DNA from: Callorhinchus milii
Taxonomy: Eukaryota
Length of the DNA: 64,000 nt
Assembly: GCF_018977255.1 (NCBI RefSeq)
Contig: NW_024704742.1
Location: forward strand, 43,774,001 to 43,838,000
Direction: 5' to 3'
Part shown: positions 1-64,000 of the stretch, in pieces
Layout of the letters: each line of letters begins with the position of its first letter
Position numbering within the stretch: position 1 is the stretch's first letter
The notes under the pieces: generated by a model
What the model was told of the DNA's origin: nothing
Databases searched by the model: none
The model's input: the letters and a program-made list of their open reading frames with translations, nothing else
Made by a program: the position numbers and the translations under genes

Positions 1-902
1 CCAGCAGATCAAAAATACAGTACTTGTGCTTCATTCTTCACACACACATTGCACATTTAGAATAAAGGTTTAATTTGAGCATTCAACCTTTGGGAATTTC
101 CTGATGTCAGCACCATAAGATATAAACAAGAATTCCTGACAAGTGATTATTTTGGGAAGGATTTATTAGTGCTAAAACTGTAAAAAAAAATTATGCCATT
201 AAAAGCCTGTCAACTTAATCTTAATATGGCTAAATTGATGTAACCACCCAAGATGGGGTCTCAGTCAGTTTTCAAGAAAGAAAATGATGCAAGGCAGATG
301 TGATGGGCTGGTTATTGCACAGTTGTGAATGACCTTTGCAGTATAGAGGCTGAAGCAGCTGGTTAGATGGTGCACTGGATTTAATCCAATAAGACTTCAT
401 AAATGACTTAATACCATGATGAATGAGGCCAATAGTTTTTTTTAAAAAAAAAGTCAGTTCTTTTTATCAGTTTTCTGCAGACATTTTTGAAGAACAGATG
501 CAGTGGGGCCCGTTACAACGTGTTGGGATCCATCAAATTCCAACCTCATGCTATAGCTGGTCTCACTGCGTATGCTGTCTGGGTCACAAGCCAGTTCCTG
601 CGTATTGGCCAGTTCCTGTACTAAAAGAAAAATGGCCACCTTCCAGTCATCATGATAAATGTCTATGTCACTTGCTGTGCTGAACATGCACAAACCAGGA
701 AGTGATGTCAGCGATGATCTGATTTTTAGATCTTAAAAAGAACGAAATTGTCCTGACTTCCAAGTCATTGGATTATCATCAACATAATTTCCTGCTTTGC
801 ACATACGCGCACATTAGGGTTCACATCACAGGATCATAGAATCTTAACAACAACAACAAATTACATTTGTATAGCGACCTTCACGTCAGGAGGATGTCCC
901 AG

Positions 903-1450
903 AATAGCACAGAAAGAGGCCATTCGGTCCATCGTGCCTGTGTGCCGGCTCTTTGAAAGAGTTAGGCAACTAGTCCCACTCCCCCACTCTTACACCATAG
1001 CTCTCAGCCTTTCCTTTTTAAGTACCTATCTATTCCCTTTTGAAAGCTATTATCGAATCTGCTCCACCACCCATTCAGGCAGTGAATTCCAGACGGTGAC
1101 AACTCTGGGTAAAACAATTTCTCCACATCTCCCCTCTGGGTTCTTTTGCCAGTTATTTTAAATCTATGTCCCCTGGTTACCGACCCACCACCAGAGGAAA
1201 CTGTTTCTCCCTGTCTACTCTATCAAAACCCCTCATAATTTTGAACACCTCTATTAAATTGCCCCCTCAACCTCTGCTCTTAGGAGAATAATCCCATCTT
1301 CTCTAGTCTCTCCACACAATTTACGTCCCTCACCCCTGGTATAATTTTTGTAAATTTCCTCCGTACCCTTTCCAAGGCCCTGACATCCTTCCTAAAGTGT
1401 GCTGCCCAGAATTGGACACAGTACTCCAGCTATGTCCTAACCAGTGATTA
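903..1450 (-). mobile_element. CR1 LINE 3' fragment, preceded by a short L2 tail at about 845-900
   Basis: Reverse complement resembles the CR1 ORF2 end and 3'UTR (gaatggcctc..ctgtgc), as seen in the copy at 48.1-49.2 kb. Confidence 0.7.
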
Positions 1451-1746
1451 TAACTGAATTTGCACTATAAAAAAGCGAGGCTGCATCATTATCAATATAT
1501 TCAATTAAATTGAGGCTTTTTTTCTGGTTTGAAATGCTTGGAGCAGTGATGCTTAATATTGTGTGATCAACATTACCACTATGTAGGGCTGTAGTTTTTC
1601 AGGGGGAAATGAAATATAATCTCTTACCATGTCATTGCTAATCCTGTAGAACTGCGAAGACCTTTGGACTAAGAAACACGAAAAACAACACCTAAAGCAA
1701 TTATTCCTTGTATATGTATCTGACAGATTTTTTTCTCCCTGAATAG

Positions 1747-1944
<198 letters not shown>

Positions 1945-2615
1945 TAAAGTATGACTACATGTAAACATTGAGTTATTTTGAAGTAATCTGTGATCTTTTA
2001 TTTTTGTATGAAGCTGCTGGATAATCCTGTAGCAGAGAATTGGGTTTGCAGTTATCCCATTTTGCCTACCAGACGTGAACATCCTGCAAAGTATCAAGTA
2101 TTTAAGGAGGTTAAAGTTTGGATGAAAATATTGTAGCGTATAATTTATGTCACCTGGAGAACTGTGTAGAAGATATGGAAATTGGGGAAACATTGGATTT
2201 TACATTATTTGGAATTTATAAAATTTTTCCTTTAAAATACTTGGAAATCAGAACGTAAGATAGAAATAAGGCCATTCATCAATTAAACTACTAAACTTGT
2301 TCTATTTCAGTCCTCACAGAGGACAAACTGAGTTGGTGACCGGAAGGCCAAACATGACAATGTACAACATTTCCCAGTATTTTTTATTGTAAAATACAGC
2401 AACACATTTATTTATACAAATTAATTTCATTTGATTATTGCAGCAAAACATTTCTTTACATTGGCTTTATGGTATTAAGTTGGTTGCCATAAATTAGGAA
2501 ATTGAGTTAAAATCCAATTTATACACCTTCATGTTTGTGTTGTTGTTTCCTGGTCTGAGTATCCTTCTCGGTGTTGAATTATGAAAACATTTTCAATGCT
2601 TTCTGTGAATTTTCA

Positions 2616-2634
2616 CTCCACCAGGTGGCAGTCT
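2616..2634 (+). promoter_or_regulatory. Candidate CTCF site
   Basis: CCACCAGGTGGCAG closely matches the CTCF core motif; intronic in PI4K2B; motif evidence only. Confidence 0.45.
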
Positions 2635-3377
2635 ATCCCCTAAGTTAAGTTGCTAAGTATGAAAGTTGTTCTTTTGCCACATTTATATCTAAGATTTCCT
2701 TCAGAGGCAGATCTGCAATATAAATAAGATAATTCTATTTACATTGCCCTGCATGGCTCTTTATCACTCCAGATTGGACCAACACACCCAAGATGGTAGG
2801 GTAAAATGGTCCTTGGTCCCTTTTAGGGGGCAGGCTGTCACGACTTTCTAGATGTAACCGAGTTGAACTACAAGTTTACTATTGACCGAGTTCCTCATTC
2901 AAAATTATTTAAATTGAATTCAGTTTTTTTCTGTGGTTTTCAGAAGAGGTATTTTGTGTGGTTTTCAGATAATGTGTTGTTCAGACCACAAGGTATAATT
3001 TAGCATATGCCTCAAAGTTGATTGTACTCAGAAGTTTTGTAACTTAATATTGTAAAAGGCTAAGTTTTCAAATTATAATATAGACTTTCTAACTGGGTCA
3101 ATCACTGTAATATATTAACATTAACTAAAGAGTAATTAAGGTATAAAACCTGAAACTTTCAAAAACTCTGAAACGTGAGTTCAGACATCCTTTTAAAGGT
3201 ACGAAGAAAGGGAGCAAAACTTCCTTGTTTTTAGCAGTGATTTAAAATCTTGCACGCTTTGTGAGTCCTTGTTTGGAATCAATCCTAAAATAATGTGAAT
3301 CACTTGGATAGAATGTATATTTTGAACTTTATTTTTGAAATTACCTCCACGACATATGCGGATGACATCCAACTCAT

Positions 3378-3589
3378 TCAGTCTTACAAACAAAACCAGT
3401 TGTTTTGAATCTGACATGTGATTATCTTCTGTTTTGAAACCTGAAACGCAAGAAAATCTTTGCCAGTTACGATACAATGAGAATAATGTACAAATTTAAA
3501 TCTATCATCTGGAGTAATCACAAATCAAATGTAGCCTGGAAATTCCAAACTAAATCTATACTAATAAAGACGAGTGTCACTGTGTGTCT
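3378..3589 (+). repeat. About 212-bp dispersed duplicate of 20170-20382
   Basis: About six differences by eye; includes flank plus the first about 35 bp of the Helitron. Confidence 0.93.
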
Positions 3590-4540
3590 CCTCTTTAATA
3601 TCTACATGCTCCCCCTTGGTAACATCATCTGCAGACTTGGGGTCAATATGTATGCGGATGACACCCATCAAGTCCTGGATGAGGGCAAATTTCCTACAGT
3701 TGAATGTGAACAACTGAGGCCCTCCTGATTGACTCACACCAGCGCCTCAGCACCTCAGGCTCTGGCAGCATCAACCTCCATGGTTGCTCACTACAACTCA
3801 CCATAGCCAGTCAGGAACCTGGGTGTCTTGTTCAACCCTCAACTGTCTTCTTCCCCACATCCAAGCCATGACCCGCTCTGCCTTCCCTCAACTCCGTAAC
3901 ATCGCCCGACTCTGCTACTACCTCACCCCTCAGGCCACTGAAGCTCTTGTTCATGCCTTCATCACCTCCAGGCAAACTCCCTGCTTGTCGGCCTTCCCAA
4001 CTCCTCCCTCCACAGGTTGCAGATAATCCTGAACTCTGCAGCCCATGTTCTCTCCCGCACCAAACTCCGTGACCCCATTTTCCCCCATTCTCGCCCGACT
4101 CCATTGGCTCCCTATCCTTCACAGGATCCAGTTCAAGATAATGGTCCTCAGCTACAAAGCCCTCCATGGTCTCGCCCAACTCTACTTCTGGGACCTCCTA
4201 ACCCCCTGCCAACCCGCCCGCTCCCTCCACTCAGCCGGCTCTGATCTGCTCCACGTCCCCCAACCCACCCGCCCCACCATTGGCGGGAGAGCCTTCAGCC
4301 ACTCTGCCCCCAACTTCTGGAATTCCATCCCCCAGTCACTCCGTCTCACCCCCTGCTTAGGCTCCTTCAAGTCCCGCCTCAAAATCCTCCTCTTCAACCA
4401 TGCCATCGGCCTCCCCCTTCCTCTCCCCTCCCTTCTCCTCCCCTGACACCAGCTCGGGTCTGAAATGCCGTACACTGTCCAGGGCCTTGGGACGTCCTCC
4501 CTACGTGAAAGGCGCTATACAAATGTAATCTTGTTTATTT
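3587..4540 (+). mobile_element. L2-clade LINE, 5'-truncated
   Basis: LFNIYMLPLG, MYADDT, LHWLPI..RIQFK, GGRAFS..APNFWNS; 3' tail gggacgtcctcc..cgtgaaaggcgctatacaaatgtaa. Confidence 0.92.
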
Positions 4541-5768
4541 CTGGAACCACTTTTACTCCAGTTGATTCTAAATAATTGAGAGACTAAAGTGTTTGACAAC
4601 AATGAATTAAAATGTTTAGTTGTTCTTGCCAAAGTCATCTTGGCAAGAATCATTTTTAGTGAGAATTATCAATCTGTTTTGTTCGTTCTAAATCTCCACA
4701 GTACAAAGGGCATAAATTACACCGTTACTAGTAAATGGTGCCCACAAGGAACTCCGTGAGGAGAAAAGACAGTTTTAAAAAAAAATCTGTTACCTGGTGT
4801 GTTTTTATTTAAAGAAATAAAGATTTTAAATAAAAATACATCAGGTAATGCATGTTGTTTATTGTTGTAAGAACAAGTTACAAGAAAAAACAATAGTAAC
4901 TAAAGCAATAAAATAAATAGAACAAAAATGGGTGATGGGGAGAGTGTTTAAATATTTCTCCCATTCCTTTTCCCCCATTTTTCGTGAAGAAAAAATGGGT
5001 GTGGGTATACTTTTTCCTAGATATGTTCAGTGGTGTTGAAAAGACCCCCATTCTGTGTATTATACCATATATATCATTTCTGAAATTAATTTCAAAACTG
5101 TCAGTGTTTGTAATAAATTAATAACTATATCCAAGACACATCATCAAATTTCTTGCATATGGTGATATCAATATTTGATAATGAAGCAAAATACATTACA
5201 TTCTCCTCCTTTTCCTCAAAAAGGAAATCTAATGAAACTATTGTATAGCTCACCTCACCCAGATCCTGGCTACCAACCTCTGATTCTATCTGTTTTCAAA
5301 AAATATTTAGACCTTTTGAGAAGAGCATTTTTAAAAATATTTCTGCAGAAAGACGCTGATGTCAAAATATGTCTGACAACAAATTAAAATGTTTTAATTC
5401 CATACCAAATTTTCCTTTTAGTTAACCTACAGACCATTTCACGAGCTGGTGTAATAAATACTGACATAGTTGAAACCCTTTATCAATAACAGGACATTAA
5501 TTGAAGGGGTTTCAAAAAGGGACTGACTGAAATTCCTAGATTAAAGGGTTTATCAAAGGGTGTCAGGGTTGTTAGATGTCAAAATTATTTTCTGGGAAGA
5601 TGGATGGGTAGACTAAATGGACCAATAATCTACTCCTGCATGAAACTGTTATTGTGCTGATTGTTAGCTAGCTGGCTGGATTGTTGACCTTCACATTCCT
5701 GTATCATATTAAAACTTATTGTGTCAACGGTACTTAGCAGCTCTGTGACTTGTTTTTTGTTTCCTCAG

Positions 5769-5836
5769 ATAGAGGAAATGACAACTGGTTAATTAAGTAC
5801 GAGAAGCCAGAAACCAGAAGGGAATCTCCTGACAAG
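5769..5836 (+). CDS. PI4K2B: PI4K2B exon ((D)RGNDNWLIKYEKPETRRESPDK)
   Basis: ttcctcag acceptor and AAG/gtagac donor; completes the catalytic-loop motif DRGNDNW; phase-compatible. Confidence 0.95.
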
Positions 5837-6496
5837 GTAGACTGCTGGACATTCACCTTGTTAATTTTTCATAATGTATTATATCCCAGACAAAAGCAGC
5901 ATCCAAGTTATATGTTGCTGCGTGGTTTGTGTAACATAGCTCCCAGAAAGCATTACTACTTGAGTTTTATTATCTGCAATTTGTGTGCAAAATAGAATGC
6001 TTACCAGATTCAAATCCACTCGGTTCTTCTGAAGGACTGTGGTGTTTGTTCACTTAGGTGATTCTGTGTTTAAATTGGATGATTTATGTCGATTGAAAAA
6101 AAATGCAACAAATTATTAATATTGACTCAAGCCAGTTAGACATTTGGGCATGTATAATTTGATTATGTGCTGAAGACTAATATTAGTCTTGGCTTATATA
6201 GTTTAGAGACGAACATCAATTTGGCAGCAGAAGCAAAATGTATTAAAATGACTCATTAATTCCTGTAATTGGTATTTTGTCTGTAAAAGTGATGTTAAAA
6301 GCATGAGTCAGTACCATTATTTAAGATTGTTTAGTCAAAGTCAATTAACATAACTGACTTTGTACTCAATTCTGAACCAAATTTTTGCTGTATAGATTTG
6401 TTTAAAACCTATAAAACCAATTTATGATTTGTAAAATTCTCCTCCATCATTTGTTTTTCCGTTTAATAACCGTTAAAATCCTATTCTGTTTAATAG

Positions 6497-6634
<138 letters not shown>

Positions 6635-6899
6635 TAATGTGCTGTGAAATCACTGAAGAGCTATTACTAGTATTGTTTATTTAGGATTATTATTGTTGTA
6701 TCTTTAAAATTCTAATATATTTTACATATTTCCTCTTATTACATCTTGTGAAATGTTTTGCTTATGATGCAAGTTCCTTCTTCCCTATCCTTTATCATCA
6801 CCCTACCCACGCATTCTTATTTTCCCCCTCACACACACACATACGCAGAATGTTCTGCTATACCAAGATTTCTGTGACTGAGTGAGCTGTTGAGCTCTA

Positions 6900-7905
6900 C
6901 AACAACAAAATTACATTTGTATAGCACCTTTCATGTCGGGAGGACATCCAAGACACTGAGCAATCAGTGTTTTGGACCCAAGCTGGGGGTAAGCATCAGG
7001 GAGGGTGGGGGGGCAGTGAGGGAAGGAGAGTGACCAAAGGCACGGTCGAGGAGGAGGGTATTGAAATGGGTTTTGAAAGAGGCAAGGGAGGGGGTGAGGT
7101 GGAGGGACTGCGGGATGGAGTTCCAGAGGGTGGGGGCAGAGTAGCTAAAGGCCCGCCTGCCAACGGTGGGGTGGGCGAGACGGGGGACGTGAAGCAGGCC
7201 GGAGCCCGCTGAGCAGAGGGAGCGGGCAGGATAGTAGGGGGTTAGGAGGTCACAGAAGTAGCGGCGGGCAAGACCATGGAGGGCTTTGAAAGTGAGGACC
7301 AGGATCTTGAACTGTATCCTCTGTGTGATAGGAAGCCAGTGGAGTCGGGCGAGGTTGGGAGTGATAGGATCACAGACCCTGGTGCGGGAGAGGACATGGG
7401 TTGAGGAATTATGGATGATCTTCAGCCTATGGAGGGAAGAGTTGGGGAGGCCGACAAGCAGTGAGTTTGCGTAGTCAAGTCTGGATGTTTAGAATGCGTG
7501 CATGAGGGGGCTCAGCGGCCTGCGGTCTGAGACAGTGGCGGAGCCAAGCAATGTTGCAGAGGTGGGGAAAGGTGGAGCAGGTCATGGCACGGATTTGGGG
7601 TATGAAGCACAGTTGAGGGTTGAACAGGACATCAAGGTTCCGTATTGGCTCCGTGAGGTGTAGAGTGCGTCCATGATGGGAGGTGCCACCAGCACCCAAG
7701 GTATGGAGGTCCTGACAGGAGCCAAGCAGGAGGGCCAGAAGGGAAGTTAGCTCTCATCCAGGACTTGATGTCCGACAGGCAATCTGAGGACAGCAGTCCT
7801 GGATTCGAGGGGGGAAGGCAGAGAGGTAGAGTTGGGTGTTATCCACATACATGTGGAAGTTGACCCTCGTCTGTGGATGATGTCACCAAGTGGGGGCATA
7901 TAGAA
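6900..7905 (-). mobile_element. L2-clade LINE fragment
   Basis: Same family tail with (aac)n on the + strand and ORF2-like interior. Confidence 0.88.
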
Positions 7906-10894
7906 TTGTCACTTGCTAATACAAGACTATTGAAACATTTTGTGCTGCAAAGTGGCTTTCCTCCTGGCAGCTAAGTAGAATAGAAAGTCAGATCTATACT
8001 TCCAACTCAACATCACTTTGAATTAGGACAGAACAAAAATATAATTACCCCATTCATCAATTTGCACACGTGCACCTTGGCACGTACACAGAACACCAAA
8101 ATGGGATGCTTGTTTTCTAATGTTAAAAGAGTTGGTGGCTAAATTGCTGTCTAACTCAGTCCTTCACCGTTTCAGAATAAATAAAATTGGTTCCATATCT
8201 TGGGGTGGAGTCAAGATTGGTGTTGAAGTGGTTTTGATAAGTGGCTCATCTGGGTAAAGATGGGTCTGCAGTAATGCATGGCATTGTTGCTCGTTGAAGA
8301 GCAAACAGATGTTGTTGATGTTCTCACAGACCTGCCCCTCTATAGTTGAGTGGTCTCAATTGGACATGTAACCAGTAACCTGCAGGGGTAATTGCAATTT
8401 ATTAGTGGTTGTTTGATTCCACACCTTTCTAATCTACATCTAGGTAGCTCAAATATTAAGTTGACTTGTTTATACAGTTAATGTTTGAAAAATCTGATTT
8501 TATGGATATTTATTAATAGCTACATGGCTAAACTGTTAAACACAGTCAGGTTTTATTTTAACCATTAATTGGCACAAAAATATTTTGAATTCTATCAAAA
8601 AATCTCCAAATGAGTGAACTGAATTAAAAAAATCCAAAAAATGGAAATCCTTTTGAAGCTTTGCAAAGATTGATTGATTTCAAAGTATCTCCATATTGTT
8701 TAATTCTTTCATAGATTATTGCATCTCGGGTTGGCTAGACAAATAGATTCATGTGATTTTTCTGAAGCAGAAAATTGTTGTGAATGTGACTATAAATCCT
8801 GTATCCACAGCAAATCCACTAACATTTTTCACCTTTAGAGGATCTCCATTTATCACTCAAATGCTCTCACATTTCACTTGAGATCCTTCTTTATTCTATT
8901 GCACAACTTGGATAGGCAGATGCATTGGTGATGGGTTAGTTTTTAAATTGTTGATCTACACTCACCCTCTCCCCAAACTATCAATGGAGACATCCTGATA
9001 GTGAATATCATCGGACTTCAGTACCTATAGTGCAATATTATGAGAAAAAGTAACCAAAATGAACATATGTTCTCATTTCATAATGAAATACAATACAAAA
9101 TTACATTTGAATAGCGCCTTTCACATCAGGAGGACGTCCCAAGGTGATGGCCAGTCAGGGATTTGGGCTCGAGCAGGGTTTGGGGATTAGGGAGGGCGGG
9201 GAAAGGAGGGTGGCCGAAGGCGCGGTCGAAGAGAATGGTCTTGAGACATGCCTCAAAGGAGGCAAGAGAGGGAGAGAGACGAAGGGAATATGGGATGGAA
9301 TTTCAGCGGATGGTGGACAGAGAGGGTGAAGGCCCGACCGCCGTTGGTGGTGGGGGGACGCGGAGCAGGCCAGAGCCTACTGAGCGGAAGGAGCGGACAG
9401 GTTGATATGGGAGTTATTAGTGTTGTATCTAATTACTTCAAAGTGCTTAGAAAAGGAGTGAATCCAGCTATATATAGTTTGATTCAAGATACATTTCTAT
9501 TCACTTCTGTATGACTTGCTTGTGATGAATTCGAGCTCTCATAGGACATACCGTAAAAAAGTAACAACTTACCTTGACCTAGACTCTTTTTGCAATCATA
9601 TTTTTTGTCTCAACTAATTAAAATAATGAGTGTGTTGAATTGTAACTGGCTGATGCAGTTTGCATTTAGAGTGGGTGACAAGGTTTTCAGAATATTCCAT
9701 CCATTTAGAACGGAAACTGTTTATCCGAAATAAATCAAGTCTCCAAGGATTTGATACTTTGGGGAAGGGATTTCTACCAATTTTCTGCTCCCCAATGATA
9801 TTTTTTTCTTTCCTAGATAAAGTTCTACTTGTGTTCAGAAATTCCTTTATACTCTTGTTTTTTCATGGTTTGTTTAGTTGATTGAATCAACATGGGGTGG
9901 GGGGTGTTATCACAGCTGAGGTTCATTTCATCGTCATCCAGCATTGACTGTTTTAATGAATAATTTGCTGTTTTCTGGCATCTTATCTCATCAAATGCTT
10001 CAAAAATGCATTACAGTAATTGTTGTCAAATGGGGTGAGCTTTATTTAAGACAAATATGGCAGCCATTTTATGCACAGCAAGATCCCACAAATGGCCATG
10101 AGGTGAATAATCAATTCATGAATTTATCACCACAATCACTCTTTCCTAACAGTGTCATGAAATCTTTAATATTCACCTAAAAAGAAAGCAGACCTGTCTG
10201 ATCCAAAAACCAACTCTCCCAACAGTAGAGCACTCTTGTCAACCTAGACTGAGTCTGTTAGTCTTGATTAGGTGGTGGGGCGGGGGAGGGTGTTGCTGAT
10301 ACCCTGTCAATTAAGGTTAGACCCTTGCTTCAGAATTTAGTCTGCTTGAGAGCATGTAGCACTTAATGGTCGATCGGTGACCAACTGCAGTGGCGAAAGC
10401 ATTCACTATCCGAGCCTGAGCTACACCAGGCTTACCTCAAGAGGTCTTTCCTACCTTATATGCGCGCTTGCATGTATGGTGTGTGTGTATATATGGTGGT
10501 GGGGGAGGAGGGGAGGAAAGGGGAGGTTGACAACCCAGAAATTGTGCCGATCATCAACTTGTTTTCTTTCTTTGAATATTCCACCTCAAGGCGCTATATC
10601 AAATGTAAGTATTATTATAAGTGAGCGACTCCCCAGATTAACTAGCGTGTGTCAGTCAGTGATCAGTGTGTGCGCCTGGCTTTATTGAGAGGGTTTTTTT
10701 TGATAAAATATGTATAAGGGTAAAGTTAAGGTTCCCGCAGCGATGATTCCCATTTTCCAGCAGCCAGGATATCTGCATGTTTTACAATGAAGACGTTCTA
10801 GGTCCCAACTCTCCTCAAGTCCTAACAACAGTTATGAGTGGGGGGGAGACGCTGCACTGGTCGAATGACCTCCGAGACCCGCTGTGATCCATCC

Positions 10895-11266
10895 TGGAGC
10901 CCTGTAGCCCAGTGGTTAGAGCGCTCGCCTCGCAAGTGAGAGACCTGGGCTCTTTTCTCACAGGGCAAAATGTTGGGCAAGTTTCCTTAATCCACAAGCC
11001 TCTGTTTACCTAGCAGTAAGTAGGAACCCGGTTGTTAGTTGATTGGCGGATCGCTTTTCCAGGGGTAATAATTCCTTCAAAAAAAATAATAAATTGGTTA
11101 CTCAATCCACGACTGTTTGTGGGACATTGCTGTGCACAATTGGCTGCAGCGTTTCACACACAAAATAAACAGTCAATTCACTTTACAGTATATTCTGTGA
11201 AGCGCTTTGAGTCGTCTCGAAGACGTGATAAGGCACTTTTTCAAATGCAACGATTATTATTATTAT
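10895..11266 (+). mobile_element. tRNA-derived Deu-domain SINE
   Basis: tRNA-like head (tagcccagtggttagagcg), Deu-like core (ctgtttgtgggacattgctgtgcacaattggctgc), L2-like tail and (tta)n. Confidence 0.8.
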
Positions 11267-13520
11267 TCAGAGGTGAATAAGCTACCACCTGAGTCAAGGT
11301 GACACAGCAAAACATGGTGAATTTCAGTTATGCCAGATTTATTAAATGGTGATCTTATAGCTACCTCAGTAATCAGAATATCTTATTATTTAAGGTATGT
11401 TTTCATGTATTTTTTACATTTGAAACAAAATCCTAAATTCATTAATAAGGACATATTACCAATAAAAACAAACCAGGTGCAGCTATTGACTGTCTTTACC
11501 AGGAAATTTCCACTGTGCCATCTTTAATAGAGAAAATTTGTTTTTCTCCTGAGTAAAGTCTTTCGTTGTAGATTTCACTTTACCTTGAATTTAAGTCTGG
11601 CTTTATTCTCTTTATCATTGTCTCTTCAATATTTCAACTTGTAGCAAGGTTTTATGAGAGGATACATGAGGGTGATTTATTTGATAGTCATACCAAGATA
11701 ATTCAGCTATAGCAGAGATCTAGACATGATGTGATACTAAGTAAAGTTGGATTCTTTGTTATTACATTTTTCAAAAGTGGAAGTCATGCATGGTAATAGA
11801 ATGCCTAATGTCGAGAATGGAAATCAAACCGAGTCTTTTAAAATGTAATAAATATATTTGACAGCCCCAAAATAGCATATCTGGCATATGTATGCACTTT
11901 GCAGGTGTTTGAGTATATATTTGGAGGAAAGTGAGTTGTGCATTATTTGGAGGAAGGAAGTATAATTACACAATGCTAAGTGTTATATTATGGAAGTGTT
12001 ACAGACTGGGTGGTGGTACAGCTTAATGTACTGCCTTATTGGCCCTTCAAGCCTGCTCCTTCCTCCTACAAGGTACCCCAACATGGACCTTACCCCTCCT
12101 CTTCCCCTCTCCCTTTTAATCTCATGATAGATAATCCTATCAAAGTCCCTACTCCCTAAAGCTTTTTATGCAAATCTCCTATTCATCTATCCTCCCCTCT
12201 CCCATTATTAATTCCTGACATGCTCCCCTCTTACACACACCATCTCAGTGTAAACCTTTCCTTATAATCCCTCTTTGTGTTTCCCACTAGATATTTATCC
12301 AACTCCTTTTTTTAAATAAGTTAATTGACCAAACTTTAAATATTTTTGCTAGAAGTGTGATCCACAAATCCTCTACTTGGTAGGAAAAAATAAATCTAAT
12401 CTGTACTCTCGTTGGAGGCTTGTTGTTTTCTAACTTTATGCTCACTATCTAAATCAAATAGCCTGTTTACGTCTATATCATCTATGCCTCCGCATTTTAA
12501 AGACCTGGATCATGTCCCCTCTCAATCTTCTTTTCTCCAATGAGAACACGTTCAGCTCTGCAGGTCTCTCCTCATAACTTAGAGCCCTAAGTCGTGGAAT
12601 CATCCTTGTCACCGTTCTCAGAACCTTCTCCGATGTCCTTTTGAAGGTAGGGTACCCAAAACTAGATTTGACATCACCAGTAATCTAAACATAGTTGGCA
12701 TAACTTATTTAGACTTCATCAAATGCCCTTTAGATGTAAGTTAGTATTTAATTTGCTTTGTTGATGACCATTTCACATGTTTGGGTTAAATAAGTTATTT
12801 CCCGTTGACATGGATTCAACATGTGTTGTGATTTAACACTTTTGTGATTGGAAGGTTCCTAACTAGAATGTGTTTGGATATTCCTTAACCCACTTTAATT
12901 GAGTGTTGATCCTCAGAAGATTGGTGCTCTTGTGTCACTGAGATTAAGGCAGTAGAGATGAGTATTGTTCTAAAATTTTTGATAATGCTGCTGGAAGGTA
13001 GAAACGTGTTCAACATTAAAGACCCATAATTGATAAGTTCATTAAATATAGGCTTAATTTTTATTTTTACATGATTCCCTCAGTTATTTGTTACTATGCT
13101 TCAAAGGAGTTTATATACTGTAATAAGGTCACTTTCTTTCACTGAAGTAAATCTTTGTGTCAGTACAGGATAGTACGCATGTTTCCCAGACTGCCTTTAG
13201 CTATTAAAACATAAAATTCTAATTAGGGACAATAATGTGACACCAAGAGTGTCACTCAGTTGCCTTTTCTATCTAATTATGTGGATAAATGCATTATGGA
13301 GATTTCTGGTTGTTGTGCTTGCTTTGTTTTAATGCACATAATCTGCTATATACTTTGTTTTGACATGTGTTGCCTTCAAAACTCATGTGATTTTTTTTTC
13401 TAACTACAATATTGTGTTTCTGGGTCAATGGAGAATCTTAATGATGTAGAGCTATTGTTATGCACGACTTGGCTAAATTGAATTTAGCTAGTATATGATC
13501 ACAATTTCTTTTTTCTTTAA

Positions 13521-13781
<261 letters not shown>

Positions 13782-14765
13782 TAATTTTATTCAAATGACA
13801 TTCTGGTTACTGGTTATGTAAACACAATTCCTCACTAAAATAATGCATGTTTTTTTATACAGTGCATTCATATATCAACTAGTGACAGTTGATAAGGTAG
13901 GCAGCAGAAATGATTTTGAGTCTTGCTGCAGATCGGTTGGTTGTTGATTCATCTTTCATATTTAACGTTATGAGGACTCACAAAGCTGTTGCTGTTCCCA
14001 TCGACTTGTTTTTTTATCCTTTTAAAATATACACAAAGAACTGAACTTCATATTTGTGAAGCTTCAATTCATTGAAATTAAACATTCTGAATCAAGATGA
14101 GGTGGGTAAAGGGCAGTTACCTTTAACCTTAGGAAGGGAAACAATCAAGTTTTCTGATAAATAAATATCCCGTGGACACCCCCCACTTCTGGAAAGTGCA
14201 CGTTATTGGGTCAGGAAAGAACTTGGTTCTGGTGGCTGCATGATTAAATAGCTTGTTAATACATTATCTGGGGTCACCTGAAGAATGGGCACTTTTGATC
14301 CATGAAAGTATGGGAGGACGTCATGGAACCATATCCAAACGTGTCGACATCTTTGGGAGAGGAGAAGGTGCAAAAACGATGAAATATTGACAAAATAAAA
14401 TGGTGCAGAGGAATAGAAGGATTTTTACTCATACATAACGATGGCTAACAGATTCATGTACTTTTTCACGGGGGGGCCATTTCCTGCCTAGGTTGAAAGA
14501 CAACTTCCACATTTATTCTTGTGAAATGTATCAAAATATCAGGAAGATGATACCAAAAATTATTAGTTTAACATGCAAAAACCATGTTGGTATTAATTTT
14601 CTGGAATCATTGACTAGTCATTTGGCTGACAAGCACTTTATTGGAAATTAAGACCTTTAGTTTTTGCTTTTAGAATTTCTGGTGAGATATCTAATGCTTT
14701 CCAATGAGTGGAAATGATTTCCAATGGAATTGGTAATACCGATGATGTTTTTCTTTCTATTCCAG

Positions 14766-14825
14766 ACTGATAAAGGATTTGACAAAGCTACTTTTGAATT
14801 GCAAATGTCAGTAATGAGAGGCCAG
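14766..14825 (+). CDS. PI4K2B: PI4K2B exon ([20 protein letters not shown])
   Basis: ttccag acceptor and CAG/gtaact donor; 60 nt, phase 0/0. Confidence 0.95.
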
Positions 14826-15578
14826 GTAACTTGAACATGCTTCTTTGCCATTTGGTTTGGGTGTCAGGTGTCTGGTGTGCAAATCCATCTCCATGCTTAG
14901 GACTATCAAAACCAGACAGAGTTTCACATATACATGGACATTTTTCTATATGAAACAATGTGCTCACTCTTTCCTCAGACGGGCAGATCTGCTTACCCGA
15001 TTCCAGAAAATATTAGGCGCAAGTAGGCAAGAGCCAAAGTGTGTATTTAGTTAGTTTAATCAGCTAAAATTGCAACTTGCCATTGCACACACTGTCTGAC
15101 AAGCTCACTGCTGCTTGTCCAGCTTGGACCATGCCACCTGTTGGGACTTTGCCTTGCAGGGCTTATGGGAGCGAAATGCTTGTGACGCACAGAGATGTTT
15201 TAAATGCCACTTGGTTGTCAGAGGACTGACACTACTAATGAAAATATCTTGATAAGGGGTTGGAGGAGAGAAAATTGAAAACATCCAAAAACTAAATCAC
15301 TGAAGTAAACCACTTATTTCAACCAAACTGCAGAATGCATGTGTTCCCCATTCCTCATTAGATCCTGGTCTTGAAACAAGGTTTCTGCTACTTCTTCCTT
15401 TAAATTATTATGAGTTTTGCAAGATTACTATAGCAATTTCATTTGTCAACTTAGCAAGAGTACATTTTGTTTCTGAGCAGGCCTCCTCCCATTTCTCCTC
15501 CACCTATTGCCGTAGGTTAAATTGCTTATCAGTTTATCAATTGCTTATTTTAGACCTTTCTTTTGTTTCTATGTTTAG

Positions 15579-15752
<174 letters not shown>

Positions 15753-16548
15753 AGAACGTTTAAAGAAACAAACTTTTGATTTAGAGAGAGATGCTCTTGG
15801 CCTACTGCTGTAAATACAATGCAATAAAATGAAAATGACTCGGGAAATGAATAGCTTGATTGCACTGGGTGTCTCCTTTTGTGGACGCATTCTAAATGAG
15901 GTGAAAGTTATCTACTGTATCTAAAACTGCCAAAAACAGTTGCTTTGATGTAACTCATAAAATGTTAGATTCTGAAAGTAAAGTTTACAGATATTGCAAT
16001 GTTGAAATTCTGCGTGAATTTTGTAGTGTCAGGGAATATACAAACTCCGGTCGTAATGTATTTTTATAGGATATGTACATTAATTCTCGATTCATAATGT
16101 ATTAAATATCTGGGCAGGGCTATTATAAAGGGAAATTCTTGAATAAAGACGTTTATGTGTTTGTACATTCAGACCAAAAACTTTGTAATTAATTTCATAC
16201 AAATGAAAGTTTAGGAGAAAATGCTTTTTGTAAGCAGCACTGATTTGACCACTTTGTTTCATTAAAAGGCCTCAAATATAGTGTTTCAAATTGATTAATT
16301 TGTTCGGTTATAGTTAAATACACTGCATTACATTACACTGTAGCAAAGTTGTGTTTGAATGGTAAGACTACTGAATGATATATGCTTGCTTTATTTTTGA
16401 ACTTGACGAACTATTAAAGGATATTATTGTAATTGAATATTTTCTGGATGGAAATTTTTCCCTAAACTTGTAATAACTGAAAAATGCCTTTTTGAAATGC
16501 AAGAGAATTTCATATAACATCGCTGTTTTATGTGACTGGTTGTGTTTC

Positions 16549-16554
16549 AATAAA
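16549..16554 (+). terminator. Candidate polyadenylation signal of PI4K2B
   Basis: AATAAA at the end of an AT-rich, repeat-free 3'UTR-like stretch. Other AATAAA hexamers lie near 15823 and 16142. Confidence 0.4.
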
Positions 16555-17207
16555 CACTGCTGTGAACTTTACCATTGCTGCAAATGGTGGGGTTTTTCTT
16601 GAAAAAGCACTCAGGAACTGTAGCTAAGAATATGTTCCATTTTAAGGTAAGTCTGAAATATTGTAAGATCAGGTCTTGAAATAGAAACATGTTCGATTGC
16701 TGAATTATCTTATTTTTATATTTTTTCCAAAATAGCTTCTGGTTCCATCAACTGTATTTTTAAAAATTAAATCTTCCAATAAGGGAAATAAATATATCCA
16801 TCTACGTCATGTTTAAAGCTAACTTGAATCTATTTTATACATGACAACATACAGTGAACCAAATGGATTTTATTTTATTGGCTCAATCCACTCATCAGTG
16901 GGCAAGCTTTCATTTTTTTTTAATGGCCCAACATTGTTTTTTAGTCTACCCAAACCCTTTGGAGCTCCATCTCGAAGACCCTTTGCTTGCACCCACCCTC
17001 CCCATCTTTAAAGCTATAAAGTCATCTTCTGTGCCATAAGTTTGAATGGTTCTGTGGTACAGTCTGTCAATTCACCTTATAGTATATTCTGTGAAGGGCT
17101 GTGGGGTGTTTAAGAGATGTGATAAGACACTATATCAAAAGCAAGAATTAATATTATTAAGTGGTCCACAAAAGGAAGAAAACCTTTTTTTATTAAAAAT
17201 CGCAAAA

Positions 17208-17778
17208 TAACAACAACAACAACAACAAGATTCCATTTATAGAGCGCCTTTCACGTCAGGAGGACGTCCCAAGGCGCTGCACAGTTGGGTCATGACCCGA
17301 GCAGGGGGGAAATGGTCAGGGTGAGGGGAGGGAAGGGAGGGAGAGAGGAGGGGGGAAATGGTCAGGGTGAGGGGAGGGAAGGGAGGGAGCGAGGAGGAGG
17401 AAGAGAGTCGAGAGGGGAGCTGAAGGCACGGCCAAAGAGAAAGGTTTTGAGACCGGCCTTGAAGGAGGAAAGGGAGGAGGCGGCGAAGGCACTGGGGGAT
17501 GGAGTTCCAGAGCCTGGGGCTGAGAGGCTGAAGGCCCGACCACCGATAGTAGGGCGGTTGGGGCGGGGGACGTGGAGCAGACCGGAGCCAGAGGAACGGA
17601 GGGTACGGGCAGGTAGGTAGGGGGATAGTAGGTCGGAGAGGTAGGAGGGAGCAAGGCCGTGAATGGCCTTGTAGGTGAGGATGAGGATCTTGAAATCAAT
17701 CCTCTGGGGGATGGGGAGCCAGTGGAGGCGAGCGAGGGTGGGAGTGATGTGATCGCGAAGCCTGGTGCGGGACAGTAC
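17208..17778 (-). mobile_element. Young L2 subfamily copy, near-identical to 29066-29510 (-) and 39808-40292 (+)
   Basis: Shared ORF2 end and 3'UTR containing the ccctgaccatttcccc unit. Confidence 0.9.
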
Positions 17779-18177
17779 ATAAAGTTGGGAGATTCTTGGA
17801 ATTCAGAATTCTTTCCTACAAATGACTTGAAACTGAGTCCAGAACAGCATTTTAAAAAAGGTGGACTAGTACTGTACTAGTACAGACACACAATTGGCCA
17901 AATTATTTCATTATATACTTTTAACTTTTTGTGCTTTATGTATACTCCAGGGCTCGGTGTTAGCTTTCAGCACATGCCCAACAGGTTCTGCATATCCAAA
18001 TGTTTCACAGACCCAGGCATGGCTAATTACCTGTTGAAACTATCCAAGTCATCATCATTGGTTTTAATCTTTCTAAATGTCATGAGTGCAGATATCCAAT
18101 CTTACAAAAAGGACAAAGCCTTGCAGCTGAAACCCTCATCCATGCCTTCGTCACTTACCAACTCAACTATTCAAACA

Positions 18178-20075
18178 CCTGGGTCGGGAGACATGGAGCA
18201 GGCCAGAGCCGGCTGAGCGGAGGGAGTGGGCGGGTTGGCAGGGGGTTAGGAGGTTGCAGAGGTAGGGTGGCCATGGAGGGTTTTGTAGGTGAGGATCAGG
18301 ATCTTGAACTGGATCCTCTGATGGATAGGGAAGCCAATGGAGTTGGGCGAGAATGGGGGAGATAGGATCACAGAGTTTAGTGCGGGAGAGGACACGGGCT
18401 GCAGAGTTCTGGATTATTTGCAGCCTATGGAGGGAGGAGTTGGGAAGGCCGTCAAGCAGGGAGTTTGCATAGTCGAGCCTGGATGTGATGAAGGCACGAA
18501 CGAGAGTTTCAGTGGCCTGAGGGATAAGGTAGTGGAGTCGGATAATGTTACGGAGGTGAGGGAAGGCAGAGCGGGTCATGCCTTGGATGTGGGGAAGAAA
18601 AGACAGTTGAGGGTTGAACAATAACAACAACAAAATTACATTTATAGAGCGCCTTTCAAGTCGGGAGGACGTCCCAAAGCGCTGAACAGTCGGGTGTCGG
18701 GGCCCGAGCATGGGGGAGGGGTGTGGTCTAGGGGTGAGGGAAGGCAGAGAGGTGGGAGGGAGACCAAAGGCACGGTCGAAGAGAAAGATCTTGAGACCGA
18801 CCTTGAAGGAGGCAAGGGAGGAAGTGATGCAAAGGGACCGTGGGATGGAGTTCCAGAGTGTGGGGGCAGAGAGGCTGAAAGCCCAGCCACCGATGGTAGG
18901 GTGGGTTGGGCGGGAAACATGGAGCAGGCCGAAGCCTGACGAAAGGAGGGAGCGGGCAGGCTTGTAGGGAGTCAGCAGATCAGAACGGTAGGAGGGGGCA
19001 AGGCCATGGATAGCCTTAAAGATGAGGACGAGGATCTTGAATTCGAGCCTCTGGGGGATGGGGAGCCAGTGGAGTTGGGTGAGGGTGGGAGTGATGGGGT
19101 TGCGGAGCCTGGTGCACGAGAGTACACGAGCTGCAGAGTTTTGGATGATCTGCAGCTTGTGAAGGGAAGGGTTGGGAAGGCCGATGAGGAGGGAGTTCCC
19201 GTAATCAAGTCTTGAGGTGACGAATGATTGGTTGAGGGTTTTTTGCAGCCTGACAAGACACCCAGGATCCTGACTGGCTATGGTGAGTTGTAGTGTGCAA
19301 CCATGGAGGTTGATGCTGCCAGAGCCTGAGGTGCTGAGGCGCTGGCGCGAGCCAAGCAGGAGGGCCTCAGTCTTGCTCACATTCAACTGTAGGAAATTTG
19401 TCCTCATCCAGGACTTGATGTCCGACAGACAGTCTGTCAGGACAGCAGTGGTCCTGGAGTTGAGGGTGGAGGCAGAAAGATAGAGTTGGGTGTCATCCAT
19501 ATATATGGAAGTTGACCCCATGTCTGCGGATGATGTCACCAAAGGGGGAGCATGTAGATATTAAAGAGGAGAGGGCCAAGGGCAGAGCACTGGGGGACGC
19601 CAGATGTGACGGTGCAGGGACTGGAAGAGAAACCGTTAGAGGCAACAAAGTAAACCACTCCCATCACACCAGTCCTCGCCAGGCTCCACTGGCTCCCTAT
19701 CACAGAACAGATCGACTTCAAGATCCTCATACTCGTCTACAAATCCCTTCACACCCTGGCACCTCTCTATTTCTCCGACCTGCTTATTCCCCACGCCACC
19801 ACCCGCCACATCGACTCGGCTAGCCTCCTGCTTTTCTCTCATTCCTTCCATTCCACCATCGGCAGCAGTGCTTTAATCCACTACGCTATGAAACTCTGGA
19901 ACTCTCTCCTTCAATCCTTCACCGCCTTCACCTTGTCCCCTCCCCCATCCCATTTTTAGATCACGCCTTAAGATCTTCCTTTTTGAGTATGCCTACAGTC
20001 ACCTCCCCCTGGTTCAGCATCAGACTCCAAGAGACTACCCAGGCTCCAGAGTGCTATATAAATGCAACTTGTTTT
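18178..20075 (-). mobile_element. Cluster of L2 fragments: two tandem minus-strand pieces (18178-18620, 18621-19650) and an older plus-strand piece (about 19660-20075)
   Basis: The 459-aa ORF 18163..19542 repeats SRLDY.NSLL.GLP..LHWLP twice and reads through an L2 tail. Confidence 0.9.
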
Positions 20076-20346
20076 TATTCTGATATGTTATATTGTGTTC
20101 TGAAAATTGAAATGCCACAAGTGCAATGCCATTGCTTTTAATCTGTCTAAATGTCATGATAGGGTTCAGTCAGTCTTACAAACAAAACCAGTTGTTTTGA
20201 ATCTGACATGAGATTATCTTCTGTTCTGAAACCTGAAATGCAAGAAAATCTTTGCCAGTTACAATACAATGAGAATAATGTACAAATTTAAATCTATCAT
20301 CTGGAGTAATCACAAATCAAATGTAGCCTGGAAATTCCAAACTAAA

Positions 20347-21045
20347 TCTATACTAATAAAGATGAAGTGTCACTGTGTGTCTGTGTTTCCGCCAATAACT
20401 CAATAACCGATTGACGTAGAGACATGATTTATACTTAATCGGAAAGGTCTTGCAGATGGGAGTGTCATTGGCATTTTATTTTCAGATCTCCTATTGTTGA
20501 TGAGTTATATTTAAAAAATGCTTTAATTAGGCCTCAAAGTATGAGGTATGTATGGTATTCTGCAGAGGAAATCGCACACCCTTCTAAAGAGATGCAGCTG
20601 TACTAAGATATATACTCTGCAACAAATCAAGCTACTGTTTAATCAAGATGCACCGAAGCAATGCAATGGCACAAGTTTGGTGGTAAAGCAGTTGATGCCA
20701 CATATTGTAGAAGTAACTCTTCTGACTGGTCAGTTCAAAAGGGAAGATGTATTCATTCCTTGCATCCCACAGCTCCCAAGTGACTACCCGTTTGAATTCA
20801 AAAGGCTCCAATTCCCTGTTCGAATGTGCTTTGCCATGTTAATTATCAAGGCATGGGCAGAGATGAAAGGTTGTTGGCCTCCTCTTGAATACACCCTGCT
20901 TTTCTAATAGACAGTTCTATGTTGTATGCTCACATGTGGGTTCATCTCAAAACCTGTAAATCATGGCCGAAGGAGGAAAAATTGCAAATGTAATCTAAAC
21001 AGAAGCCTTGCAATAACTCAAGGAACTGCCGAATCACACAGTAAA
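20347..21045 (+). mobile_element. Internally deleted Helitron: 5' terminus plus PIF1-type helicase C-terminus
   Basis: A|TCTATACTAATAAAG 5' end. CNGTSLVVKQL..TGQFKREDVFIP..PFEFKRLQFPVRMCFAM, then in another frame GQ..PCFS..QFYV.CS.V..N...NVI..EALQ with stops. The 3' hairpin and CTAG are not recognisable. Confidence 0.88.
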
Positions 21046-21556
21046 CCCCTTCAGTTACAGTAGCTTTGATAGGAGTCCTCCCACAGGAGTCCTCCTACTG
21101 AGTCCTACTGAGTCCTCCAAAAGGAGTCCTCCCAGCTGATTATAGATAACAAAAAAAAAATTACATTTGTAAAGTGCCTTTCACGTTGGGAGGACGTCCC
21201 AAGGTGCTGCACAGACAGAGATTTGGTCCCAAGCGCGGGGTCGGGGAAGGTGGAGGGCAGGGGGGGAAGCAGGGAGATCGAAAGCACGGTCGAAGAGGAG
21301 GGTCTTGAGATGGGTCTTGAAGGAGGCGAGGGAGGGGGCGAGGCAGAGGGACTGTGCGATGGAGTTCCAGAGGGTGGGGACAGAGTGGCAGAAGGCTCAC
21401 CTGCCAATGGTGGGGCGAGCGAGGCGGGGGACGTGAAGCAGGCCGGAGGCTGCTGTCTATCTTTCAATCTACATTCCATAGCGGATCCTTTGGTTGCAAG
21501 CAAAGCTGCATCGAGTACAGCTAATATTAAATATTTCTCTAACTTTATAGTGATTT

Positions 21557-22024
21557 ATAATAATAATAATCCTTGCATCTGATATAGTGCCTTATCACAT
21601 CTTCTAGACATCTCAAAGTGCTTCACAGAATATACTGTAAACAACAACAAGATTATATCTGTATAGCGCCTTTCACGTCGGAAGGACTTCCCAAGGCGCT
21701 GGACAGTGTACAGCATTTCATACCCGAATTAAATGAAATAATAAATCAATTAATTTAATTAAATAATAAATTAATTAATAAATAAAAGTAAAGTGAATCT
21801 ACTGCATATTTGTGGGCAAAACACGGCAGCCAATTGCGCACAGCAGTGTCCCACAAACAGTCGTGGATTGAAGTGACTAATTTATTATTGTTTTTTTCTT
21901 CATGAGGGATTATTATTAGGTGTGTGGAGTAAGGAAACTTGCCCAAGGTTTTCCCTTGTTGGGAATCGATCCCAGGACTCTCACTTGCGAGGCAAGTGCT
22001 CTAACCACTGAGGACAGGACTCCA
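21557..22024 (-). mobile_element. Deu-domain SINE interrupted by a short L2-tail insertion (about 21640-21790)
   Basis: tRNA head at about 21960-22024, Deu core at about 21810-21860, tail at about 21557-21640. Confidence 0.75.
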
Positions 22025-24669
22025 CCATATAGTAAATACGCCTCAAATTGTAATTCCTACATGCAGTAACCTTTAATTTTCATTGAATTTGATTTATCAG
22101 TAATCAGAGCAGGTGCAGTCCATGTTGATTTCTCTTTTCCAGACCTTGGGTGCCTCCTTTGATTTCACAATTCACCCTCTGTCTGTAAAATGTATTACTT
22201 TGCACTGACTGCTCTATTTAGTTCCAATGGTCCCAGCGTGGACTTGTGGACACCCCACTGAATACTTCCTACCATTTTAACCTCACTCTGCTATTTTAAA
22301 TATTTTTAAATATTTTAAATTTTTATTTGCTTTGATTTTGCACAAGTTTTGTTTCAGAACTACAAAGTCAAAAGTACATTTTGTTTTTGCTGTCACTGCT
22401 GGAAGAAGTACAGTGCTACATTATCAGAAGTGCTGTCCTTCACGTGTCAAATTGGACCACATTGACATAAGCCATCAGCTCATGTCTAACAAGCACACAC
22501 CCAAATTACACCCACACTTACAATTACACATTTGACTCCCCCAAGTCAATATTGCAGTGATTATTTTTTACAAAATAACTCAACAACTTGGATTTATATA
22601 ACGTCTTCCACATGAGGTACTGGCTCAAAGCACTTAAGCCAGTAATTCAAACAGCCTCTATCTATGTGTACATGCTTAGTCCTGCAAATAACTTGTCTTG
22701 AATCCAGAACATGATTTATATTGTTATTGTGATTTGACATTGATTTGATAGCAGGCAGCATTTTTTGCAGAATTTATAGTGTATGGAACAGACCACTTAA
22801 CAGTATCAGCATCTCCAAATGGCAAATCTGGAATGCTAAGTTCCAAGTGCATCCAAAATAGCCACTTATACTGAAGAATGATATTATACATGTTCCCAAG
22901 AAAACAAACAGATCTCAGAGCTTTTATAGAAATTAAACTTTTTAATGAAAGGTTGTTTTAAGGCATGCATTTTGAAAACATTTAGATCACAAACGTACAA
23001 TAAATATAGGATGTAACTTCATACAATCTGAATGTTCACGTTACACTGTAACATACAGGGGGAAAAAATCAATGATGTGAGCACATCTTAAAGATGTCCT
23101 TGTGAAATGGCTAGGCCTATTAATCATTAGGAGTCCTAGTTAATAAATAGAGAATATAAATATATTGTTTAAAAATCTTACTCTTCTTCCCTGGATGTGA
23201 TATAGGGATTTCTGCAGCAAGTATTTGATGTAATGCATCAGTAGATACAGGAGACCATGCAACTCTTTCCTTCTTTCATTTTCATTTCCTTCTATGCTTG
23301 ATCAACTGTCCACATTACATACAGATGTAAGCTGCCAACCTTAAAAAAGGTTTGATGTCTAATTTAGTTCTGTTGAATAAGGCAAAAGCACACATATATA
23401 CACACACAGGTGGAAGCATTTCACAACATATGTAATTCCAAGCTAACAAAAAGGTTTTAATCAGGGGTGACCTTGTTAAACTCTCAAACAGAAACTCAAT
23501 CAATAAAACGTTATCCAAAAAACTTGTTTATGGCTCAATGAATGTTTAGAGGCAATAGATGAGACCCTGTAAAGCACAGAGTAAAGAATGTTACATGCAA
23601 TTTCTCATCTCAATCCTGATAAAGTGGACTTGGTAATGCTTGCCCAGCTTTACTATTGCAAGGTTATAATTTTGGGAGTGGTTAGCATTGATTTGAGAAC
23701 ATTTTGCTGAAATTAGTGAGTTTGTATAAGGTTAGTATTAGCCTGGAGTTACTTTACAATGGAAAGAATAGGTTAATTAAGATTAACCTTTAAAAAGCCT
23801 ATGCACCAACAGTGAGTTAGAAAATAGTGAACAATTCAACTAGAGAATTGTAACAAAGGCTGTACAATGTTCATTTAATGTAAGTTGACATATTTGCATA
23901 CACGGGGAAGCTGACTCCATGTTTGCAGATGACATTGCTGAGAGGGAGCATATAGACGAAGAAAAGAATGGAGCCATGGATGGAGCCCTGGGGTACCCTG
24001 CAGGGGCTGGGCAGGGGCGACAGGAAAAACCAAGAAGTGCTGGCGGTTGGTTAAGTAGGACTCGAACCATGTGAGTGCAGTCCCACTAAGGTGGATGAGG
24101 GAGACAGTGGTGGAGGATGGCATGGTCGAATGCAGAGGAGAGGTCCACGAGGACGAGGAGGCTGAGAGAGCCCTGGTCACAGAAAGAGAGGACATCATTT
24201 GTTACTTTGACGAGCGCTGTGAGCTGGGCAGAAACCGGACCAGAGGGGTTCGAGTAAGGGAGGGAGTGGAGGGTGTGGTGTGAGCAAACTTGATTTGCAA
24301 CAACTCGTTCCAAGAACAGCAAGTGTTGGTCATAGCACAGGAAGAGGACTTACAATAAGCATATCAAATGAGCAACAGAAATGTTATACATTATCAGGAA
24401 TGCAAGGCATCACAAAAACGTGATCAACAACAACTTGACAGACAACTGTCTAAGCAAGAATCTAAAACTGCTTTGAAGCCATTGTGTATCTATTCAATCA
24501 CACTTCAAAAACAATCTGCATCATTAAAATAGTCTTTGGGAGTAATTTTGCCCCCTGGTATTTTGTTACAATCATTCAGTCTAACCACAATCAATTCAAT
24601 CGCCCATCTCACAGGTAATTTAAGCCTATTGAGAACATCACGTTTCATGAGAATACAGGGTCACAATTT

Positions 24670-24833
24670 TCATCCATTTATGATTTCAGTAATCCAATTA
24701 CTGAAGGCAGTGGTCTTTGCATATATTCCTGGAAGATTAGGTCTTGCACAACCTATTCCACCGGAAACAATTCCTGCCAATATCCAAGCCGAGAATCCAC
24801 ATCTTGGCACAGCAAAGGTCCTCCAGAATCTCC
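24670..24833 (-). CDS. Protease exon 6: catalytic Ser ([10 protein letters not shown]...), frameshifted as assembled
   Basis: ccctag acceptor. [14 protein letters not shown] is followed by a frame change near 24791-24795 to [39 protein letters not shown] (TGA 24672-24670). The unshifted frame stops at TAG 24755-24753. Confidence 0.9.
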
Positions 24834-25516
24834 CTAGGGATACACAAAATACAAAGTTCAGATACGTGAAGATTGCAAAGATCAGGATTGATCTGCGTTC
24901 AATTCTGTATCATCTATTTTTTGAAAAATCTGGTGTACTATTAGTATGCAAGTTTATTCTGTGACTCATGAACTTGCAGACATTTTTATAATTGGAAATA
25001 GAACTGTTGATCAATAAACAGCAAAAATCTGAACAAGTGCAAATTAAACTCATTTTGTACTATTTGATTTTTAAAAAAAAAAAATCCAAAGTATCAAATC
25101 AGTGAGTAGGATAATTTGCAGCTCAACGGGACTGAATAGATTTTTTTTTGAAAAAGTCAGCACAGACACAGTGGGCCAAATGGGCTAATTTCTATAGTTA
25201 TTGTTATATGATTGCATCACAAGCTGACGGATATAAAATGTTTTGGAGGGAGCCACAACCACTTTGTAAAGATACAGACCCACATTCAGTATTAACTAAT
25301 CTCAATCAGAGAGGTCACAATGTGATCTATGGCAAATAGAGAGCATTATCATTGTGGTGGTGATTTGAGGAGTAGGGTGGCAAGACTACAATATCTGCCT
25401 GTGTTACAGCAGATGTAGAATATTCAATGCTGACATTCATCCCACAATTGGAAATGTCTTCATGTTAATATCCATCTTAGGAAAATAAAAATGTCAATAA
25501 AATTGTTATTCAATAC

Positions 25517-25653
25517 CTGGCACGTATCTTTGCCACCTTCTAGGACCCCTGCACACATCATCTGCCTAGTTATCGTTTGGGATGTTAAGGCTTCACAATC
25601 ACTATTGTTGAAAAGCTTAACTTCCGTCTTCAAAAGTTCATTACTGGAGGCTC
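25517..25653 (-). CDS. Protease exon 5 (GASSNELLKTEVKLFNNSDC...MMCAGVLEGGKDTCQ)
   Basis: ttaacag acceptor and CAG/gtattg donor; Asp189 equivalent in KDTCQ implies trypsin-like specificity. Confidence 0.95.
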
Positions 25654-26288
25654 CTGTTAACAAAACAGATGGACATACAATACTTTTAGATTGTACAATC
25701 GCATTAAAGAACAACGGACCCAGTCAAGAGTGGCAAAACAGTGTACAATATATTCTAACATATGTCAATGACATCCAGAGGTAGCACACTGTGTGTGGGT
25801 TCAGAAAATACATTTGTTTGCTACCAGTCATATTTGCCGTAAAGAAATTGTTACTAAGCTCTCGTTAATTCAACAATAACAGTCCACTTGGAGAGTTTGA
25901 TTATATATGGCACATTTCTTTTCGTCCGATTGCAGAAACTGCATCCACTTTAATAATAATGCTTGCATTTGATAAAGCGCCTTATCACATCTTCGAGACG
26001 TCTCAAAGCCCTCCGTAAGAATACACTGTAAACTGAATTGACTGTAGATTTTTTGGGCACCTTTATTTACAAAGACTATTTTGAAGACAAATTTCCAGAA
26101 CAAACATCACGATTCAATGTGATCCTTCCATCCAGAATGCTTGAGCAACACTACAAAGGGTCTTTCCTGAGTTAATTTGCCCTGGTGACCTCCACAGATT
26201 GACTCTTAGAAAAAGCTAAAGGCAAGACATCAGGGGTGCAATTCTAACTTGGGACTCAAATGTTCAGGATTAATAAAAAAATACATAC

Positions 26289-26557
26289 CATTTTCAGATA
26301 TTTTTCCCCACCCAATAATTATGCAGTATTGACCATCAGTAAACAATGGTGTCGCTGGAGGCAGGCAAGCTGGTTGGACAAAGTCTGTATAATGAATGGG
26401 TGTAGTCAACTCCAGTAGAGCAACATCATAATCAGTTGTAGAAAAGTTTGCATCGGGATGAATGATTATTTTCCGGATAGTTCGAATCTGAACATTTGGA
26501 TTCATTTCCTTATTCAAATAATGCACACCAAAGACTGCAGTCAAAGAATCCTCATTC
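26289..26557 (-). CDS. Protease exon 4: catalytic Asp (IIIHPD...DYDVALLEL...VQPACLP...CIIIGWGKISEN)
   Basis: ttggcag acceptor and G/gtatgt donor; phase 2/1; overlaps ORF 26230..26544. Confidence 0.95.
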
Positions 26558-26567
26558 CTGCCAATAG

Positions 26568-27238
26568 AACAACAACAACAAAATTACATTAGTATAGCGC
26601 CTTTCACACTGGGATGATGTCTCAAGGTGCTGGACAGTCAGTTTTCCAGACCTGAGCTGGGGGTTGGGATTGAGGAGGGTGGAGTGCAGGGGGGGAAGGA
26701 GGGTGATCGAAAGCACAGTCGAAGAGGAGAGACTTGGGATAGTTGAGGGTCAAACAAGACGCCAAGGTTTCAGACTGGCTTAGCAAGGTGGAGTGCATAT
26801 CCATGGATAGTGATGCTGTCAGAGCCTGAGTTGAGGAGGTGCTGACGGGAGCCAACCAGGAGAGCCTCAGTCTTGTTGAAGTTCAACTGAAGAAAGTTAG
26901 CTCTCATCCAGGACTTGATGTCTGACAGACATTCTGTCAGGACAGCAGTGATCCTGGAGTCAAGGGTGGAGGCAGAGAGGTACAGTTGGGTGTCAATCGC
27001 ATACATATGGAAGTTGACCCCATGTCTGCGGATGATGTCACCAAGAGGGAGCATATAGATATTGAAGAGGAGTGGACCAAGGACAGAGCCCTGTGGAACG
27101 CTGTATGAGATGGGGCAGGGGCTGGAGGAGAAGCCATTTGTGGAGATGAAGTGGAGGCGGTGTGAGAGGTGCAATCTGAACCATTCAAGGGCAGAACCGT
27201 GAAGCTTTGAGGTGAGAGGAGAGGCGGTGGATGAGAAG
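26568..27238 (-). mobile_element. L2 fragment in protease intron 3, tail abutting the exon 4 acceptor
   Basis: VPQGSVLGPLLFNIYMLPLG RT motif (ORF 26770..27255) and family 3' tail. Confidence 0.9.
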
Positions 27239-27851
27239 AAAATAAAATTAGTCATGCATTATTTGCTGGGAAATTATTATGATTTATTTCCTAACCCAGA
27301 TCCTCAAAGTATTAAACCAATCATTTTAATTGAGGAAAAATGAGAATGGACATAACCTGTAGAGGCATAATTAATGTAGATGCGTCTTATTCAGGTTAGA
27401 CTCAGTGCAAGAGTACTTAATTAATGAGCTTTAAAAGTGCTGAGGATGAGTATATAATATATTTATACATACCCACATTTATATATGTATATATATAATT
27501 CTTAAAATATACACATATATTTAAGACTTGCACAATTACGAATTGTGTAATAACAATTCAACAAACCAAATTCATTCTATGTGGATTGTGGAAGCACTGT
27601 AATCCTATGGAGATTCAGTAACACTAAAATGCAGTACAAGAACCTTTCTAAAAATAAACAGTACAGTATACAATAGATACACGTGTGCTCTAAACACTTG
27701 TAAGCTGAACAGTTTGCAACTTGCCTTCAAAATGCATAGTCACAATGGTTCACAAAATAATTCTGGGGAACACTTTGAGACATCCTCCTGACATGAAAGG
27801 TATAATATCAAGGATTGACTTCCATTATGAAGCAGCTGTGGCAGACTTTAC

Positions 27852-28020
27852 CTGTTCTCAAAACAGTGTGCAGCCGAGACAATCCACCTGCAGGATACTA
27901 GTGTTGCTCCACAGAAGTGTTGCCCGTGATGTTGCAGACTCACTTGAAAAGGCCACTCGCCGTCTGTTGTACTCAATCCTCCTACTATTCGGTGAGTTAC
28001 TACTTTTTGTCTTCCGCAAC
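27852..28020 (-). CDS. Protease exon 3: activation site and catalytic His ([15 protein letters not shown]...GEWPFQVSL...[22 protein letters not shown])
   Basis: gtaacag acceptor and AG/gtaaag donor; R|IVGG and AAHC motifs of S1A trypsin-family proteases. Missed by the ORF track. Confidence 0.95.
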
Positions 28021-28372
28021 CTGTTACAGGAAAGGAATGCAGTTATTAGAGTGCGTTGAAAGGCAATAAAGGAATTATTCGTAGCAATGTTTCCCATTTT
28101 TTCTAACTCAAGTGGTGGCCAATAGTTTTTGGTCCGTCAACCAAATACAGTTTTTTTAAAATTGATTTTTCTTTATTTATGGCAGCGCCTTGAGCATCGC
28201 AGCAACTGGAAACAAAGATTTGGCCGAGATTTGCCTGGACTATTGCCATTTCTTGACACCCCCAAAGTAGTCCGTGGGCTACTACAAAGCCATAAATAAA
28301 GAAAAATTCAACAAAGAAAAATGTATTCGGTTGGCCAACCAAAAAGATTAACTACCTCTGTGTCTAAATCGA

Positions 28373-28693
28373 TTAATAATAATAATTCTTGCATTTGCTA
28401 TAGTGCCTTATCACATTGTTGAGATGTCTCAAAGCACTTCACAGGATATACTGTAAAGTGAATTGACTGTATATTTTGTGGGAGAAGTGTGGCACCCAAA
28501 TGGGCACAGCAGTGTCTTGGATTGAGTGACCAAATTATTATTGTTATTTATTTCTTGTTTCAATAGATTATTATTCCCGGAAAACAGAGGCGTGTGGAGT
28601 AAGGAAACCTGCCCAACATTTCGCCCTGCCCAGGAATCGAACCCAGGTCCTCTCGCTTGCGAGGTGAGTTGTCAAACCACTAAGCTACAGGAC
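28373..28693 (-). mobile_element. Deu-domain SINE
   Basis: tRNA head (B-box ggttcgattcc on the minus strand) and family tail. Confidence 0.8.
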
Positions 28694-28736
28694 TACAGCT
28701 TGTTTAAAAGAGTTCCATAATACAGGAAGCACTTAC

Positions 28737-28805
28737 CACAGCCTGCAAAATCACGACTGTTTCTACAAGCTTCATTATCAGTGCACTGGACAGGGAAGTA
28801 AAGAT
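28737..28805 (-). CDS. Protease exon 2: 23-aa stem with half-LDLa-like Cys spacing (YLYFPVQCTDNEACRNSRDFAGC)
   Basis: tttttctttcag acceptor and gtaagt donor; 69 nt, phase 1/1, open; C-x5-C-x8-C spacing. Confidence 0.75.
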
Positions 28806-30121
28806 CTGAAAGAAAAAGTTAAATTTTTTACCTCAGGTGCAGTGAGAAGTTATACACCAGTTCCACGATAGAATGCTACAGCACACAAATAGGCTATTTG
28901 GCCGAACCGGTAGTACACTAATATTTATAGTTCACATGAGCCATCACCGCTCCTACTCCCTCTCCATTTCCTTCTCCCTCCTTGAAAGCTTCACAAGTTA
29001 GCTATTATAAGCTAACTAAAGGGAGAACTAGTTTAGATCTGGTCTTAATAGAACTTTATTAATTAGGGGGAAAATGGTCAGGGTGAGGGGAGGGAAGGGA
29101 GGGGGTGAGGAGGGGGTAGAGAGTCGAGAGGGGAGCTGAAGGCACAGTCAAAGAGAAAGGTCTTGAGACCGACCTTGAAGGAGGAAAGGGAGGAGGCGGC
29201 GAAGGCACTGGGGGATGGAGTTCCAGAGCCTAGGGGCTGAGAGGCTGAAGGCCCGGCCATCGATGGTAGGGCGGTTGGGGCGGGGGATGTGGAGCAGACC
29301 GGAGCCAGAGGAACGGAGGGTACGGGCAGGTAGGTAGGGGGATAGTAGGTTGGAGAGGTAGGAGGGAGCAAGGCCGTGAATGGCCTTGTAGGTGAGGATG
29401 AGGATCTTGAATTCGATCCTCTGGGGGATGGGGAGCCAGTGGAGGCGAGCGAGGGTGGGAGTGATGTGGTCCCGAAGCCTGGTGCGGGACAGTACACGAG
29501 CTGCAGAGTGCAGCCTTGGATGCTGATGCTGTCAGTGCTAATGTCTGAACCACAGAATCCATTCAAGAATACAACAGTGGCATGTAAATCTATGAGCTAA
29601 AGTACTGACCTTGGGCTTGAGCCCACAACTCAGAGGCAAGAGTGTCACTAGCTCAACATGATGGCAGCCATGAATTTTACCAGGACACTACAGAACTCAT
29701 TCTCTTCATCACAGATCATATTCAGATGCAGTTATAGAGATTTGTGCCCCTTTAGGTAGCTGTGGTATACTTCAATGACCTAGTTCTAAACTAAGTTAAA
29801 CAGAGACCATCTTCATCAATTAACGTTTGGTAAAACTTGTTCGGAACAGAATAAATAGGTGAAGAGCTTGCAAAAAGAATGTTAGCTAAAAAGCTTTTTG
29901 CTAAAGACATTTGACATTTAAAGTTTACACTTTTAATTAATTGGTAGAGGAAATTATTCGGCAAGTCTCTCATCCCATCCAAGTCATTGTAAATGTTCAA
30001 GAAAGACATTCTGAAACAGCTACTGTTAATCTCACTACGATTTCAGCTTTCAGTTTCTAGGATTACACAGCAGACCGTACAATCATGCAATCCGTGTTAC
30101 AGCAACAAATAGAATACTCAC

Positions 30122-30260
30122 ACATTGTAACAGCAACAGCTAGCCCCAATAACAAAAAAGACACTGAAAATAAAACTATTGCAAGAATCTTCCAATGTCT
30201 GTATGTCAGTGTCTGTGTTTTGATTGCCTCTGCCTTCGGTGCTTCAATATTTCCTTCCAT
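30122..30260 (-). CDS. Type II transmembrane serine protease, exon 1: short cytoplasmic tail and signal-anchor TM
   Basis: ATG at 30260; MEGNIEAPKAEAIKTQTLTYRHWK-ILAIVLFSVSFLLLGLAVAVTM (basic residues, then about 22 hydrophobic residues); gtgagt donor, phase 1. Confidence 0.75.
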
Positions 30261-30577
30261 TTGTCACTGTTTGCGATCAGAGCAAAGGAGATTCACTGCA
30301 TGAAATATATATTTTCTCCTGAACAACTCCTGCACTAAGCTGAAGTCATATGCACATGGTAGAGTGAAGTGAGTATTACAAAGGATACAAAAATAGCCTC
30401 CAGCTAGTCAACGTAGATTTCAAGACATAATTGGAATTTCTGCCTATTTTTTGTTAACTTTTTCCTGTTTGAGACACCCGCACGTACATCAGCCTTTCAC
30501 TGTGGATGGGAAAGTGGTGGATCAAGTTAAAGCAGTAATGATGGGAAGGGTGTGGTGTCTTTATTGCAAAGTGAATA

Positions 30578-30866
30578 GGAGTCCTGTAGCTCATTGGTTA
30601 GAGCACTCGCCTCGCAAGCGAGAGACCTGGGTTCGATTCCTGGCAGGGCAAAACCTTGGGCAAATTTCTTTACTCTTGATAATATTTCTTCAAAAAAAGA
30701 ACAATGATAAGGTTGGTCACTTCAATCCACCTGTTTGTGGGACACTGCTGTGCGGAATTGGCTGCCATGTTTTGCCCACAAATATACAGTCAACTCACTT
30801 TGCAGTCTATTCCATGAAGCGCTTTGAGACATCTATAATCAAATGCAAGGATTATTATTTATTATA
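30578..30866 (+). mobile_element. Deu-domain SINE
   Basis: ggagtcctgtagctcattggttagagc...gggttcgattcc head, Deu core, (tta)n tail. Confidence 0.82.
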
Positions 30867-33196
30867 ACTTGTTTGCAAGTCATGAAATAAAATGCAGAAC
30901 AATAATGTAAGCACAGTATTAAACATAAGATAAAAGTCAACTGGCTATGTGAAAAGTCTGAATAGGTTGCACTATCCTTAAAGAGCCTTGATTTGCCAAT
31001 GGGTCATTGGGTGAGTATAAATGAGCCACTTTCCTACTTCACTTTCTTCGCCAACTGGTTTGGATTACTGAACTGAACACGACTCGAGCTTCAGTAATCA
31101 TTGCGAGGCCATCTCAAGTTGATAGGGATAAAGTTTATCATTTTGTTCCTGGTTTACACCTGATGTAGGATTACTGAAGATTTAAAATTGTGCGGAATTG
31201 TTGAAAATCCCTCTAAATTTGGAAACTGGTTCTTCTAAGATCTGCAGAGAATTGGCTTTCAGTCAACAAACTTCAAATCTATTGGTATTTTTGGATATTG
31301 CTATGATTTTCCTGCTAAAATCTAGAGAAGAAAATTCAGTTTGTAGACTAGACTTTCGTACAAACTAGACAATGGAGAACTCAAGGAAGGATGCCAAGAG
31401 AAATGACCTATATTCTATTATTATATTATATATATTACATAAATACCTACCATCCTGTTCGCTCTCCCCACTCAGCGGGCTCCGGCCTGCTTCCTGTCCC
31501 CCTCTGGAACTCCATTCCGCAGTCCCTCCGTCTTGCCCCCTCCCTCACCACCTTCAAGACCCACCTCAAGACCCTCTTCTTCGATCGTGCTTTCGATCTC
31601 CCTGCTTCCCTCCCTGCCCTCCCTCCTCCCCCACCCCAACCCCCAACCCGAGTCCGTAACTCTGTCTGTCCAGCGCCTTGGGACATCCTTCCCAACATGA
31701 AATGCACTTTACAAATGTAATTTTGTTGTTGTTATTTTATAATAATCCTGTTCTTTTCCTGGGAGTGTAGCACACATCTTTGCCAAATGGGAAAAATGTA
31801 AATACTGTGACTGGGTCTGGGAATTGGTTGGCAAACACGGCAGCCAAATTGTGCACGGCAACTTCCGACAAACAGCCAGGAAAAGAATAATCGGTTTTAT
31901 TTGGGGGAATTTTTGGCCAGGACATAGTGGAAACTCCCTTCTCTTTTTGAATAATGCAAATGGGATCTCTAATGTCCATCTGAATTTGCAGACGGGCCTT
32001 GGTTTAACGTCTCATCCAAAGTCACCTCCAACAATGAAACACATCTTTAGCACTGTATTAGAGTCTCAGATTAGACTATGTGAGTTTAAGCTCCACGTCA
32101 GGACTTGAACCTACAACCTCTTGACTCAGAGGTAAGAGTGTTATCAACTGAGCTAGACTGGTAAACCAAAGCCTATAATATTAAGCACTTACTTCCTTGT
32201 ACTATAACCCCTTGATTTCCTGTTATGTAAATTCAACAACAGAAATGTATGGCAAGGTTTTCTCATTTTGTGGGTTTACCAGAGATGTTTACCAAATAAT
32301 AGGACCGCGGTCAGAAAGGTAATAAGTTATTTTGATGCTGAGATTCATGGTTTGGATTCTAACCAGAAAGTAAATGGGGCAGAGCATGCCTGTTACCTTA
32401 GTGGGTACGAACAACATCTGAGGTGATGCTAAGATAAAGTGCACCAAAAGGTGGCAGGTTGAGCTAGGAACGTGTTGAAATCCTCCTCTTAATCTGCTCT
32501 CCTGATTGGCTCATGCCAGCGCCTCCCCAACTCAGGCATTGGCAGCTTCAGCATCCACGGATGCACACTCCACCTCACCAAGCCAGTCAGGAACCTAGCC
32601 ATCTTGTTCGACCCTCAACCATCCTTTCTCCCACACATCCGTGCCATGACCGGCTCTGCAAGCATCTTATCAATCTGTCCGCTCCTTCTGCGCTGCAGGC
32701 TCCGACCTGCTCCATGTCCCCAGCCCAGCCCTGCCCACCCCACCATCAGCAATCAGGCCTTCAGCCTCTCTGCCCCCACGCTCTGGAACTCCATCCCACA
32801 TTCCCTTTGCCTGGCTCTTTCCCTTTCCTCCTTTAAGGCATAGCCTCAAGACCTTCCTCTTCAACCATGCCTTCGACCTCTGCCCTCCACCCTCCCTGAT
32901 CCCAAACCCCCCACTTGGGTCCTAATCTCTAACTGTCCAGCACCTTGAGACATCCTCCCGATGTGAAAGGCACTTTATAAATGTAATTTTGTATTGTATT
33001 GTAAAGGATCCAGTGATCCTTGTTGGCTTACACAAGCCCCCTGGGCCCTGCAAATCTTCTGCCTCAGTCTCTCTCGCTCTTTCACACACACACACACACA
33101 CAATCTCTCTCTGTTTCTCTCTCACACACAGTCTGTCTGTCTCTCTCACTCTATCTCAAACACACACAATCTCTCTTTCTCGCAGGAAACATCTAT

Positions 33197-35240
33197 CAAC
33201 AACAACAAGGTTACATTTTTGTATAGCGCCTTTCACGTAGGGAGGACGTCCCAAGGTACTGGACAGTGTACAGAATTTCAGACCCGAGTTGGGGTCGGGG
33301 GGGAGAAGGGAGGGGAGGGGAAGGGGGGTGACCGATGGCATGGTCGAAGAGGAGGATTTTGAGGTGGGACTTGAAGGAGGCTAAGGAGGAGGCGAGATGG
33401 AGTGATTTGGGGATGGAATTCCAGAGGTTCGGGGAAGAGTGGCTGAAAGCTCTCCTGTCAATGGTGGGGCGGGTGGGTCGGGGGACGTGGAGCAGGCCAG
33501 AGCCGGCTGAGCGGAGGGAACGGGCAGGGGTTTAGGAGGTCCCAGAGGTAGGGTTGGGCGAGGCCATGGAGGGCTTTGTAGGTGAAGACCAGGATCTTGA
33601 ACTGGATCCTCTGAAGGACAGGGAGCCAAAGAAGTTGGACAAGAATGGGGGAGATGGGGTCACGGAGTTTGGTGCGGGAGAGGACACGGGCTGCAGAGTT
33701 CTGGATTATCTGCAGCCTGTGGAGGGAGGAGTTGGGAAGGCCGACAATTGGGCATTTGCATAGTCGAGCCTGGAGGTGATGAAGGCATGAACAAGAGGTT
33801 CAGGGGCCTGAGGGGTGAGGTAGTGGCGGAGTCGGGTAATGTTACAGAGGTGAGGGAAGGCAGAGCAGGTCATGGCTTGGATGTGGGGAAGAAAAGACAG
33901 TTGAGGGTCAAACAAGACACCCAGGTTCCTGACTGGCTATGGTGAGTTGTAGTGTGCAACCATGGAGGCTGATACTGCCAGAGCCTGAGGCGCTGAGGCG
34001 CTGGCGTGAGCTAATCAGGAGGGCCTCAGTCTTGTTCACATTCAACTGTAAGAAATTTGCCCTCATCCAGGACTTGATGTTCGACAGACAGTCTGTCAGG
34101 ACAGCAGTGGTCCTGGAGTTGAGGGTGGAGTAGAAAGAGTTGGGTGTCATCCGCATACATATGGAAGTTGACCCCATGTCTGTGGATGATGTCACCAAGG
34201 GGGAGCATGTAGATATTAAAGGGGAGAGGGCCAAGGACAGGGCCCTGGGGGACACCAGACTTGACTGTGCGGGGGCTGGAGGAGAAACCGTTAGAGGCAA
34301 CAAAGTGGAGATGGTGAGAGAGGTAGGAATCGAACCAGGCAAGGGCAGGTCTGCGAAGATTAAGTAAAGAGGAGAGGCAGTGTATGAGGATGAAGTGGTC
34401 GACAGTGTCGAAGGCGGCAGAGAGGTCGAGAAGGACAAGGAGGCAGAGGGAGCCCTGATCACAGATGTTCAGAATGTCATTAGTGACTTTGACCGGGGCT
34501 GTTTCCGTGCTGCGGACCGTGCAGAAGCCGGATTGGAGGGGTTCAAAGAGAGAATGGCGAGAAAGGAAGGAGCGGAGCTGGGACCTGACGACTCGTTCCA
34601 GGACCTTGGAGAGGAATGAGAGGTTAAAGATGGAGTGGTAGCTGGAGAAGAGGGATGAGTCCAGGGAAGGATTTTTCAGGATGGGAGTGATGACAGCTGT
34701 TTTTAGGGTGATGGGAACTGAACCAGTGGACAAGGAGAGGTTGATGACATCGGACCGAAGAGGGGCCAGAAGGTGGAGCTGGGAAACGAGGAGAGAGGTG
34801 GGGATGGGATTGAGGGAGCAGGTGGTGGGTTTGAGTTTGCAAACAGTCGTAGTGAGGGAGGAGGGAGAGATAGGATTGAAGGAGTATAGGGAGGGATGGG
34901 TGGAGTTTGGGTCATGAGGGAGAGGTGATGTGATGGTGGACAGGGCAGAGGTGGCTGAACGTATCCCCTGATTTAGGATTCGAAGAAGTCCAGCATCTCC
35001 TCACAGTTGGCGTTTGAGGAGAAGATAGGTGAGACGTGGGAAGGTGGACGGAGGAGACAGTTTGTGGTGGAAAAGAGAAGCCTAGAGTTGTCCTTTGCCT
35101 CCAAGATTACCTTGGACTAGAAGGAGGATTTGGCGGAGGCAAGAGCGCAGCAATAGGACTTGGTGTGAAGCCAAATCTGCCGATGGACCATGAGTTTGAA
35201 TTTGGACCAAGCGCGTTCAGCAGCTCACACTTGTGCCTTG
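33197..35240 (-). mobile_element. Longest L2 copy (about 2 kb) including the RT domain, frameshifted
   Basis: ORF 34026..34733: SKVLERVV, QSGF, STETA, LLDLSAAFDTVDH, GVPQGPVLGP, YADDTQL. Confidence 0.95.
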
Positions 35241-36956
35241 AGGGAACGAGACGGCAATGGATCATCAAGCTGATGATCCTAGCAAAAATACTAGAGGTGG
35301 GTGGTGGTGGGGAGGATCATGCTGGTGTCTGGTCAATGTCCCCGCCCTGCCCAATACACCATTGCCAGTCGGACCTTCAGCTTTTCTACCTATCTGGAAC
35401 TCCATCCCGGTGTCCCTCTGCATCACCTCTCCATTGCCTCCTTGAAGGCCCATCTCAAGACTTTCGTTTTTGACTGTGACAAGAAAACACGCATGAGAGC
35501 GTCTCATTCCCACATTAAACACACAGTCATTACACTTTACAGTGAATCCTGTGAAGCTCTTTGGGACGTCCTCCCAAGGTGGCAAGGCGCCTTAGTATCC
35601 TTAGGCAGGTTTTATGGGTTAACCAACACTCACTGTGTCTCACCCTCACTCCCACGGAGGGCTTTGAAGGTGAGGAGCAGGATCTAGACCTGTACGATCT
35701 GAACGATGGGGAGCTGGGCGAGGATGGTGGTGATAGGGTCGCGGAGCCTCGTGTGAGAGAGAACTGCAGAGTTCTAGTTGACCTGCAGCCTGTGGAGGGA
35801 GAAGTTGTGGAGGCTGACAAGCAGGGAGTTTCCGTAATCGAGCCTGGATTTAATGAATGTATGGATGAAGAATTATAACACTATTTTCAAAAAATGCAAT
35901 TTACCTTTATAGAGTATCTTCTATGTTGGAAGGATGTCTTAAAGCACCTGACACTGCTGATTAGGCACCAGAGCTGGGGATGGGAACCAGTGAGTGGGAC
36001 AGTAAAGATGACCAAGAACCTGGTCACAGAAGTACGTTGAGGTGGATTTTGACCCGGGATGGAGGGGGGGGAGCGGGGGAGAAGGAGTGATTTGCAGGGT
36101 TTTCGTGATGGATTTCGAGAGAGTAGGGGCAGAACGGCTTTGAGCTCACTCATCAAAACAGCTTCTCTATTATAAACGCGTTTAAACAAGCAGTGTTATG
36201 AATTTGTTCGCCGGACTGAGGCTTATTGCACGAACACTAGCTACTAATTCAGCTTTGTAAGAAATTTGCAGCTTGTGTGAATTCAAATGTTGCTAATAAA
36301 AAAATACATTAATATTGCTCATAGTGCCCAATTAATGCGCCTCTTGTTGCTTGTTTTAAATTGTCTATAAATTAAAATAATTTAAATCAAACTCATGCCT
36401 AATTTAAAATTAATCTGTTAACTCTGCTGGTTTATTTTCCCTGAACAGACATCACTATATAGGTCAGGCTGCAAATCAATCAAAATGCAAAGAACTTCCT
36501 GCTTTGAGGAGAAATACTGGGAAATGTGGGAGACATGGTGATAATAAACCTTACATTCGATTTAGTGCCTTTCATGTTGAAAGGATGTCTTGAAGCACTT
36601 TATATGATATTAAGCACTCCGGGACACTACCTGTGTGAAGGGCATTATATACATGCAAGTTGTTGTTGTTATTCTGTAAAGTGTAGTGACTGTACACACT
36701 TGTAGGTGAACCCAGCAGTCAATTTGCTCACAGCAACATCCGGTAACCAGCATGAAGTGAATAATTAATTTAATTTGGGTGATTGTTCACCAGGACGCAG
36801 GGAGAAACTGCCTTCTCTTTTCAAATAGTAAATGTGTTGATGTGTTGGGGTTGACGACAACCCCAGGCTCCTCTTTCCCATCACGAACCTACTCCTTGCC
36901 TCGCCCATCCTCACCTCAAATGCCAACTCCGAGGCAATGCTGGACTTCCTCAAATT

Positions 36957-36981
36957 NNNNNNNNNNNNNNNNNNNNNNNNN
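36957..36981. other. Assembly gap (25 N)
   Basis: Run of 25 N. Confidence 1.
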
Positions 36982-39270
36982 CACACACACACATTTGTGC
37001 ATGCAACCACACACACTCATACCTGTCCTCCCGCAGCTCACACAAAGACATGCACACACACGCACACTCACATACACACAAATAGACACACAACGCATGA
37101 TGACACACTTGCACACACCTGTCACGCCTACCCTTCCCTCATAAATGTACACACAGTGGATCGATCACTAAGTCATGTATGGACATGATGGGGGGGAAGA
37201 GAGAGCAGGAGAATGTGGTTAGAGTAGTGAGCATATCTTAGTTGTGCAAAAATGTGAAACTCACAATCATTTCCCTTCTGGACCCTGGGAGTGAGACTTT
37301 CTAGCTCTGTACCCCCTGCCCTTGCTAGGAACTCGCTCCCGCCCACACTCCAGCTGTTATGCAGCTGGGAATCCAGGCACGATGACCTTCCAGAAATTGG
37401 GATTCAGGTTGGGAATGCCGACGACCTCTATGTAATCGGAAAAAACAAAGATATTCCTCAAAACAGAACCCAACATTACTGCAGCATCTCACAGACAGGT
37501 ACAGAGACTCAGTCAAACCACATGCCTGTAACTCACTCCCACCCTGGAGAGGTGTGTTATTCTATATAAACTTCTTTGAATTAAATTCCAGCCTGTAACT
37601 CACTCTCAACCCGGAGAGGATGCATTATTCTATATTATAAACCTCCAAACCCTTGGATTAGATTTCAGACTTTATGTCTCTCTAACTACAGACCAGCACT
37701 GGCACCTAATAATGATATTGACAATTCTTGGAGCTGTTTCTCTTGTGCTGCCAGGCTCTCTCGCTCTTGTTTTGGTTCGTGCAGAATGCCAGGAGGTTAA
37801 TTCTTATCCACTGCCTGTCTGTCTCTCGCTTTCACACACTCTCTCTCTCGCTGTCACACTCACTCTCTGTCTCTCTGTCCCTCTCTCTCTAATTTTCTGT
37901 TGCTTACACTGCCCCCCCCTCTCTCTCTGTCTCTCTTTTAGTTTCTGTCTGGCTATCTCTCTTCATCTCTGTCTGTCTGTGTCTGTCTCTCTCTCGGTGT
38001 CACATTCACTCTTTATCCCTCTCTGACTTTCTGTTGCTTACACTCTCTCTCTGTCTGTCTCTCCCTGAGTCTCTGTCTGTCTATCCCTATCTTAGTCTCT
38101 GTCTGGCTTGTCTGTCTGTCTCTCTCTCTTAGTCTCTGCCTGTGCGAGTGTCTGTCCATGTGTGTGTGGGTAGGTATTAACACATGCTCTGACACAAACC
38201 TTCTCCCATCACTTGCCCCTACAGGAGAATGTACAATGCACAGTGGTGAGGTTTGACCCTGTGCCCAGGGAATGCAGCCCATTAACCAGCCTGGCTTTGC
38301 ATTGAGATCAGGAACCAGCTCATGATCAGCCAGCAAGTCTCAGACCTCACGCATCAGCCCATCCTGAACTACCAAACCGCAGCAAGCACACTGGGAATCG
38401 CTGTGAAGCTCTCAGCGACGTCTCTCTGGGTGAAAGGCATTGTGTAAATGGAAGCCGTGAAGCATTGTGAGACATCTCTCTGGCTGTGTAAATGTATTTC
38501 GCTGTGAATCTATTTACCCACGATAAACCTTGTGGTTAATAACAGTAAATTGGAGTGAACAGGCCACAGACAGGAAATGAGGTTTATCATCTCTTGCACT
38601 GCGCTGCTCCTTCCCTCCCTCCCCCTAGCACTGCACTGGAGCGTCAGCCTGGACTGGGAGCTCAAAGTCATGGGGGTGGAGCTTGAACACAACAACAACA
38701 AACTGCATTTACTCAGCACCTTTCACTTTAGGAGGATGTCCCAAGGCACTGGACAGTCGAGGGTTTGCACCCCAGCTGGGGTGTGGATTCGAGAGAGGGG
38801 TTGGGAGAAGATGACTGAAGGCACGGTCAAACCACACTGCCTTCTGACAGAGAGAGACTGAATGTGTGTGTGAGAGAGAGAGAAAGAGAGAGGCTGACCA
38901 AAAAGACACACACAGACTGAGACAGAAAGAGACACACACAGACTGAGACAGAATGGTGTTCCTGTCTCTGATTGCCAGCCTGTCGGGGGCTGAGCTGTGG
39001 ATGGTGTTAAGCTGGTGCCTGTGATATCTCTCACTCTAGTCTCTCCCACTCACTGTTCACATCTTTGGAAACTGAGCGAGAGGGCTAGACATTGGTTTCT
39101 CACCTCAGCTGCTCGCCTCGCAAACCATGACCCAACAATCAGCTATCACCTCTGTCCCCTCATTACACTTCACAGTAATAACTCCCTGCTTCCTACTGAC
39201 TCTATATGTGTGTGTCTCTCTCAGTCTGTGCGTGTAAATGCAATTTTTATGAATGTGAGAGGCAGAAAGG
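36982..39270 (+). repeat. Direct duplication (about 2.3 kb), copy 1; copy 2 at 44321-46605
   Basis: Near-identical by eye. Differences are mostly homopolymer or microsatellite length changes plus two substitutions near the start. Confidence 0.95.
37292..38305 (+). pseudogene. Duplicate of the IgSF C-like (37292-37498), TM (37692-37795) and cytoplasmic (38225-38305) exons
   Basis: Exon sequences appear identical to 44630-45644. No leader or V exon is visible upstream; an N gap lies at 36957-36981. Confidence 0.6.
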
Positions 39271-39807
39271 ACGGCCTTGCTCCTCCCTACCTCCATGATC
39301 TCCTAACTCCCTACCAAACTGTCAGTCCCTCCACTCAGGGGGCTCCCAACTGCTTCACGTCCCTGCCTGCCTGCCCCACCATCGGCGTGCAGGCCTTCAT
39401 CTGTCCCCATCCTCTGAAACTCCATCCCACAGTTCCTCCGCCTCACCCCCTCCCTTGCCTCCTTCAAGACCCACCTCAAGAACCTCCTCTTCGACCCTGT
39501 CTTCGATCACCCTGTTACCCTACCATCCTTACTTTTCAACATAATTGTACTTTATATATAAAGTACATATATAAAATGATTGTTTAACTGATGCCTGAAA
39601 TTTTTCATAATCTTAGCCTTAAAACCAAGGTCATAAAAAATTGGAAAATTCTTAAATTCAACCTTAATTTGGAAGACAGTTTTTTTTAAGAACTGCAGCA
39701 ACCCAGTAACCCTAAACTAATGCTGGATTTAAGCCATGGCATTTAGACTAAGAATGTTGGCATTAATATTGATCTAATGCCAGTTTTGCTATGTTTTTGC
39801 TATGTTG

Positions 39808-40940
39808 CAAGATCCTCATCCTCACCTACAAGGCCATTCACGGCCTTGCTCCCTCCTACCTCTCTGACCTACTATCCCCCTACCTACCTGCCCATACCCT
39901 CCGTTCCTCCGGCTCCGGTCTGCTCCACGTCCCCCGCCCCAATCGCCCTACCATCGGTGGTCGGGCCTTCAGCCTCTCAGCCCCCAGGCTCTGGAACTCC
40001 ATCCCCCAGTGCCTTTGCCTTGCTTCCTCTCTCTCCTCCTTCAAGGCCGGTCTCAAAACCTTTCTCTTTGACCGTGCCTTCAGCTCCCCTCTCGACTCTC
40101 TTCCCCGCTCCTCGCTCCCTCCCTTCCCTCCCTCACCCTGACCATTTCCCCCTCCTCGCTCCCTCCCTTCCCTCCCCTCACCCTGACCATTTCCCCCTGC
40201 TCGGGTCCTGACCTAACTGTGCAGCGCCTTGGGACGTCCTCCTGACGTGAAAGGCGCTTTATAAATGGAATCTTGTTATTGTTGTTGTTGTTTGCAATGT
40301 TGTTGACATGATTAATGAATCGCCCGTCTCCGCCAATACCTTTCTCTGAAAACCACTGAAACCCTGGTCCATGCCTTTGTCACCTCTCGGCTGAACTATT
40401 CTAACGCCCTCCTCGCCGGCCTCCCCTCCACTACAATCCATAAAATCCAGATTATTCAAAACTCTGCGCCCACATTCTCCTCCGCACCAAACTCCGCTCC
40501 CCGACCACCCCAGTCCTTGCCAGACTGCACTGGCTGCCTGTCCCAGAGAGGATGGACTTCAAGATTCTCATCCTTGTCTTCAAATCCCTCCACTCCTCTG
40601 CACCCCTCTACCTCTCTGACCTCTCTCCTCAAAACAGTGCCCGTTGCCCTCGTTCTTCTGGGTCTGGCCTCCTCCTTGTCCCCTGAGTCCTCCGTTCCAC
40701 CCTCGGCGGCTATGCCTTCAGCCACTATGCCCCGAGGCTCTGGAACTCCCTTCCTCACTCCCTTCACCTCGCTCCCTCTCTTCCTATTTTCAGGTCTCTG
40801 CTGAAGACCTTTCTTTTCAACTGCGCCTTTGGTCACCTTCCTCCCCCTCCCCCTGGCTCGGCTCCAGGATCTGTTAGCGCTCTGAGATGCTGTCCGGCGT
40901 GGAGGGCGCTATATAAATCCAAGTTGTTGTTGTTGTTGTT
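39808..40940 (+). mobile_element. Two tandem L2 3' fragments of different subfamilies (39808-40292; about 40320-40940)
   Basis: L2 ORF2 C-terminal motifs and two distinct tails; the second tail matches the insertion in the V exon. Confidence 0.85.
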
Positions 40941-43145
40941 AATGGTTCTTTGCGTATGTCATTGCAATATTCAGTTCTCTCCTTCCTGAAACAAAAGTGG
41001 TTTGCCAAATGCCTTTTTATTGAGGCAATGCCCCTTGCCAATTGTCCCACAAACAAAATGTGTGTCTTTGACAAACAGCAAACATTGTTCTGAGTTTTAT
41101 AATTCAGTGTAATTTTAGCCCAATGGTCCAATACATAATGTAACAAACTCCTTTATGCGTTATCTGGCATTGTTCACAGCAGTTGTTAAATAGTTTTCCT
41201 GATATAAAAAAAGGATCAATCATATTTACGAATACACTACTTGTTCTTCTTCAGAGTACAATTACTGTAAACCTACCGTATTTGTATTGTAGGTTGTGCT
41301 TTGATTAAATACTGGAAAATCCCTACCCAAGATTACTTACTATAAGAACAACATTCCAGGGTGTTGGCCGACAAGCAGAACAAAAAGAAAAATTGCTTGA
41401 GGTCTTTTTCATTAGATTTGAATGGCAGATTCTTTTTCCATTTACATACAATAATAATAATTCTTCCATTTATCACGTTGTCAAGATGGATCCACAGGAT
41501 ATATTGTAAAGTGGATTGACTGTGTATTTTGTTGGTGAAATGCAGAAGCCAATTAGTGCACAGCGATCTCCCACCGGGATCTTTAACGTACATCTGAACA
41601 GGCTGACGGGACCTTAGTTTAAAATCTCATCCGGACGCACCTCCGACAATGCAATACACCCCCAGCACTACATTGTAGTGTCAGTTTAGAGTATGTGATT
41701 CTGAATCCCGATGTGGGGCTTGAAACCACCACCTTCTGACTCAGAGGTGAGAGTGCTACCACAGCGCCAGGTCATTGTGACAAGCTGACACTGACACAAG
41801 AGCAATATATTAACAAATTTCAATATGGTACAATACAATTTACATTGACATAGCGTTCTTCAAGTTGGGAAGACTCCTTGAGGCATTTGATTATGCCGGA
41901 GGGGCTTCCTAGCTGGGGTACGGGGTGGGGGGTGGGCGCAAGGGGTGTAGGAGGGAAGATGACCAAAAGCACGGTAAAAGAGGTACGTTTTAAGATGTAG
42001 CTTGAATGAGGGGAGGGAGGGAGTGAGTTGGAGGGACTCTGTGATGGAATTCCAGAGTGGTGGCAGAGTGGCTCAATGCCTGACAGCTGATGATGGGATG
42101 GATAGGGCAGAGAACATGAACAGTGCACCACTTGCTGATCGAATGGAGTGCCGGGTCAGTGACCTTAAAGGAGCTCACTGAGGTAGGGTGGGATGAGACT
42201 GCAGAGGGATTTAAACTCAATCTGCGAGGGGATACGGAGCAAATAGAGCTGCATGAGGATGGGGGATGTGGAACCTGGTGTTGGAGAGGACATGGATTGC
42301 GGAGTTCTGTATAGTTTGCACCATGTGTAGGGAAGAATTGGTGAGTCCAGTAAGCAGAGCATTGGAGTAGTCAAGAATGGATGTGATAAAGGTGTGGATG
42401 AAGGTCTCGGGCTAGAGGAGAGAGGTAGTGTAGAGGGAGGCAATGTTTTAGACGACAAGGAAAGCTGAACATGTAAGAGCACAAATAGGAGTTGAAAAAG
42501 ACACTGAAGTTCCACACCACCTCTGTGGGGTGGACTGTGGCACCCATGTAGATTGATGTTGTCAGTGCCTGAGGTGAGAAGATTTTATCGAAATCCAACT
42601 GAAGAAAGTTAGAGTTCATTTAGGACTTCTTGTCTGACAGGTAATTGATCATGAAAGCAGTGGCCCACAAACAAGCCACGGAATGAGCAACCGATTTTAT
42701 TTGAGGGATTGTCATCCAAGCCCCCAGAAGAGAGAAACTCCCTTCTCTTTTTGAATAGAACAGCTGGGGAAACATGTGTGTGTATCTTTCTGTGTGTGTG
42801 TGTGTGTGTGCCTTTCTTTTTGTGTCTCTCGTCTCCCTTTGTGTGTGTCTCTCTGTATGTGTGTCTCTGGTCCCTGCGTCTTTTTCTGTGGGGATAATGT
42901 TTGTCACAATCTATTGCAATAACTCATGGTGTGAAATGAAGTGAGAGATGGAGGTGAGGAGGCCAGGGGTGTGTGAGAGGTATTCAGACACTGAGAGAAT
43001 CAGACCAGACGGGTCCCCGGGTTCGGAACGCTCCAGTCTTGCTGCTCTGTAACTCGGCGAGAGATGTAGACTCACAAACCAAGCCCCATGCATCCATGCT
43101 CGCTCCTTACACCATTTCTCGCCAACTGACACAACGTGGCTCGTC

Positions 43146-43188
43146 ATGATGCTGAAGTTAAAGAGAATGTGTCTCCCACTGGCAATCA
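43146..43188 (+). pseudogene. IgSF receptor: candidate leader exon (MMLKLKRMCLPLAI)
   Basis: ATG, 14 codons, then A/gtgagt phase-1 donor about 350 nt upstream of a V exon, which is the usual leader layout. The peptide is only moderately hydrophobic. Confidence 0.55.
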
Positions 43189-43535
43189 GTGAGTATCTAT
43201 CTCTGTTCTTGTCTGTTCACAATCCAGAGATCACATATAATTACCTAACGTTGCCCAGCTTCATGGCTCGCATTTACCCAGCACCTCTCCCCACAGAGAG
43301 ACGTCTCACAACACTTCATGGCTTATATTTACCAAGTGCCTTTCACCCAGAGAGTTACATTTACACAGCACCTTTCACCCTTTGTCCCAAAGCGCTTTGT
43401 AGGATACACTGTAAAGCGCAGTGACTGTGATTTGTGGGCGAATCCGGAAGCCATTTGAGTGACTGAGCCTTGGGCTGAGAGTTGCAATGCAAGTTATCAT
43501 TGTTGCCGTTGTGTCTCTCAATCTCTTTCGCACAG

Positions 43536-43941
43536 GTCGGGTGCTTCCAACCTTTCAGAGAGCCAGCCGGGGAGCAAACGTAACAATGTCTTGTGCGATG
43601 GAGTCATTTGGGCGATTTATTGGTTTAAGATCAAAGCAGGTCACATTTCCCCATCTCTGATACTAAGCTACCATCTCCTTACTGGGATCCGTTACTGTAA
43701 AGCGCTCTGAGATGCCGTCCGACGTGGAGGGCGCTATATAAATCCAAGTTGTTGTTGTTATACTTCACGGCTTTGCTTGCTGTCTGGATTTGGTGAACGC
43801 TTCAATCACAGTGGGTACCACAGGGGCTCGTGGAGTTAAGTGTACAAAACATGCTACCAGAAGATTCCGCCACCTATATCTGCTCTTCGGAGATAGCCAG
43901 CAATGTGAGGCTGGGAGACGGAACCAGTCTTGTGGTTACGG
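43536..43941 (+). pseudogene. IgSF receptor: germline-joined V-J (V-set) exon, disrupted
   Basis: ttcgcacag acceptor. Motifs in order: GANVTMSC (Cys 43592), IYWFK (Trp 43621), SGFGERF, LSVQNMLPEDSATYIC (Cys 43881), J-like LGDGTSLVVT. At least two frameshifts, an L2-tail insertion (about 43695-43782), and the donor reads G/atgaga instead of G/gtgaga. Confidence 0.85.
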
Positions 43942-44629
43942 ATGAGAGATCAGGAGTGGGTGGGTGGTGTGGGGGGAGAGATGACCAAGAGCACAGTCAA
44001 CTGCATCAGTTTTGAGATGGAGAGAGCGAGTTGGAGGGAATTCAGGATGGAGCAGACAGTACCAATGTGGGGGGAGCGAGCACCAGTATAGACTCAATGG
44101 GGAGGGAAAAGAGAGCAGAGGACTGGGGTTAGAGTAGAGAGCTCAGAGGAACACACTAACACTTGCACACCTTTCTCTTGCTCATCAGATTCACATACTC
44201 CTCCACCCCCTACCGCACCACTTCCCCCATGCACAATTATTACAGGATGTGCTATGTTGATTACTGCAGAGATGTATCGCCTGTTACGTGTAAACTCACA
44301 TTTGCTGAGGCACACACACACACACACACACATTTGTGCATGCAACCACACACACTCATACCTGTCCTCCCGCAGCTCACACAAAGACATGCACACACAC
44401 GCACACTCACATACACACAAATAAACACACAACACATGATGACACACTTGCACACACCTGTCACGCCTACCCTTCCCTCATAAATGTACACACAGTGGAT
44501 CGATCACTAAGTCATGTATGGACATGATGGGGGGGAAGAGAGAGCAGGAGAATGTGGTTAGAGTAGTGAGCATATCTTAGTTGTGCAAAAATGTGAAACT
44601 CACAATCATTTCCCTTCTGACCCTGGGAG

Positions 44630-44836
44630 TGAGACTTTCTAGCTCTGTACCCCCTGCCCTTGCTAGGAACTCGCTCCCGCCCACACTCCAGCTGTTATGC
44701 AGCTGGGAATCCAGGCACGATGACCTTCCAGAAATTGGGATTCAGGTTGGGAATGCCGACGACCTCTATGTAATCGGAAAAAACAAAGATATTCCTCAAA
44801 ACAGAACCCAACATTACTGCAGCATCTCACAGACAG
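44630..44836 (+). pseudogene. IgSF receptor: short Ig-constant-like or stalk exon (..PTLQLLCSW..DDLYVIG..QHYCSISQT)
   Basis: Open frame with LLC...YC (39 aa between the Cys residues) and a phase-1 donor ACAG/gtacag. The acceptor is uncertain (GAG at 44629 or TAG at 44642). Confidence 0.45.
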
Positions 44837-44862
44837 GTACAGAGACTCAGTCAAACCACATG

Positions 44863-45008
44863 CCTGTAACTCACTCCCACCCTGGAGAGGGTGTGTTATT
44901 CTATATAAACTTCTTTGAATTAAATTCCAGCCTGTAACTCACTCTCAACCCGGAGAGGATGCATTATTCTATATTATAAACCTCCAAACCCTTGGATTAG
45001 ATTTCAGA
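44863..45008 (+). repeat. Two about 70-bp tandem units (cctgtaactcactc...ttattctata..aaac...ttccag); also at about 37524-37669
   Basis: Direct imperfect repeat between the C-like and TM exons. Confidence 0.7.
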
Positions 45009-45030
45009 CTTTATGTCTCTCTAACTACAG

Positions 45031-45134
45031 ACCAGCACTGGCACCTAATAATGATATTGACAATTCTTGGAGCTGTTTCTCTTGTGCTGCCAGGCTCTCT
45101 CGCTCTTGTTTTGGTTCGTGCAGAATGCCAGGAG
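45031..45134 (+). pseudogene. IgSF receptor: transmembrane exon ((D)QHWHLIMILTILGAVSLVLPGSLALVLVRAECQE)
   Basis: ctaactacag acceptor (phase 1); about 24-aa uncharged hydrophobic stretch; GAG/gttaat donor (phase 0). Confidence 0.7.
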
Positions 45135-45563
45135 GTTAATTCTTATCCACTGCCTGTCTGTCTCTCGCTTTCACACACTCTCTCTCTCGCTGTCACACTC
45201 ACTCTCTGTCTCTCTGTCCCTCTCTCTCTAATTTTCTGTTGCTTACACTGCCCCCCCCTCTCTCTCTGTCTCTCTTTTAGTTTCTGTCTGGCTATCTCTC
45301 TTCATCTCTGTCTGTCTGTGTCTGTCTCTCTCTCGGTGTCACATTCACTCTTTATCCCTCTCTGACTTTCTGTTGCTTACACTCTCTCTCTGTCTGTCTC
45401 TCCCTGAGTCTCTGTCTGTCTATCCCTATCTTAGTCTCTGTCTGGCTTGTCTGTCTGTCTCTCTCTCTTAGTCTCTGCCTGTGCGAGTGTCTGTCCATGT
45501 GTGTGTGGGTAGGTATTAACACATGCTCTGACACAAACCTTCTCCCATCACTTGCCCCTACAG

Positions 45564-45644
45564 GAGAATGTACAATGCACAGTGGTGAGGTTTGACCCTG
45601 TGCCCAGGGAATGCAGCCCATTAACCAGCCTGGCTTTGCATTGA
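45564..45644 (+). pseudogene. IgSF receptor: cytoplasmic exon (ENVQCTVVRFDPVPRECSPLTSLALH*) with degenerate ITIM-like motif
   Basis: cccctacag acceptor, phase 0, matching the TM donor. VQCTVV is one base (TGC vs TAC) from VxYxxV. Confidence 0.6.
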
Positions 45645-47242
45645 GATCAGGAACCAGCTCATGATCAGCCAGCAAGTCTCAGACCTCACGCATCAGCCCA
45701 TCCTGAACTACCAAACCGCAGCAAGCACACTGGGAATCGCTGTGAAGCTCTCAGCGACGTCTCTCTGGGGTGAAAGGCATTGTGTAAATGGAAGCCGTGA
45801 AGCATTGTGAGACATCTCTCTGGCTGTGTAAATGTATTTCGCTGTGAATCTATTTACCCACGATAAACCTTGTGGTTAATAACAGTAAATTGGAGTGAAC
45901 AGGCCACAGACAGGAAATGAGGTTTATCATCTCTTGCACTGCGCTGCTCCTTCCCTCCCTCCCCCTAGCACTGCACTGGAGCGTCAGCCTGGACTGGGAG
46001 CTCAAAGTCATGGGGTGGAGCTTGAACACAACAACAACAAACTGCATTTACTCAGCACCTTTCACTTTAGGAGGATGTCCCAAGGCACTGGACAGTCGAG
46101 GGTTTGCACCCCAGCTGGGGTGTGGATTCGAGAGAGGGGTTGGGAGAAGATGACTGAAGGCACGGTCAAACCACACTGCCTTCTGACAGAGAGAGACTGA
46201 ATGTGTGAGAGAGAGAGAAAGAGAGAGGCTGACCAAAAAGACACACACAGACTGAGACAGAAAGAGACACACACAGACTGAGACAGAATGGTGTTCCTGT
46301 CTCTGATTGCCAGCCTGTCGGGGCTGAGCTGTGGATGGTGTTAAGCTGGTGCCTGTGATATCTCTCACTCTAGTCTCTCCCACTCACTGTTCACATCTTT
46401 GGAAACTGAGCGAGAGGGCTAGACATTGGTTTCTCACCTCAGCTGCTCGCCTCGCAAACCATGACCCAACAATCAGCTATCACCTCTGTCCCCTCATTAC
46501 ACTTCACAGTAATAACTCCCTGCTTCCTACTGACTCTATATGTGTGTGTCTCTCTCAGTCTGTGCGTGTAAATGCAATTTTTTATGAATGTGAGAGGCAG
46601 AAAGGTATCCCCCCATCCTTGCACAACTCCACTGGCTTCCCATCACACAGAGGATACAGTTCAAGATCCTGGTCCTCACCTTCAAAGCCCTCCTTTGGCC
46701 TCGCTCTCCCCTACCTCCTAACTCCCTACCCATGCTGCTCGCTCCTTACGCTGAGCGGGCTCCGATCTGCTTCACGTCCACCGCCTCGCTCGCCCCACCG
46801 TTGGCAGACGGGCCTTCTGCTACCCTGCCCCCACCCTCTGGAACTCCATCCCACAGTCCCTCCGCCTCAACCCCTCCCTTTCCATCTTCAAGACCCATCT
46901 CAAGATCCTCCTCTTCGACCGTGTTTTCGATCTCCCTGCTTCGACCCCTGCCCTCCACCCTCCCCGACCCCGACCCCAAGCTCGGGTCCGAAACTCTGAC
47001 TGTCCATGCTCATTGGGACATCCTTCCGATGTGAAAGGCGCTATACAAATGTAATGTTGTTGTTCTGTCTCACTCACTCGCTCCTGACTCCCTCCCTCCC
47101 TCACTATCTCTCTCACTCCCTCAATGTACTGCATTTACCCATGAGGTGCAACCTCCCACCCCTTCTTTCATCTCTCCATTCACTCGCTAATCCACTCACT
47201 CACCAATTGACTGACTGTTGTTTCATGTTAACAGTATTAAAT

Positions 47243-47321
47243 ATGGCAGAACAGGAGCCTCTAGGGATTGAGGTTATTCTGGATGAGGAAGCAGAGTCCA
47301 GAGCTCCTATGTGCCCACATG
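47243..47321 (+). CDS. ZCCHC4: ZCCHC4 (28S rRNA m6A methyltransferase), first coding exon (MAEQEPLGIEVILDEEAESRAPMCPH)
   Basis: G-x-EV..AP-x-CPHG start of the GRF zinc finger; G/gtaaga donor; synteny with PI4K2B. Confidence 0.9.
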
Positions 47322-47529
47322 GTAAGAGCAGATTTTTTAAAATCCTGAATTTGAGAGAGAATTGTGCAATCTGGGAGCTTGTGATTGCTATCACTTCACT
47401 TCACTCCTACTGCTCTACCTCTGCCGACTTCTCCTCCCCTCCTTCAACCTCTACCTCCACATCCACTCTGCCACCAATGTTCATGGTCAACCCCTCGACC
47501 TGGTGATCACCCGGAGTACGTATTGCTTT

Positions 47530-49178
47530 GAGGAATGAAAATGCTCACAGGAAAGGTGGCCCAACCGTGGCTAACTAGAGCAGTTAGGGAAAGTATAAAG
47601 TTAAAGGAAGAAGCCTACAAGACAGCTAAGATGAGTAGTAAACCCGAGGATTGAGAGAACTTTAGGGATCAACAAAGGCGAACCAAAAAAGTGATTAAGA
47701 GGGAGAAAATGGAATATGAGGGCAAACTAGCGAAGAACATAAATAATAATAATAATCCTTGCATTTGATTTAGCGCTTTTCACGTCGGGAGGACGTCCCA
47801 AAGCGCTTCACAGAACACACTGTAAAGTGAATTGACCGTATATTTGTGGGCGAACGCAGCAGCCAATTGCGCACAGCAATGTCCCACAAACAGTCGTAGA
47901 TTGAAAATGACCAATTTATTATTGTTTTTTTGTTTTGGAGGGATTATTATTAGGCTCTGTGTGGAGTAAGGAAACTTGCCCAAGGTTTCGCCCTGCCTGG
48001 AATTGAACTCAGGTCTCTCACTTGCAAAGCGAGTGCTCTAACCACTGAGCTACAGGACTCCACAGACAAACTGCAAGAGATTTTATAAATATATAAAGAG
48101 GAAGAGGCTGTCAGAGGTAAATGTGAGTCCGCTACAGGCAGAGACGGGGGGAATTACAGTAGGGGACAAAGACATGGCAGAGTCATTAAACAAGTACTTT
48201 GCTACTGTCTTCACCTTAGAAGACACTGAAAACCTACCAAGAATAGAGGGGATCCAAGAAGACAATGTTAGCGAGCAACTTGGGGGAATTAATATTAGTA
48301 AAGAAATGGTTTTGCAACGGGATATAGATACGCTAGGGGAGTGGGCGAGTAGGTGGCAGATGGAATTTAATGTGGGGAAGTGTGAAGTTATTCACCTGGG
48401 TAGAAAAAATAGAAAAACAGATTACTTTCTGGAGGGGGAGAGATTAGATAGTGTTAGTGTGCAGAGGGATTTGGGTGTCCTCGTACACCAGTCTCAAAAA
48501 GTTAGTTTGCAGGTGCAGCAAGCAACTAAGAAGGCGAACGGCATGTTAGCGTTCATTGCAAAAGGTTTAGAGTACAAGAGTAGGGAAGTCTTGCTGCAAC
48601 TGTATAGGGCTTCGGTGAGACCGCACCTGGAGTACTGTGTGCAGTTTTGGTGTCCTTGTTTAAAAAAGGACATACTTGCCTTAGAGGGGGTGCAGTGTAG
48701 ATTCACTCGGTTAGTTCCTGGGATGAGGGGACTGACCTATGAGGATAGGCTGAATAAACTAGGGCTGTATTCTCCAGAGTACAGAAGAATTAGGGGAGAT
48801 CTTATTGAAACATATAAGATTCTTAAAGGGCTGATAAAGTAGACACTGAGGGACTGTTTCCCCTGGTAGGAGAATCTATAACCAGGGATCACAGTCTTAA
48901 AATTAAGGGTCAGCCTTTTAGAACAGAGTTGAGGAAACATTTCTTCACTCAGAGGGCAGTGAATTTATGGAAGTCACGACCCCAGAAGGCTGTAGATGCT
49001 CAGTCCTTGAATATATTCAAGGCTGAGACTGATAGATTTTTAAAAAACAGAGGGATTAGGGGTTATGGGGATAGGGCAGGTAATTAGAGTTAGGTCAGAA
49101 GATCAGCCATGAATAGCGGGGCACAGGCTCGAGGGGCTGAATGGCCTACTCCTGCTCCTAATTCTTATGTTCTTATTT
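47530..49178 (+). mobile_element. CR1 LINE with internal deletion, interrupted by a SINE
   Basis: ORF 48123..48842 (WQMEFNVGKCEVIHLG, RDLGVLV, RPHLEYCVQFW, RGDLIETYKI). The SKEMVL|QRDID junction skips the RT core. 3' end gaatggcctactcctgctcc..ttcttatgttcttat. Confidence 0.93.
47742..48062 (-). mobile_element. Full-length young Deu-domain SINE inserted in CR1
   Basis: Intact tRNA head, Deu core and tail; nearly identical to 51281-51598. Confidence 0.92.
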
Positions 49179-51280
49179 GTGCCCTCTCGCACCTGACTCC
49201 GTGACCCTATCACCCCCATCCTCACCGACTCCATTGGTTTCCCATCACAGAGGATGAAGTTCAAGATCCTGTTCCTCACCTTCAAAGCCCTCCATGGCCT
49301 TGCTCCCCCCTACCTCCGCGACCTCCTTACCCTCTACCAACCTGCTCACTCCCTCCGCTCAGCGGGATCCAGCCTGCTTCCCGGCCCCCACCTCACCCGC
49401 CCCACCGTTGGCAGGCGAGCCTTCAGCCACTCCGCCCCCAACCTTTGGAACTCCATCCGGCAGTCCCTCCGTCTCACCCCTTCCCTTGCCTTCTTCAAGA
49501 CCCGTGTCAAGGCCCTCCTCTTCAAACGTTCCTTCGATCACCCTCCTCCCCCCACCTGATCTCCACCCTCCCCGATCCCGAACCCCAGCTTAGGTCCAAA
49601 ACACTGATTGTCCAACGCGTTGGAACGTCCTCCTGACGTGAAAGGCGCTATACAAATGTAATTTTGTTGTTGTTGTGACTCAACAACCTCATAACATGCT
49701 GCACTGTTATTGCAACAACTTGCACTTATATAGCGCCCTCCATGCATGTAGTCTCTCAGAGTGCTTATCATTATGATAATGATTTAAACAATCCTATACA
49801 ACCACCTAATTTAAACTTGTGTAAAGTGAGGGCATTCAACCTTGGAGCAAAGTCAGGAATGTGGATTTATGATACGAAAGATTGAAATTGATTGGAAACC
49901 CATTTAAATTATGAGCTGTGGTTATTTTTCAGAATGAGATACAATAAAAGTAGGTCACATTTACTAAATCAAATTGGGTGAGTTTCACTGTAAATGTTTG
50001 AAGTTTGACAGTTCGGTAAATAATCACTGCATATGTAGGCCATTTGTTTACAGTGATCTGTAATGTTGCATCAACAATAACTAAATAAATCAAATTTGAA
50101 TCTTTTATGCAGAGACAACTTGTCTATTAAACGTCATGTGAGTATCTCTAAGCAACTGTTTTAATTTGACTTCATTGGGTTCTGAAAAATTGTGAGAACA
50201 TCTTTCATTCTATAGTGAACTGTTTTACCGAATGAGATTACTGTAATTAGAAATTATGTGAAGATTGTATGAAAGCCAATCTGAACAGCTAATTTGCACC
50301 AGGAATATCCTGCAAACAATCATAATCATATTATAATCCTTGCATTTTATTTTGTGCCTTATCACGTCATCGGAACATCTTAAGGTGACTCACAGGATTT
50401 ACTGTAAAGTGTAATTATTGTGTATTTATAGGCGAATGAGAAGGAGTAGCCAGTTAATTTGAATTTAGAGTGAATTTAGCTGATGAGTGAATTTAAGGTA
50501 GGATAAATTGGAGAACGTTTCAAGTTTCTTTTAAAAACAGCAGAGCCGCTTAATCTGTCACACAAGACATGAGACTTTAATAAATGACTCAAATCAGAAA
50601 GGATGATGATCCGAAAATAAATAACGTATTTATTGCAAAATATGGGCAAATATGAAAAACAACCTATAATAATAGTCCTTGTGTTTGATATAACACCTTT
50701 CAAGTGAGGAGGATGTCTCAAAGCTTCACAGGATTTTAATGTAAGCTGTAGTGACTATGTATTTTGTAGGCAAATGTGGCAGCCAGTATTGCATTCAGCT
50801 GTGTTCCACAAACAGTCATGATTGATCAATTTTATGTGAGAGGATTTTTGGCCAGGACCCTGGGAGGAACTCCCTGGTCTTTTCAAATTATACCATGGAA
50901 TCGTTTATTCCCACCTGAATGGGCAGATGGGACCTCAGTTTACTGTTTCAGCCAAAGGACGGCACCTCTAACAACGCAGTGCTCCCACAGCATCTTGTTG
51001 GGAGTGTCAGCTTAGACCGTAAATTCACATTCCTTACGTGTGGCACACTCTGGAACTTATTAATTTTTGTGAAGGTATACACTCTTTGGTTGAAGGGGGG
51101 AAGCTATTTTTAGTGACCCAACTGAGCTAAGCTGACTCACTGATACACTTTGAGATGTCTAGAAAACGTGATAAGGCGCTATATCAAATGCAAGGATTAT
51201 TATGTTTCTCTTACTTTTTTGGGGATTAGAACTCTTTCCCTCACCTCAACAACAACAGCTTTCAGTTATATAGTGTACTT

Positions 51281-51598
51281 AATAATAAATAATAATCCTT
51301 GCATTTGATATAGCGCTTTTCACGTCAGGAGGACGTCCCAAAGCGCTTCACAGAACACACTGTAAAGTGAATTGACTATATTTGTGGGCGAACGCGGCAG
51401 CCAATTGCGCACAGCAATGTCCCACAAACAGTCGTAGATTGAAAATGACCAATTTAATATTGTTTTTGGTTTTGGAGGGATTATTATTAGGTGTGTGGAG
51501 TAAGGAAACTTGCCCAAGGTTTCGCCCTCTGCCTGGAATTGAACTCAGGTCTCTCGCTTGCAAAGCGAGTGCTCTAACCACTGAGCTACAGGACTCCA
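51281..51598 (-). mobile_element. Full-length young Deu-domain SINE
   Basis: Same structure and near-identical sequence to 47742-48062. Confidence 0.92.
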
Positions 51599-52309
51599 CA
51601 TGGGATAGATTCTCGGAGCGCTTAACAGTGGCGGAGCTTGATTTCTCTCCCCCCCCCCCCCACCCACCCTCCTCGTTCACTTTCTTCCCTCTCCTTTCCC
51701 TGCTTCTTTCCTAACCCCAATTAAGTGGGATCAAATGTCATTTCTTGCTTTCATTGACTAGTCCATGCAAATGATCTACCCAACGTATAGTAAATGTACA
51801 GTGTTAAACTGGTAAGTGGATAAAGGAGAACTTGTATTACTACAATAAGAGTATTTGAGATGAAACAATAATCCTCCTCTTTTGTTTACCCAGTATGACA
51901 TTGAGGTTATGTTCAGCATTTGTTAACAAAGTTGGTTGCTAAGACCTCTGCTTAAAATCATTTCCACATATTAAAGCTATGCTCCATAGCTTTTTTTAAA
52001 AAAACAACCATCCCTATCATATCATTATTGGCAACAACTACAGTTTACCTTAGATATTGCTTTCAATTTAAAATGTTCCATTGCCTGTTGTTGTGACAAG
52101 TTTCAAGACTAATGAGCCCTTCGGAAATTGTATCTTTGATGTATCTGCACTTGGAATTATAATAATCATTGCTTTTGATATTGCTCCTTATCGATTGAAA
52201 AGTCTCATAAAGTATTTTACAGTTTGTTTTAACAGTGTATTTTACAGGCATACTTACAGTCAGTTTGTGCACTGTGATGTCTCACAAACAGCCAGAAAGT
52301 GATGTTGTT

Positions 52310-52910
52310 ATCTAGGTCAACATGATCCAACAAGCTGCCCGGTGGATCATTTAATCCAGCCAGAGACCATTTCCAACTTCAGATCGCCCGCTCCCTCCCT
52401 CTGTCCTCTCATGGCAGCACAGGAATAGGCGGTCAGGAGGATGCAGCGCGGCGAGTGGGAATATTACAAGCCTTTACTGCAGTGTGTCAGGAAGTCACTC
52501 CCAAGCTGAGGGAGGGTCTTCCTGACAGGTAAACTGGTCTCCTTATCCGCCGCCTCCTTACCAACCACTGTCTCCAGCCGCCACAGATAGTGAGAAGTGC
52601 GTTTGAATGTAATTAAGAGAAGGAGAGAGTGTGTGAGAGAAAGGCGAAAGGTGGGGGAAGATAACTGGCTGCGCTTTCAGCCATCTTTCCCACTCTTCAT
52701 CCCACCTCCTGCCTCGGCTCCCACCCCCAGTTCAAGTGCCCAGCTGGCAGTGTCGTGCGCTTTGAGATGTCCTTCTGACATGAAAAAGACGCTATCTAAA
52801 TATTGTTATGTTTCTGGAAGGGAGACACAAAAATATTGCTTATGCGGCCCACGAATCTTTGTCTAGAAGGGCATCTGGCCCTCAGCATCCAAAAGGTTGG
52901 ACCAATCTGG
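52310..52910 (+). mobile_element. Degenerate hAT (Charlie/Buster-like) non-autonomous element
   Basis: Ends resemble those at 55205-56210; tgcggccc...aaaaggttggac subterminal pattern. Confidence 0.5.
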
Positions 52911-53876
52911 TCTGGGTGATTGTTAGTCAGGACACTGAGAGAAGCTGCCCTTTCTTTCCAATAAATATTTTGGGAATTTCTTTGTGTAGGTGGAACACAT
53001 ACAAAACTCTCAGTCTTAGTTTGGAGATACTCTTAAGCAAAGTGATGGGTTTCGTACATTTCAGACACCCGGCTGCCCCCATCCCCCCCACCCCCCACCA
53101 AATAAACAAACATTTTTTCTATCTAGGGTTTGTTGACCAGGATACTGAGAGAAACTGCCTTTTCTTTTTGACTCGTGCCTTTGGAACTTTTTAAAGTCCG
53201 TCTGAACAGACACCAAAGACCTTTGTTTGACGTACCATTTTAGTCAGCTGAGTGTCTGAGATATGCTTAAGAGTATCCAAACTGGACTAAGAGTTCCACA
53301 TCTGTAAGCATAAGGAAATTTCCGTATGTCTGGAATGCATTGTGCGCACTACCTGGAGGATCGCACCCTCCTTAGTTAATGCTGGAGAATATTAGGCACG
53401 AGTTGGCTAGAGCCACGCTCGTGCCATTGAGAACACTGTCTGGCAAGCGTCCTGTTTGACTTGGTAAAGCCACCTACCCCATATACACATTCCAACAGGA
53501 AGAATCCTTTCTCACAGTGGCTGGTCAACCTATCCCTGTAAGTCCTGGTGATGAGCCAGGCTGACTGGTCTGTCCTCACCAGTGCTCTGGAGTACTATGG
53601 ACCTGCTTGGCTCGGGAACTGTATCATCTTTACTTCTATCGCGCTATCCCAACACTGCATTAGAGTGTCAGCCTCAAATACTGAGCAGTGCCATCCCAGT
53701 CAGTGGAGTCTGAGTTTCCTTTCGCCTTTTGCTTTCAGGTTACTCCTCTTTTAAAGTGTGGTGTATGAACATCCAATAGGAATAATAATCCTTGCATTTT
53801 ATGTCTTCGAGATGTCTCAAAGCGCTTCACAGAATATACTGTAAAGTGAATTTACAATTTACAATTGCGTACAGCC

Positions 53877-54211
53877 TGTTGATACTCACTCTCTTGGCTA
53901 TGTTGATACTCACTCTCTAGGCTATGTTGATACTCACTCTCTAGGCTATGTTGATACTCACTCTCTAGGCTATGTTGATACTCACTCTCTAGGCTATGTT
54001 GATACTCACTCTCTAGGCTATGTTGATGCTCACTCTCAAGGCTATGTTGATACTCACTCTCTAGGCTATGTTGATACTCACTCTCTAGGCTATGTTGATG
54101 CTCACTCTCTAGGCTATGTTGATGCTCACTCTCTAGGCTATGTTGATGCTCACTCTCTAGGCTATGTTGATGCTCACTCTCTAGGCTATGTTGATGCTCA
54201 CTCTCTAGGCT
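53877..54211. repeat. Minisatellite, 24-bp unit x 14 (tgttgat[a/g]ctcactctctaggcta)
   Basis: Head-to-tail units with no spacers. Confidence 0.97.
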
Positions 54212-54812
54212 CTGCATCCGTTGCTGAATGAGAATGCTGAATCATTTACTTCATGGCTATTTGTGAGATGATGCTATGCACAAAGTGGTTGCTGCGTTTG
54301 CCAAATACAAAATCACTACACTTAATCATGTCAACCTGCCCGCTCCCTCCACTCAGCAGGCTCCATCCTGCCTCAACATTGGCGGTTAGGCCTTCAGCCT
54401 CTCTGCCTTCACCCACTGGAACTCCATCCCACATTCCCTTTGCCTCACTCCCTCCCTTGCCTCCTTCAAGGCACGTCTCAAGACCCTCCTCTTCAACCTC
54501 GCCTTTGGCCACCCTCCTATCCCTAAACTCCCTGCCTTCCACCCTTCTTGATCTTAACCACCAGCTTGAGTCCAAATCCCTCACAATCCAGCGCCTTGGG
54601 ACATCCTCCCGACGTGAAAGACGCTATACAAATGTAATCTGTTGTTAATTTGTTAACAGTAATTCCCTGAAAAATGCTTTGGGAAGTTACAGTGCAGTAT
54701 GCCAAATGCAAGGATGTTTATTAGTATTTGCTTTCCAAGTTGGTACTAATGTCCACCTCACGAAATTAAGATAAAGCTCTAGAGTTACTGTTCGCCTCTG
54801 TTTCTGTTCCAG

Positions 54813-54931
54813 GTCCAGCTTTGCTATTTGCAAAGGTTAAACGCAAAGAAGAACAGGTCAGGAGGTTTTATGCCTGTGCAGCCTGCAGAGACAGAAAGGA
54901 CTGCAATTTTTTCCAGTGGGAAGATGAAAAG
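54813..54931 (+). CDS. ZCCHC4: ZCCHC4 exon ((G)[39 protein letters not shown])
   Basis: ttccag acceptor and AAG/gtagca donor; GRF zinc finger [20 protein letters not shown]. Confidence 0.96.
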
Positions 54932-55204
54932 GTAGCAAAGGACAATCTATTAACTGTACCTATGTTTTAGAACAGCATTTTTCTGATTAATGTAGAGGTT
55001 GTTTTTATTTTCATTAACGTATTGCTGATTTTATAAAAGAAAGTACAGTGGGAATGGTGGTGAATAGTGTATTTTGGAGGACTACCATGCCTCAAGAAAT
55101 GTAGGATGTGAGTTGGTTCCTCTGGTTTCCCCACACAGTATCGTTAGCTTGGCTCAGTTAGTATCACTCTCACCTCTTGAAGTCAGGAGGTTGTGGGTTC
55201 AAAG

Positions 55205-56210
55205 CCTCATGCCAGGAAGCTGCAAGTAGCCCGATGGATAATTTTGTCCGGCTGTAAACCATTTTTTCCGACTTCACTGTTTTATCTACGCAAACTCCCT
55301 GCTTGTAGGCCGACACAAATCCTCCCTTCACAGGTTTCAGATCATGCAGATCTCTTCAGGCCGTGTCCTCTGCGGGACCCTAGCACCCCCATCCTCGCTG
55401 ACTCCACTGGCTCCCCATCACTCAAGAGAATACAGTTCAAGATCCTGGTCCTCACCTTCAAAGCTGTTCAAGGCTTTGCTCTCCCCTACCTCTGTGACTT
55501 CCTAACCCCTCACCAACTTACCCTATCCTCCCGCCCTCCACCCCTCCTGATCCCAACCACCAGTTCGGGTGTGGATCCCTGACTGTCCAGCGCATTGGGA
55601 CGTCCTCCTGACGTGAAAGGAGCTGTATACATTTATTTGTTGTTTATCTCCCCACTGCAGTCAGTCTCCATTAGGCAGGTCATTGAATGACAGGAAGAGA
55701 TGCGGAGCAGGAAATATCCATCCCCGTCCCTCCCTGTCACATTACGCACTGCCTCGTGCTACCTGGTGAGACACAGTGAGCAGCAGCAGGAGTACTTTGC
55801 AATTCTAAATTTACACAACTATGAGTCTCAGTAGGACGCGAAGTAGATCTGGAAAATAGGGAATTTCAGTGCAAGTGGGAAATGAATTATTTGTTTATTG
55901 AAAGTAATGGAAAACCTCAGTGTACTGTTTGCTAGCAAGCCATATTGTGTTGAAGAAATTCAGAGTTCTCAATTATGGATTAATCTGTTTTTGTTTAGCA
56001 TTCTCTGTAGGGGCCTCCATATGCGGAGTTGATATCTAGTGTTTTGACCTTAATACGTTTAAAACAATCATATTTTTCCATTTGAGCTGATCATCATTAA
56101 GTAATACAGTCACACAATTTAAAACATAGGATTTCTGTGTGATTCTTTTATGTTTCTGGAAGGGAAAAACAAAAATGTTACTTATGCGGTCTGCAGACAT
56201 TTCTCAAATG
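55205..56210 (+). mobile_element. Degenerate hAT (Charlie/Buster-like) element with transposase N-terminal remnant, interrupted by an L2 fragment
   Basis: 55821-55960 reads MSLSR..VDLENREFQCKWEMNYLFIESNGKPQCTVC*, resembling the BED-finger start of Charlie/Buster transposases. Confidence 0.65.
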
Positions 56211-57601
56211 TGCCCTCCGGCACTCCAGAGCAATGCTGGGGGAGTTCTGCAATGTTGGAGGTACTGTCCATCGAGTGAGACCTTAAACTAAGATCCTGTT
56301 TGCCTGTTCAGGATGCTAAAGTTCCTCTTGTCACTTTTCAAAAAGAGCTTCAATGGCTCTGGGAGCCATCGGGGTAGACCTTGGGCAGAAGATGCCGTGC
56401 CCCTTGGACTATCAGCCTTCAGGCCTAGGGACTGCCGTCATCTCTTACTTCTGGGCTCCCCCCGGTTCACGACCATATGTTGTACTGTTAGAAATAAAGG
56501 CAAAAGTGGCGTTCCCTGTGAGGGGCACGAATAGCCCCCACAGCAGATGGTGCTGTTACGCTGGACAAAACCCTCACCACCATTGGTTAGTAGGTCAACA
56601 TCGCCATCTCTTGGATGAAAAACAGTGTTGCATCAAAAAGGGGGTTGGATTTTGGACTGAAGAAAGTCTTTGAGGGATGACTCAACGACAGTAAATTTAA
56701 CGAGTTTGGATGACGAGGGAGTCAGCGTGTTTCAACTCTCTGCTGGCCACGGTAAGATGACACTGGAAATCAAATCCATTGTCTATTTCTGCAATCAATG
56801 TGCAAACAAAATATGCTCTGGCACTGTATAAATGTAGATTGTATTGTAAAAGGTATTGAGCTCTACATATGAATGTGAACAGAGAACAATTTCGGAGTCC
56901 TTAAAATTGTAATTACCAATAAATAAGAAACATTTGGGGAGGAGTCTGTTTGTGAATATGCATTCATATGTGTGTGTATGTGTGTGAGAGAGAGTATCTG
57001 TGTGTACAAGAGATTTGCCAGATTGTCTGGCCTTTTAATCTCAGCCACAAAGTATTTGGTCTCCCTCTATCTATTCTCCCCACCCCACCCCGCAATGCCT
57101 CCCACTGATGGTGCAGCTGAGATTAGCAGTTTTGCACATTGGAGATCAGGATATGAGCCAGGATTCTTTTGCACCATGGCAGGTGGGTTGCCTCATTACT
57201 GTGCTGTCCACGTCACTAGCCCGTCTGGAACCTTCATGCCAGCATCTGAAACGGCTCTGCCTCTCTTGGATTAGATGGGCAGAATGAAGCCTGTGTTCTG
57301 CCTAATCTATATTGTCAGTACAGCAGAGGTTAGAATGATCTAACAAGAGTTTCCGTGCTGGATTTCACTCAGTCAGTTGAAGTGACGAGGTGATTGTAGT
57401 GCGTTAATTCGATCTTTGTTCACTGACCCTCACAAACCCTCACAGCTTTTGAAGTTTAAAGTGTTTTCGAAGATGGCAGGTCCTTCACATAGGTTAATGA
57501 TCACTAGCCTGAACATACTGCTTGTTCTTTTAAGTATGTCCTGCCGATGAATAATTGCCAGTCTGGTGTCTACATTCACACTTCACCTCCTTAACTTTTA
57601 G

Positions 57602-57684
57602 GTATCAGAGACCCGGCTACAAGCCAGAGAAGAAATTAACCGAAGTCGGCAACCACCGTTCACACACACCGAATATGTGGAGAG
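57602..57684 (+). CDS. ZCCHC4: ZCCHC4 exon (VSETRLQAREEINRSRQPPFTHTEYVER)
   Basis: ttttag acceptor and AG/gtaata donor; phase 0/2 compatible with neighbours. Confidence 0.92.
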
Positions 57685-59304
57685 GTAATAAAGCTGTAAC
57701 TTGAGCCAGATGTTTACAGGAGAGCAGATGCTTCACTGTTAGATTTAATAATAAAAAAGGCAAAAAAAAAAATCCTGTACCCTTGAGAGTGAAGGAGATC
57801 AGGAATTTAACTGGGTGTAAAGAAGAGAAAATTGAAGGTGGAACATTGGCATTGCAGGAAGCATCACTAGTTCGATGTGAATTTCTGAGAGTGGGTTCTC
57901 ACAGAGCAGGTTGCCAATCTTGCCGATGATATTTAAAGGCTTTCGTAGTTGCTGTGTCCTGTTATCAGAGGCTTGCACACAATGTGGAATCTCTTTCCAG
58001 AAATCAATATTTGATGGGAGATGAAATATTAATGTGTATGGAGAAAATGACTAATCCTTGACTTTTGATATTGCGTCTTATCATGTTGTCAAAATATCTC
58101 GCAACATTTCACAGGATTGCCTATGGACGGTATTGACTGTATTTTTTAAGCGAATATGGCAGGTAGTTTTCCTCACAGCAATACCCCACCTGCAGACATG
58201 AACACACTGTGGTTTCTCTTCAGATCATATAAATCTTGACGTGAATGACAATTTTCATCTTGCAGATTGTTAACTAACAAAGATGCATAGTTTATTGTCA
58301 AACTGGAACAGATGGGGAGATGGTATTAAACGATCTGCTCTGAAGTGACAAAAAGGCACAAGATCAATGGATTGAATGACCTCTGCCAGTTAATATGTTC
58401 CTAAAGATGTGTGCTTCACATGAGCAGCCAGAAGAACATTCATAGGATCTATTGCGTGAGCACATGCAGTTGGAGAATAAAAGGTGTCTCCATCTTTGGG
58501 ATCTTACATACTCCAATTGCATATATATAGCCCATAAAATAGAGTCAATACACTTAACAGTATATTCTGTCAATAGCTTTGAGACACCTTGAAGACGTGA
58601 TGAGGTGGTAAATCAAATGCAAGGATTATTATTATATTTTTATATATATACAGTTGGTAGATATCTCCTCTCTAATAAAGTCAGATGATATTTGAGTCAG
58701 AAGTTCTATGTCTGGACTTCAAACTCAGTCTAAGCTGCCACATTAGGATAATGGCTAATAATAGTATAACAATGCAAGGGAATGCTGCATTGTAAAAGGT
58801 GCCGTCCTTCGCATAAGACATTAAACCATGGTCCCATCTGCCTATTCAGGTGGACGTTAGAGATCCATGGTTCAATTTGAAAAGAGAAGGGAGTTTCTAG
58901 TAAAGTAGCCATAGAGTACGTATATTTGTTATATTAGGGTTGAAAATGTGTCTATGAGGAAAATAAAGATGGAATAATGCTTCAACATCAAAAAAAGTTT
59001 GACTGGATGTTAAATTCGACTACAAGTCGGTGCCGCCACCTCCAATTGAGACTTGAGTGTTCTCTGCAGGAGTTGCACATTACGTCCAGGGGTGTGTTTT
59101 TCCACTCTTTTTATCAACAACATTTGAACCTTATTCCTTGAATAAGATTGGACTTTTTCTTTTTGAAATACCGTCACGCTGGTTAAGATTTTCCAAACGC
59201 TCGTCGTTTTTTTAAGAGTTGCCTTGAAATTGGTAAAAATATGAGGATGTCATTGTTGGAAAATGAAAGATTTATTTGGATGGTTACATTTTTTTTTAAA
59301 AAAG

Positions 59305-59580
59305 GTATCAGAGCTTCGTGGCTTTACCCCTGGCAAAGAGAAAGTTTTGTGCAGACTGTCAGCTCTTGCTGCTTCCTGAAGAATGGGGTCCACACAGCGC
59401 CCACTGCCTGCTCAGTGACGTCTCACTCGCTCAATTGAAAAGACCAAGCCGCCTCCTGCTTCCGCTCGAGAACAAAAAGACCAACGCTCAGTACCTGTTT
59501 GCTGACCGCACTTGCCAGTTCCTGTTAGATATAATTATTTCACTCGGATTTCGTAGAGTGCTCTGTGTCGGGACTCCACG
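59305..59580 (+). CDS. ZCCHC4: ZCCHC4 exon ([49 protein letters not shown])
   Basis: aag acceptor after a T tract and CG/gtatgt donor; C2H2 finger and start of the methyltransferase domain. Confidence 0.97.
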
Positions 59581-60789
59581 GTATGTTCATCCATAAAATG
59601 TCGGTGTTAATGAAGCTTTTCTGACTTCCTACATCCCCAGAGTAATGCCTCGCTGCAGTGCACTGTACCCAGTCAATCTGCTGACTGATACCTGACCAGC
59701 TCTAAGCTTTGCATTTCATGAGCTATTAACCTAATTTGTACATTCAATTGAACTTCGCAGCTGCTAGGGATTCATTCTAGGGACATAAATCTAATGAAGT
59801 TCAGTAAAGACTTCTGTATTTTTGTTAAAGAGGCATTTTGTGTCTGTGTGAAAAAGCCCATCCCACTTACTCTAATGCAGTTACTGTTATGTAGGTTGAG
59901 TAGAGATGGGTAAATGCTCTCTGATGCTTATAATGCAGAAGCACTTTAATCGAAGCAGCCCAACAACACCCAAGACTATCGCAGAATTCACCCCGATTAC
60001 ACCACAGGGCATTTGCAGCAGTGGAGGCAACAGAAAACAAGTACACATGTGCCATTTCACGTACATGTAACGTAGAGAAGTTAGGAATCACTAGTTCATA
60101 TTTTTAGCTATCAGCACTGCCTAATTTCCAAGGGCACAAAGGAGCACCTATTGAAAAAAACATATTGCTGACCTACATGCACAGGCTGAGGGCCAAAGGC
60201 AAAATGAGGGCCAACAATTGCTTTTGAATTGCTTCCTCTGATGCCAAGTAATAATAATAATAATAATACTTGCATTTGATTGCAATTTATCACATTGAAA
60301 TAATAATAATCCTTGTAATTCTCACCCCTGAGTCAGGAGGTTGTGAGTGTAAGACTCAGGTCTTGCAACCCATGTAGTCTGCTGACATTTGAATGCAGAG
60401 CTGGTTGTGTGCTATATTGTCGGAGGTTACATACTTTGGATGAGACGTTAAACAAAGGTTCCATCTGTCCATCTTTCGAAAAGAGAAGGGAGTTTATCTC
60501 GTTGTTCTGGCCAGCAATTCTTCCCAATTAAAATTGGTCCCTCACTCCATGGCTGTTTGTGGGATATTGTTATGCACAAATTGGTTCCTTCTACATTTGC
60601 CCACAAAATAAACATAGTTTTATCACTTGACAGTATATTCTATGAAGCCCTTTGAGAGGTCTCAATAGTGTGACATAACACTATATCAAATAAAGGGATT
60701 ATTATAAATGTTCACTGATAGAATGTAGTAAAATATTGGATGTACTGTATGTTGCAAAATTAACAAGAGTGTTTTGAATGAACTTTCAG

Positions 60790-60870
60790 ACTTCATGAGT
60801 TTATCCAAATGAGACAGTCTGAAAAGAAGGAACCAGTTATGAGGAGTCAATTGCTGGATATTGATTTCAG
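60790..60870 (+). CDS. ZCCHC4: ZCCHC4 exon ((R)LHEFIQMRQSEKKEPVMRSQLLDIDFR); gene continues beyond the window
   Basis: tttcag acceptor and AG/gtaaag donor; LHE...LLDIDFR motif. Confidence 0.95.
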
Positions 60871-62826
60871 GTAAAGTAATTTTTACTTGTGAATGTTTGA
60901 GTTAATTATTAAGTATAATCAAGATCAGGATTGTCTAAGCTTGGGAAAAAAAGAGGTGACCTCTTTGTCACCCAAGGGTATGCTTTGAAAATTGGGCAAC
61001 TATGTTTTGTTATATAAGTGGGTTGTTCTGTAAATTATAATCCTTATCTGTTTTGCATAAAATCAAAACCGATTTACCTGGCATATGTATGAATACAAAC
61101 ATTTCAGCCGTTATTGTTTATCTCAACAAATAGTAAACAATCAGGAAGTTATATCTTTATATGTATATAGATACACAGCATCTATAGTCTGAATGTTCAA
61201 ACTGATATTTAATGATGCTCAGCATATGAAGGAAGCCATATGAATGGTGCAGAAACAAAAACAGAAAATGTTAGAAATCCAAAGCATATTACTGTATTAG
61301 GCTATGAGGGTGATGATTTATTTTTGCTTCAGAGACTGACTCCAGCTACAGGCTGACCCTGTTGTGATCTCAGACTCGTGTTGCAACAGGCACAATTAAA
61401 TATAGCAGCTGCTTAGTGTTTCCTTATTTTCAGGACACTGCTGTAACCACTTGTTGTGTACTGCACATGTGTGCTATGTGCAGGAAGCTGGTTCGTCAGT
61501 GCTCAGAGACAGAAGTGCAATATCGTATGGCTTTTCTGTATTTTGAAGTAATAATACAGATTGATGTTACTGGTCTGAGAGAGCAATGTTTACATGGCTT
61601 TAGAATGCCCCTTGTCTTGCAATGTATACAAGTGTTTTACCAGGCGGAGAGCTTTCTTTATGGATTGTAAAAGTGGGCCATCTTAGAGTTAAATACATTA
61701 ACGTTTTTGTACCTACAACAACAAATTACAGTTATACTGCCTTTCACATCGGGAGAACATCCTGAGGTGCTGGACAGTGAAGGAGTTTCACCTGAGCTGG
61801 GGGTTGGATTCAAGAGAGGTGGGAGCCAACATTAAATGTAAAACAGCCCTCAGAATCCCCCTCTGTCATCTTTATACTTATCATTTTGGTGAAAAATCAT
61901 TTCTTAAATTAGAGGCTATTCAATTACAACTATAAATCAAACCTAATGCACTACTCAGTAACTTGTACTTAAGTGTGCTCCGAAGGTTTTATTGGGAAAA
62001 AATACTGACTGAAGTACTGTATGGCTACTGTGTGGGTACCTGTTAGAATGTTAAAATCGAGTTTCATTGTTATTGCATTGACATTTCAATATTTCCCAGG
62101 TTGGTGAAGCTCTATTTTAAGTTGGGATATGGTCCTCGTCAATTCTCAATAGATAAGCATTAGTACATTTAATAGAAACTGATCTGCCCTCTGAATAGGA
62201 CTGAAGCATTAATTGATCTACATGATCAATCACTGTTTTACATGCATTAAGCCAAACTCATGACTTATCTTTTTGACTGAGCTTTTGCTCCTCTTTCCCC
62301 TCCCCACACTCTTTAGCTCCCAACCCCCAGCCTGGGTCCCCAGACAACAGCATAAAGTGCTTTGAGATGTCCTCCCTACATGAAAGTCTACATAAATGCA
62401 TAGTGTATATCAATGCTTATAGAAACTGTCCAGCTCCGAAAATACATTCATGGAGCGTTTTTAAAGCATTCCAGACTTAATATATCCATTTCATTTAAAT
62501 TAATATTTTCCTCCATTTATTGTTCCCCATCCTGTGGGAGGAACTATAGGAAATCATAAGACGTTTACCACACAGACCATTTGGCCTTTTGTGCCGTGCT
62601 GGTGCAGCTCTCCCTTTGTGGCCATCTGTTCTCATCCTCTTTATTTCCTTGTGTATTTATCCATTTCCCTTTTAAATGTTGTCGTGCACTCAGAGTCAAT
62701 AACTATTTGAGTGAGTTTACCATTCCACAGCTGCAACAACTTGAACTCATATGGCACTTTTCACATAGGATAATGTCTCGTAGTGCTTTATAAACGATTC
62801 TGATTTCTAACAGCCCTCTGTATAAT

Positions 62827-63506
62827 CTAACATTGCCTTGCTGGATGGCCCAGGAAAACTGGCGAACCTGTCTCTTTGTGGGGGAACAAATCTGTTCCCA
62901 ATGGGGCATAGAATAACTCATGAGAATGTCCAGTAGCGCTGTTTTCTAAGTATCCAGTTTGCATATTTATTAGCTTTGAATGAGCAGCACTGGGACGTAA
63001 TGGAAAGAGACGAAAGGCTGGATAGATTGGCTCAGTAAAATGGTGATGCATTCTGTTGAAAAGACTTGATGTGATGTTGGAAAATTCCTGTGTCAGATTC
63101 ATGTGATCAGCATTGTAGAACATGACAAGCCCCGTCTCGTAGTCAACGCACAGCCCAACCCTTTCTACCTGTGAGGATTTCATTTTGCAGTTAATATTGC
63201 TATCGTTGTGCCAGGCTAAGAGATGGTTATACTTGAATTCAGTGCACCATGACTGCCTGTTTCTCCCAAGTTTTGTGGATTTGTGGTTCCCTTTCCACTC
63301 TATAGACTCAAATGCAATTCCAATAGCCCACTGTGTAGAAGCTTTTACATCATCCTCCCAGTCATGCTTTCCTCTCATCAAAGCTTTGTCGCAGAGGATT
63401 CTTGGGAACGTTAGTTAATTCATTTGTTGCAACATGCTGGTTTGATCCTTGGAAATTAGCACGTTTTTGTGTGCTGATGCCACAGTGAGGGAGACCAATG
63501 AGTGTT
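62827..63506 (-). pseudogene. B30.2 (PRY-SPRY) terminal exon of a TRIM/butyrophilin-type gene, nested antisense in ZCCHC4 intron 5
   Basis: tttttctctcttag acceptor. SAHKNVLISKD (PRY), GKHDWEDDV, WAIGIA, KLGRNRQSWC, RVGLCVDYETGLVMFYNA and FTEPIYPAF (SPRY). In-frame TAA at 63417-63415. Confidence 0.88.
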
Positions 63507-64000
63507 CTAAGAGAGAAAAACATAAAAAACTTATCACACTCGTAAAGAATGGAAAGATTGATACGTTGTTGAATGTCTTCTATTTTGCACGACATTGCAA
63601 TTCACAGTGAGAGGGTGTAACATCACGTTCAGGAGAGGTACAGATGGAAATATAGCTTTCACAGTATCTGATACAACACAGTTGAGCTATGGTAGTATTT
63701 AGTACTGACTTTGTAAGGTACATTAACTCAACAACAGCTACTTACCTAATGTCTTTTATTTAAAAGAATGTCTCAAAGAACTTAACAAAGTGAGAACTGA
63801 AATGAATGTTCAGTAGGCAAACGCGGCAGACAATCTGTGCTTACAACACACCCAGACAACAAGATTGATGAGCAGCAAATTAATGATTTTAGAGGTGAAT
63901 TTTTACCATGTGTTCTGTTTCTAGATATCTGTTATTAATAGATAAACCACATAAACTCCTTCAGAGTAACATAATATAAGATTCCAGCTAGGAGCAGATG

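Follow-up and report, generated by a model that had tools for sequence, protein, structure and literature searches.

The window, a 64,000-nucleotide stretch of Callorhinchus milii DNA, contains a protease gene of six minus-strand exons at 24670-30260, with exons of PI4K2B and ZCCHC4 on its flanks. The exons measure 139, 69, 169, 269, 137 and 164 nt, and all were found at the places and with the lengths given in a preliminary description of this DNA, which had also placed the gene between these two neighbors. All five introns run from GT to AG, with pyrimidine-rich acceptors and compatible phases (1, 1, 2, 1, 0). A plus-strand exon at 13521-13781 matched PI4K2B (2.6e-20 to PDB 4wtv), a gene convergent with the protease gene, and a further plus-strand exon at 5738-5992 matched the PDB PI4K2B with an E-value of 3.9e-4; both scored better against PI4K2B than against PI4K2A. 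On the opposite flank, a plus-strand exon at 59300-59593 matched ZCCHC4 (2.4e-40 to PDB 6uca), which is divergent from the protease gene, and an ORF at 47000-47503, judged by eye only, is its probable first exon. The protease gene is single-copy: among 41 exon-level matches in the 991.5-Mb assembly, identity of at least 60% was observed only for the window's own exons.

Exon 1 contributes 139 coding nt (30122-30260, ending in phase 1) and encodes a predicted 23-residue cytoplasmic tail and signal anchor (MEGNIEAPK...LAVAVTM), an N-terminus that recurs in the public model P0009. Exon 2 (28737-28805, 69 nt, phase 1-1) supplies the stem, (Y)LYFPVQCTDNEACRNSRDFAGC, interpreted as an LDLa exon's 3' half with Cys IV, V and VI. 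Exon 3 (27852-28020, 169 nt) carries the junction Cys (GCG), the activation site, a family-specific Cys113 (VSCRW) and His121, while exon 4 (26289-26557, 269 nt), which also matched ST14 in the PDB at 1.7e-16, carries Asp170 (DYDVALLEL) and Cys190 (chymotrypsin Cys122, in PACLP). Exon 5 (25517-25653, 137 nt) contains an NNS sequon and, within KDTCQ, Asp258 (position 189). The coding part of exon 6 (24670-24833; 164 nt in the window, 165 nt in sequencing reads) encodes GDSGGP (Ser264), S-G-G at 214-216 and GCARPN, and ends with a stop codon at 24672-24670. Pfam Trypsin matched four of the six exon pieces (exon 3, 3.7e-14; exon 4, 1.1e-15; exon 5, 9.5e-5; exon 6, 1.7e-6 on the downstream frame), and exons 1 and 2 had no family match in the Pfam search. 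Joined as they stand in the window, the exons lose frame inside exon 6 and meet an early stop, owing to a one-base gap at 24790-24791 on the minus strand; one N placed there yields 948 nt, or 315 codons and a stop. The resulting 315-aa protein has a signal anchor, a four-Cys stem, R80/I81VGG (the slash marking the cleavage site), His121, Asp170, Ser264 and Asp258, and thus holds the anchor, activation motif, full catalytic triad and Asp189 that had been claimed for it.

Relatives with a matching build (302-319 aa) were identified in sharks, rays, skates and two polypterid fishes. Sixteen proteins of 305-319 aa, 15 of them from named sharks, rays and skates, shared 53-62% identity on exon 4, and a further protein search added three elasmobranch species. 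The Polypterus protein (303 aa; 50% identity across 92% of the query) and that of Erpetoichthys (302 aa) both have the family build. Public protein sets contain the family in at least 15 named elasmobranch species and the two polypterids, under inconsistent automatic names; these same-build proteins partly amount to the known orthologue of identical architecture that the preliminary description had listed as counting against its reading. No paper on this protease gene was found. With a family protease-domain HMM, elasmobranch sequences scored 380-440, the window 376 and the two polypterids 362 and 338; the next best sequence reached 258. Furthermore, among the 150 matches listed in an exhaustive search of 1.84 billion representatives, only three were single-stretch, namely the elasmobranch, C. 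milii and polypterid groups. According to a tree of 68 rows, all 22 family rows form one clade (100/100), and the family clade was recovered in a tree of 78 rows with an SH-aLRT value of 99. The polypterid rows sit on a long branch (0.86) with a position within the clade that is weakly supported (84/74), and their orthology is based upon sequence features and the tree, not synteny. Because the relatives from sharks, rays, skates and polypterids form one clade, the gene is an old one that disappeared elsewhere, not a lineage-specific one; of the earlier wording, "lineage-specific (or elsewhere lost)", only the second half fits.

The 68-row tree, which contained no TMPRSS7 or enteropeptidase rows, does not resolve the affinity to the matriptase/TMPRSS6/7/9 group that had been proposed; the sole sister grouping was a weak one with tetrapod TMPRSS11 (85/92). 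The family resembles the matriptase subfamily (ST14, TMPRSS6, TMPRSS7) in its type II anchor and one S1 domain, in an LDLa element abutting the activation peptide with a ...C-x-C-G... junction, and in the scores of the orthologue P0017 against PDB entries (222 bits for TMPRSS6, 211-217 for ST14). It differs in lacking SEA and CUB and retaining just half an LDLa, in its extra Cys49 and in the lack of Trp215, and it groups with neither the ST14-like nor the TMPRSS6 rows of a tree whose backbone is without resolution. Among PDB entries, enteropeptidase (TMPRSS15) scored highest with the protease domain (224-236 bits) and also has Phe215, but its mosaic stem is very large, its last module is not LDLa, and only one of the four stem Cys aligns with a Cys. 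NCBI names the window's gene TMPRSS9, which is an automatic best-hit label. TMPRSS9/polyserase likewise has an LDLa just ahead of the protease domain, and Cys49 occurs in three otophysan TMPRSS9 models; however, TMPRSS9 has tandem protease domains (two or three S1). Identity with TMPRSS9 was rejected, as the window's gene has one S1 domain and its family falls outside both the d1 and d2 clades of TMPRSS9. The HAT/DESC (TMPRSS11) proteases, whose likeness lies in the sister grouping above, possess a SEA domain and only one Cys in the stem (..CGSR..R/IVGG) rather than the C-x5-C-x8-C-x-CG arrangement, whereas the window's family has no SEA. A TMPRSS11-like cluster is located about 33 Mb away on the window's chromosome-scale contig.

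In transmembrane serine proteases of type II (TTSPs), the stem normally comprises one or more complete modules of the SEA, CUB, LDLa, SRCR, frizzled or MAM type. Such modules are listed for TTSPs, and vary among them, in passages of a published account (PMC10376093). The window's protein has no complete stem module. In the 11 short members searched, Pfam gave no match to Ldl_recept_a, SEA, CUB or SRCR even at E<=10, with only trypsin-type and sub-cutoff chance matches, and whereas a full LDLa has six Cys, an acidic Ca-binding cluster and a PF00057 match, three module Cys are present here and PF00057 gave no match. The spacing of these Cys is nevertheless that of Cys IV-x5-Cys V-x8-Cys VI, followed by the x-C-G of the TTSP junction, and in a HMMER alignment of P0017 with TMPRSS6, its four stem Cys fall on Cys IV, V and VI of LDLa3 and on the junction Cys. 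Outside the family, the spacing pattern occurred at 17 sites in the 280 proteins searched, each of the 17 being a complete LDLa module set directly against an activation site; in family members a transmembrane helix lies directly upstream of it. The exon 2 donor, of phase 1, falls one nucleotide past the codon for Cys VI, which is also the position and phase of the donor of the full LDLa exon (120/135 nt) in a C. milii matriptase-like gene on contig C4, and the window's protein is collinear with that matriptase-like protein, without gaps, from Cys IV to IVGG. A local LDLa-junction HMM gave the window's stem a weak score of 9.2 bits; against 2,000 shuffles that preserved Cys, this ranks at about the 99.9th percentile. 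Of 22 members, 11 lie above the 95th percentile of the shuffles, and scores below zero were obtained for six skate sequences. Spacing, alignment, and donor position and phase make the C-terminal half of an LDLa module the best reading of the stem, as the preliminary description had it, and only this part of the protein points to an LDLa-bearing ancestor.

A further Cys distinguishes the family. The Cys49 pattern (chymotrypsin numbering) was present in 28 of 28 family sequences versus 5 of 339 His motifs elsewhere, and the number of Cys outside the tail and anchor was 14 in each of the seven members counted. In a complete LDLa module, Cys IV is bonded to Cys VI and Cys V to Cys II. Since only Cys IV, V and VI remain in this stem, Cys V (Cys60) lacks its full-module partner, Cys II, and the extra Cys49 suggests a putative second disulfide between stem and protease domain. 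This proposed Cys60-Cys113 bond is based upon Cys counting and co-occurrence only.

Position 215, overlooked in the preliminary description, is Gly (IVSGG) in the window's protein and not Trp. Among 27 family sequences this residue was Phe in 13, Ala in six, Gly in five and Ser in three, never Trp, versus Trp in 237 of 351 motifs outside the family; the five Gly215 sequences are all C. milii models. Replacement of Trp215 could lower or narrow activity. Taken further, loss of the Trp215 platform of the S2-S4 sites could mean a weakened or very narrow protease that acts mainly by binding, as a tethered partner or decoy, and a skate paralogue (P0030) with Gly in place of the activation-site Arg would fit such a role. 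This is unlikely, as there is little or no variation in the triad, Asp189, the GDSGGP motif of the oxyanion hole or Gly216, the activation Arg/Lys is retained in 21 of 22 members, and the alignment places Phe215 in enteropeptidase, an active enzyme. All stem and domain Cys are likewise invariant or nearly so across the family, and Pfam Trypsin matched a family member (P0014) at 1.9e-66.

Sequence features support assignment of the protein as a TTSP with a predicted membrane anchor, a stem of about 33 residues and one S1 domain. Its sole hydrophobic segment reaches a Kyte-Doolittle maximum of 2.81 (19-residue window, residues 25-43). A secreted or shed protease, acting in solution after removal of this segment as a signal peptide or after a cut in the stem, with no positioning role for the short stem, draws some support from other TTSPs, such as hepsin, for which shedding and active soluble forms are described (PMC10376093). 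A signal anchor fits better than a cleaved signal peptide because of the length of the hydrophobic run (every 19-residue window that starts at one of residues 22-36 exceeds 1.6), because residues 21-53 form a helix in the AlphaFold2 model of P0017, and because the run begins only after a 23-residue tail conserved across cartilaginous fishes; a secreted form is thus quite improbable. The stem of that model is poor (pLDDT 42-54 at residues 51-90; mean 71.9).

Sequencing reads were compared with the window at the frameshift site. In all four runs, which come from three studies, one more letter follows 24790 at full depth (17.2/17.2, 6.51/6.51, 12.5/12.5 and 7.9/7.9). Because every run carries the extra base, the one-base gap is an assembly error or a rare allele; the 287-aa public model P0009, which was built on the window's assembly and carries the same broken reading, is a truncation artefact. 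The length of about 315 aa foreseen for a repaired gene was therefore correct, but there is no mutation to repair. A unitary pseudogene, in which the exon 6 loss is real in the species and the protease ends short of the S1-pocket wall at 214-226, would agree with the broken reading shared by the window and P0009 and with a Gly215 odd for an S1 protease, but can be set aside in view of the extra base in these runs, four UniProt models from another assembly that read through the site, a downstream frame conserved to the C-terminus and matching Pfam Trypsin positions 191-220, and no further coding difference listed between the window and the four runs.

Expression is evident from run X5, which yielded a spliced contig of 1,789 letters (depth 17.2) with pieces at 24600-24832, 25516-25652, 26288-26556, 27851-28018 and 30122-30400. 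Between the last two pieces lie 71 unlisted letters, equal to 2 + 69 nt, from which the presence of exon 2 was inferred. At the 30122/28805/28020 junctions, for which RNA-seq had been proposed as a check, the contig uses exon 30122-30260 and leaves no space for an additional stem exon. Its unbroken cover of 30122-30400 includes the in-stretch part of the 5' UTR (30261-30400, minus strand), continues for 105 letters beyond and contains an in-frame TGA at 30266-30264, 6 nt (two codons) upstream of the ATG. The in-stretch part of the 3' UTR spans 24600-24669 on the minus strand, and the contig extends 526 letters past 24600; no AATAAA or ATTAAA occurs between 24669 and 23900, and the 3' end is thus unplaced. 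Run X7, from another study, covers exon 6 as far as its 5' boundary, and runs X1 and X2 cover introns, as DNA would. X5 and X7 are labelled RNA by a guess of the software, the splicing itself being the evidence for RNA. The protease gene is real and expressed in the elephant shark.

Overall, the locus is interpreted, with a probability of about 0.8, as an intact, transcribed, single-copy C. milii gene for a 315-aa TTSP of an old family kept in cartilaginous fishes and polypterids. Residues 24-50 would serve as an uncleaved signal anchor with the 23-residue tail in the cytoplasm, leaving outside the cell about 30 residues of stem followed by a single trypsin-like domain. The zymogen is predicted to be cleaved after Arg80. 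Pairing of the junction Cys with Cys122 is common to all TTSPs, and the residues that join the chains (R80/IVGG, Cys71 and Cys190 in PACLP) are present; a Cys71-Cys190 pair would keep the active domain tethered, and Asp258 would direct it to Arg or Lys in any substrate. The stem would be the remnant of one LDLa module minus its N-terminal half, in which Cys60, partnerless, may pair with the family-typical Cys113. If that bond exists, the stem would be secured to the catalytic domain by two disulfides, with the active site kept no more than a few nanometres from the membrane. More tentatively, and with considerable doubt, the family may represent an unnamed fifth vertebrate TTSP lineage dating from the jawed-vertebrate ancestor, which arose through truncation of the last LDLa exon of a mosaic ancestor and whose orphaned Cys V was captured by the new Cys49, giving a two-disulfide staple that sets the enzyme almost flush with the membrane; teleosts and tetrapods would then have lost it, and cartilaginous fishes and bichirs would have retained it over more than 400 million years.

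The stem had been described as unusually short, and at about 30-33 residues from anchor to cleavage site it is short, but not unique. A second short chondrichthyan family (P0057, P0060, P0071, P0100 and P0091), found in sharks and rays, also has only a transmembrane segment and a short stem. Its members are of about 297 aa with one stem Cys, and they group with chondrichthyan TMPRSS11-like rows, not with the window's family; a similar unit is present in a frog model.

The protease gene occupies 24670-30260 on the minus strand as six open pieces of 139, 69, 169, 269, 137, and 164 nt, and all five introns between them (5/5) are of the GT..AG type with pyrimidine-rich acceptors, exactly matching the six exons and lengths of the preliminary description. 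The source was identified as Callorhinchus milii from five public models matching exon 4 at 97-100% identity, and the window corresponds to C1:43,774,001-43,838,000 of the assembly. The gene is single-copy in this species, with only the window's exons reaching at least 60% among 41 exon-level genome matches. The four catalytic-domain pieces matched the Pfam Trypsin family (E values of 3.7e-14, 1.1e-15, 9.5e-5, and 1.7e-6), while exons 1 and 2 matched no Pfam family. The stretch from 24669 to 23900 holds no polyadenylation hexamer that would mark the 3' end of the gene.

The flanking genes were identified by PDB sequence searches. PI4K2B exons at about 5.7 kb and 13.6 kb (E values of 3.9e-4 and 2.6e-20, better than PI4K2A) and a ZCCHC4 exon at 59.3 kb (2.4e-40) were found on the plus strand, either side of the protease gene, which bears out its described position; on the minus strand, the protease gene therefore forms a convergent pair with PI4K2B and a divergent one with ZCCHC4. 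None of 104 stop-to-stop ORFs in the left flank matched Pfam at E<=1e-4, their exon pieces being too short for it. PI4K2B and ZCCHC4 are presumably direct neighbours in human, where the interval between them is not known to contain a gene. The present locus adds one gene to this interval, which helps to date gene losses among bony vertebrates.

Within the window the joined frame is broken in exon 6, between runs of 14 and 10 residues (letters not shown), and a single N added at 24790/24791 yields 315 codons plus a stop. Reads of four public sequencing runs from three studies (X1, X2, X5, and X7) were compared over 24600-30400. All four carry an extra letter behind 24790 at full depth (17.2/17.2, 6.51/6.51, 12.5/12.5, and 7.9/7.9), which restores the frame to read DS-Q-AWILAG, and no other within-exon difference from the window was listed for them over this interval. 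Four UniProt models based on a different assembly likewise continue past this point. The protease gene is not broken, and a pseudogene reading is rejected on the basis of the frame-restoring base in 4/4 runs. The restored codon is Gln in the reads and Arg in the UniProt models, and either residue occurs among orthologues; this difference may represent an A/G polymorphism at the very base dropped by the assembly. The 287-aa C. milii protein model P0009, labelled 'transmembrane protease serine 9', is built from these exons in the broken frame and so stops early, a truncation that is an assembly artefact. The public model is thus wrong twice, in its truncation through an assembly error and in its naming as TMPRSS9.

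The gene is transcribed as predicted. A single X5 contig of 1,789 letters at depth 17.2 covers 24600-24832, 25516-25652, 26288-26556, 27851-28018, and 30122-30400, i.e. exons 6, 5, 4, 3, and 1 to within one or two ambiguous boundary letters, with overhangs of 526 letters past 24600 and 105 past 30400. Between the last two pieces lie 71 unlisted record letters, equal to 2 nt plus the 69-nt exon 2, from which the presence of exon 2 was inferred, in agreement with P0009 and every orthologue. X7 covers exon 6 to its 5' boundary, where 54 further record letters fit exon 5, and the X1 and X2 contigs run through introns, as DNA would. X5 and X7 were called RNA by guess only, no run being recorded as RNA, and the real evidence is their intron-free joins. 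The X5 contig uses exon 30122-30260, as the preliminary description required, and the 71-letter count makes its 30122 to 28805 to 28020 junctions probable. A larger gene with additional stem exons upstream is rejected, since an in-frame TGA at 30266-30264 (minus strand) lies within the transcribed 5' UTR and excludes upstream coding exons for the X5 transcript.

The 315-aa reading contains a single hydrophobic segment peaking at residues 25-43, an activation site at R80/I81VGG, and the complete triad and Asp189 attributed to it, located as His121, Asp170, Ser264, and Asp258 (position 189). Positions 214-216 read S-G-G, with Gly in place of Trp215, a point absent from the earlier description.

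The protease had been proposed as lineage-specific or lost elsewhere; relatives of the same build were found in sharks, rays, skates, Polypterus, and Erpetoichthys. A search with exon 4 returned 16 proteins of 305-319 aa at 53-62% identity (15 from named sharks, rays, and skates, one unnamed), and a full-length shark query added family proteins from three further elasmobranch species. Beyond cartilaginous fishes the best same-build proteins were one of 303 aa in Polypterus, with 50% identity over 92%, and one of 302 aa in Erpetoichthys; the four-Cys stem and Cys49 are present in each, and Trp215 is absent. All members share one plan, comprising a short tail (NIEAxKxEEVKT), an anchor, a stem, and one S1 domain, with the stem consensus LYFPxKCxDNEACxRSDxxACGCGxQK...R/IVGG. 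At least seven automatic names are attached to them, including TMPRSS6-like, TMPRSS9-like, serine protease 27-like, enteropeptidase-like, testisin-like, and ST14 homolog. With a family protease-domain HMM, elasmobranchs scored 380-440 and the C. milii protein 376, and the two polypterid proteins reached 362 and 338; the next best of 264 proteins scored 258. An exhaustive profile search of 1.84 billion representatives listed 150 matches of at least 326 bits, among which the only three single-domain entries were the elasmobranch, C. milii, and polypterid groups; the others listed were multi-domain, mostly polyserases with summed scores, and could hide weaker relatives. The ESM Atlas returned generic trypsin clusters only. 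Batoids carry two or three family copies on one contig (P0020, P0021, and P0030 in Rhinoraja; P0022 and P0025 in Pristis), and the skate copy P0030, which has Gly for Arg at the activation site and lacks part of the 170s loop, may not be activatable judging from these residues.

In a maximum-likelihood tree of 68 protease domains, built after the removal of ten outgroup rows that were long or odd in composition, the 22 family rows formed one clade with 100/100 support; a 78-row quick-search tree that kept the outgroup rows recovered the clade at SH-aLRT 99. The long polypterid branch fell within the clade, its placement weakly supported (84/74). The phylogeny thus upheld the family and not its assignment to a subfamily, as the backbone did not resolve and the sole sister grouping joined the family to tetrapod TMPRSS11 (85/92). 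None of 32 candidate longer proteins scored against residues 47-122 of the orthologue P0017, so that named full-length rows for ST14, TMPRSS7, enteropeptidase, hepsin, and TMPRSS2 are absent from the tree. In PDB sequence scores the P0017 protease domain was about equally near several solved TTSPs, namely enteropeptidase (224-236 bits), TMPRSS6 (222), ST14 (211-217), TMPRSS11E (202), hepsin (191), and TMPRSS2 (about 166). Identity with TMPRSS9 is ruled out, since TMPRSS9 contributes two domain clades to the tree whereas the family has a single protease domain that falls outside both.

TTSPs are outlined in PMC10376093 as a transmembrane segment, modules, and a protease, with SEA, two CUB, and three LDLR repeats in matriptase-2. 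Family members have the anchor, protease, and activation site of this class and lack a stem of whole modules. A short stem is not unique to them: a second short family of about 297 aa in sharks and rays (P0057, P0060, P0071, P0100, and P0091) has a one-Cys stem, a transmembrane segment, and S1, with no SEA, and residues about 790-1070 of the frog model P0167 form a similar unit. Both group with TMPRSS11-like genes in the tree. One C. milii member of this TMPRSS11-like/second-short group, P0087, lies at C1:76.56 Mb (region 76.52-76.61 Mb), about 33 Mb from the protease gene.

Three independent lines of evidence support the proposed reading of the stem as half an LDLa module. First, HMMER alignment of the P0017 stem with the last LDLa of human TMPRSS6 placed all four cysteines on Cys IV, V, VI, and the junction Cys. 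Second, the pattern C-x4-6-C-x7-9-C-x-CG-x3-14-[RK][IV][IVF][GN]G, searched over 280 stored proteins, occurred at 22 family sites with the transmembrane helix directly upstream and at 17 sites in 13 other proteins, where the N-terminal half of a full LDLa came before the pattern every time (17/17). Third, in the shark's matriptase-like gene (C4:10,948,000-10,960,300, minus strand, locus L014; most similar to the Latimeria LDLa-type P0065), the last LDLa occupies a single exon, 120 or 135 nt long through two alternative acceptors, that ends one nucleotide past the Cys VI codon (...A-G-C/g, phase 1), and the exon after it opens with x-C-G and arrives at IVGG eight residues later. Exon 2 of the protease gene (69 nt, phase 1-1) ends in the same ...A-G-C/g, and the two proteins are gap-free and collinear from Cys IV to IVGG. 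Pfam LDLa matched 0/11 short family members even at E<=10. With a local LDLa-junction HMM the C. milii stem scored 9.2 bits, a weak sequence signal at about the 99.9th percentile of 2,000 Cys-preserving shuffles; 11/22 members lay above the 95th percentile of the shuffles, and six skate stems that are shorter by one residue had negative scores. AlphaFold2 modelling on 18 sequences left the stem at a pLDDT of 42-54.

Outside the tail and anchor, each of the seven members counted has 14 cysteines, of which the stem holds four and the domain ten. Eight of the ten correspond to the usual four pairs, one is Cys122, and the tenth lies in VSC-RW at chymotrypsin position 49. This Cys49 is present in 28/28 family sequences versus 5/339 His motifs elsewhere (three otophysan TMPRSS9 models and two mole TMPRSS11E). 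Cys V of a complete LDLa module is paired with Cys II, which is absent from the family stem. Cysteine parity and co-occurrence suggest pairing of Cys IV with VI within the stem, of the junction Cys with Cys122, and of the orphan Cys V with Cys49. The arrangement would offer a clear example of an exon truncation later compensated by a cysteine.

The zymogen would be anchored in the membrane by its signal anchor and activated by cleavage after Arg80, giving a two-chain, Arg/Lys-specific protease tethered via the stem disulfide(s), with just some 30 residues between the catalytic domain and the bilayer. The activation site is R-S-[DE]-R in batoids and T-V-T-G-R in sharks. At position 215 the shark, ray, and Polypterus sequences have Phe; skates and Erpetoichthys have Ala or Ser there, and the chimaera has Gly. 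Because active enteropeptidase also has Phe at this position, the family enzyme is expected to be active with an altered S2-S4 site, not dead. Reviews describe the TTSP stem as a set of whole modules controlling activation, shedding, and substrate choice. A conserved half-module family is a natural minimal design that can show what purpose the stem really serves, be it the tether Cys, a rigid spacer, or nothing beyond that. No paper on the protease gene or any half-LDLa TTSP was found among titles and abstracts; the sequences themselves are public predictions.

Several further features were observed in the window. LINE-type reverse-transcriptase fragments lie on the minus strand at 26770-27258 (inside intron 3 of the protease gene), 34029-35000, and 18166-19560 (Pfam RVT_1 E values of 6.8e-14, 1.9e-22, and 1e-3), and the gene's introns also contain tRNA-like SINE copies, where run depth rises to 10^4-10^6. 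Between the protease gene and ZCCHC4, an assembly gap of 25 N at 36957-36981 falls in a block of GC-rich repeats. The 17 kb that separate the protease gene from the probable first exon of ZCCHC4 are rich in repeats and contain an ORF at 43797-44012 (plus strand) that ends like an Ig V-set followed by a J-like G-x-G-T-x-L-x-V stretch (DSATYIC...GDGTSLVVT), its Pfam V-set match of 3.5e-4 being below the cut-off. A 195-aa open frame at 62830-63414 (minus strand), downstream of the 59.3-kb exon and on the opposite strand to ZCCHC4, encodes a SPRY domain (Pfam 7.7e-12) and may be a B30.2-type exon or relic within a ZCCHC4 intron. At 53845-54241 a tandem repeat of 24-nt units, open on both strands (DTHSLGYV... 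about 16 times), is probably a minisatellite in a ZCCHC4 intron.

Follow-up and report, generated by a model that had tools for sequence, protein, structure and literature searches.

We propose that the locus described here (Table 1) is probably a dead, single-copy relic of a non-rearranging V-J type receptor gene of the immunoglobulin superfamily (IgSF). The window, the whole stretch of 64,000 nucleotides that was analysed, contains an exon that formerly coded a complete V-set domain, in which an F strand of antigen-receptor type (EDSATYIC) leads through a CDR3-like loop of 9 residues to a J-like G strand. The locus is a pseudogene; a leader and a transmembrane (TM) exon were probably also part of the gene at one time. 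The ancestral order may have been leader, V-J, possibly a short stalk, an uncharged transmembrane segment and a short tail. The product would have been a type I membrane protein whose ectodomain was one V-J domain, laid out in the manner of CD8, CD7, CD28/CTLA-4 or NKp30, a plan that would match neither the two-Ig-domain NITRs nor the V-C1 SIRPs. The present-day locus would be expected to yield no protein. The initial annotation of the stretch had already taken it for a pseudogenised IgSF gene of V-J type, one that does not rearrange, in a cartilaginous fish, and the analysis supports this.

Table 1. Coordinates of the V-J relic, its lesions, its candidate exons and the duplicated segment (window positions)
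Feature	Positions	Strand	Evidence or content
Putative split-leader exon, MMLKLKRMCLPLAI + 1 base	43146..43188	+	Read from sequence; inferred
Leader intron, 347 bp	43189..43535	+	Holds older interspersed-repeat copy, ~43383-43460
V-J exon of V-set Ig domain, decayed	43536..43959	+	Pfam, V-domain profile, library protein matches
Frame change, B-strand Cys codon (43592-43594) to C-strand Trp	43595..43620	+	Read-through, contigs
100-bp insertion, 3' end of high-copy interspersed repeat, (GTT)n tail	43665..43764	+	Own-genome matches, contigs
Indel site that differs between individuals	43827..43834	+	Reference against runs X1 and X2
Candidate middle exon, 69 aa, phase 1 at both ends	44630..44836	+	Canonical AG/GT, phase fit
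Candidate transmembrane exon, DQHWHLIMILTILGAVSLVLPGSLALVLV then RAECQE	45031..45134	+	Hydrophobicity, splice phase
Candidate last coding exon, 26 aa + stop, phase 0	45564..45644	+	ORF and phase; inferred
Second copy of 44321-46605	36982..39270	+	99.5% identity over 2,292 columns

The V-J exon is preceded by ...tttcgcacag and ends at a phase 1 donor, TGG/gtgggt. Its B strand, GANVTMSC, is read in codons from 43538, the C and C' strands IYWFKIKAGHISPSLILSY in a shifted frame, the D strand GERF from 43768, and the E, F and G strands as LSVQNMLPEDSATYIC...LGDGTSLVVT. The hallmark motifs of the initial annotation (VTMSC, IYWFK, RF, EDSATYIC and the J-like LGDGTSLVVT) are all present on the + strand, spread over three frames and backed by Pfam and profile matches; strands B to G can be followed, together with all three core residues of a V-set domain, namely the Cys of VTMSC, the Trp of IYWF and the Cys of YIC. 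Pfam V-set (PF07686) matches 43797-43940 with E=1.4e-4 over profile positions 70-109 of 109, a score that lies below the gathering score (26-bit cut-off), as is to be expected of a 48-aa fragment. A profile built from 13 teleost NITR-like V domains was also run against the 9,862 six-frame pieces of 224 kb, and the three V pieces took ranks 1-3 by full-sequence E-value (1.2e-8, 0.42 and 0.75), colinear on the profile at positions 71-110, 28-44 and 6-22, respectively. When the exon is read through and its breaks are filled with X, the score on the same profile is 51.7 bits (positions 6-110); a single-frame version of the N-terminal half, with the leader donor placed 4 bases on and no frame change, reaches 40.4 bits, loses the B strand and was rejected. 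From 41.0 to 60.5 kb the + strand has 128 ORFs of 38 aa or more; the V exon is the sole Ig match in this set, and none of the others matches a C1-set or any other Ig family.

The J-like LGDGTSLVV lies 9 codons after YIC, in the same open frame and the same exon as V, and its first position is Leu, not Phe or Trp. As had been claimed for this junction, there is no recombination signal sequence (RSS): the stretch from the Cys codon to the J-like motif contains no heptamer. CACAGTG-type heptamers number 10+9 in the window, and the one at 43807 was rejected as an RSS, since it falls in the D-strand region, the wrong place, with no nonamer at 12 or 23 bases. The exon has what is expected of a non-rearranging V-J gene in general, that is, a GxG bulge and a TxLxV J-like strand inside the V exon, with no RSS.

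What surrounded the V-J exon in the ancestral gene? ORF shape, hydrophobicity and splice phase are the evidence for the leader, middle, TM and tail exons. All eight splice sites of the gene model are canonical and, with the middle, TM and last exons bounded as in Table 1, the phases 1,1,1,0 given earlier hold with canonical AG/GT. The leader ORF comprises 14 codons plus one base, with a phase 1 donor (TCA/gtgagt) and a weak hydrophobic core. The repeat in the leader intron has at least 40 own-genome matches of ~75 bp at 80-89% identity (1,369 candidates). The five-segment order of the initial annotation stands in part: the V exon is confirmed and the leader and TM exons fit by phase, while the middle exon is without Ig signal. 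This candidate exon has a Ser/Pro-rich start and 2 Cys, which are spaced by 40, with a Trp two residues past the first. It had been described as an Ig-C-like domain, an identity that we reject on its length of 69 aa, the Trp/Cys placement, the Cys-Cys spacing and the lack of any profile match. Pfam gave no match at E<=10, neither the own-genome search nor the word-index protein search (18 candidates) gave a relative, and the best score in the Atlas feature search was 0.87, to unrelated FHA clusters, with a recognition value of 2022 against a mark of 2300 and no Ig-like features. The middle exon may be a stalk at best, and perhaps is not an exon.

The candidate TM exon enters in phase 1, leaves in phase 0 and would also join the phase 1 donor of the V exon directly. 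Its 21-aa Kyte-Doolittle mean is 2.44, and its 26-residue hydrophobic segment contains no charged residue, in agreement with the earlier description of the TM as uncharged. The downstream part of the model has a competitor that we think unlikely though serious, namely that only the V-J exon, perhaps with the leader, is a genuine relic and that middle, TM and tail are frames left open by chance in intergenic DNA rich in repeats. The segments downstream of the V exon gave no homologue or family match in any search, the own-genome search for the TM exon included, and the splice phases were chosen among many possible AG/GT pairs. Hydrophobic 21-aa windows occur at 0.136 per kb per strand when no flank is required, or ~0.2 expected per 1.7 kb, and CT-rich simple sequence within 400 bp of the TM exon holds two more of them. 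By contrast, windows of this kind in non-simple sequence with splice-like flanks are rare: only 7 of 61 TM-like windows are flanked within their ORF by a pyrimidine-rich AG and a GTR, at 5 distinct loci in 448 kb of strand, which gives a chance expectation of ~0.01-0.02 per 1.7 kb under flank criteria that were chosen post hoc, with the case already seen. Because such candidates are rare, a type I membrane receptor is likely. Moreover, the TM exon follows the V exon at a distance of 1.07 kb, both are on one strand and its phase is the one required; and a V-set exon must derive from a larger gene.

The tail, ENVQCTVVRFDPVPRECSPLTSLALH, contains no tyrosine. The ITIM consensus is (S/I/V/L)xYxx(I/V/L) in a cytoplasmic tail, and VQCTVV fits it only with Cys substituting for the required Tyr; having no tyrosine, the tail has no ITIM, and the ITIM-like motif and inhibitory label given to the gene earlier are not supported. 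That the tail is motif-free and is followed by no polyadenylation signal, with AATAAA absent between 45600 and 48000 (~2.4 kb past the stop), again suits an origin of the downstream segments as chance frames. Runs X5 and X6, which we guess to be RNA, cover only repeat parts and none of the unique exon sequence, and have no bearing on expression either way.

The relic stands by itself in its genome. The initial annotation expected intact paralogues elsewhere; when the V pieces and the middle and TM exons were searched against the 991.5 Mb genome, only the locus, its 99.5% local copy and chance-level matches came back, in a procedure that scores few candidates and may have let a diverged paralogue escape. 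That annotation also staked its model on V homologues being trailed by homologues of the downstream exons; as far as the searches reach there are none, because no homologue of the downstream exons was found anywhere. No other V-set exon lies within +/-80 kb. The locus is flanked by PI4K2B-like and trypsin-like genes on one side and ZCCHC4 on the other, with ANAPC4 also a neighbour; it is outside immune-receptor gene surroundings, and no MHC, Ig or TCR gene is present in the 224 kb examined. The best own-genome match to V, L011 on C8, has a V-set exon whose end reads GNGSRLVV, followed by a TM ORF; it shows 51% identity over 39 aa (33 bits), which is chance level genome-wide (E=3.9), and a word-index search of longer proteins with its own V exon gave 101 candidates and no relative.

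The nearest relatives are teleost NITR-like V-J domains. A phmmer search of 1.84 billion representatives with the V piece returned 41 proteins at E<=1e-3, and those of them that reach the G strand are NITR-type V+Ig proteins from teleosts, the best of these with a library-wide E of 6e-5; an Anguilla protein matches the V exon at 45% over 44 aa. None of the 20 named matches (20 of the 41) is from a cartilaginous fish. Of 11 candidates in a word-index search of longer proteins with the 48-aa V piece, none reached E<=1. When 52 retrieved proteins, NITR-type V+I proteins included, were compared with the whole window by tblastn, the V exon was all that they matched.

Could the exon be a decayed orphon of a rearranging antigen-receptor gene, for example a germline-joined Ig light chain (IgL) V-J exon copied from a cluster? 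A possible source is at hand, since at C8:2.89-3.15 Mb this genome carries IgL-type V-J exons that are joined in the germline and clustered in tandem, and the best matches among PDB sequences are rearranged antibody and TCR V-J domains. Against this, V reaches at most 27 bits with the own IgL V-J exons (29-32% identity), compared with 40 bits for a teleost NITR-like V and 33 for L011, so that V is not nested among the germline-joined IgL genes of its own genome; nesting of V within rearranged TCR/IgL V genes was what the initial annotation had named as refuting its model. A recent orphon would be expected to have a close paralogue, and there is none; the 128 ORFs include no C1-set exon, and a TM-like exon is found instead. 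We regard an orphon origin as very unlikely.

A dead membrane receptor with one V-J domain is the reading we retain, and this relic cannot be placed in any named receptor family. CD8, CD7, CD28/CTLA-4 and NKp30 share the layout of a single V on a stalk. The locus resembles them in its order of leader, V with GxG bulge, short linker, TM and short tail, and L011, its best own-genome match, is built in the same way; on the other side, no family-specific motif was recognised in it, it is not beside MHC genes, and its TM is without the Arg found in the TM of NKp30. In SIRP two C1-set domains come after the N-terminal V domain, and the absence of any C1-set match from the 128 + strand ORFs at 41.0-60.5 kb sets the locus apart. 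A germline-joined IgL gene consists of a V-J exon and one C1-set C exon, and its product is secreted and has no TM; many cartilaginous-fish IgL genes are germline-joined. The locus shares with them the germline fusion of V and J, and departs from them in having a TM-like exon and no C1-set match downstream and in a V domain closer to NITR-like V than to its own joined IgL V-J exons, which sets it apart from genes of this kind. NITRs, for their part, have either an ITIM in the cytoplasmic tail or a charged residue in the TM that serves an adaptor. Like them, the locus joins V and a J-like strand in one exon that no RSS interrupts and probably coded for a membrane protein of type I, and its best matches covering the G strand are among them.

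Three published descriptions, as far as each goes, sharpen these contrasts. The V-J genes NKp30 and PRARP are described as sitting in the MHC (PMC10751288), a location not seen in the 224 kb examined. UrIg and UrIg2 are described as non-rearranging V-J-C1 genes of elasmobranchs, with single-exon V-J, split leader, several C1 domains and TM, in the MHC or beside IgH/TCR genes (PMC12227049). The locus is likewise a single-exon V-J with split leader in a cartilaginous fish, and differs, on a contrast drawn from those descriptions, in having neither C1 exons nor MHC, IgH or TCR linkage, which separates it from UrIg/UrIg2. According to the account in a preprint (bioRxiv 10.1101/2021.06.11.448072), NITRs typically have, next to the membrane, an Ig domain of I type in which six cysteines are conserved, and form large gene clusters, those of gar and bowfin near runx1 and donson, and NITR homologues were not found in cartilaginous fishes. 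Unlike NITRs, the locus has no second, I-type Ig domain, its candidate middle exon having 2 Cys and no Ig match; its tail is without ITIM and its TM without charged residue; and it is single copy, with PI4K2B/ZCCHC4 neighbours rather than a runx1/donson cluster. None of three NITR attributes (I domain; ITIM or charged TM; cluster or synteny) was found, and NITR membership fails for want of the I-domain that defines the family; membership of SIRP or PRARP, the other kinds named in the initial annotation, finds no support. We see a slim chance at most that the relic is what decay has left of a NITR-lineage gene, or of one from a common ancestor of NITRs, which would make it the first trace of this lineage in a cartilaginous fish. 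Such a descent would account for the teleost V+I proteins with NITR-type I domain and ITIM tails among the best G-strand-covering matches, and the B and C strands are alignable too; the similarity is however weak and extends to generic V-J features only, there is no gene cluster, and the neighbours differ.

The lesions of the V exon are genuine: a frame change, a repeat insertion and an indel site that varies between individuals. The exon is now disabled in three ways: its frame changes past the B-strand Cys, a young high-copy repeat interrupts the C'-C'' region, and the indel site lies near 43833. The leader-compatible frame terminates at a stop at 43658-43660. The 100-bp repeat that splits the V exon, a feature absent from the initial annotation, is bordered by a target duplication, ATACT, at 43660-43664 and 43760-43764 and carries an in-frame stop; excising it alone still does not bring the two V halves into one frame. 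It has 43 other own-genome matches among those listed (1,650 candidates) at 76-99% identity, 40 of the 43 at 92-99%, and its word depth in X1 is ~274,000 vs ~7.6 beside it. At 43827-43834 the reference leaves the D and E strands out of a common frame; in run X2 an additional A after 43833 brings both strands into one frame, and run X1 combines C>A at 43827 with a 6-base deletion and stays broken. That the gene is intact and its lesions are assembly errors is almost certainly wrong: the assembly does disagree with both runs by 1-base indels at 43345, 44618, 46011 and 46319, and X2 does restore the frame at 43833, but contigs of X1 and X2 span both junctions of the 100-bp insertion and show no indel at the first frame change (43595-43620), so that these two lesions are present in them as well, and X1 has another frame-breaking allele at 43827-43833.

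What is the significance of such a relic? Single-exon V-J genes are sought as kin of the gene that was split by the RAG transposon and gave rise to antibodies and TCRs, in the terms of the descriptions cited (PMC12227049; PMC11599192). The relic alone adds little, being a dead singleton whose V domain has generic V-J likeness only. As a further V-J gene of a chimaera in a conserved non-immune synteny block, it gives a precise spot in which to seek intact chondrichthyan orthologues. A bolder reading, which we think improbable, is that it is the last holocephalan trace of an ancient single-copy V-J membrane receptor, kin to the NITR stock and more remotely to the rearranging receptors; it would then occupy a conserved SEPSECS-PI4K2B-ZCCHC4-ANAPC4 block. 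If this were true, intact orthologues might persist at the same place in sharks, rays and other chimaeras, and, should they survive, NITR-like V-J receptors would date back to the jawed-vertebrate ancestor.

The last three exons of the model (3-5) occur twice in the window, a second feature that the initial annotation did not mention. The middle, TM and last exons of the second copy are the same in protein as those of the original, and the differences between the copies are nearly all 1-base indels. The copy starts right after an N gap (36957-36981), within a (CA)n tract; X1 and X2 contigs contain a single version of the duplicated segment, and one contig of X2 connects the V side, across the (CA)n, with the copy. 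It is probably assembly redundancy and no paralogue. Annotators of this stretch should beware of single-base indel errors and of the probable duplicated segment beside the gap.

The locus is probably what remains, dead and in a single copy, of a gene for a non-rearranging membrane receptor of V-J type. Both its V-J exon and the decay of that exon can be followed directly in the DNA, and we infer that the leader, TM and tail were parts of the same gene. The assembly examined comprises 991.5 Mb in 1,762 contigs (the window is C1:43774001-43838000); 42600-46200 was read directly with all frames listed, and 80 kb was added on either side, giving 224 kb in total. In the frame dictated by the leader phase the V exon reads S-RVLPTFQRASRGANVTMSC; a second frame gives VIWAIYWFKIKAGHISPSLILSY, the exon reads GFGERFNHSGYHRGSW beyond an interruption, and a third frame gives LSVQNMLPEDSATYICSSEIASNVRLGDGTSLVVT. 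Pfam was run on the stretch from 41.0 to 60.5 kb, where 128 forward-strand ORFs reach 38 aa or more; the sole Ig-family match was the last V piece (V-set, E=1.4e-4, covering positions 70-109 of the 109 in the profile). A profile built from 13 V domains of retrieved relatives placed the three V-exon pieces first to third by full-sequence E-value (1.2e-8, 0.42 and 0.75) among 9,862 six-frame pieces of at least 15 aa from the 224 kb. They cover profile positions 71-110, 28-44 and 6-22, respectively, matching their order in the DNA, so the pieces are colinear, and the exon with X placed at every break scores 51.7 bits over positions 6-110. A one-frame reading via a donor 4 bases further on was rejected, as it loses the B strand and scores 40.4 bits, 11 less. 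The stretch from the Cys codon to the J-like motif contains no RSS heptamer. The sole perfect RSS-type heptamer in the exon, CACAGTG at 43807-43813, was rejected as an RSS and is taken as chance: it lies in the D-strand region, no nonamer stands at 12- or 23-base spacing from it, and the window holds 19 such heptamers (10 and 9 on the two strands). The Pfam match, the colinear top ranks, the read-through score and the heptamer search thus uphold the V-set exon with a J-like end and no intervening RSS that the initial annotation described.

The leader-compatible frame, which holds the B strand (43538-43594), runs into a stop codon (43658-43660), and a different frame encodes the C strand. Inserted at 43665-43764 are 100 bp from the 3' end of an interspersed repeat of very high abundance, with a (GTT)n tail; this insertion carries a stop and is flanked on either side by ATACT. 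Word depth is ~274,000 at this insertion versus ~7.6 in adjacent sequence, and an own-genome search gave 1,650 candidates, the 43 other matches listed being 76-99% identical (40 of them 92-99%). Excising the insertion leaves the two V halves out of frame, which requires a further small indel. The reference also changes frame at 43827-43834, between the D and E strands. Contigs from X1 and X2, two sequencing runs of other individuals, were compared with the assembly: X2 has one extra A following 43833, which brings both strands into one frame, and in X1 C>A at 43827 is accompanied by a 6-base deletion, with the D/E frame still broken. Because both insertion junctions are covered by X1 and X2 contigs, none of which has an indel at the first frame change, assembly errors do not account for those two lesions. 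The two runs disagree at several sites both with one another and with the reference, and at least two further haplotypes have therefore been seen. The frame change and the insertion with its stop, both supported by these contigs, together with the indel site at 43827-43834, confirm the proposal that the gene is a pseudogene.

Features of the relic and its surroundings (window positions; L018 to L028 are handles of other stretches of the genome)
Feature	Position	Strand	Evidence
SepSecS exons	L018, L020	-	Pfam
PI3/PI4-kinase exons	L023; 13521-13781	+	Pfam
Trypsin-family serine protease, three exons	24673-26583	-	Pfam Trypsin, profile 47-220, best E=1.3e-16
V-J relic	between trypsin exons and GRF zinc finger	+	gene order
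Leader candidate	43146-43188	+	ATG-led ORF, 14 codons + 1 base, donor TCA/gtgagt
V exon start	43536	+	preceded by acceptor ...tttcgcacag
Middle exon candidate	44630-44836	+	canonical splice sites, phase fit
TM exon candidate	45031-45134	+	canonical splice sites, phase fit
Last exon candidate	45564-45644	+	canonical splice sites, phase fit
GRF zinc finger exon	54770-54967	+	Pfam E=3.2e-11
N6-adenine methyltransferase domain piece	59300-59593	+	Pfam E=0.001
SPRY/B30.2 long open exon	62830-63414	-	E=7.7e-12; apparently within or beside ZCCHC4-like gene
LRR piece	L026		Pfam
APC4 exons	L027, L028	-	Pfam

What became of the rest of the gene? Given the three downstream exon candidates as tabulated, the splice phases 1,1,1,0 of the initial annotation stand, with canonical sites throughout; the TM candidate also joins the V-exon donor directly, in phase. 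None of the three matches a Pfam family, none has a matching place in its own genome except a local copy, and tblastn of 52 retrieved proteins against these segments found no match. The middle candidate (69 aa) has two Cys spaced 40, with a Trp 2 residues past the first. It found no match in a word-indexed protein collection and showed no Ig-like features in an Atlas feature search, and with no Pfam match and no relative the Ig-C-like domain proposed here falls away; if this is a real exon, it may encode a stalk, as its Ser/Pro-rich start suggests. Over 21 aa, the TM segment averages 2.44 on the Kyte-Doolittle scale. Windows of that length scoring at least 2.4 occur at 0.136 per kb per strand, and only 7 of 61 are also flanked, inside the open frame, by a pyrimidine-rich AG and a GTR; these represent 5 distinct loci per 448 kb of strand, three of them TG- or CT-rich simple sequence. 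The chance expectation of a TM-like exon in the 1.7 kb 3' of the V exon is ~0.01-0.02 under criteria chosen after seeing the case, and since the flank criteria were fixed post hoc we regard a TM exon at 45031-45134 as likely, not more. The supposed ITIM-like tail contains no tyrosine, VQCTVV meeting the ITIM pattern only with Tyr replacing Cys, and this part of the description is lost. No AATAAA occurs within 2.4 kb past the stop of the last exon candidate.

The local copy, 36982-39270, is 99.5% identical to 44321-46605 over a 2.3-kb segment; it opens directly past a 25-N gap (36957-36981), within the same (CA)n tract, and nearly all differences are single-base indels. X1 and X2 have a single version of the segment, which at 46011 and 46319 agrees with the 36982-39270 copy and not with 44321-46605, and an X2 contig connects the V side, through (CA)n, with the copied part. 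The copy is probably an assembly redundancy beside the gap rather than a paralogue. At 43345, 44618, 46011 and 46319 the X1 and X2 contigs each have one base more than the assembly, which suggests single-base consensus errors.

Relatives of the V domain are distant. With the 48-aa V piece, phmmer returned 41 proteins at E<=1e-3 from 1.84 billion representatives, the top matches being giant multi-Ig proteins that sum many weak F-strand matches. Among the 20 matches looked up, none was from a cartilaginous fish, and those reaching the G strand were mostly teleost proteins with V-set and Ig_3 domains, such as Anguilla 'signal-regulatory protein beta-2-like' proteins, which have a second domain and an ITIM tail of NITR type; the best teleost match covering the G strand has 45% identity over 44 aa (40 bits). 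Searched against the C. milii genome, a teleost NITR-type protein found a tandem IgL-type V-J cluster on contig C8 and many V segments, and reached the relic only at E=0.05. The C8 IgL V-J exons score at most 27 bits against the relic V, whose best own-genome match, L011 on C8, has 33 bits and 51% identity over 39 aa (genome-wide E=3.9). Among PDB sequences, rearranged V-J domains of antibodies and TCRs match best. This spread of weak matches indicates that the relic V is generically antigen-receptor-like, without a close relative. The expected intact paralogues elsewhere did not appear, own-genome matches of the middle, TM and last exons being the local copy only and the best V match that at E=3.9.

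L011 (C8:3163380-3166499) carries an intact V-set exon at 1213-1662 (+; Pfam E=2.2e-15) with the J-like end GNGSRLVV, and a TM-containing ORF at 2194-2430 (+), ~0.5 kb further 3'; its loop ahead of the G strand, ...TPPF..., may resemble that of the CD28/CTLA-4 family. It adjoins the IgL-type cluster, in which tandem germline-joined light-chain-type V-J exons (for example ...EDAADYYC...FGQGTKLSLK) follow one another at ~10-12 kb spacing over C8:2.89-3.15 Mb, several with a stop within the matched stretch. Another intact single-exon V-J type domain lies on contig C3 (C3:2830264-2833599, at 1360-1860, -; Pfam V-set E=2.8e-13; ...VYYCAVWEDVFGNGTELNVT).

Known families of joined V-J genes, among which one source counts NKp30, PRARP, NITR, SIRP, CD8 and CD79 (PMC11599192), gave no supported assignment for the relic. 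One preprint defines NITRs by the combination of V domain, J segments, TM and tail with an I domain that carries six conserved cysteines; it places holostean clusters near runx1 and donson and reports that NITR homologues were not found in cartilaginous fishes (10.1101/2021.06.11.448072). The I domain, the gene cluster and the runx1/donson neighbours are all absent at the relic locus, and NITR membership therefore fails. The SIRP and germline-joined IgL layouts, and that described for UrIg (PMC12227049), need C1-set exons, none of which was found among the same 128 forward-strand ORFs at 41.0-60.5 kb. NKp30 and PRARP are described as MHC-located V-J genes (PMC10751288). With the I domain, the C1-set exons and the ITIM missing, assignment to an inhibitory VJ-type family of the NITR/SIRP kind is not supported. 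The significance of the relic is modest unless intact orthologues turn up at the corresponding position in further cartilaginous fish species.

The neighbourhood is not an immune-gene region. Pfam was run there on 322 ORFs 75 aa long or longer (606 minus 282 of low complexity and 2 crossing a locus boundary). The trypsin-like gene lies on the reverse strand and matches profile positions 47-220; its 5' exons must lie rightward, toward the relic. The GRF zinc finger and N6-adenine methyltransferase pair fits ZCCHC4, whose first recognisable exon is ~9 kb downstream of the relic. SEPSECS-PI4K2B-ZCCHC4-ANAPC4 is also the gene order at human 4p15.2. A minisatellite at 53845-54228 is open on both strands, with a repeated 8-residue unit that reads DTHSLGYV on the forward strand. 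LINE-type reverse-transcriptase fragments lie at 26773-27258 (-), 34029-35000 (-) and L028:988-1434, and much of the window from 3 to 50 kb consists of related repeat copies with 74-96% mutual identity.
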